A stretch of DNA of 31,612 nucleotides from Vampirovibrionaceae bacterium NZW_1234 (GTDB lineage: Bacteria > Cyanobacteriota > Vampirovibrionia > Vampirovibrionales > JAGQHJ01): NCBI GenBank assembly GCA_041697335.1, contig JBGUGD010000027.1, positions 1-31,612 on the forward strand. The letters are read 5' to 3'. This document shows, in pieces, positions 1 to 31,612 of this stretch. Numbering within the stretch: the stretch's first letter is position 1; each line of letters begins with the position of its first letter. Position numbers and translations under genes: made by a program. The notes beneath the pieces were generated by a model that worked only from the letters and a program-made list of their open reading frames with translations, had not been told where the DNA came from and ran no database searches.

Positions 1-39
1 GGTGTTGGTGATGCTTTGCTTCATGGTGGGGTGTTTCTC

Positions 40-59
40 GTAAGTGCATGGTAAGTGCA
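40..59 (+). repeat. GTAAGTGCA x2 with 11-bp period, candidate integrase arm-type sites
   Basis: Exact 9-mer at 40-48 and 51-59, about 130 bp inside the att fragment at 186. Confidence 0.45.
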
Positions 60-185
60 AGTTGTATGAAAGCTAGTGTAACACCTTGAACAATGAGCAA
101 TCAAGTTAAGTTTAGTTTTTGTTGATACGGCTTACTTTTTAATGCTTTACTATTCATGCTCGTTTTTTAATTTCCATTATAAAAA

Positions 186-234
186 GCCCCTGATAAGGGT
201 GAGGTCCGGTGTTCGAGTCACCGATGGCCCACCA
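186..234 (+). pseudogene. 3' half of tRNA-Ile(GAT) (att-site remnant)
   Basis: GCCC-CTGATAA-GGGTG anticodon arm, GAGGTC variable region, perfect T-arm CGGTG-TTCGAGT-CACCG, acceptor 3' strand ATGGCCC-ACCA. The upstream DNA is AT-rich and has no D-arm or 5' acceptor strand. Confidence 0.9.
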
Positions 235-255
235 TCTTCCAGGATTTTGACAACT
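211..255 (+). repeat. 45-bp direct repeat, copy 1 (tRNA-Ile T-loop to 21 nt past CCA)
   Basis: GTTCGAGTCACCGATGGCCCACCATCTTCCAGGATTTTGACAACT; 44/45 identical to 1118-1162. Confidence 0.95.
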
Positions 256-347
256 TCACAAGAACATCCCGATCTGGGAAGTTGCCTGCCCTTGCAAAAG
301 CGAGAAAAGTTATACTTAAAATAGCAGTTGCAGAATAGTTTCCCAGA

Positions 348-482
348 TCATAATGGGTTCTGGGCCAGGACTAGGCCTTGAGGGTTTTGCTCATAGCTGG
401 GATAAATACTAGGTAGGGGCTGTTTTATGGGCACAAGTTCGTTTGTTCCTGAGCCTTTGGGGCCAACGATGCTGTTGGGCAT
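348..482 (-). CDS. 44-aa micro-protein, paralog of 607..846 (absent from the ORF track)
   Basis: Hand translation MPNSIVGPKGSGTNELVPIKQPLPSIYPSYEQNPQGLVLAQNPL*. It shares MPxxIxGPKGSGTNxxVPxxxPxP with the neighbouring ORF; purine-rich upstream. Confidence 0.7.
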   Translation of the reverse strand: MPNSIVGPKGSGTNELVPIKQPLPSIYPSYEQNPQGLVLAQNPL

Positions 483-606
483 AGCTTCTCGTTTATTTCT
501 CTCTCTCTTTGCTAACTTCTCTTTAAATCACTCGTTAAAGACCGTTCTCCTTTAACAGAGACTCTTCGTTGGTAATTCGGGGTGTTGGCGGCCTTTACTG
601 AGGCCC

Positions 607-846
607 TTAAAATAGCCCAATATCTTTCATTGACATCGAAGTTCCCGCCGCAGGCTTTAGACTCGGCTGTAAAGGCTTATAGGGCTGTTCACTCCCCGGC
701 CACATCGTCCCTGTCGAGGCGGGCAGAGGCCTGCTTGGGAGATTGAAAGGATCATTGGAAAATCTAATAGTGTAAGGTACTGGCTCCTCGACGGGCACAT
801 AAGCATTGGTTCCTGACCCTTTCGGGCCAATGATAGTAATGGGCAT
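607..846 (-). CDS. 79-aa Pro-rich small protein
   Basis: GAGGAGAGAGGAAGAGG upstream of the ATG; N-terminus conserved with 348..482. Confidence 0.75.
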   Translation of the reverse strand: MPITIIGPKGSGTNAYVPVEEPVPYTIRFSNDPFNLPSRPLPASTGTMWPGSEQPYKPLQPSLKPAAGTSMSMKDIGLF

Positions 847-1117
847 AAACTTTAACTTCCTCTTCCTCTCTCCTCACTTGAACGGGCCAAATGCTCCGTT
901 ATTCAAATAAAAACATGTAGACTAGGAAAATTGCCTTTTAAAGCTGGGAGTGGAGCGGGAGGTATCTTAGAGGCCGATTTAGATACGAAAAGGGCAATAA
1001 AAAGAAGCCAATATGAGCGTTACTCCTTCTGCTGTCAGTCTCTATTACTGCGTAAGCTAGCAGCGTTATCCCTAGCCAGCCTGGTGATAAAGGCAAGTAC
1101 TAACTTACTTAAGTGTG

Positions 1118-1162
1118 GTTCGAGTCACCGATGGCCCACCATCTTCGAGGATTTTGACAACT
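1118..1162 (+). repeat. 45-bp direct repeat, copy 2 (attR-like tRNA-Ile 3' fragment)
   Basis: GTTCGAGTCACCGATGGCCCACCATCTTCGAGGATTTTGACAACT; one C/G mismatch to copy 1. Confidence 0.95.
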
Positions 1163-1285
1163 CAACTTGTTTTGCGTTTTAAAGCGCAAGTCAGTGGCGG
1201 CGCTCTATTCTGGGTGATTAACTCAAGCACCGCGATCCTTGAAGCTTGGCCCAAGAGTGCCCTTTGCCTGGGGCGGGGGTAAACG

Positions 1286-2731
1286 CTAGTTTAATTGGCG
1301 CAAGGCCGTTTTTGCCTCGGCATAGCCTTGCTCTGCCGAGCGGGTGAGCCAACGATTGGCTTGATCCGAATCGGCATCGACTCCCATGCCCATTAAGTAT
1401 TGGCTTCCCACAAGATACTGGGCATAAGGGTGTCCTTGTTCCGCTGCTTTTAGAAACCACGTGTGAGCCAAGGACTCACTGTTATTTGCCTGAAGCTCGC
1501 CCTGGGAATACAGTCTGCCCAAATAAATCTGGGCTTCCGGATGTCCGGATTGAGCAGCCGACTCCAGCCACTTGATTCTGGAATGCTGAATGTCGCCAGG
1601 CGAGTTTTCAACACCCAAGTAGCCGAGCAGATACTGACTTTCAATATCACCTGACTCTGCTTGTGTTAGAAGCCACTGCCAGAACTCCCGGTGTTTAGTG
1701 TCCAGAGTGGACTCCAGAACAAAGTTCTCAGCCAGCATCGACTGTCCAATGGTATCATCCACTTGTGCCTTGGCCGCTTTGATTGCCCAATGACGGGCTT
1801 GGGTAAAATCCTGAGACACCACGGAGCCGTCCATATAAATCAGGGCCAGATGATCCATGGCCTTGGTGGAGCCTTTCCCAACGGCTCGCTCCAGCCAGGG
1901 GATAACTAAATCCTGTCGCTGTTCAACGCCTTGCCCGTTCAAATACCAAAACGCAACTGTCACCTGTGCTTCTGGAATATCCTGCTCGGCGGCCTTCAAA
2001 TACCATTTGAACGCCTCTTCCATATTTAACTCGACGCCGTTGCCGTAATTGTACATCTCGGCCAACGCCAGTTGTGCCTGGGCATAGCCCTGCTCAGCGG
2101 CTTTTTGATACCATTTGGCCGCCCCGGCAGAATCTGCCTCACCCATCATAAATTTGTCGAGCATCCACCCCATCCGGTACTGGGCGGGAGCATAGCCCAA
2201 ATCCGCCGCTGTACGAAATTCCTTCAAGGCGAGTGTATCGTTATCCGGGCTTCTTTCCTGATTGAGATAGGCCATTCCAGCCCAATAGGCTGATTTTGCC
2301 TTAGACAGGCTCTGCTCACAGACCACCGGATAGGTTAGAGCCGCATCGCTCATTTCCTCATAGATGGGCATCGCCTCCCCTTCGCTCTGGTTGATCGTCT
2401 TCACCAACTGTCCTGAAGCATCAAAATAACGGGTCGCTTTGGTCTGAATGGTTTGGTCTTCACAGGAAACCACGAATTGAGAATGAATTTCACGGGCCAT
2501 CTCATCTGCCACGCTACCATCCGGAGCAATGATAGGTCTTGCGAGTTCGTACACATAGCGTGCTTGGAATTGAACGCGATTGCCTTGCTTCTGAAGGCTC
2601 TGTGAGTCAAGAAAATACCGATACTCATCAGGTACATGTCTGAGCTCTTGCCAAGTTTCAGCATAAGCATCGTTGCAAAGAGTTAAGCTGACTGCCATCA
2701 ATAGGGTCGAAAAACAAATTTTTATCCGCAT
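1286..2731 (-). CDS. exported SEL1-like repeat protein with an N-terminal adhesin-E-like domain
   Basis: Signal peptide MRIKICFSTLLMAVSLTLCNDAYA; many 'W..KAAEQG...AQ..LG..Y..G.GV' repeats. Likely start 2731 (the ORF extends to 2788). Confidence 0.9.
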   Translation of the reverse strand: MRIKICFSTLLMAVSLTLCNDAYAETWQELRHVPDEYRYFLDSQSLQKQGNRVQFQARYVYELARPIIAPDGSVADEMAREIHSQFVVSCEDQTIQTKATRYFDASGQLVKTINQSEGEAMPIYEEMSDAALTYPVVCEQSLSKAKSAYWAGMAYLNQERSPDNDTLALKEFRTAADLGYAPAQYRMGWMLDKFMMGEADSAGAAKWYQKAAEQGYAQAQLALAEMYNYGNGVELNMEEAFKWYLKAAEQDIPEAQVTVAFWYLNGQGVEQRQDLVIPWLERAVGKGSTKAMDHLALIYMDGSVVSQDFTQARHWAIKAAKAQVDDTIGQSMLAENFVLESTLDTKHREFWQWLLTQAESGDIESQYLLGYLGVENSPGDIQHSRIKWLESAAQSGHPEAQIYLGRLYSQGELQANNSESLAHTWFLKAAEQGHPYAQYLVGSQYLMGMGVDADSDQANRWLTRSAEQGYAEAKTALRQLN

Positions 2732-2849
2732 GAATTGAATCCACTCACAATTTGAACTGTCACAGCATCCAAGAGCATTGTCCTTCATCTTAGCTGAAGC
2801 TGCCCATGGGTTAAAAGCAATTGTTAAGACCCAAGACGATTCAGTAGGA

Positions 2850-3434
2850 TTATGCAGGGTTCCAGGCGGATTTTGAGAGCCGATAGAGAACGTGTGGGCG
2901 AAGCGGATGTCCCTCGGGCAGACTGGGGTGATTAAAATCGTCGTGGGGACTATGCGTCATGCCCAACCGCTGCATGACGTCCCGCGAGCGCGTGTTCATC
3001 GGGACCGTAAACGACACAATTTCAGACAAACCACATCTGGTAAATCCGTACTCTAAAACAGCCTTTGCCGCTTCGGTAGCATACCCTTGCCCCCAATATG
3101 GGCGGGCCAATCGCCAGCCAATCTCGACACACGGGGTAAATGGTGCTTGAAAACCTGGGATCAGTAATCCCACAAAGCCCATGAAATGACCGGTATCTAT
3201 CTGTTCCACGGCCCAAAGCCCGAATCCATGGCGATCAAAATGGGCCTCAATGCGCTGAATCAGCGCGTTGCTCTCGTCAGGTGTCAAGCATTTCGGCAGA
3301 TAGGCCATCACTTCGGGATCGGCATTCATGGCGGAAAATGGCACCAGATCCGACTCTTGCCATCGCCGGAGGGTTAAACGAGACGTATAAATATGAGGCT
3401 TCAAGGATTCAGACATCCAGAATTCACCCGGCAT
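2850..3434 (-). CDS. GNAT acetyltransferase, RimJ/RimL family
   Basis: TSRLTLRRW, VEIGWRLARPYWGQGYATEAA, NTRSRDVMQRLGM motifs; start may be 3416. Confidence 0.93.
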   Translation of the reverse strand: MPGEFWMSESLKPHIYTSRLTLRRWQESDLVPFSAMNADPEVMAYLPKCLTPDESNALIQRIEAHFDRHGFGLWAVEQIDTGHFMGFVGLLIPGFQAPFTPCVEIGWRLARPYWGQGYATEAAKAVLEYGFTRCGLSEIVSFTVPMNTRSRDVMQRLGMTHSPHDDFNHPSLPEGHPLRPHVLYRLSKSAWNPA

Positions 3435-3450
3435 GTAATTCTTCCGGGTG

Positions 3451-3459
3451 ATTATACCA
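3451..3459 (-). promoter_or_regulatory. extended -10 promoter for the GNAT gene
   Basis: TG-G-TATAAT on the minus strand just upstream of the gene. Confidence 0.55.
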
Positions 3460-3478
3460 GAAGCAGAACATCCTCGTC

Positions 3479-3949
3479 TTATTCAGCCGTTTGCGGTCTA
3501 GGTGGCGGGACTTGGCTGAAGCCCCCGTCACGATAGAAATTGCTCCCGCTCCAGGCATTGTAGCCGTCGTTATAGTTTCGAAAGCGATCGGGGGTCACAG
3601 GCCTTTGAGGATAGTCATACCGGGGTCGTCCGTACCCGTACAGAGGCAGTCCGACACCCATTCCTACAAACGACCCGCTTCCACCGTAATAGGGGTAGCG
3701 TCCACTGCCATAGCCTACGCCTATCCCTGGTCCCCAGCCACCATAAGGATAGCCCCAGCCTCCGCCCCACCCTGTGCCAATGCCAATGCCAATGGCTCCT
3801 TGGGCATTGGCCAATGGCATATTGAGCAGCAGGACCAGAGAAAACACGAAGGCAAATGACATAGCAAGCCTGGATTTGATATGGTTCAGCATCTGCTCGA
3901 ACTCCTCATTTCTCATTTCAGCCATAGTTTTGGCTGTTGATGGTAACAC
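3479..3949 (-). CDS. Gly/Tyr-rich exported hypothetical protein
   Basis: Hydrophobic signal-like segment ending PLANA, then GIGIG/GWG/GYG-rich tract; start uncertain (3925 or later). Confidence 0.8.
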   Translation of the reverse strand: MLPSTAKTMAEMRNEEFEQMLNHIKSRLAMSFAFVFSLVLLLNMPLANAQGAIGIGIGTGWGGGWGYPYGGWGPGIGVGYGSGRYPYYGGSGSFVGMGVGLPLYGYGRPRYDYPQRPVTPDRFRNYNDGYNAWSGSNFYRDGGFSQVPPPRPQTAE

Positions 3950-4081
3950 CCTTCACCAGCATTAGACCTCGTGACTGTCTAAACGACTAAGGGCCAATCG
4001 GGGGATTTCAGATCACTCCCCCAAGGCTTTTCTGTCCAGATCGAAGTCCCCAGATAAACGCTTCTGGTTTGTCACACCGGT

Positions 4082-4555
4082 TTGATCTATCCTGGAAACA
4101 TGAGCCCGACACTTTATATGATATTTATTGCGATGGCCTTTATTGCCGGCAGCTTTTTTCCCACCCAGGCTGGTGTGAATGCTCAACTGGCGCGGGTGGT
4201 GGGGAGTCCGGTCCTGGCCACGTTCTATTCATTCTTTGTGGGCCTGGCCAGCCTTGGCCTATTTGTCTTTTTCAGCCGGACCCAATGGCCTTCCTGGTCT
4301 CAGCTAGGCCAGGTATCTCCCTGGATGTGGACAGGGGGGGTAATTGGCGCATTTGGGGTAGGGACTATCGTCTTTTTAGCTCCGCGTCTCGGGGCCGGAA
4401 CGTTGATGTCATGGCTTCTGGCGGGACAATTGATTTCATCCATCCTGTTTGACCATTACGGCTGGCTCGGATTCCAACAACATCCGGCATCCCTGTTGCG
4501 CTTAGTGGGCTTGGTCATGATGATTCTTGGGGTATTTTTCATTCAGCGCTTCTGA
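4082..4555 (+). CDS. DMT-superfamily small transporter (YdcZ/DUF606 type)
   Basis: QAGVNAQL, PWMWTGGVIGA, GQLISSILFDHYGWLG motifs; about 5 TM segments. Confidence 0.92.
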   Translation: MIYPGNMSPTLYMIFIAMAFIAGSFFPTQAGVNAQLARVVGSPVLATFYSFFVGLASLGLFVFFSRTQWPSWSQLGQVSPWMWTGGVIGAFGVGTIVFLAPRLGAGTLMSWLLAGQLISSILFDHYGWLGFQQHPASLLRLVGLVMMILGVFFIQRF

Positions 4556-4706
4556 TTTTTCCTTGCCTGTCGCCCTGTTTGGTTGCTGCCATGAGGTAAT
4601 AAAAACCATTAGGCAAAGGGCTAATGCTGTTTCTCCAATTTAAAAGCAAGATACTCACCAAGCAGGAATCCCTTGGACCTGACTGAAACAGAGACATCGT
4701 TAAACA

Positions 4707-5213
4707 TTGGAGAACATGCCCATGGATATGCCACTGTATGCAAAAGACATTATGAGCACCCACGTCGTGACGTTACACGAGGAGATGTTGTGTAGCGAGG
4801 CATTGAACGTATTCATGCTGAATAAATTCACGGGGGCTCCTGTCATCAATCAGGATGGCCGTATTGTAGGTGTGGTGAGCTTAACCGATTTACTGGAATC
4901 AAATATTCACGCCCCTTTTGGTGTGGACTTTTTTACCCATGGGCTGGTGGAATATATGGAAAAAAATATCCAAACCGCAGTTCAAAGTCGCCCCGGCAAA
5001 GTCAAAAACTATGTCAGCCAAAATCTCTATACGGCCTCACCCGAAACACCGGTGAATGAACTTGCTGCACTCATGTACCGACGACAGATTCATCGGCTGA
5101 TTATTGTGGACACACAAAGCAACGAACTGAAAGGCCTCGTCACAACCTTTGATTTAATTAAAGTTCTTGCCACCGTGGATTTAACAGCACAATTGGCTGC
5201 AACCGGCACATAA
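4707..5213 (+). CDS. CBS-domain pair protein
   Basis: AKDIMS...GAPVINQDGRIVGVVSLTDLL and IHRLIIVD...GLVTTFDLI; start may be ATG 4716 or 4722 after GGAG. Confidence 0.92.
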   Translation: MENMPMDMPLYAKDIMSTHVVTLHEEMLCSEALNVFMLNKFTGAPVINQDGRIVGVVSLTDLLESNIHAPFGVDFFTHGLVEYMEKNIQTAVQSRPGKVKNYVSQNLYTASPETPVNELAALMYRRQIHRLIIVDTQSNELKGLVTTFDLIKVLATVDLTAQLAATGT

Positions 5214-5227
5214 ATTCCGCACGTAAA

Positions 5228-5281
5228 AAACCGATTGAAGCGCTCACTTCAAAACCTTGGGGTGAGCGTTTCAATCGGTTT
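5228..5281 (+). terminator. long 25-bp hairpin after the CBS gene (terminator or stabilising stem)
   Basis: AAACCGATTGAAGCGCTCACTTCAA-aacc-TTGGGGTGAGCGTTTCAATCGGTTT; 22 Watson-Crick and 3 G.U pairs on the + strand. Confidence 0.7.
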
Positions 5282-5427
5282 CAACGGTTCTGGGCTAAAG
5301 GAGGTATTACCCGGATGGACAACCGGGGACCTAGCTAAATGTGGCGTCCTGATGCCCATGTAGCTCACTACAATAACAGTATCATCAGAGAACGTACCCT
5401 TAATAAAATCAGTAAAGGACGTGCCCC

Positions 5428-5814
5428 ATGACCCAGTACCATGCCGTTGTTTGGCTTGATCACAGCGAAGCTCGTGTATTTCATATCAATGCCGAGTCCG
5501 TGGAAAAAACGAAGATCCTCGCTTCCAATCCCCATCCCCGATTACACCGCAAAGGGGGCGTTGTCGGCTCGGGACGCCTCAATGAAGATCCGAACTTCTT
5601 CAAACAGATTATGAACGCCCTCCAAGGTGCGCAGGAAATACTTCTAATCGGGCCGGCCTTTGCCAAAATTGAATTTTTAAAATATGTGCAAAAACATAAC
5701 ACCGCCCTTTCAAAATGCATTACCGGTTGTAAAAACTTGGATCATGTCTCTGATCAAACCATCGTGGATTCCGCCCGGGTGTATTTCAAGGCGTTGGATA
5801 GAATGATCGGCTAA
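5428..5814 (+). CDS. eRF1-middle-domain-like small protein ('translational machinery protein'/baeRF-related)
   Basis: HAVVWLDHSEARVF, FFKQIMNALQGAQEILLIGPAFAK, DHVSDQTIV motifs; AAGGA RBS. Confidence 0.75.
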   Translation: MTQYHAVVWLDHSEARVFHINAESVEKTKILASNPHPRLHRKGGVVGSGRLNEDPNFFKQIMNALQGAQEILLIGPAFAKIEFLKYVQKHNTALSKCITGCKNLDHVSDQTIVDSARVYFKALDRMIG

Positions 5815-5979
5815 ACACCGACCGGTCCGGGTCTAATCGGACGGCCTCACGTTTGCTCCAATGGGTAATACACCAAGGAGGAATTTAAACCCACCTCAAG
5901 CGTGCCAAACTAGACATAGATAACAGAACACGTGCTGTTCAGCGATGTAAAACCCTAACTGGAGGAACCATATAAGCCG

Positions 5980-6435
5980 ATGAAAATTTTATTGCCTGTC
6001 GACGAATCCCAAGCCTGTAAGAATACCCTGCAATGGGCCGCTTCATTTCTAGATTCGAAGAGTGCCGAACTTTATTTAGTCCATGCCATTGAACTGGCAC
6101 TGGGTGTCCCCATGGTGGATATTGATTTTAAAGAAGCACAAGCGATCCTGGATACGGCTCGTCAGACATTAGAGGCACGTGGATTCAAAGTCGTAAAAGC
6201 CAATTATGTGGTTGGCTCGGCCACCGAATCAATCTGCCAGTTTGCCAATGACGAGCAGGTCGATCAAATTATTATTGGTTCCCATAGTCGCAATACCCTG
6301 GCCAAAGCATTTATGGGCAGCATCAGCGAAGGGGTCTTTAAGCGGGCCAAACAACCGGTGCTGATTTACCGCAACCAGGGCACGCCCTCTATTGAGATGA
6401 GCCACCTGGAGCAGGTCGCCTTATCTGAACGCTAG
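5980..6435 (+). CDS. universal stress protein (UspA family)
   Basis: MKILLPVDES, DQIIIGSHSR...FMGSISEGVFKRAKQPVLI; GGAGG RBS. Confidence 0.95.
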   Translation: MKILLPVDESQACKNTLQWAASFLDSKSAELYLVHAIELALGVPMVDIDFKEAQAILDTARQTLEARGFKVVKANYVVGSATESICQFANDEQVDQIIIGSHSRNTLAKAFMGSISEGVFKRAKQPVLIYRNQGTPSIEMSHLEQVALSER

Positions 6436-6481
6436 GTTTACTCTCAAAATTGCTCCAGAAACGAATCATAATCGAAGGTAA

Positions 6482-6519
6482 AAAACCCCCTTTGTTCCAA
6501 CAGGTTCAAAGGGGGTTTT
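6482..6519. terminator. bidirectional intrinsic terminator between the convergent USP and CBS genes
   Basis: AAAACCCCCTTTG-N12-CAAAGGGGGTTTT. Confidence 0.8.
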
Positions 6520-6566
6520 GGTTTGCATGAAAAAGGAGCAACTCATTCACGCATAAATACTATGGC

Positions 6567-6953
6567 TTACCGGGCAACGGGAATCAAGCCGGAAGCCAAC
6601 AAATCCAGCAAGTCGGAAATCGTGACAATGCCTACCAGTTCCCCGTTGTTGATAATGGGCAGACACCCAATTCCATAGCCTTTCAGAAGGTTGGCAGCCA
6701 ACTTCACGGTCATTTCGGGAGAGGCGGTTACAATGTCTCGAACCATCAAGTCCCCGACGGTATGCCCTTCACAAACTGTGCTGCCATTGGGGCCCCCCAG
6801 ATCACGCTCCGAAATGATGCCGATGATCTCACTGCCTCGCTTGACCACCAAATGATGAATTCCTTCCAGATTCATCAGATGCCAAGCCTGCTCGGCCAGC
6901 ATGTCATCGGTTACTGTTTTTACCTGGGTTGTCATAATGTCATTCAGTTTCAT
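6567..6953 (-). CDS. CBS-domain pair protein
   Basis: DIMT...IHHLVVK...IIGIISERDL and IGCLPII.NGELVGIVTISDLL. Confidence 0.95.
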   Translation of the reverse strand: MKLNDIMTTQVKTVTDDMLAEQAWHLMNLEGIHHLVVKRGSEIIGIISERDLGGPNGSTVCEGHTVGDLMVRDIVTASPEMTVKLAANLLKGYGIGCLPIINNGELVGIVTISDLLDLLASGLIPVAR

Positions 6954-7048
6954 GGGGCTGAGGTCCTTTCTCGGGTAAGATTAGGGCATTTTATTTCCAG
7001 CATAGCGTTCCCATCGCATAGTCAAATTCACTAAAGGGAGAACGCACC

Positions 7049-7068
7049 GATTACCCAAAAAGGTAATC
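7049..7068. promoter_or_regulatory. inverted repeat GATTACC-N6-GGTAATC between the divergent CBS and Hsp20 genes
   Basis: Perfect 7-bp arms; the half-site recurs upstream of other cluster genes (4595, 5303, 5864). Confidence 0.55.
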
Positions 7069-7180
7069 AACTATTGTGGAATTTTGACATGCCTGGGGTA
7101 TGGCACAGTATCGGTATTGAAAGCGGTTGCATAACCAACCCAAGATTGATTCTTATTCAACGAACACGAGGAGAAAAAAG

Positions 7181-7654
7181 ATGGCTCGACTCATTCGTCC
7201 GTTAAACGATATGCGCCAAGAACTGGATCGTCTGTTTAACGAATTTCATGAAGAATTGACGCTGCCTGCCCGCTTTAATTTGGAATGGCCCACACCACGC
7301 ATGGAGAAAGCCTGGTTACCTGCGATTGAGTTAACCGAAACTGAGTCCCAATACCAGATCAAAGCCGAAGTCCCCGGCATTAAGCCCGAAGATCTGCATG
7401 TTGAGGTCATGGGCAATACCGTCATCATCAAGGGCGAATCCCGAGAAGAGTGTAACGAAGGCGATGATCAGAAAAATATTTATCGTAGCGAAATCCGCTA
7501 TGGCCAGTTTTACCGCCAAGTGCCCTTGCCTTCCAAAGTCCGGGCTGAAGCCTGCAAAGCAGAATTTCAACATGGCATGTTGACGTTAACGCTTCCCAAA
7601 CAGGACGAAGATCAGCAACAGCGCATTAAACTCGAGATAGCTTCAAAATCATAA
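7181..7654 (+). CDS. Hsp20/alpha-crystallin small heat-shock protein
   Basis: WLPAIELTET, AEVPGIKPEDLHV, EIRYGQFYRQVPLP, AEFQHGMLTLTLPK; GAGGAG RBS supports ATG 7181. Confidence 0.96.
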   Translation: MARLIRPLNDMRQELDRLFNEFHEELTLPARFNLEWPTPRMEKAWLPAIELTETESQYQIKAEVPGIKPEDLHVEVMGNTVIIKGESREECNEGDDQKNIYRSEIRYGQFYRQVPLPSKVRAEACKAEFQHGMLTLTLPKQDEDQQQRIKLEIASKS

Positions 7655-7679
7655 TGTGTCCCATACGATACACGCAAAC

Positions 7680-7711
7680 AAAGGCGCCTCACCCGGCGCC
7701 TTTTCTTTTTT
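7680..7711 (+). terminator. intrinsic terminator of the Hsp20 gene
   Basis: AAAGGCGCC-tcaccc-GGCGCCTTT followed by TCTTTTTT. Confidence 0.88.
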
Positions 7712-7736
7712 AGCACCGTTTGCGTTGGCAGGTTCT

Positions 7737-7745
7737 TGTTACAAT
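7737..7745 (+). promoter_or_regulatory. extended -10 promoter, probably giving a leaderless mRNA
   Basis: TG-T-TACAAT ends 7 nt before ATG 7753; no Shine-Dalgarno sequence. Confidence 0.6.
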
Positions 7746-7752
7746 AGTACCT

Positions 7753-9162
7753 ATGAAACTTCATGTTCTCGGTGCTGCCCAAGAAGTCACAGGCTCGTGT
7801 TATTTGGTCGAAACAAACCAATCCCGGGTTCTGGTGGAATGTGGTCTGATTCAGGGGAATTATGAAGCCGAACAACGGAATCGGCACCCCTTTTTATTTG
7901 ACGTCCGCCAGATTGATGCGGTCTTCTTAACCCATGCGCATCTGGATCACAGTGGCCGTATCCCACAACTCATAAAAGCAGGTTACCGGGGGCCCATCTA
8001 CACGCATCAGGCAACCATCGATCTGTGCTCGATTCTGCTTCGGGATTCGGGCTTCCTGAATGAAAAAGAAGCCGAGCTGGCCCGTCGGAAGAAGCATGCA
8101 GGCAAAAACAAACATGCCTTAACCGAGCCTTTGTACACGGCCCAAGATGCAGAAATGGCCATGCGCTATTTTAAGGCCCTACCCTATGATCAGCACATGG
8201 CGATTCTTCCCGACATTGAGGTGCGTTATCGGGATGCGGGCCACATCCTGGGATCGGCCAGCATCGAAATGTGGGTATCTGAAGGTAACCGTACTACCAA
8301 AGTGGTTTTTAGCGGCGATCTGGGGCATATTAATGCCCCTATCCTGAAAGATCCGGCTCCCATTGACGACGCCGATCTGGTATTGTTGGAAAGCACCTAC
8401 GGCGACCGAAATCACCGTTCATGGGAAGACACCTGGGCGGAATTGGGTTCCATTTTCCAACAAACCCAACATCATCACGGCAATATTTTGATTCCCGCCT
8501 TTGCCGTCGGGCGGACACAAGAGCTTCTCTACGTTTTCAAACAGAATTTTCAGGACTGGCATCTGAATGAGTGGCAGATTTTCCTGGATAGTCCGATGGC
8601 AATTGAAGCCACAAAGGTTTATGCTCGCTACGCCCATCTCCATGATGACGATTGCAGCCAGGACGCGTTTGATTTGCCGAACCTGACCAACTGCAGCTCT
8701 CCAGAGCAATCGATGATGTTGAACAACATCCGTTCAGGGGCCATTATTATTGCTGGCAGCGGCATGTGCAACGGTGGACGCATTCGTCACCATATTCAAC
8801 ACCATATCAACTACCGGCAAAACCAGATGATTATTGTTGGATTCCAGGCCCAAGGCACCCTGGGGCGTCAGCTGGTGGACGGTACCAAAACCATTCGCCT
8901 TTGGGGAGAAGAGATTGCTGTACAAGCCAAAGTTCATACCATTGGCGGGCTTTCGGCCCATGCCGATCAAGACGGCCTGCTCTCCTGGTGTCGGCATATT
9001 AAGGGCAATCCCACGATTGGCTTGATTCATGGCGAACCGACAGCCATCACCCCCCTGGCAAACCGCTTAAAAGCGGACCTAGGTCTTCGCATCATCGTTC
9101 CCAATCGCAAGGATGTCATTGATTTGGCCACACTGCGGCTTCACTCAACAACACATCACTAA
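7753..9162 (+). CDS. MBL-fold beta-CASP ribonuclease (CPSF73/YSH1-like bacterial family)
   Basis: GAAQEVTGS, THAHLDHSG, AGHILGS, FSGDLG, ESTYG, AGSGM, LSAHAD motifs. Confidence 0.95.
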   Translation: MKLHVLGAAQEVTGSCYLVETNQSRVLVECGLIQGNYEAEQRNRHPFLFDVRQIDAVFLTHAHLDHSGRIPQLIKAGYRGPIYTHQATIDLCSILLRDSGFLNEKEAELARRKKHAGKNKHALTEPLYTAQDAEMAMRYFKALPYDQHMAILPDIEVRYRDAGHILGSASIEMWVSEGNRTTKVVFSGDLGHINAPILKDPAPIDDADLVLLESTYGDRNHRSWEDTWAELGSIFQQTQHHHGNILIPAFAVGRTQELLYVFKQNFQDWHLNEWQIFLDSPMAIEATKVYARYAHLHDDDCSQDAFDLPNLTNCSSPEQSMMLNNIRSGAIIIAGSGMCNGGRIRHHIQHHINYRQNQMIIVGFQAQGTLGRQLVDGTKTIRLWGEEIAVQAKVHTIGGLSAHADQDGLLSWCRHIKGNPTIGLIHGEPTAITPLANRLKADLGLRIIVPNRKDVIDLATLRLHSTTHH

Positions 9163-9167
9163 AACGC

Positions 9168-9602
9168 CTATGTCTGAGTCGGCGGTTGTGTATGAAGCAA
9201 ATCCAACACTTTGCGAATTACCCGAGGAAGGGCTCGAAATTTTTGGGTTGCGGCTTCATCTGCCGTAAACAGTTTGATCCGACCAACCCCTTGGGTGTGC
9301 TTCACGTCATACAGGTCTCGCTCAGGATCGGCCAGGGTGGCTCCCTTAGAGACCAATAATTGCGACACGTAGGCTTTCTGGTCACAATCGTTTAAAAACA
9401 AATTCAAACGCCCATCGTTTCCCATCAAGGGAATCACATGGGTATCGAAAATCGTATCTTGTTCTAAGGTGGCCACCAGTGCCGAGGACCAATCCCTGGG
9501 TTTGCGGCCAAATGGTGGGGAGGTCACAACGTTATCCGCCCTGGTCTCCCGAGAACCCATACGGGAAACAGGACCAAGGCGAGGAGAGGTAATCATCAAC
9601 AT
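9168..9602 (-). CDS. hypothetical protein with an N-terminal xxFG-type leader
   Basis: GGAG upstream of ATG 9602; leader TSPRLG-PVSRMG...TSPPFG; then a ~110-aa globular-looking domain. Confidence 0.75.
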   Translation of the reverse strand: MLMITSPRLGPVSRMGSRETRADNVVTSPPFGRKPRDWSSALVATLEQDTIFDTHVIPLMGNDGRLNLFLNDCDQKAYVSQLLVSKGATLADPERDLYDVKHTQGVGRIKLFTADEAATQKFRALPRVIRKVLDLLHTQPPTQT

Positions 9603-9707
9603 GGGCGATCGCTCCATTGGATACACATGACAAGGTTCATGGAATAACGTAATAGGGTTATGGTTTGCAAAACGGATGGGGATGTCAACACAACGGCCTC
9701 ACAATCA

Positions 9708-10070
9708 CTAGTTCTTGGTAATGAGCTTTAATACCCAGGTCGGTACATGGGGCTCGTTGATAACATAGCAATTGGGATCATCGGGCTCGGCGGCACCGCC
9801 CATTTTTGGAAGAATACGCGCCAACCAGCGCTCCAGGAGTTCCGCAGGGGTGGGGATGAAAAAGTAGGCTTTCGGACGCCCCCGGTAATCCAACCAATCG
9901 GAGGGCAGCATAATGGCCTTATCCAAGGCCCGTTGGACCGAACGGTTTTCTTCACGGTCGGCCGAATCCAGCAATTGGGCTTCCATGGTCGCTGCACGGC
10001 GCTTCAGAAAGCGCAGGGTAAAAAAATCACCCTGGGAACCAAAGCGAACCGAAGGACCCGACACGCGCAT
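9708..10070 (-). CDS. hypothetical protein, N-terminus MRVSGPSVRFG
   Basis: GGAG directly upstream of ATG 10070; co-oriented with its neighbour. Confidence 0.75.
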   Translation of the reverse strand: MRVSGPSVRFGSQGDFFTLRFLKRRAATMEAQLLDSADREENRSVQRALDKAIMLPSDWLDYRGRPKAYFFIPTPAELLERWLARILPKMGGAAEPDDPNCYVINEPHVPTWVLKLITKN

Positions 10071-10220
10071 AAACTCCATCACTCCACATTGATTACGGAT
10101 TACGGTTAGCTATTTGTATTGTCTGGGCTCAAGACACAAAATCCAGTGGGAGTTTTTCGTTGAAATCCAAAGAATACATTTGCTATGGTAAAACCACAGC
10201 ATCGATATTCGGGGGTAATA

Positions 10221-10748
10221 ATGATTCATCTGGGTCATCGAAGCTATATCTTTGGAAATCCACCGTCCAATTTTTTTGAGGTGCCTGTTTACGTGGGAAA
10301 TTATACGGGCATTGGCACCAACTTAACGATTCTTGGCGGCTCCGGACAGCATCCATCGGCCACCCATCCGGAGTGTGTCTCCAATTTCCCGTTTGCCGAA
10401 TTTAAAATGGGCGATTATTACCCCAGTGTTGGCAAAGGTGCGATACATATTGGTCATGATGTCTGGATTGGTGCCCATGTGACCCTGCTGGACGGGATCA
10501 GTATCGGTAATGGTGCCATTATTGGTGCCGGAAGCATCGTTGCGAAATCCATCCCGCCATATGCCATTGCCGTGGGCAACCCGGTTCAGATTAAGAAATT
10601 CCGCTTCGATGAAGCAACCCGTGAAGCCTTACTGGCAATTCAATGGTGGAACTGGTCGGAGTCGGACATCCAGGATGCGCTGCCACGGATGAAAGATATT
10701 CACACGTTCCTGGAGCATTACTCAACCCCACCAATGCCGACGACATAA
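10221..10748 (+). CDS. CatB/Vat-related hexapeptide O-acetyltransferase
   Basis: VSNFPF, KGAIHIGHDVWIG, IGNGAIIGAGSIVAK.IPPYAIAVGNP, LLAIQWWNW. The ORF-track ATG at 10185 overlaps a TG-C-TATGGT -10 element, so 10221 is preferred. Confidence 0.9.
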   Translation: MIHLGHRSYIFGNPPSNFFEVPVYVGNYTGIGTNLTILGGSGQHPSATHPECVSNFPFAEFKMGDYYPSVGKGAIHIGHDVWIGAHVTLLDGISIGNGAIIGAGSIVAKSIPPYAIAVGNPVQIKKFRFDEATREALLAIQWWNWSESDIQDALPRMKDIHTFLEHYSTPPMPTT

Positions 10749-10773
10749 CGCCCTTAAAGCTTCCTTATAGTTA

Positions 10774-11166
10774 TTATGCTTGCAGATCGAGCTTGGGTAG
10801 AATGGCATCCAGGCCACCCGGGTTGGTCCAGGCAGACCGTTCGTTGGTTCCGCCCCCATCACGCTGGATATAGTAGGGCATCCCATATTCATACTGCCCC
10901 GTGGCCTGATACGCGAAATTCACTTTGTTGGCCTGAAGAAAGGAGAATATATCGGCTGCCCGTTGAGGGTTGTTATCATCATTAAATTGCCCGGTATAGT
11001 GGGTTTCTTTGCCGTTGCGAATAATGCCGAATTCACATCCGGGAAGAGACCAGCCTTTATTTAAAAACTCATGTACATTGATCCCACCCGGTACTTCGGA
11101 CGTGGGCTTTGCAGTGAGCCGAATATTGTAAAACCGTCCTTGAAACCGTAACGCATTGGTTTTCAT
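10774..11166 (-). CDS. hypothetical protein, N-terminus MKTNALRFQG
   Basis: GGGGAGAAG RBS before ATG 11166; stop converges on the acetyltransferase gene. Confidence 0.8.
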   Translation of the reverse strand: MKTNALRFQGRFYNIRLTAKPTSEVPGGINVHEFLNKGWSLPGCEFGIIRNGKETHYTGQFNDDNNPQRAADIFSFLQANKVNFAYQATGQYEYGMPYYIQRDGGGTNERSAWTNPGGLDAILPKLDLQA

Positions 11167-11303
11167 GATGTCTTCTCCCCAAACGTAACCAACAGTTTGA
11201 TACTGAATGGCAGCATAAACCAATCGACTACAGAAATCATCCACGTCTCACACTCCAGAGCAAAGCGTTAACTTTAGCCCCGAGTGGCTTGCCGTAATCC
11301 CCA

Positions 11304-11579
11304 TCAGGACTCCGGAAAGTAGTAAATGGTTCCAATCACATGGCCTTCGGCCGTCGTGAGGACAACAAATCCGTGGGCAGATTTAAAAATGGCTTTGACC
11401 ACCTCTCGTTTTCCCCCGGTTTCCCGTAAATCCAAGCCGGCTTTTTCACTGATGGTCAGCATGCCATAGGGACGCTTTATCCGAATGGTTGACAGATTGG
11501 GGTCGGTCACGGACGGATCAGCGGCTCGAACAAAATGAAGGTACATTTCCCGCCATTGAAATGTGGCTTTTTGCGTCAT
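11304..11579 (-). CDS. small hypothetical protein
   Basis: 91-aa ORF with beta-strand-like composition; start may be 11546. Confidence 0.55.
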   Translation of the reverse strand: MTQKATFQWREMYLHFVRAADPSVTDPNLSTIRIKRPYGMLTISEKAGLDLRETGGKREVVKAIFKSAHGFVVLTTAEGHVIGTIYYFPES

Positions 11580-11607
11580 AAAAAAAGGCCCAGATTCCTT
11601 TGGGCCT
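11580..11607 (-). terminator. intrinsic terminator
   Basis: Minus strand AGGCCCA-N8-TGGGCCT followed by a T run; lies 36 nt after the stop of 11643..11822. Confidence 0.75.
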
Positions 11608-11642
11608 ATCCTATCAAATTTATGAGAGAACTCGAAATTGAA

Positions 11643-11822
11643 TTATCCCCGAACAATCAACGGCATTTTCATTAACGTCGACAATTTCCAATCATGGCGA
11701 AGGGCATCCAGATTCAGCGTGGCACTTCCATCTTCATGAACAATAATCTGATTTGGCTTATACCCAAAAGAAAGCAACAAATCCGCATCAGAAAGTGACT
11801 CAAACCCTTTCCCAATCATCAT
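11643..11822 (-). CDS. 59-aa small protein (below the ORF-track cutoff)
   Basis: MMIGKGFESLSDADLLLSFGYKPNQIIVHEDGSATLNLDALRHDWKLSTLMKMPLIVRG*; AAAGGGA RBS, TTGATC-N16-TATAAT (11863-11890) upstream, terminator downstream. Confidence 0.7.
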   Translation of the reverse strand: MMIGKGFESLSDADLLLSFGYKPNQIIVHEDGSATLNLDALRHDWKLSTLMKMPLIVRG

Positions 11823-12087
11823 TTATTCCCTTTCAGAAAAGCATCTTACTTCATCTATTGGTATTATACCGGATTCATCATTCGGATCAATCCGTCCTCA
11901 GCCACAATAGCCCAGGTCGGCTATGTCACCAGGTTAAAAAATTGGCTAGCCAAACCCGCTTGCTGAGGCTCGCATCACTACCGTTTATTACTAAAGTCAC
12001 GCCAATGGACGTGGGCTTGCACTTACCCGTTTTTTCCGCAAAATAAATGAATACTATCCTTAAAGGGTTTTGCGGTATGGGGGGTGT

Positions 12088-13167
12088 ATGCATTCGGTAT
12101 CGTTCATGACACATACGGGGCATCTCAAGGTCCCCCATGCGTTTACCGATGCACCTCAACGACAGACTCGGTTCGGAAATAGCGCTTCATTACCGACACC
12201 GCCGCCTAAAGACTTGCCAAAACAACCACCACCACAAAAGTCTTGGCGAAAGTGGCTTCGCTCTTTGCTGACCGTAGGGATATTGGCTGCAACGTTGATT
12301 GTTCCGGATATGGCTATTTTACAGCGTAATATCCGAAACCTGTTTCGCAGCAAAGCACGTTCCGGGCTGGATCATGAGCAGGCCCACCCCAGTTTGTATA
12401 CATCAGCCAAACTTATCCCGGACCATTTTGAATTGAAGCCCTACCAGGAAAACCAGGGAGACAACAACGGCTGCGGGACAACATCCCTGTCCATCTGCCT
12501 CAATATGATTCGCCCGGGCGAGGATGTCACAAGGGCCTCCATAGACAGCTCCATCCGCCGTGCAGACATTTACGCCACCCCGGATAGCCTTAGCCGGGAG
12601 GCCCGAAGACAAGGCTTCGAGGCAGAAATCTACAATGACAGCAATTTGCTCGAAATTCAGCAGCATCTGCTCCAGGGAAACCCGGTCATTGCGATGGTCA
12701 AAACCGGCACCCGAGGAAAATCCTTCACCGCCCATTATGTAGTTGTTTACGGCTACGGCAAAACCCCGGAGGGACAATGGCAGCTCAAAATCTCCGATCC
12801 TGCCGGCGGACAAATATACTCACAATCCTGGACAGACTTTCAGGAACAATGGCGCGACATTGACATCGGGGGTGTTTCCAGCGGACACCATAATTTAATC
12901 CTCGTCGTTTCCGACAATCCACTTCCCGCAAGCCGATACCATTACAACTTTCTAAACACATGTGCAGATAACCTCGCACGAATCATCAATACAGGCACCT
13001 CTCTGGTAAGCGCCGACGTGAAAAGCCTTTGGAGCAAAGATACCCAAAATGGCAACCTGCTTCGTTTGGGTACAATCCTTGCCTGTGCCATCAGCTTTTT
13101 AAGAACACGAAAACAAAAACCCACAGACGTTTCAGTAAGTCCCACGCCGCAACCGCAAAATCAGTAA
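12088..13167 (+). CDS. C39-like (papain-fold) cysteine peptidase with TRFG leader and TM segments
   Basis: Q...NGCGTTSL (Cys), AHYVVVYGY (His), ISDPAGG (Asp); hydrophobic segments near both ends; GGGGG RBS before ATG 12088. Confidence 0.85.
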   Translation: MHSVSFMTHTGHLKVPHAFTDAPQRQTRFGNSASLPTPPPKDLPKQPPPQKSWRKWLRSLLTVGILAATLIVPDMAILQRNIRNLFRSKARSGLDHEQAHPSLYTSAKLIPDHFELKPYQENQGDNNGCGTTSLSICLNMIRPGEDVTRASIDSSIRRADIYATPDSLSREARRQGFEAEIYNDSNLLEIQQHLLQGNPVIAMVKTGTRGKSFTAHYVVVYGYGKTPEGQWQLKISDPAGGQIYSQSWTDFQEQWRDIDIGGVSSGHHNLILVVSDNPLPASRYHYNFLNTCADNLARIINTGTSLVSADVKSLWSKDTQNGNLLRLGTILACAISFLRTRKQKPTDVSVSPTPQPQNQ

Positions 13168-13169
13168 CG

Positions 13170-14288
13170 TCAACCCACAGGTTGCAGAGGACGTTTGGAC
13201 TCAAGCTCACTTAAAAACGATTCCAAACCTGCCATTAATTGCTCGGGTGCTTTTTCATAGACTTCATGGTGCTCACAGCCCGTTAACGCCAGAAATCCTT
13301 TCGGTAAATGGGAGGGAGCCGCCTGGTGCAAGGCCTTGCTCATCCAAAGCGGTGTTGCGTCATCGTTAACGGCACCGGCAATAAAAACCGGTGACAAGCA
13401 TCGCTGGATGCTTTCAAGAGAGTTAAATTTGGAAATGGCCGCATCCTTGGCCAGGAATCGTCGAAGCCCAGGAGAGAAGCGGTTGATTCGTTGTGCAATG
13501 GCATCATCCATACTGGTGAAAGACGCTGTGATGGCAACCGCTTTAAACGGGATTCGCTGAGCCACGTTGGCCAAAACGCCTCCCCCCAATGAGCTGCCAA
13601 CGGCCAGCTGATTACGGGACTCAACACCATAGCGCCGGGTTAAAAATCGGCTAGCGGCTTCCAGGTCCTGGTACAATCCTTCTTCCGACGGCTTACCATC
13701 ACTGTTGCCATACCCGCGGTAATCAAAAACAAAAATATCAAAGCCGTTTTTCGTGAATAACTCAATAACCGACTCGCAATCGTTGAGATTACAGGCTCGT
13801 CCATGGGCAAACAAGACGACCGGTCTTGGACCTTTCTCCCGGGCTGCTTCCGGATCGGCTTTCACAAACCAGCCGTTCAACCGGGTTCCATCGGCCGAGG
13901 TAAAATATTCATCGGTCAAGCGAGCTTTTATCTCGGATGATACCAACTTGTCTGGCGACGCCCCTTTAATAGGCGTGTACAAGTGTGTCTGCTCCAAGCC
14001 GGCCCGAATCGACTTTATGGGCAGCCAGGACAAAATAATCGAGGCAAACACGACTTTCGCATCATTCAGTGTCTGCCAAATGCTCGTTGTTTTGGCCGGC
14101 GCGGCTAGCACTTTAGGCTCAGGTTGAGCTGCATCGGCCTGCTTTTTTGCGGCAAACAAGACTGATGCTAGGGCTCTGCCTTCAGAGGCCGCTTGAACAG
14201 AAGTAGCGTGAAAAGCTCGATTCGCTGTCTTTCCAGCGATTAGCACCTGTTGACGTGTTGGATTGTCCGTATTCTGAATAACTCTCAA
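13170..14288 (-). CDS. alpha/beta hydrolase (ABHD13/ABHD17/BEM46-like)
   Basis: LFAHG, FDYRGYGNSDGKPSEEGLYQD, GSSLGG nucleophile elbow, D..TP, CEHH; TTG start with AGGGG RBS. Confidence 0.92.
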   Translation of the reverse strand: MRVIQNTDNPTRQQVLIAGKTANRAFHATSVQAASEGRALASVLFAAKKQADAAQPEPKVLAAPAKTTSIWQTLNDAKVVFASIILSWLPIKSIRAGLEQTHLYTPIKGASPDKLVSSEIKARLTDEYFTSADGTRLNGWFVKADPEAAREKGPRPVVLFAHGRACNLNDCESVIELFTKNGFDIFVFDYRGYGNSDGKPSEEGLYQDLEAASRFLTRRYGVESRNQLAVGSSLGGGVLANVAQRIPFKAVAITASFTSMDDAIAQRINRFSPGLRRFLAKDAAISKFNSLESIQRCLSPVFIAGAVNDDATPLWMSKALHQAAPSHLPKGFLALTGCEHHEVYEKAPEQLMAGLESFLSELESKRPLQPVG

Positions 14289-14393
14289 TGGTTTTTACCC
14301 CTACCGGTCAAATCCGTATTTCCCGGACTCGATCTGTTGAACTTCGATTGTACCGCAATAAAACCTGTCAAACGGATATTTTGATAGTGCTTC

Positions 14394-15494
14394 TTACACA
14401 GCCTTGCCTTTTTCAGACGCCAATCGGTCGATAAAGGCATCCAGGTGATCCATCATGATCTCACCGCCCTTGCTGAACACCGTATCGTGATCACATCCGG
14501 GAACCGCCGCAAAAGCCTTTGGAAGGGTTCTCGGTGCGGATCGAAACAAGGTCTTCCCCATTCTGAGAGGTGTCACGTTATCCTTGTCTCCACAAAGGAT
14601 TAACGTAGGTGATTTGCAGTCTGCAATTTTATCCAGGGAGTTAAACTGAGAGCGCACCAGGTTTTCAGACATGATGTAGCGAACCAGCCAGTTCGCCTGG
14701 TCTTTTTGATGCTTCAACGCATCATGAAGCCTGGTGAACGAAGACGTAATGACCACTGCCTTAAAGGGCGTACGGGAGGCAACATCGCTCAATACCCCAC
14801 CCCCCAGGGAATAGCCCATGACAACTTGCTCTCGGGAAGGGACTTTATACTTCCTGGTCAGAAAGCGGCTGGCCGCTTCTAAATCGTGGGACAGGCCCAA
14901 TTCATCCGGCGTGCCTTCACTATTGCCAAAGCCCCGGTAGTCGAAAACAAAGATGTCATAACCCCGTTTTGTCGCGTTTTTCATGATATCTTCATAATCC
15001 TGAATATTGGTAGCTCGCCCATGCGCAAACAAAATAACCGGACGTTTTCCATTTTTGGCCACCGCCTCGGGATCAGCCTTGAGATACCAGCCATGTAACT
15101 TGGTCCCATCCAAAGATCTGAACCATTCGGATTTTAGACGTTTTTTAATGGCATCTGATTTTAATTCTTCTTTAAATACCGGTTTTGGCGGAGCATACAG
15201 GAATTGCCGTTCCATAAACCTTCGCAAAGCTGGGATGGGCAACCAACTAAAGACCATGACGGCCAAAATGATCTTGAGGGTTTGGAGATACTCCCAGAGA
15301 CTTGAAATGGCACGCCGATAAAACGGTGTGGTGTTTTTCCCCGCATCATCGACTTCCTTCCCCTGGAAACGCACTTGGTCCTGGGCACGCGAAGACAGCA
15401 GTGCCGATACTCTGCCTGCCTGCGAATAGGCTTGCATTAATTCCGGCTTCATCGCAGAAGTTGCAGGATGATATAGAGCGGGTGAGACAACCAA
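14394..15494 (-). CDS. alpha/beta hydrolase, tandem paralog, with VRFQG leader
   Basis: LFAHG, FDYRGFGNSEGTP, GYSLGG, GDKDNVTP, CDHD; TTG start with GAGGA RBS. Confidence 0.92.
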   Translation of the reverse strand: MVVSPALYHPATSAMKPELMQAYSQAGRVSALLSSRAQDQVRFQGKEVDDAGKNTTPFYRRAISSLWEYLQTLKIILAVMVFSWLPIPALRRFMERQFLYAPPKPVFKEELKSDAIKKRLKSEWFRSLDGTKLHGWYLKADPEAVAKNGKRPVILFAHGRATNIQDYEDIMKNATKRGYDIFVFDYRGFGNSEGTPDELGLSHDLEAASRFLTRKYKVPSREQVVMGYSLGGGVLSDVASRTPFKAVVITSSFTRLHDALKHQKDQANWLVRYIMSENLVRSQFNSLDKIADCKSPTLILCGDKDNVTPLRMGKTLFRSAPRTLPKAFAAVPGCDHDTVFSKGGEIMMDHLDAFIDRLASEKGKAV

Positions 15495-15575
15495 AATTAG
15501 GATTCCTCAAGTCAGAACGCAATGAAGGTACCGTATTAAAACACAACAAGCTCGGGTTTTGATAGCATCCACTCG

Positions 15576-15602
15576 ATATCGGTTCAACAATAAAACTATT
15601 TG
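15576..15602 (-). promoter_or_regulatory. possible sigma-28-like promoter for the hydrolase pair
   Basis: CAAA-N15-ACCGATAT versus consensus TAAA-N15-GCCGATAA. Confidence 0.4.
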
Positions 15603-16171
15603 CCGTTCTTCTTAATTTGCCCGATAGATGTTGATTGGCTCACGGTTTGAGTACTGCCCGTGGACGTGCTACCAGACCCACTGGAACTTGCGGTACCGGA
15701 AGTGCTGCCGGTGGAAGAACCCGTCGTCGTGGAAGAACCTGTACCGGAAGAGGTACTGGTGGCATTAGACGAAATATCAGCCAAAACGCGGTCAGTGTCC
15801 CTGGAGGAACTATTAGTACGGGTATTTGCAGGGCGACGCAACCCACTGGTCTGATAAGCCTGGTAAAGATGCTGGAATAAACCGGCAAACAGATTAAAAG
15901 TCGGGTCACCCGCCTCTGTGGCCAATTGAGCCTGGATAGCTGGATTTTGGCTTGCAAATAAAGCGGTCAGCGGGGAAGGGGCTGACGGGGCAGGAAAATT
16001 AGAAAACTGAGGTATGAAGCCAGAGGTAAAGGGACCAACTGGGCCATCGTAGCCAAATGCAGCGTAGCTTTGAGCCACAGGGAAGGCATTTGGCTGAGGA
16101 CCAACCCGGCGAACAGCAGGCGGGTTGCCTACCATTGGAGCACCGAATTGATTGGGAACACCATAAAACAT
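15596..16171 (-). CDS. low-complexity disordered hypothetical protein (Pro/Phe/Gly-rich N-terminus, Ser/Thr/Gly-rich tail)
   Basis: Long ORF with biased composition; start uncertain (16171-16201). Confidence 0.75.
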   Translation of the reverse strand: MFYGVPNQFGAPMVGNPPAVRRVGPQPNAFPVAQSYAAFGYDGPVGPFTSGFIPQFSNFPAPSAPSPLTALFASQNPAIQAQLATEAGDPTFNLFAGLFQHLYQAYQTSGLRRPANTRTNSSSRDTDRVLADISSNATSTSSGTGSSTTTGSSTGSTSGTASSSGSGSTSTGSTQTVSQSTSIGQIKKNGK

Positions 16172-16377
16172 GACGTCTTTACCACTGATCATTACACACA
16201 CATCTATACATCAATAAAGTATATCTTTTGTAAATAATTGCCTTCTCGCCATTCTTTTATTACGAAATTGTTACATTTCCCAATTCTCTTCTGAATTTGA
16301 ACATCAATGCAGAACAGACCCAAGCAGCAACCCGCTGGGTCTGTGGTGAATCGATAAAACCAAGTCAATCCAACTTA

Positions 16378-16683
16378 CTAGTGAGGTATTTGAGCTTGAT
16401 GCATGGCTTTTTCCAAGTCTGGAGGCAGGTGCAGACCAATTTCAGTCATATCTTTTTCCAGACTCTGGATGCGCGCATCCAAATCCGCCCGATCCAGCTT
16501 GGTCAACTGAAGTTCTAGGCGATGGATGGTAAATTGCTGGCACGTAATCATCACCAACATCAGCATTAAGATAACAATGAAGGCCGTAACGGCACGATTG
16601 TGCTCCAGTGCCTGCTGCATATGCTGGTAAAACGCTGTATTGGGTTTTGGCAAAACTTTAGCGCCGCTGTACGATTGGACCAT
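16378..16683 (-). CDS. small single-TM protein with a coiled-coil-like C-terminus
   Basis: Strong AGGAGAAAGGGAG RBS; TM segment AVTAFIVILMLMLVMITC. Confidence 0.8.
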   Translation of the reverse strand: MVQSYSGAKVLPKPNTAFYQHMQQALEHNRAVTAFIVILMLMLVMITCQQFTIHRLELQLTKLDRADLDARIQSLEKDMTEIGLHLPPDLEKAMHQAQIPH

Positions 16684-16904
16684 GATTTCTCCCTTTCTCC
16701 TACGACTGATACTTTCTCGGCTTTCTCGTAGCTAAGCGTGCCCTAAGGGCGTAGCAAGTCCATATCATAAACCATCCAAAAATTTTCGCAAGATGACCCT
16801 AAAGAACGAAGATACTCTCACAGATAACTTCTTTGCCTAAAAGACAAGGCAATATAGCTTTGCCTAAAAGTTTTACTGGAATGCAATCCACGCTTTTCCT
16901 TTTA

Positions 16905-17402
16905 TCACATTAGCTTTTCAATTAATTCACGAGCTTTACAATCAATAGCATCAAGCAACGCGTGATCCGCAAAGGAAAAATCCTGGAAATCGAATCCTGG
17001 GGCAACGGTGCACCCAACCAAAGAGAATTGGCTGCCTGCCGGCAAACACGCCCCAAACCAAAGCCCGGCAGGAACCGTGTATTGGAAGACCTGCCCCTTG
17101 GCTAAATCGGACCCAAGCAACACCTCAGACACATCACCCTCTGGCGATACCATCACCACCTGCAAGGGATCACCGGCATAAAAATGCCAGGTTTCATCGG
17201 AGTGAATCCGGTGCAGCCGCGAACGCTGCCCCTGGCATAACAGATAGTAAATACTTGTGGCCATATGCCTATCCCCTGAAAAACGCTGGGGTAAAGCTTC
17301 TTTTGGGATTATCTCCGAAGCCCGATAGACCTCACGAAAATATCCCCCTTCCGGATGAGGGCTTAACCCGAGTTTCTCAATGAATTCCTGTGGCTTAGAC
17401 AT
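16905..17402 (-). CDS. cupin, DUF985/Cupin_5 family
   Basis: LGLSPHPEGGYFRE, TSIYYLL, HRIHSDETWHFYAG, LVGCTVAPGFDFQDF; likely start 17402. Confidence 0.95.
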   Translation of the reverse strand: MSKPQEFIEKLGLSPHPEGGYFREVYRASEIIPKEALPQRFSGDRHMATSIYYLLCQGQRSRLHRIHSDETWHFYAGDPLQVVMVSPEGDVSEVLLGSDLAKGQVFQYTVPAGLWFGACLPAGSQFSLVGCTVAPGFDFQDFSFADHALLDAIDCKARELIEKLM

Positions 17403-17490
17403 ACATATCAGGCTCTTGCAAAGTTGTCCGGACCGGATGAATACCGGCACAATACCATAAGCGGAATCGTCTTGCTAATGTAGTCTCCAG

Positions 17491-17506
17491 GCTTGCTTAA
17501 GCAAGC
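17491..17506. promoter_or_regulatory. perfect 16-bp palindrome GCTTGCTTAAGCAAGC
   Basis: Intergenic; a 13/16 copy is at 17684-17699. Confidence 0.55.
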
Positions 17507-17637
17507 AAATACTACCCAGTTGGGGAATATCAGCCTATAAGCCAGGTGGCTAATATATGAATAGCCCTAATTCATTGAAAAGACTCATAAGACAGTCAAG
17601 TTCTGGGAATTGAAGTAAGAGTTGTGTTTCCTTTAAT

Positions 17638-17668
17638 ATCCTCTGTCTATTGACGGAGGATTTTTTTT
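17638..17668 (+). terminator. orphan intrinsic terminator
   Basis: ATCCTCTGTC-tatt-GACGGAGGAT followed by T7; no long + strand CDS upstream. Confidence 0.85.
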
Positions 17669-17826
17669 CCTGATCGGTTTTAAGCTTGCTCAACCAAGGC
17701 CTTGCTTATAAGAATTAAGCACATCTTGGACCGTCATGTACTTTCAGGGCCCTCCTGGAGAACTTGCCCTATTTGCCCCAATGCAAAACGATATACTTTT
17801 TATGTCAATATATGTTAAGCCTTTTT

Positions 17827-17853
17827 TTAAGTTTTCCTGGAGTTCACCGAAAA
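17827..17853 (+). promoter_or_regulatory. sigma-28 (FliA)-like promoter
   Basis: TTAAGTTT-N11-ACCGAAAA versus E. coli consensus TAAAGTTT-N11-GCCGATAA. Confidence 0.55.
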
Positions 17854-17905
17854 CACTTGTACAGTGAAGATAGCTCCAGACAACCAAGAAGAGGGAGAGT
17901 TAGAT

Positions 17906-18118
17906 ATGACTCTTTATGACGACAGCCAAAGGCATTCTGGACAGAACCAAATGCAGTTCCATCCCCAGTTCTCTAGGGATTCAGAGTTCGCAGAGTTTGC
18001 CGTTTATTCCGCCCAAGGCCAATTTAACCCTACGGCACTGGCCGTAAACCACTCCCTGGAAGAAATCTTTAACGACCTTTATTATCCAGTCAGCGAAGGT
18101 CTGAAGCAATATACCTAA
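17906..18118 (+). CDS. 70-aa acidic hypothetical protein
   Basis: GAGGGAGAG RBS before ATG 17906. Confidence 0.7.
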   Translation: MTLYDDSQRHSGQNQMQFHPQFSRDSEFAEFAVYSAQGQFNPTALAVNHSLEEIFNDLYYPVSEGLKQYT

Positions 18119-18194
18119 CCCGTCTTATCTCCTATCTGCAGATATCCCCTAAATCCAAAGAAGAAGAAGTCCACAGAAGAAGAAGCAAACACCG

Positions 18195-18896
18195 ATGAAT
18201 CCCCATCTGCCCAATCATATGAATATTACGGGTTCTCCGAGTCCGGCTATCTACCGGCCCAAATATCGGCAACGCGTCAACACATCCGGCTATGTGCTAA
18301 ACGGTTCCGTGATTCGAGAAGCAGAACCCGGAATCAAGGATGCGATTACCGCATTAGAGGAGTGGCGCAGTCAGGATGAACAAGAAAACCACCCGGGTGT
18401 TCGTTGGCATGCGGATAAACTTAAGCTGCTGCAGGTGTATATCCAGCCACCGCCTCAGCCCGATTGGCATACGCTTATCTTGAAAGCCTGCCGGGAATGG
18501 GAAATGGCCAGTACCGGGTTAATTCGTTTTCAACATTGTGTTCGCCCCGAACATGCGGACATTTGTGTTGAGTGGACCGACACCGCCGTAAATGGCCGTG
18601 AGTTCGAGGTCGGTCACACAAACCGCACCCTTCAGGGGCCCTGGATTTCCAAGGTTACTATTACATTGCTGACAGAACCCGTCATTGATCGTCACCTGCT
18701 GAAACCCCAGATCCAGGATCGACTTTATACCACGGCTCTTCATGAGGTCGGTCATGCCCTTGGCCTGGAACACAGCACTCAGGCAAAAGATGTCATGCAT
18801 CACCAGGGCTGGCGGAATAAGCACCTGACGCCCAACGACGTTTCCCGCCTCAGTACGTTATACAAGCGATCGAGCTCAACCATTTCCTGGCTCTAG
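18195..18896 (+). CDS. matrixin-like (M10 metzincin) metalloprotease
   Basis: HEVGHALGLEH zinc motif, DVMH Met-turn, A..EW...IRF...ADI.V.W. Confidence 0.92.
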   Translation: MNPHLPNHMNITGSPSPAIYRPKYRQRVNTSGYVLNGSVIREAEPGIKDAITALEEWRSQDEQENHPGVRWHADKLKLLQVYIQPPPQPDWHTLILKACREWEMASTGLIRFQHCVRPEHADICVEWTDTAVNGREFEVGHTNRTLQGPWISKVTITLLTEPVIDRHLLKPQIQDRLYTTALHEVGHALGLEHSTQAKDVMHHQGWRNKHLTPNDVSRLSTLYKRSSSTISWL

Positions 18897-19014
18897 CGGC
18901 GCGCCCAACATTATCCTTTGTAAAGTGCAAAACCAGCCCCATCGTTTCCAAAGTCGTGTCTTGATGGCATAATAGGCCCGTATTCGTTTTCAGACGATTG
19001 GGAGAGGTACGCAG

Positions 19015-20790
19015 ATGTCCACGACATCCTCAGCACAAGAAACGCATTATCCAACCATCCAAAAACCAGCCGTGTCCGACTTTGTTGTTCAACCCCATAT
19101 GCAAGACTATGAAGCTATGGCCCAAACCTATAGCTGGGCCGATACGGAAAAAGAGCTTCGCCTGCCGCGTGCGAACGGATACAATAAAGCCACAATTTGC
19201 ATTGATGACCATCCCCCTGAAGTCATGCAACGCCCCGCACTGCTGTGGGAGGCGACAGATGGTCGCAAAGAGACCTATACTTTTGCCGATTTAAAGCGTG
19301 AAACCAGCAAAGCGGCCCATATGTTTAAAAATCTGGGCCTTCAGAAAGGCGAGCGGGTCTTTGTGTTCCTGGAGCGGATTCCAGAGCTTTATATCATTCT
19401 ATTCGGCGCCTTGAAAGCCCAAGCCCTGGTTGGACCGCTTTTTGCCGCCTTTGGCCCGGAAGCTATCAGGGATCGGATTGAAGACTGCGGCGCCCGGTTC
19501 GTGGTGACCTCACCTGCCTTGAAACCCCGAGTGGATGCCATTCTTAAAGATTGCCCCAGCGTGGAAAAAGTAATTCTCGTGGACCGGGATCAGAGCTATT
19601 TGACGTCACTACAGTCTCATGAGCTGCTCTATCACGAAGCTATTGCCAATGTACCCGATACCTTTGAAGTCCCCTATACCGACAAAGACGATTACAGCAT
19701 CATTCATTACACCTCGGGTACCACAGGCAAGCCCAAAGGGGCCGTTCATCGTCACTATGCGATTGTCAGCCAGGCAGCCACCGGCAAGTATATTCTCGAC
19801 TTTCACCCGGAACAGGACATTTACTGGTGTACTGCTGATCCGGGTTGGGTTACCGGCACCTCCTACGGGATGTTTGCCCCCTGGGCCTGGGGGACAACCC
19901 AAGTGGTCTATGAAGGGCCATTCAAGGCTGAGACCTGGTACCGGCTCCTGCAGGATTACAAGGTCACTGTATGGTATACCGCCCCAACAGCCATTCGCAT
20001 GCTGATGAAGGCCGGAGATGACATTGTCAAGAACTTCGACTTCAGCCATCTGCGCCATTCCTTGAGCGTCGGTGAGCCATTAAATCCGGAAGCCGTGGTT
20101 TGGGGACAGCGAGTGTTGGGACAAGTATTCCACGACACCTGGTGGCAAACGGAAACAGGAGCCATGCACATCTGCAACTATCCATGTATGCCCGTTAAGC
20201 CGGGATCTATGGGGCGCCCCTTCCCCGGGGTGAAAGCCGGCATTCTGGATGACCAATGGCAGGAACTCCCCCCCGGCGAGGAAGGGAACCTGGCGCTTCG
20301 CCCGGACGCCCCCTCCATTTTCAGAACCTACTGGAAGCGCGAGGAAATGTACGAATCCCGCTTTAAAAACGGCTGGTACATTACTGGCGACCGCGCCACC
20401 ATGGACAAAGACGGCTATTTCTGGTTTTTTGGCCGGGCCGATGACGTGATCAATACCGCCGGCCACCTGGTAGGCCCATTCGAGGTGGAGAGTGCCCTGA
20501 TTGAACACCCGGCTGTTGCGGAAGCAGGGGTCATCGGCAAGCCTGACCCCGAGCGCATGGAGATTGTCAAAGCTTTCGTCTCCCTCAAGGCAGGTTTCAG
20601 CCCCTCGGAGGAATTGCGCCAGGAAATCCAGGTGTTTGTCCGCAATCTGTTGGCAGCCCATGCCTACCCCCGGGAAATCGAATTTATCGATAGCCTCCCC
20701 AAAACCCGGAGCGGCAAGATTATGCGTCGTCTTCTAAAGGCTCGCGAGCTGGGGCTGCCCGAAGGTGACACCTCCACGCTGGAAGACTAG
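19015..20790 (+). CDS. acsA: acetate--CoA ligase (acetyl-CoA synthetase)
   Basis: YTSGTTGKPKG, WCTADPGWVTG, DTWWQTETG, GRADDVI, LPKTRSGKIMRR; GGAGAGG RBS. Confidence 0.95.
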   Translation: MSTTSSAQETHYPTIQKPAVSDFVVQPHMQDYEAMAQTYSWADTEKELRLPRANGYNKATICIDDHPPEVMQRPALLWEATDGRKETYTFADLKRETSKAAHMFKNLGLQKGERVFVFLERIPELYIILFGALKAQALVGPLFAAFGPEAIRDRIEDCGARFVVTSPALKPRVDAILKDCPSVEKVILVDRDQSYLTSLQSHELLYHEAIANVPDTFEVPYTDKDDYSIIHYTSGTTGKPKGAVHRHYAIVSQAATGKYILDFHPEQDIYWCTADPGWVTGTSYGMFAPWAWGTTQVVYEGPFKAETWYRLLQDYKVTVWYTAPTAIRMLMKAGDDIVKNFDFSHLRHSLSVGEPLNPEAVVWGQRVLGQVFHDTWWQTETGAMHICNYPCMPVKPGSMGRPFPGVKAGILDDQWQELPPGEEGNLALRPDAPSIFRTYWKREEMYESRFKNGWYITGDRATMDKDGYFWFFGRADDVINTAGHLVGPFEVESALIEHPAVAEAGVIGKPDPERMEIVKAFVSLKAGFSPSEELRQEIQVFVRNLLAAHAYPREIEFIDSLPKTRSGKIMRRLLKARELGLPEGDTSTLED

Positions 20791-21206
20791 CATGCTTTCC
20801 ACTATTTCTTTCAGGCACAGTCTTCCTGTGCAATCCTCCAACTCCAATCAGGCCTCAACAACCCGAGACAGAGGCAGGCTTAAAGCAACACAGTAGAAAC
20901 ACTCGGCCAACAAAACGCTGCCAATTCGGCTCTGTGATTTGATAGCCGTCTCCGTACGCGCAAATTGCGCGTACGGAGATATTTGGTTCGGATAGATGTA
21001 TTTCAATGGTGTTCTGGCCAGTGCAGCAACAGCGCCTTAGTGCCATTCATGTCTTTACGGGGACACGTTGACACAGCCACTCCGCCTATCCTTAACCCAG
21101 GCCCAATTGTTAACGTTTTGTAATATGTCGTTCTGAAAGATCTTTTGATTGTTTTTATATTTATATCGCTTCATCTTTTTTTATTTAGAGTTAGGAGGTT
21201 TCGCAG

Positions 21207-21899
21207 GTGAATCTGAGTTCTTTGTCATCGCTTTTACAACCCCAACTATCCTCGTCGTCCCTTCTGGGCGGCTCGAGCCTCCTAGGTGGTGCATCCAGCC
21301 TACTTGGCGGCTCATCACTCCTGAGCGACCCCTTTAGTGCCTTGGGTAGCTCCAGTCTCTCAAGCCTTACCGGCTCCAGCATTCTTGGCGGTATTCCCGG
21401 CCTATCGGGAGCGCCCTCGCCATTCACGTCCATCGGTCGTCCGGCTCCAGCTCCCCAGAAGCCGATGCCAGATACCAGCACCTTTCTGGTCCAAACCCTG
21501 GTCAAAACCCTGCTGAAAAAAGCCTTGGGCGATATCGATCCCGAATCACCCAAAGCCATGGTGCTTCAGCTCCTGTTCAAAATGATGGGCCTGCCCATGG
21601 ACGATTTATTCAAGTCTAAAAAGTCGGACCCGGTCCGTAGTTCGCTTTTAACGCAGCTCAGAAATCTTGAACCCGAATCGCCTCAGGCGGTGGCTATTCA
21701 AGCTCGTCTGGCACGCCTTGACTCAGAATCTGATGAAGACAGCAATCCCATGGGTTCTATCATGAAAATGATGACCGGCGGCCAAGGCGGTGGCGACCCC
21801 ATGAGCTCCATGATGAGCATGCTGACGGGTGGCCAAGGTGGCAGCGACCCCATGATGAGCATGATGGGCATGCTCATGAGTTCGATGTTCAAGAGCTAA
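21207..21899 (+). CDS. Ser/Leu/Gly/Met-rich repeat protein (harpin-like composition)
   Basis: AGGAGG RBS before GTG; SSLLGG repeats; three 17-aa C-terminal repeats; no Cys, Trp, Tyr or His. Confidence 0.85.
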   Translation: MNLSSLSSLLQPQLSSSSLLGGSSLLGGASSLLGGSSLLSDPFSALGSSSLSSLTGSSILGGIPGLSGAPSPFTSIGRPAPAPQKPMPDTSTFLVQTLVKTLLKKALGDIDPESPKAMVLQLLFKMMGLPMDDLFKSKKSDPVRSSLLTQLRNLEPESPQAVAIQARLARLDSESDEDSNPMGSIMKMMTGGQGGGDPMSSMMSMLTGGQGGSDPMMSMMGMLMSSMFKS

Positions 21900-21903
21900 T
21901 CGC

Positions 21904-22911
21904 CTAGCTAAGCAAGGACGATAAAATTGCAAAAAAATCAAATCCCGCGTGGACAATAATTGCAGCGGTCGTATTCCAGCGGTACCGAACAAAACCCAGG
22001 AATAGCCCTACAATGAACAGCTCAATGAGCAAAACGGTCAGTCCATAGTGGATATGTATCAGCGCGAACAACAGTGCCGTGGGTACAATACCGAATACAG
22101 GTTGAATGAGCCCACGAAAAAGTGTCTCTTCGCCAACGCCGGCAGTGACACCCACGATGGTTGCCGCCATCAATGTGTAGCCAACACTCCCATGGGTCTG
22201 CATGGCCTTGCCAATTTCAGTCAATGTTTGACGGGTTTGGGGATCGACCCACTGGAGCAATACGGGCTCAATGATGTGTATAAACAGTGCCAGCAAAAAG
22301 GCATACCCAATCATAAGTCCCACCGTCTTCCAGGGAAGCCGGGTTAATCCCAAGTCGGCTAAGACCTCGCCAAAAGGTTTATATATCCAGATACCTCCGG
22401 CCACAAGGCTGAACGCAACGAATATGACAGCGTTCAGAATGGCAGATGTAAAAATCGGAGTCGATTTCAAGCTTTCAATGATGGCGTCAGGGTTGTAGAG
22501 TACCGAAATCAACGCCACCACAAAAATCATTACCGTACCATACATATACAGGGACCAGGTATGGACTGGTGCAGCGGGGTCCAAGCCAGGAAAAACGGTT
22601 CTCGACAAGAGCACCCGAACTGGGGGAATCAAGCTGAAAAGGCCCATCAACCCCAAGGATAGAAAAATAAAGCCCAGTGCACCAAAATTGGATGCCCCCA
22701 CCATTCCCATGCCGGTGACTGAAGGGTTATTTTGGATCAGTAGCAACGCCCCACCGAGAAGCCCTGTAATCCCTGTCAGAATACCGATCAGGGTCAGTAC
22801 CCCATAACGAGCGATATCGTTGCGTCGCCCCCACTGGCCAAACCAGCCCACAAGCGCGACAAACATCATAAAAACGGTAAAAAGCAAAAGCTGAAACGTA
22901 GTACTCGACAT
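21904..22911 (-). CDS. CPBP/Abi (type II CAAX) intramembrane metalloprotease
   Basis: GEETLFRG, LFALIH, AIIVHAGFD motifs; many TM segments. Confidence 0.93.
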   Translation of the reverse strand: MSSTTFQLLLFTVFMMFVALVGWFGQWGRRNDIARYGVLTLIGILTGITGLLGGALLLIQNNPSVTGMGMVGASNFGALGFIFLSLGLMGLFSLIPPVRVLLSRTVFPGLDPAAPVHTWSLYMYGTVMIFVVALISVLYNPDAIIESLKSTPIFTSAILNAVIFVAFSLVAGGIWIYKPFGEVLADLGLTRLPWKTVGLMIGYAFLLALFIHIIEPVLLQWVDPQTRQTLTEIGKAMQTHGSVGYTLMAATIVGVTAGVGEETLFRGLIQPVFGIVPTALLFALIHIHYGLTVLLIELFIVGLFLGFVRYRWNTTAAIIVHAGFDFFAILSSLLS

Positions 22912-22989
22912 CCGTGCACGGTCTTTGGTTAAAACTCATCGAAATCCTAACACGGATGTTAGGCCCGAGGCATCCATTGCCTGGATGGG

Positions 22990-23406
22990 TTAGTGGCTGT
23001 TGAGGATGTAGCGTAGCTTTTCTTCTTGCTCCCGGTTTAAAATCCGGCGCTTATTGAGGTAGATCTGGGTCGCGTCCATGCGCAATCGCGCATTATCTTG
23101 GTGAATCTGCTGTTGTAGCTGAAGAATATCTTCTTCACGCCCGCCTGGTGAGGCCATAAGCGTCTTCAGCTTCTTCCGGTTACTCTGAAGACGAGGAGCC
23201 ACCTGCGAAACCGACGATTTCCACTGCCGATCCAATTGATGCAATTGCTCGCGTTGTTGAGTAGATAAATCCAGGCTTTCCCAATCAATTTCAACAATTT
23301 CGTCTTTTGCCATTACGGGCGTACCTGTAGACCAAAGCACATAACAAACTAATGCCAAGACAGAGCAAACAGTGATAAACCATTGAGCGTGACGAGTAAC
23401 TACCAT
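22990..23406 (-). CDS. Spy/CpxP-like periplasmic protein
   Basis: Signal peptide, LDLSTQQ and ILNREQ (LTxxQ-type) motifs; GAAGGA RBS supports start 23406. Confidence 0.85.
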   Translation of the reverse strand: MVVTRHAQWFITVCSVLALVCYVLWSTGTPVMAKDEIVEIDWESLDLSTQQREQLHQLDRQWKSSVSQVAPRLQSNRKKLKTLMASPGGREEDILQLQQQIHQDNARLRMDATQIYLNKRRILNREQEEKLRYILNSH

Positions 23407-23431
23407 TGGGTTTCCTTCATACTCTTCCTTC

Positions 23432-24481
23432 TTATGGTGACTCACTAAACAGATATGCAGACACATCTGTTTGAGAAGCATCGACTGCTTCTTCGCCTAG
23501 TAAGGGATCTGAAGACTGAGAAAATAAATACGCTTCAGGCGTACTGTAGATAACGTTATACGTAGCATCAACTTCTTTGGAGACTTGGCGTTTAGCTGAT
23601 TCCTGCTGATCAGCCATCAGGGCACTTTCCAACGCAGCAACATTGATGGTTTGGGGAGCCTCAGCCTCTTGCAACCCCGTCTGTGAGAAAATGGACGGTC
23701 CGGCATACACAAAGAGTAACATTGCTGCGGCAACGGTCCCGGTCAGTGCCAAGGGCAAGCGGCGTCTCCAGAATGGCACCACATTCGATTTGGGTTTTAA
23801 GGCCCCTTCAACCTGAGGCCACAGATCCAATTGGATACGCGCCTGAGCCTGAACATACCAGGACTTCAAGTACTTCACCGTAACATGTGCCGAGGTGAGC
23901 TCGTCCTGACATGGTGGGCATTGTTCCAGATGAACAGTCAACATGGCCTTTGTTTCAGCCGACAAATGGTCATCCACGGCGGTAGAAAACACTTCATAAT
24001 CCACCACACCACATCCGGACATCGGAAAAGGCGTCTCATCGGTCAGGGTTTTACGCTCCTCGGAAAAGCGCATCATCACAGAAGCCGAAAGATCAAAACG
24101 CTCCAACTGCTCTTCAAGCCGGTATAAATGGCGGCGATAACTATCTTGCACCTCAAACAAAAGCCCCAACTGCTGATGACATGGCATGCACTGGGGCAAA
24201 TGTTTTTCAAAATTCTGGATGCGGGTTGTCAGAAGCACCGGATCCGTCAGTTCCAGGTCCAGCTGCTGATCGAAATAGGTTGAAATGAACTCGAAATCGT
24301 ACTGGCAAGGCGGTGCACTGGCGAGATCGGCTTTGAAAAGATCCATGACACTTTGCGTCAGGTCTGGAACATCTACCAACTTCTGTTCCAAAATCCGTTC
24401 AACGTCTGATGGAACATCCACTTGCTCAGGCAAGCGATTTTGGCTGTGATCCGATGCATCGGGGAATGGTTTTTCGGACAT
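23432..24481 (-). CDS. membrane-anchored anti-sigma factor with two zinc-finger (ZAS) motifs
   Basis: HLPQCMPC and HLEQCPPC (HxxxCxxC); VVPFWRRR followed by a TM segment; directly downstream of the ECF sigma gene. Confidence 0.85.
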   Translation of the reverse strand: MSEKPFPDASDHSQNRLPEQVDVPSDVERILEQKLVDVPDLTQSVMDLFKADLASAPPCQYDFEFISTYFDQQLDLELTDPVLLTTRIQNFEKHLPQCMPCHQQLGLLFEVQDSYRRHLYRLEEQLERFDLSASVMMRFSEERKTLTDETPFPMSGCGVVDYEVFSTAVDDHLSAETKAMLTVHLEQCPPCQDELTSAHVTVKYLKSWYVQAQARIQLDLWPQVEGALKPKSNVVPFWRRRLPLALTGTVAAAMLLFVYAGPSIFSQTGLQEAEAPQTINVAALESALMADQQESAKRQVSKEVDATYNVIYSTPEAYLFSQSSDPLLGEEAVDASQTDVSAYLFSESP

Positions 24482-24486
24482 GAACC

Positions 24487-25161
24487 TTACTTTCCTTTTA
24501 AATAAGGCGCAATGGCTTCTTGCAGTTTCAAACGGGCACGAGCCAGGCGAGACTTAACCGTTCCCAAGTTAGAGTTAGTGAGACTGGCTATCTCTTCATA
24601 ACTCATGCCTTGTAATTCTCTTAGGACGATAATTGTTCGAAACTGTTCCGGCAGGTTTTGAATGGCTTGGCGAATCGTATCATCCAACTCTCCTCCCAGG
24701 GCCATAATCTCCGGATGGTTGGATTCATCCGGGATATCCCGACTCAAGGTATTCTCACCGCTGCCGTCATCGGCATTAAACACGGGTTCATCCATAGAAA
24801 CCGTCTTCAGCTGTCTCGGCATTTTACGCAACTCGTCATAGAAGAGATTGGTAATAATTCGATTCAGCCAGTACTTAAACGTCTTTGGGTTACGAACCGA
24901 TTTAATGGAACGGCACATCCGAAGCAGCACTTCCTGGGTTAAGTCGGCCGTATCGTTGCGTTCAGGAGCAAGCTGATACAGGGTCAGATAAACCGAGCGC
25001 TGATAGCGCTGAACCAACTCCTCCAGTGCCCTCATATCGTCTTGTTGGGCTAAAGTTACCAGCTCTTCGGTACTTAAATTTTTTAAGGCGGTGCCTTGCG
25101 GCAGATTGCTACTCACGGTGGCCCCTGTATGCATGGACGGTTCGTTAATGCATTTTACCAT
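24487..25161 (-). CDS. ECF RNA polymerase sigma factor (cyanobacterial SigG-like)
   Basis: DLTQEV, FKYWLNRIITNLFYDELRK, LPEQFRTIIVLRELQGMSYEEIA, GTVKSRLARAR. Confidence 0.95.
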   Translation of the reverse strand: MVKCINEPSMHTGATVSSNLPQGTALKNLSTEELVTLAQQDDMRALEELVQRYQRSVYLTLYQLAPERNDTADLTQEVLLRMCRSIKSVRNPKTFKYWLNRIITNLFYDELRKMPRQLKTVSMDEPVFNADDGSGENTLSRDIPDESNHPEIMALGGELDDTIRQAIQNLPEQFRTIIVLRELQGMSYEEIASLTNSNLGTVKSRLARARLKLQEAIAPYLKGK

Positions 25162-25197
25162 AGCCAGAAGTGCGATACCTCTGGAGAGCCATTACCC

Positions 25198-25902
25198 TTA
25201 ACTGTCTTGTAAATGTTTTTTCTGCTCCAATTCCAAGCGAAAACAAAGGCCGACCAACCGATCTTCCTGGTGCGGGTTCAAGTTCACAAATCTGACGGCA
25301 GAGGCAAACTCAGTACGTTTTCGGTTGCGATTGAACGGAGACGGACTACACGCTACAATTTCGCCTTCCAAGCGAAATTCATACGGGAAGGCATCAGGTT
25401 TAAAGACCAACTTGACAACCTCACCCAGCTGAAATGATTCAAAAGAAATAAATCGTAGCCCTCCCCCACTGATGTTCACGGTCTGTCCAGCAAATTCGAA
25501 CCCTTGCCCGTCACGGACACAGGCCCCTTTAATAGGGAACTTAACCGAAATACGCACATGACGTCGCCGCTTGACGAAATAGTCCTCAAATACCACAGGA
25601 ACCGGAACCCAGCAGCCAAAATAATCTTCGCTGCGGAACAGCTTAAAGATATTGGAGTCAATCCTGGGGATTTGCTGGTCTTCGCGCATGAATTCCAGGC
25701 GAATGGGAGAACCAAAACGAATATACTGTTTGACTTCATCCACGTAAGGAACGTCAATCAGAATCTGATCCTCTGAAATATCCCGAATAAAGGTCTTGAA
25801 CTCCAGGCAACTGGAACGATCTTGAACAGGCCACACCGTAGCTTTTATTCGTTCGTGAATATCCAGGATTTCATTGAGGGCAAAAATCCGTTTAGGGGGC
25901 AC
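25198..25902 (-). CDS. YcgR-like PilZ-domain c-di-GMP effector
   Basis: RRRHVR and NISGGG c-di-GMP motifs after a YcgR-like N-terminal domain. Confidence 0.9.
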   Translation of the reverse strand: MPPKRIFALNEILDIHERIKATVWPVQDRSSCLEFKTFIRDISEDQILIDVPYVDEVKQYIRFGSPIRLEFMREDQQIPRIDSNIFKLFRSEDYFGCWVPVPVVFEDYFVKRRRHVRISVKFPIKGACVRDGQGFEFAGQTVNISGGGLRFISFESFQLGEVVKLVFKPDAFPYEFRLEGEIVACSPSPFNRNRKRTEFASAVRFVNLNPHQEDRLVGLCFRLELEQKKHLQDS

Positions 25903-26124
25903 TGCACTCGGTTTCCTTCAGTCGAAAATCGCTCTCATTATCATGACTGCCCTCGGGGTAGACATATCTTACTCATAGTAGCACAAGGAACCCATCCGAC
26001 TGTATGATCACGCAAAGAATGGCTGGAGGACCCCAAATTTGCATGGAAATTATTTTCCCTATAAGATGATGTTTACTTCACTTTGAGATCCAGGTGCTTC
26101 TTCGCAGCACCTGTCTACGAGAGT

Positions 26125-26153
26125 TTGACATCCCAAAAACTTCTCGTTATAGT
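26125..26153 (+). promoter_or_regulatory. sigma-70 promoter of rplU-rpmA
   Basis: TTGACA-N17-TATAGT, 42 nt before ATG 26196. Confidence 0.85.
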
Positions 26154-26195
26154 AAATTCTCACCCCAATTGCAATTAAAGGAATGGAATAGACTC

Positions 26196-26813
26196 ATGCG
26201 AGCCATTGTCGACATCAACGGAAAACAATACGAAGTGCAAGAAGGACGTTACGTCCAGATTGACAGCTTCGCCGCCCAGGAAAATGAAGAAGTTGTTTTG
26301 GGCAATGTCAGAATGATTATTGCCGGTGAAGATTCCCTCATTGGCGCTCCCTATATTGATGGCGCTGTGGTGAAGACCCGTGTTAAGCGCCATGGCCGCG
26401 GCCCCAAAGTCCTGGTTTACAAAATGCGTTGTAAAAAAGGCTACCGCCGCAAAAATGGTCATAGACAAGGATTTACCGAGCTTCAAGTCGAACTCCTCGA
26501 CTTTCCGGGGAAGGACGCCCTTGCCGCTAAGTACGGCACCGTAGAAGCTCCCGTCGAGAAAAAAGCCAAAAAAGCAAAAACAGAAGATGCTCCTGCTGGG
26601 GAAACCAAGCCCAAAAAAGCGCCCAAAGCCAAAGCGGAAACCGCTGACGCTACTGCAGAAGCTCCTAAGGCAAAAAAATCGAAAGCCAAACCGGCAAACG
26701 AAGAACCCAAAGCTGAAGCCCCTGTTGCAGAGGCAGCAGTTGCTGAGGAAACCAAGCCGGCAGAGGCCACAACACCCGATGCTGGTGAAACAGCAGCGGA
26801 TAGCGTAGAATAA
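26196..26813 (+). CDS. rplU: 50S ribosomal protein L21 with a ~100-aa Ala/Lys/Glu/Pro-rich tail
   Basis: MRAIVDINGKQYEV, IGAPYIDGAVV, GPKVLVYKM..KKGYRRKNGHRQ. Confidence 0.96.
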   Translation: MRAIVDINGKQYEVQEGRYVQIDSFAAQENEEVVLGNVRMIIAGEDSLIGAPYIDGAVVKTRVKRHGRGPKVLVYKMRCKKGYRRKNGHRQGFTELQVELLDFPGKDALAAKYGTVEAPVEKKAKKAKTEDAPAGETKPKKAPKAKAETADATAEAPKAKKSKAKPANEEPKAEAPVAEAAVAEETKPAEATTPDAGETAADSVE

Positions 26814-26842
26814 CCTGAGTATCGAGAGGAGATTACACCACC

Positions 26843-27100
26843 ATGGCACATAAGAAGGGTGTTGGCTCTACACGTAACGGCCGAGACAGTAATCCTAAGT
26901 ATTTGGGTGTTAAAAAATACGGTGGCGAACAGGTACGCACTGGCAACATCTTGGTCCGTCAGCGCGGCACCAAGTTTCACCCTGGGCTGAATGTCGGTAT
27001 CGGTAGCGATGATACCTTGTTTGCCCTGGTTGACGGTGTCGTTAAGTTTGAACGTTACCGTAAAACCAGTAAAAAAGTGAGTGTGATTGTGGCGAGCTAA
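26843..27100 (+). CDS. rpmA: 50S ribosomal protein L27
   Basis: [40 protein letters not shown]. Confidence 0.98.
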
Positions 27101-27570
27101 TCGCCTGTCATTCGCTTAAATCCAAATTTACAAGCACCGCCCTCAGATCTGCTTTGCAGCTTTGAGGGTTTTGCTTTTAGCTTCTGTAGGTATGGCTTGA
27201 TTAGGGAAGGCACTATCCGATGTTTATGCCGACTTTCCTCCCAATCATGCTCGACTTGTTGGTGGCACTGATAACAGAACTGCCCCATTCGATTAATGGC
27301 CCAGATTTCACGACGGCACATGGCACACGTGCTGCGCACCAGGGCATACATTTTACTGAGCGTGCCAAACTTAAACATGTTCCGTAACGTCATTTCCGAA
27401 ACGCCAAAGGCTTCGGACAGATCGGCCAGGGAGATGCCGGGATTGGTCAGTACGTGATTATAAATTTCCTGGGCAAGATTGTGTTCCTCTTGCTGACAAT
27501 CGGAACACAGCGTGATTTTTGCATCTTTCGTGTAGAGGTTATGACATTTAGGGCAATTTGCCAAGGACAT
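27097..27570 (-). CDS. YvyF-like flagellar-operon zinc-ribbon/HTH protein
   Basis: LANCPKC...[27 protein letters not shown]...CYQC. Confidence 0.75.
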
Positions 27571-27703
27571 CGAAAACTCCCTAAGAACCGAAGTTCATAC
27601 TCATGTACGTCAAGCAGGAGGATAATAATCCAGTGAACCCACTAAGCTCCGGCATCGTTCCCTATATCCACCGTTGGTTAGCCAAGTTATAGATCTGAGG
27701 AAA

Positions 27704-27730
27704 GTATCGACCAAGCCTTGGAAAACTTAA
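27704..27730 (-). promoter_or_regulatory. sigma-28 (FliA)-like promoter
   Basis: TTAAGTTT-N11-GTCGATAC upstream of the YvyF-like gene. Confidence 0.6.
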
Positions 27731-27821
27731 CCCCGCGGGCTTCAAACTCTCACGAGGCATCAGAAAATCCACCCGATAATCGAGGCAGCATTATCTGGGC
27801 TCTAAATTGCTACTGAGGGCA

Positions 27822-30131
27822 TCATTCTGTAATACATACAGCCTGAGGAAGCAAAGGAATAGAAAAACGAAACACAGAGCCTGAATCAAGCTGGCTTTCA
27901 ACAGCAACATGGCCCCCGTGAAGCTCTACAAGGCGTTTTGTCAGAGCCAATCCAAGCCCTGTCCCCTCTTGACGCCGAGTATAGGATGTATCTAATTGAA
28001 AAAACGGGGTAAATAGCTGAGACAATTTATCAGAGGCAATGCCGATTCCGGAATCGGCAACTTCCACCAGAAAGCATCGACCATCAGAGGAGGATGACAT
28101 TATAATGAGAACATGGCCCCCTGGGTGATTAAATTTGATGGCATTACTAACCAGATTCAGGAGAATCTGCTTGAGTCGGATGGGGTCAGCCCAGACTTTT
28201 TCAAGGCCAGGCGCCACGGAAACACGTAGATCCACCTGCTGTTGCTCAGCCTGTTGCATCATAATATTCAACAGCTCGGTTACCAGAGACTGAATTCTTA
28301 TCCACTCCGGTTGAAGAGACAGGGTTCCCGCCTCAACCTTGGCCACATCCAAAATGTCATTCACCATGTCCAGCAGGTGGTGTCCGCTATCGGCAATGTT
28401 ATGAATATATCGCTGGACTTTTTCAGGCGAACTGGCCAGCCCCTCCAGAATCAAATCCGAATACCCAATAATGGCGTTCAGCGGCGTGCGCAATTCATGG
28501 CTCATCATGGCCAGAAACTGGCTTTTTCGTTGATTGGCGAGTTCCGCTTCCTCCTTGGCTCGTTGCAAATACAACTCAATTTCTTTGCGATCGGTAATAT
28601 CTGCCACAATGCCTGAAATACGAACAGGCTGATTCTGTGCATTGCGAATAGCCCGCCCTCGAAGACTGCAGTAATTCATATGACCGGACGGCAATGGAAC
28701 CCGAAATTCAGGTTCAAATGGCGCATCATTCTCTAAATGCTTTTTCAGAGCCCGTTTAACCTGTTCCTGATCCTCCGGGTGAATATGGGCAAAAAACGAA
28801 TCCAACGACAGTAACGGCTCTTGCGACGCCATCCCCATCAATGACAACAAGCGGGCGTTGGCATGAATTTGATTGGTTTCCAGATTCAGATCCCAGATCC
28901 CGTCATTGGATCCTTCAACCACCAGGCGATAGCGCTCTTCAGTCGCTTGCGCCTGCACCTTGGCCTGCTGTTCCAGGTCATATAACTCTGCCTGATATAA
29001 CGCCATCCCCACATGAGGCTCTATCGCTCTTAATAAATCTTCTTCTTCAGGAGTCCAAATGCGCTCCGTATCACATGAGTGCAAGGTAATTGCCCCATGG
29101 GCCCGACCTCGATAATAGACCTCGGTGCCCAGCAACGATTTCACTCTGTGTGTCTCATAAAAACGGCCAAGCTCTCGCAAGAAAGTTTCTAAGTCATACG
29201 TATCTGACAATGAGGCAGGATAAATGGCGAACTCTTTCATCATCTTGCGCACCTTTTGGGCGTCATCAAAGCGCAATTCCGGGATATTAACCACTTTATG
29301 GTCTATTTGGGCATAGGGGACATTACGAGACAAAGCTAAAACAGCACTCAGAGGAGAATCTTCAGCATGCATAACGGGAATATCATCACTGACTCTGTAC
29401 TGCCCTACAATGTGCATCAACAACACATCGCCCTGACGTTGATAGCGGGTTATCACACACCGATCCGCTTGGGTGTATTCCCCCAAAAGCTCAGCCACTC
29501 GAGTCGATATCTCATGAATGTCCAATGACTGGTTGATCACTTCCATCATCTGGCGCAATAAGCGCTCCCGAGCCAGGGTTTTATTAAGAATCAGCTCGGC
29601 TGGGGAATTCAGTGTAGAAAAGGGCTGAGCAGAACCTTTTATCCTGATCCACCGAAGAACCGCATCCAAGGATAACGTCACCTTCGACTCATCTTGATTC
29701 AGGTCGCAGAAGAGCATTCCTGCTTTCAAAACAGCCTTGGCATCAGATTCATCAACATCTTTCCCACCAATAACAATGAATGGTATTTGGGGGTAGTTGT
29801 TTTGCAGGGTTGACCAGGCTTCAAAACAGCTAATGGAAGCCACAGAGTAGGCTAAAAAGACCATATCCCACGGATGTATTTCCAAAGCTCGTTCAAAGTC
29901 CCTCGGAGAGCTTACACACTGATACTCAGGCCGATAGCCCAAGCGGATCAATACATCAGAAAGCTGTTGAGCCTGCTGCTCAGTGGTATCCAAAACCAGA
30001 AATTCAAGCGTGGGAGTCTCACTAGGAAGGGTTTGGACCGTAGACGTTTTTGCCCGGGTCGCATTTTTTTTACGCCCCGAATCGATAGCAAGCCGACTCG
30101 ACCGGCCTTCACGAGATGATCTGGGACTCAT
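27822..30131 (-). CDS. cytoplasmic sensor histidine kinase (pseudo-receiver, GAF, PAS, HisKA, HATPase)
   Basis: [61 protein letters not shown]...RIWTPEE; start uncertain (30131-30161). Confidence 0.93.
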
Positions 30132-30469
30132 ACCATAACCCAATTCCGCCTGAAAGAGCAAAAATCTTCCTTAAAATCCTCATAGAGCAAGAGTGTTTTC
30201 CTGAGCAACGCTGTTAAGGTGCTTACATCATCGAGCTTGGCATGTAAGACCTATTAAGGCACTTTCTATTATTGACTTAGACACCTTGGTGAAGATACCC
30301 CCCGACTGGGCAATTTCTGGCCTAAAGTCCTGCCGCATCAAGGCCTATGAAGACGCAATTGAAACACATACCGGAAAACCCGCACAAAGACACACCGCAG
30401 TTCCCAATTCGGCCAATTAGTTTACCAATAAAGCCGTCTCCAGAAGCGCCCTTGTCAACTTCACGACCA

Positions 30470-30478
30470 TGCTATACT
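30470..30478 (+). promoter_or_regulatory. extended -10 promoter
   Basis: TG-C-TATACT about 40 nt before ATG 30518. Confidence 0.6.
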
Positions 30479-30517
30479 GGGGGCACCTTTTAGAAACGTG
30501 AGTGGAGGAGAGGCCGC

Positions 30518-31612
30518 ATGGTGAGTGTATTAATAATGAGTATCGTCGGGATACTCCTGGTTATTTCCATCGCGATCAGTGCAATCCGAAAAACCGCTAG
30601 TATACCTGGACCGTTTTTCGCCGTATCCCTGGCAGACTTGAAACCCATGGCCTGGATCATTGGGCTCATCTCCTTACTCTATGGCCTGGCTGGGTGGCAG
30701 CTTCAATTGAACATCGCTTCCGGATGGCCTTTTTTTCTCATCGGCTCGCTGCTACCTTGGACGCTCGATCGAATCGCCCTGACTCAAATTCCGAAGGGGA
30801 TTCTCTTATTCGCCCTTAGTCTGGCCATGTCATTTCTCTTTCGCTGGGAGCCCGGCATAACGGCGGACCTGGTGTCCTATATGTTTGGATTGACGGTTTA
30901 CAGTGTGACCCGACCTGCCTCTGAGTGGTTTCACAAATTGCCCACGCTCATCTGGCTTAGTGGACTTTATTGGGCCAAACTGAGTTTGCTAGACAGCGAC
31001 AGTGCCGTTTTTCTGAGCCTATTGGCTGGGGCAGTAGCCATCGGCTTGTTCTTTCAAACAACTGATTCCGTTGAATGCCCCTTGAAATCCAAGCCATGGA
31101 TGCGTTCCCTTGCCATGGCAATTATGGGGGGACTCGCATGGGCCGTCTTAAGCCAGCTGGTTCTTGTATCGCCAAGTTACACCTCTTGGGCCTGGCTTTT
31201 TGGTGCAGGCATTTTGACCGTACGTCTGCTTGATTCCCTTTTTACCTGCAATGATGCGAGTTCGACAGAACCCATGCTTCCCAGACAGTTGAGTGCTTTG
31301 GCTGTTATTGGCCTTGCCACTCTGGTGGCTTCCAGATTGTTTGGCACCTCGGGCTGGGTTGTTCTGGCCGCAGCAACCCTTTTCAGCAGAAACCCGTCCT
31401 TATGGATTCTCGCCAGCTTTTTCTGGCTTGGACGGGTGTTACTGCAATGCTACATTTACCAATACAACCCGAACATCACGGGGATTAACGTGATGCATCC
31501 CTACGCCAGCGCCGCATTATTCGGGGGCTTCATTTTGATGCTGGCATTGCCAGCCCTGGTTTCCTCAGCCCCGCGTCAAAATCTGATTCAACCGTTTTGG
31601 CTCGGTGGCTCC
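30518..31612 (+). CDS. polytopic membrane protein, truncated by the window end (absent from the ORF track)
   Basis: GGAGGAG RBS; 365 stop-free codons by hand translation, starting MVSVLIMSIVGILLVISIAISAI, with about 10 or more hydrophobic segments. Confidence 0.88.
   Translation, partial: MVSVLIMSIVGILLVISIAISAIRKTASIPGPFFAVSLADLKPMAWIIGLISLLYGLAGWQLQLNIASGWPFFLIGSLLPWTLDRIALTQIPKGILLFALSLAMSFLFRWEPGITADLVSYMFGLTVYSVTRPASEWFHKLPTLIWLSGLYWAKLSLLDSDSAVFLSLLAGAVAIGLFFQTTDSVECPLKSKPWMRSLAMAIMGGLAWAVLSQLVLVSPSYTSWAWLFGAGILTVRLLDSLFTCNDASSTEPMLPRQLSALAVIGLATLVASRLFGTSGWVVLAAATLFSRNPSLWILASFFWLGRVLLQCYIYQYNPNITGINVMHPYASAALFGGFILMLALPALVSSAPRQNLIQPFWLGGS

Follow-up and report, generated by a model that had tools for sequence, protein, structure and literature searches.

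About one protein in ten of the genome studied here (roughly 275–470 proteins, 9–16%) carries an N-terminal leader with a hydrophobic-R-F motif. This RF[GSA] leader is probably the address label for a dedicated flagellum-derived type III machine, set 2, which stands beside the true flagellum and would read the tag; we place the probability of this reading at about 60%. The analysis started from a window of 31,612 nucleotides from Vampirovibrionaceae bacterium NZW_1234, in which six genes with such leaders are clustered (Table 1).

The tag motif is real and genome-wide

All six motifs reported by the preliminary description were located in the window. The genes had been assigned to several unrelated types, which is correct except that the two hydrolases are paralogues (46–49% identical), leaving five types. 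The motif had also not been seen at the N-termini of the housekeeping genes of the window. This mostly stood, but the cupin gene scored 10.5 via QRFSG, probably inside the domain, and is one false positive. Additional copies of the SPRLG and SRMG kind find no support as a rule: at least two motif copies were found in 59 of 301 leaders versus 70 expected, so multiple copies per leader were rejected.

Table 1. Genes and promoter-like elements at 9168..15570 of the window.
Feature	Position (strand)	Motif or element	Score and remarks
Orphan protein, 144 aa	9168..9602 (-)	leader end TSPPFG; PPFG nt 9518-9507, F31 from ATG 9602	PSSM 9.7; no Pfam match
Orphan protein, 120 aa	9708..10070 (-)	short leader end PSVRFGS; VRFG nt 10049-10038, F10 from ATG 10070	PSSM 16.7
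Hexapeptide-repeat acetyltransferase	10185..10748 (+)		untagged; inside the interval, outside the tagged set
Orphan protein, 130 aa	10774..11166 (-)	leader end ALRFQG; LRFQG nt 11151-11137, F8 from ATG 11166	PSSM 12.1
Orphan protein, 91 aa	11304..11579 (-)	weak variant ATFQ nt 11556-11567	score 3.5; possible seventh member
Peptidase_C39_2 protein	12088..13167 (+)	leader end QTRFGN; TRFG nt 12166-12177	score 11.3
Alpha/beta hydrolase	13170..14288 (-)	weak motif VLFAA nt 14162-14148	score 9.3; strong upstream element
Promoter-like element	14353..14392 (-)	GCAA/TCAA - N - TTGA - N - TTTA	score 23.3; upstream of 13170..14288
Alpha/beta hydrolase	14394..15494 (-)	leader end DQVRFQG; VRFQG nt 15374-15360	score 13.1
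Promoter-like element	15531..15570 (-)		score 19.4; upstream of 14394..15494

In the whole genome, [SAP]-[VPLI]-R-F-[GSAQ]-[GSA] tags were matched in 301 of 2929 genes versus 26 expected, with gene models from a caller made for this analysis, on which the starts depend. RFG was the top enriched k-mer in residues 4–60 (165 versus 31.5 predicted from internal rates). The pattern of the preliminary description was enriched at N-termini as proposed there (211/2848 versus 42.3 in 200 shuffles, maximum 63); it was matched at 39 C-termini, in 29 of 2440 internal windows and 20–66 times across the five other frames. RFG is encoded by 36 codon combinations, indicating a protein motif rather than a DNA repeat. 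The tagged set spans 258 unrelated families, and the tag is depleted in core genes (6/184 versus 295/2745 of the others), also as anticipated.

Given our own gene caller and some false positives among the matches (GlgC, a phosphoglucomutase-like protein and the cupin), the tag might be suspected to be an artefact that reflects sequence composition, misplaced starts or a repeat in the DNA. However, the shuffle, off-frame, C-terminal and codon controls were passed and exclude a DNA-repeat origin of the motif, an independent DNA element is common to tagged genes, and the tag recurs in three other genomes of family f1 (10/136 versus 1.1). The probability of an artefact is therefore negligible.

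Leaders, cargo and a shared upstream element

The preliminary description had held that the tagged proteins lack Sec/Tat signals and that their leaders resemble the disordered signals of type III substrates, and the data agree with both. With signal peptides called by a hydropathy heuristic instead of SignalP, hydrophobic N-termini were found in 21/301 tagged versus 537/2319 untagged proteins, and heuristics gave one Tat-like signal and no lipobox among the 301. At least four transmembrane segments were present in 0/301 tagged and 176/2319 untagged proteins. The leaders are rich in Ser, Pro, Thr and Arg and poor in acidic residues (D+E 4.4% ahead of the motif versus 11.3% in protein bodies). 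In the AlphaFold model of the hydrolase at 14394..15494, residues 1–56 have pLDDT below 50, and this leader is likely disordered. Double-glycine (C39/PCAT) leaders are acidic and amphipathic, end in GG and occur on short peptides; the acid-depleted tag leaders, with cargo of 305 aa median length, do not belong to that class. A search of the ESM Atlas with the leader alone as query gave no usable match.

A repertoire of effectors had been proposed for the cargo. Classical effector domains do not make up most of it: many tagged proteins duplicate cytoplasmic enzymes that use ATP or NAD. No Pfam match was found for 61 of 97 sampled tagged proteins (63%), versus 19 of 60 untagged neighbours. The tag is grafted onto second copies of PurA, Gmk, Lon, Clp and FtsH-like proteins, and untagged housekeeping copies are retained beside the tagged ones. 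For 52 tagged proteins an untagged paralogue was available with good coverage; in 42 of them the motif lies outside the shared domain. The motif often adjoins the folded domain directly. In tagged PurA the tag takes the place of the initiator Met, and an RF leader was seen in 0 of 119 database homologues. A PrkA/SpoVR/DUF444/ClpP gene run is tagged throughout; other tagged types include sigma-70-domain proteins, a NAMPT-like enzyme and MalQ. In the family of the window hydrolases, close relatives have leader variants and three distant ones have a lipoprotein-type signal instead.

These ordinary cytoplasmic enzyme types, the PrkA run and the sigma-70-domain proteins included, would also suit an intracellular label (adaptor, degron or localisation signal) on a stage-specific regulon, whose proteins stay inside while set 2 does other work, and co-regulation suits any stage-specific programme. 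This explanation is rather unlikely, because untagged housekeeping copies are kept, most sampled tagged proteins are orphans, the hydrolase leader stands where relatives have a lipoprotein signal, and polytopic membrane proteins are fully excluded. Plastid and mitochondrial presequences are Ser/Pro/Thr/Arg-rich and acid-poor as well, so the motif might serve not in export itself but once the cargo is inside an algal cell, as a site of processing or as a mimic of organelle transit peptides. The frequent contact of motif and folded domain fits this idea, and a plastid would be a fitting place for Clp, FtsH-like, MalQ and sigma-70-domain proteins with the tag. However, transit peptides are longer than 15 residues and many leaders are shorter than that, a variant leader occurs in a small Gastranaerophilales-type genome, and no matching protease was identified, which makes the mimic quite improbable. 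The hydrophobic-R-F motif is probably a targeting or export label.

An oriented, promoter-like element common to tagged genes is new here. Its consensus is GCAA[C/T]-N17-[G/T]TT with TTGAG within the spacer. It was found upstream of 85/301 tagged versus 50/2319 untagged genes (8 and 42 on the reverse strand), or 53/301 versus 47/2319 when cross-validated, and 171 of 196 element sites in the genome lie outside genes. A strong element is missing from about 70–80% of tagged genes, including four of the six window genes, and the element was not found upstream of the set-2 genes themselves. Assignment to sigma-54 or sigma-28 promoters was rejected, as no match to their consensus was seen by eye. 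A divergent FliA-like sigma gene, g2411, lies behind flhB2 in 21 of 29 loci; it is present in 31 of 33 FlhA2-bearing relatives and in 0 of 8 genomes of families f5 and f10. This sigma factor or its paralogue g1542 may read the shared element.

A second flagellar-type export set

The genome of the window (G000) encodes two export sets of the flagellar type, both complete. Set 2 consists of FlhA2, FlhB2, FliOPQR2, FliI/H/J2, FliF/E2 and a FliN-type protein, together with FlgB/C/F/G-like rod proteins, a FliK-like ruler and a lytic transglycosylase; FliE, FlgB and FlgC are all in the C32 locus. MotA, FlgH, FlgI and FlgK are single-copy. The second FliF, FliI, FliN-type protein, FliP, FliQ, FliR, FlhB and FlhA are homologues of the injectisome core (SctJ, N, Q, R, S, T, U and V). 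FlhA2 forms its own clade (support 100) on the flagellar side, outside SctV, in a FastTree phylogeny with a midpoint root only and eight near-redundant Gastranaerophilales rows left out, and it scores below the cut-offs of both TIGR01398 and TIGR01399. The preliminary description had suggested testing whether the tag occurs together with T3SS, flagellar or T4SS loci. A candidate machine of the type III/flagellar type is present, but no VirB4 (PF03135), VirD4 (PF10412), TssC or contractile sheath was found in G000 (94.75% complete), and T4SS, T6SS and contractile sheath were rejected as routes.

Secretins export proteins that Sec or Tat has already brought into the periplasm. Labelling for a type IV pilus/type II secretin, Tad or an unrecognised system would be consistent with secretins in 21 of 21 genomes, set-2-only families included, with the two secretins of G000, which lie in pilus-type and Tad-type loci and not beside set-2 genes, and with the lack of an identified outer-membrane part for set 2. 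However, this route needs a Sec/Tat step for which the tagged proteins mostly have no signal, and family f5 has secretins yet no tag in 277 genes; it is improbable. Some bacteria export non-flagellar proteins through the flagellum, and the true flagellum (set 1) could likewise be the exit, since G000, f1 and f3, in which the RF form was seen, all have a full flagellum and both FliD copies start with a tag-like I/L-x-F-G-G. In contrast, genome G160 without FlhA1, flagellin, MotA and FlgH still has variant leaders and the element, and filament assembly would face competition from 300+ substrates, so exit through set 1 is very unlikely. The RF motif was not found in the rod/hook proteins of both sets.

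As for a component that binds the leader, the CesT chaperone profile gave no match in a search whose control also matched nowhere, and the one YbjN-type match (E 0.036) was under the cut-off. The product of g2601, behind fliI2, was rejected as a universal chaperone or conserved reader: it matched only itself and one weak sequence among 1.84 billion representatives, and had no useful Pfam match. The predicted complex of the FlhB2 C-domain and a window leader scored 0.02.

FlhA2 was found in families f1–f4, f6–f9 and f11, in only 1 of 47 f5 genomes and in neither of two f10 genomes. Set 2 persists where flagellin, MotA and the L ring are lost. In f7, f8 and f9 genomes keeping set 2, flagellin was found in 0/22, MotA in 0/18 and FlgH (L ring) in 0/16, FliI2 in 18/18 and FlhB2 in 15/15; rod proteins were matched in 7/7 (f7), 6/7 (f9) and 0/5 (f8). 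FliI2 is about 70% identical between G000 and f7.

The tag samples of the relatives are small, with one or two genomes per family and kin that are not independent. The f3 sample was marginal (3/88, p 0.06). In G160 (f7, Gastranaerophilales-type, set 2 only), the G000 matrix minus its R column gave 8 variant leaders versus 3.3, and the element was found at 8/27 leader-like genes versus 38/397 others. The regex [PVIT][SNQ]F[GKST], picked after viewing the data, gave 18 versus 7.2 in f7; the literal SFKG/FTG pattern (4 versus 2.6) was not enriched in any sample, nor was the element in independent Gastranaerophilales loci (2/12 versus 24/193). Tag enrichment was not detected in the set-2-bearing f2 (0/68), f4 (0/55), f6 (0/66), f8 (1/57) and f9 (0/105; 3 versus 2.1 without the R column). 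The sample of the FlhA-less family f5 (0/277; 4 versus 4.7) showed neither the leaders nor the element. Unbiased k-mer discovery, of low power in samples of 43–501 genes, did not recover the motif in relatives.

Described systems and proposed function

Injectisome substrates resemble the tagged proteins in that unrelated cargo begins with a leader that is rich in Ser and Pro and independent of Sec. Type III export signals are not known to have a consensus and are hence hard to define, whereas the consensus is clear here. As in the injectisome and the Myxococcales intermediate (PMC3459982), eight core export components are present a second time and motility parts are missing in set-2-only genomes. 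In contrast to the injectisome, FlhA2 is outside the SctV clade, no secretin was seen beside the set-2 genes of G000, and set 2 retains FliE, FlgB and FlgC, used as flagellum-specific markers by Abby & Rocha 2012 (PMC3459982).

In Lysobacter enzymogenes OH11 a flagellar T3SS without flagellin is reused for secretion and linked to killing of other microbes (PMC7688988), and Buchnera basal bodies, a flagellar export core without filament, are implicated in protein export (PMC8109811). The set-2-only genomes have genes for a similar core without filament. Those systems are remnants of a single flagellum, whereas set 2 is a duplicate beside a complete flagellum across the class, with its own sigma gene and hundreds of tagged candidate substrates. 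Early flagellar subunits have a hydrophobic extreme N-terminus and a gate-recognition motif docking on FlhB-C, which sits about 36–40 residues from the N-terminus at a required spacing (PMC8983047). The tag is also a short hydrophobic motif in a probably unstructured N-terminal region of apparently unchaperoned candidate substrates, but its sequence differs. Its F ranges from fewer than 10 to more than 60 residues (median 26), and in 36 of 83 promoter-anchored genes it lies inside the first 19, closer to the N-terminus than described for the gate-recognition motif.

In the T4SS model of Soo et al. 2015, Vampirovibrio chlorellavorus brings hydrolytic enzymes into prey via an attachment structure (PMC4451040). 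Enzyme delivery into prey is common to both proposals, but G000 has no VirB4/VirD4 match; the accessible text of that paper mentions one flagellum, no type III system and no N-terminal signal. Di Rienzi et al. 2013 noted two flhA genes in ACD20 and a MEL.A1 genome without filament, cap, junction, L and P rings, and interpreted the residual flagellar genes of gut Melainabacteria as ongoing genome reduction (PMC3787301); here the genes kept are a separate conserved set 2. In the literature searched, mainly papers outside subscription journals, the motif, the element and a second export set were nowhere described; the duplicated genes may be included in Table S3 of PMC4451040 and in Supplementary file 1 of PMC3787301.

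In the proposed mechanism, the Ser/Pro/Thr-rich, acid-poor leader would remain unfolded, a gate component or an unrecognised chaperone would bind its hydrophobic-R-F core, and the cargo would be threaded N-terminus first through set 2 to end in the cytoplasm of another cell, prey or host. Without ATP, nucleotides or RNA polymerase, the AAA proteases, PurA, guanylate kinase, NAMPT-like enzyme and sigma-70-domain proteins that bear the tag would be idle, which argues for a second cytoplasm as destination; delivery into another cell has slightly less than an even chance. Tentatively, Vampirovibrionia may possess a second contact-dependent injection machine, derived independently of the injectisome from a flagellar basal body that was duplicated, with its own sigma factor and consensus tag. 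It would send several hundred proteins, including ATP-dependent proteases, nucleotide and NAD enzymes and sigma factors, into prey or plastid, and non-motile gut-type relatives would keep the machine.

A consensus this clear, found on roughly every tenth protein and accompanied by the element, makes the signal directly testable and yields a catalogue of candidate substrates. It suggests that the flagellum gave rise to a secretion machine a second time, and predation by Vampirovibrio could be explained in this way instead of by the T4SS model. What was read as a 'decaying flagellum' in gut Melainabacteria could be a secretion system that is conserved, with a bearing on their resistance to culture; if it is an injection machine, the gut-type non-motile relatives would also be predators or parasites of some host. 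For this group of non-photosynthetic cyanobacterial relatives, tag and machine together could be the way of sending enzymes into other cells.

The leader motif and the proteins that carry it

The six N-terminal motifs of the window sit at the positions given in the preliminary description, and its interpretation as an export signal is partly supported; the feature is far larger than the window, which is contig C22 of the NZW_1234 genome (3.70 Mb, 41 contigs, 94.75% complete). Genes were called with a self-trained dicodon model (3021 calls, starts uncertain), and leaders were taken from the longest ORF start. RFG ranked first among the k-mers of residues 4–60 (165 versus 31.5 expected). It occurred in 168 of 2848 N-termini versus 25.7 in shuffles (maximum 41), and in 40 C-termini, 27 of 2440 internal windows and 34–70 sequences in other frames. 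The positional enrichment proposed as a check is supported, and RFG is encoded by 36 codon spellings. An EM matrix gave the consensus [SAP]-[VPLI]-R-F-[GSAQ]-[GSA], with 301 of 2929 genes scoring at least 10 (tagged genes; 26 expected), 422 scoring at least 8 (92 expected) and an estimated tagged total of 472. Tagged genes were mildly clustered (60 adjacent pairs versus 30.5), so what the window shows is a local instance of something found genome-wide. The expected depletion in core proteins was also observed, the tag being rarer in genes conserved in distant relatives (6/184) than in others (295/2745).

The 301 tagged proteins fall into 258 families. Proteins with four or more transmembrane segments are absent among them (versus 176/2319 untagged), and a hydrophobic N-terminus was found in 21/301 versus 537/2319, which supports the proposed anticorrelation with signal peptides. 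The content of D+E is 4.4% in the 20 residues preceding the motif versus 11.3% in protein bodies. Pfam was scanned for 97 of the 301 tagged proteins, those from 20 motif-dense regions; of these 61 had no match, as against 19 of the 60 scanned among 188 untagged neighbours. The tagged types include C39, subtilase, trypsin, FtsH-like, Clp, Lon and ClpP proteases, alpha/beta hydrolases, HEAT and TPR proteins, PurA, guanylate kinase, NAMPT-like, CinA, adenosine deaminase, Nudix, ADP-ribosylglycohydrolase, MalQ, DAG kinase and Ppx, while YdjM and a TPP enzyme are likely false positives. Untagged paralogues were present for 81 of 356 proteins scoring at least 9, and in 42 of the 52 well-covered pairs the motif lies outside the shared domain. 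Tagged PurA, which is on a long branch, has the motif at a place where 119 homologues carry either nothing but the initiator Met or an unrelated stretch. One window hydrolase, in whose structural model residues 1–56 are low-confidence, has leader variants in four close relatives and lipoprotein-type signals in three distant ones. Both FliD copies start with I/L-x-F-G-G, near the tag consensus; this resemblance may hint at where the motif came from, or it may be coincidental.

The shared upstream DNA element

An oriented element, GCAA[C/T][T/A]T-N7-TTGAG-N-[G/T]TT[T/A]A, lies mostly 30–100 bases upstream of the start in 85/301 tagged, 30/212 weakly tagged and 50/2319 untagged genes; on the reverse strand it was found for 8, 1 and 42, respectively. 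With one half of the contigs used for training, the other for testing, and a single start rule, it was recovered for 53/301 tagged versus 47/2319 untagged genes. Only 25 of 196 strong sites lie in genes, while genes cover 82% of the genome. The strong element is missing from three quarters of tagged genes and from the four other motif genes of the window, but it precedes both window alpha/beta hydrolases, which strengthens the case of the weak VLFAA hydrolase. Its GCAAY-N17-KTT spacing resembles that of alternative-sigma promoters, and the element is probably a promoter.

Another 54 genes have the element and no RF motif. Their N-termini are equally acid-poor and often Tyr/Pro/Gln/Gly-rich, and signal peptides are rare (4/54); they may encode a further class of substrates or structural components. 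Two low-complexity orphan ORFs of the window, with no Pfam match, have similar N-termini.

A second flagellar-type export set and its distribution

The preliminary description proposed testing for co-occurrence with type III, flagellar or type IV secretion loci. A second flagellar-type export set, the candidate machine, is present; no match to VirB4, VirD4, TssC or sheath proteins was found in the genome (94.75% complete). FlhA and FlhB each occur twice. Set 1 corresponds to an ordinary flagellum, with FlhA over the cut-off and with FlgH, FlgI, FlgK, FlgL, three flagellins and MotA. Set 2 is dispersed over four contigs, and its genes are themselves without the element.

Among 201 genomes of the class, FlhA matches were found in all of families f1–f4, f7, f8, f9 and f11 and 29/30 of f6, and in 1/47 of f5 (which we guess to be Obscuribacterales) and 0/2 of f10. 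These relatives, together with the names of homologues, are the basis for assigning NZW_1234 to Vampirovibrionia. In a midpoint-rooted FastTree phylogeny, FlhA2 of f1, f4, f6–f9 and f11 forms one clade separate from FlhA1 and the SctV group, and f7 sequences cluster with records titled Gastranaerophilales/Melainabacteria. FlhA1 is lost in two f7 genomes. Motility parts were absent from f7–f9 (flagellin 0/22, MotA 0/18, FlgH 0/16) where FliI2 (18/18) and FlhB2 (15/15) were kept. A divergent FliA-like sigma factor, g2411, occurs in 31/33 FlhA2-bearing relatives versus 0/8 others, directly behind flhB2 in 21/29 loci. A second such factor, g1542, is 42% identical to g2411, and many relatives have a second match too. 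Of FlhA, only the cytoplasmic domain is present in a stand-alone protein with a novel N-terminal part (492–507 aa; FHIPEP positions 314–655), which is encoded in one f4 and two f7 genomes; none was found in NZW_1234.

Non-hydrophobic N-termini from sampled regions of relatives were scored with the NZW_1234 matrix. The tag was found in 10/136 for f1 (1.1 expected), 3/88 for f3 (0.9 expected), 1/293 for f7 and 1/57 for f8, and in none for f2 (0/68), f4 (0/55), f6 (0/66), f9 (0/105) and f5 (0/277). With the R column dropped, f7 had 8 versus 3.3 expected (maximum 7 in 100 shuffles), and no enrichment was seen in f9 (3 versus 2.1) or f5 (4 versus 4.7). Leaders of G160, an f7 genome with set 2 only, resemble PSFG, PNFSG, ISFTG and VSFSG. 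The NZW_1234-derived element preceded 8/27 leader-like versus 38/397 other genes in G160 (p 0.005) and 5/24 versus 9/146 in f1, and was unenriched in f5 (1/18 versus 28/483) and independent Gastranaerophilales loci (2/12 versus 24/193). The RF form is therefore characteristic of f1, the set-2-only genome has a variant of it, and none occurs in the sample of the FlhA-less f5. No enrichment appeared in the small samples of the set-2 families f2, f4, f6, f8 and f9. This distribution is consistent with export by set 2, short of proof.

Locations of features (C, contigs of NZW_1234; L, loci)
Feature	Contig or locus	Position	Strand
Set 2: fliI-flhA-fliH-(unassigned gene at fliG position)-fliF-fliE-transglycosylase-flgC-flgB-flgG/F-like	C32		
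Set 2: fliN-type-fliO-fliPQR	C8		
Set 2: fliJ-fliK-like-flgE/F/G-like	C30		
Set 2: flhB	C29		
Pair of small orphan paralogues immediately after fliI2, no usable homologues	L009	8784-9857	
Sigma factor g1542	C16		
Stand-alone FlhA-domain protein	L206		
Stand-alone FlhA-domain protein	L207	1474-2952	-
Stand-alone FlhA-domain protein	L208		
PrkA, SpoVR, DUF444, PrkA, ClpP: five adjacent genes, own tag each	L142	9785-19961	
FliD copy	L017	662-2461	
FliD copy	C5	141547-143340	
Tagged sigma-70-like protein	C2	10943-13102	
Tagged sigma-70-like proteins g0700, g0815	C8		
CBS-, USP-, HSP20-, metallo-beta-lactamase-like run, presumed from translations; looks like a stress cluster	Window	4707-9162	
Orphan ORF, Pro/Gly/Ser/Thr-rich	Window	15596-16201	-
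Orphan ORF, Ser/Leu/Met-rich	Window	21207-21899	+
Consecutive genes for an ECF-type sigma factor, a zf-HC2 anti-sigma and a CpxP/metal-resistance-like protein	Window	22990-25161	-

Relation to known systems and a candidate mechanism

Abby and Rocha (PMC3459982) define injectisomes by a secretin and flagella by FliE/FlgB/FlgC; as a working whole, set 2 matches neither definition. The filament-less systems of Lysobacter (PMC7688988) and Buchnera (PMC8109811) are remnants of the single flagellum. Compared with the flagellar gate-recognition motif (PMC8983047), the RF tag differs in sequence and position. Soo et al. (PMC4451040) propose a type IV system for Vampirovibrio; Di Rienzi et al. (PMC3787301), who report two flhA genes, interpret the filament-less gut genome as a case of decay. 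The literature searched contained no account of the tag, of the element or of a second export set.

The tag and set 2 appear to function as the signal and machine of type III export do, but by the features examined set 2 is not an injectisome. In the mechanism that seems most likely, an alternative sigma factor tied to set 2 would turn on the tagged repertoire. Each protein would present a leader that is unfolded and poor in acidic residues, and recognition of its hydrophobic-R-F core would take place at the set-2 gate or close by. The cargo would then leave Sec-independently and act in the cytoplasm of another cell; this destination is proposed because enzymes that depend on ATP, nucleotides or RNA polymerase would be of use only in such a setting. 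Three tagged proteins (719–1078 aa) have sigma-70-like regions, by a Sigma70_r2 match for the one on C2 and by weak BLAST only for g0700 and g0815; if delivered, they would be predicted to act on bacterial-type RNA polymerase.
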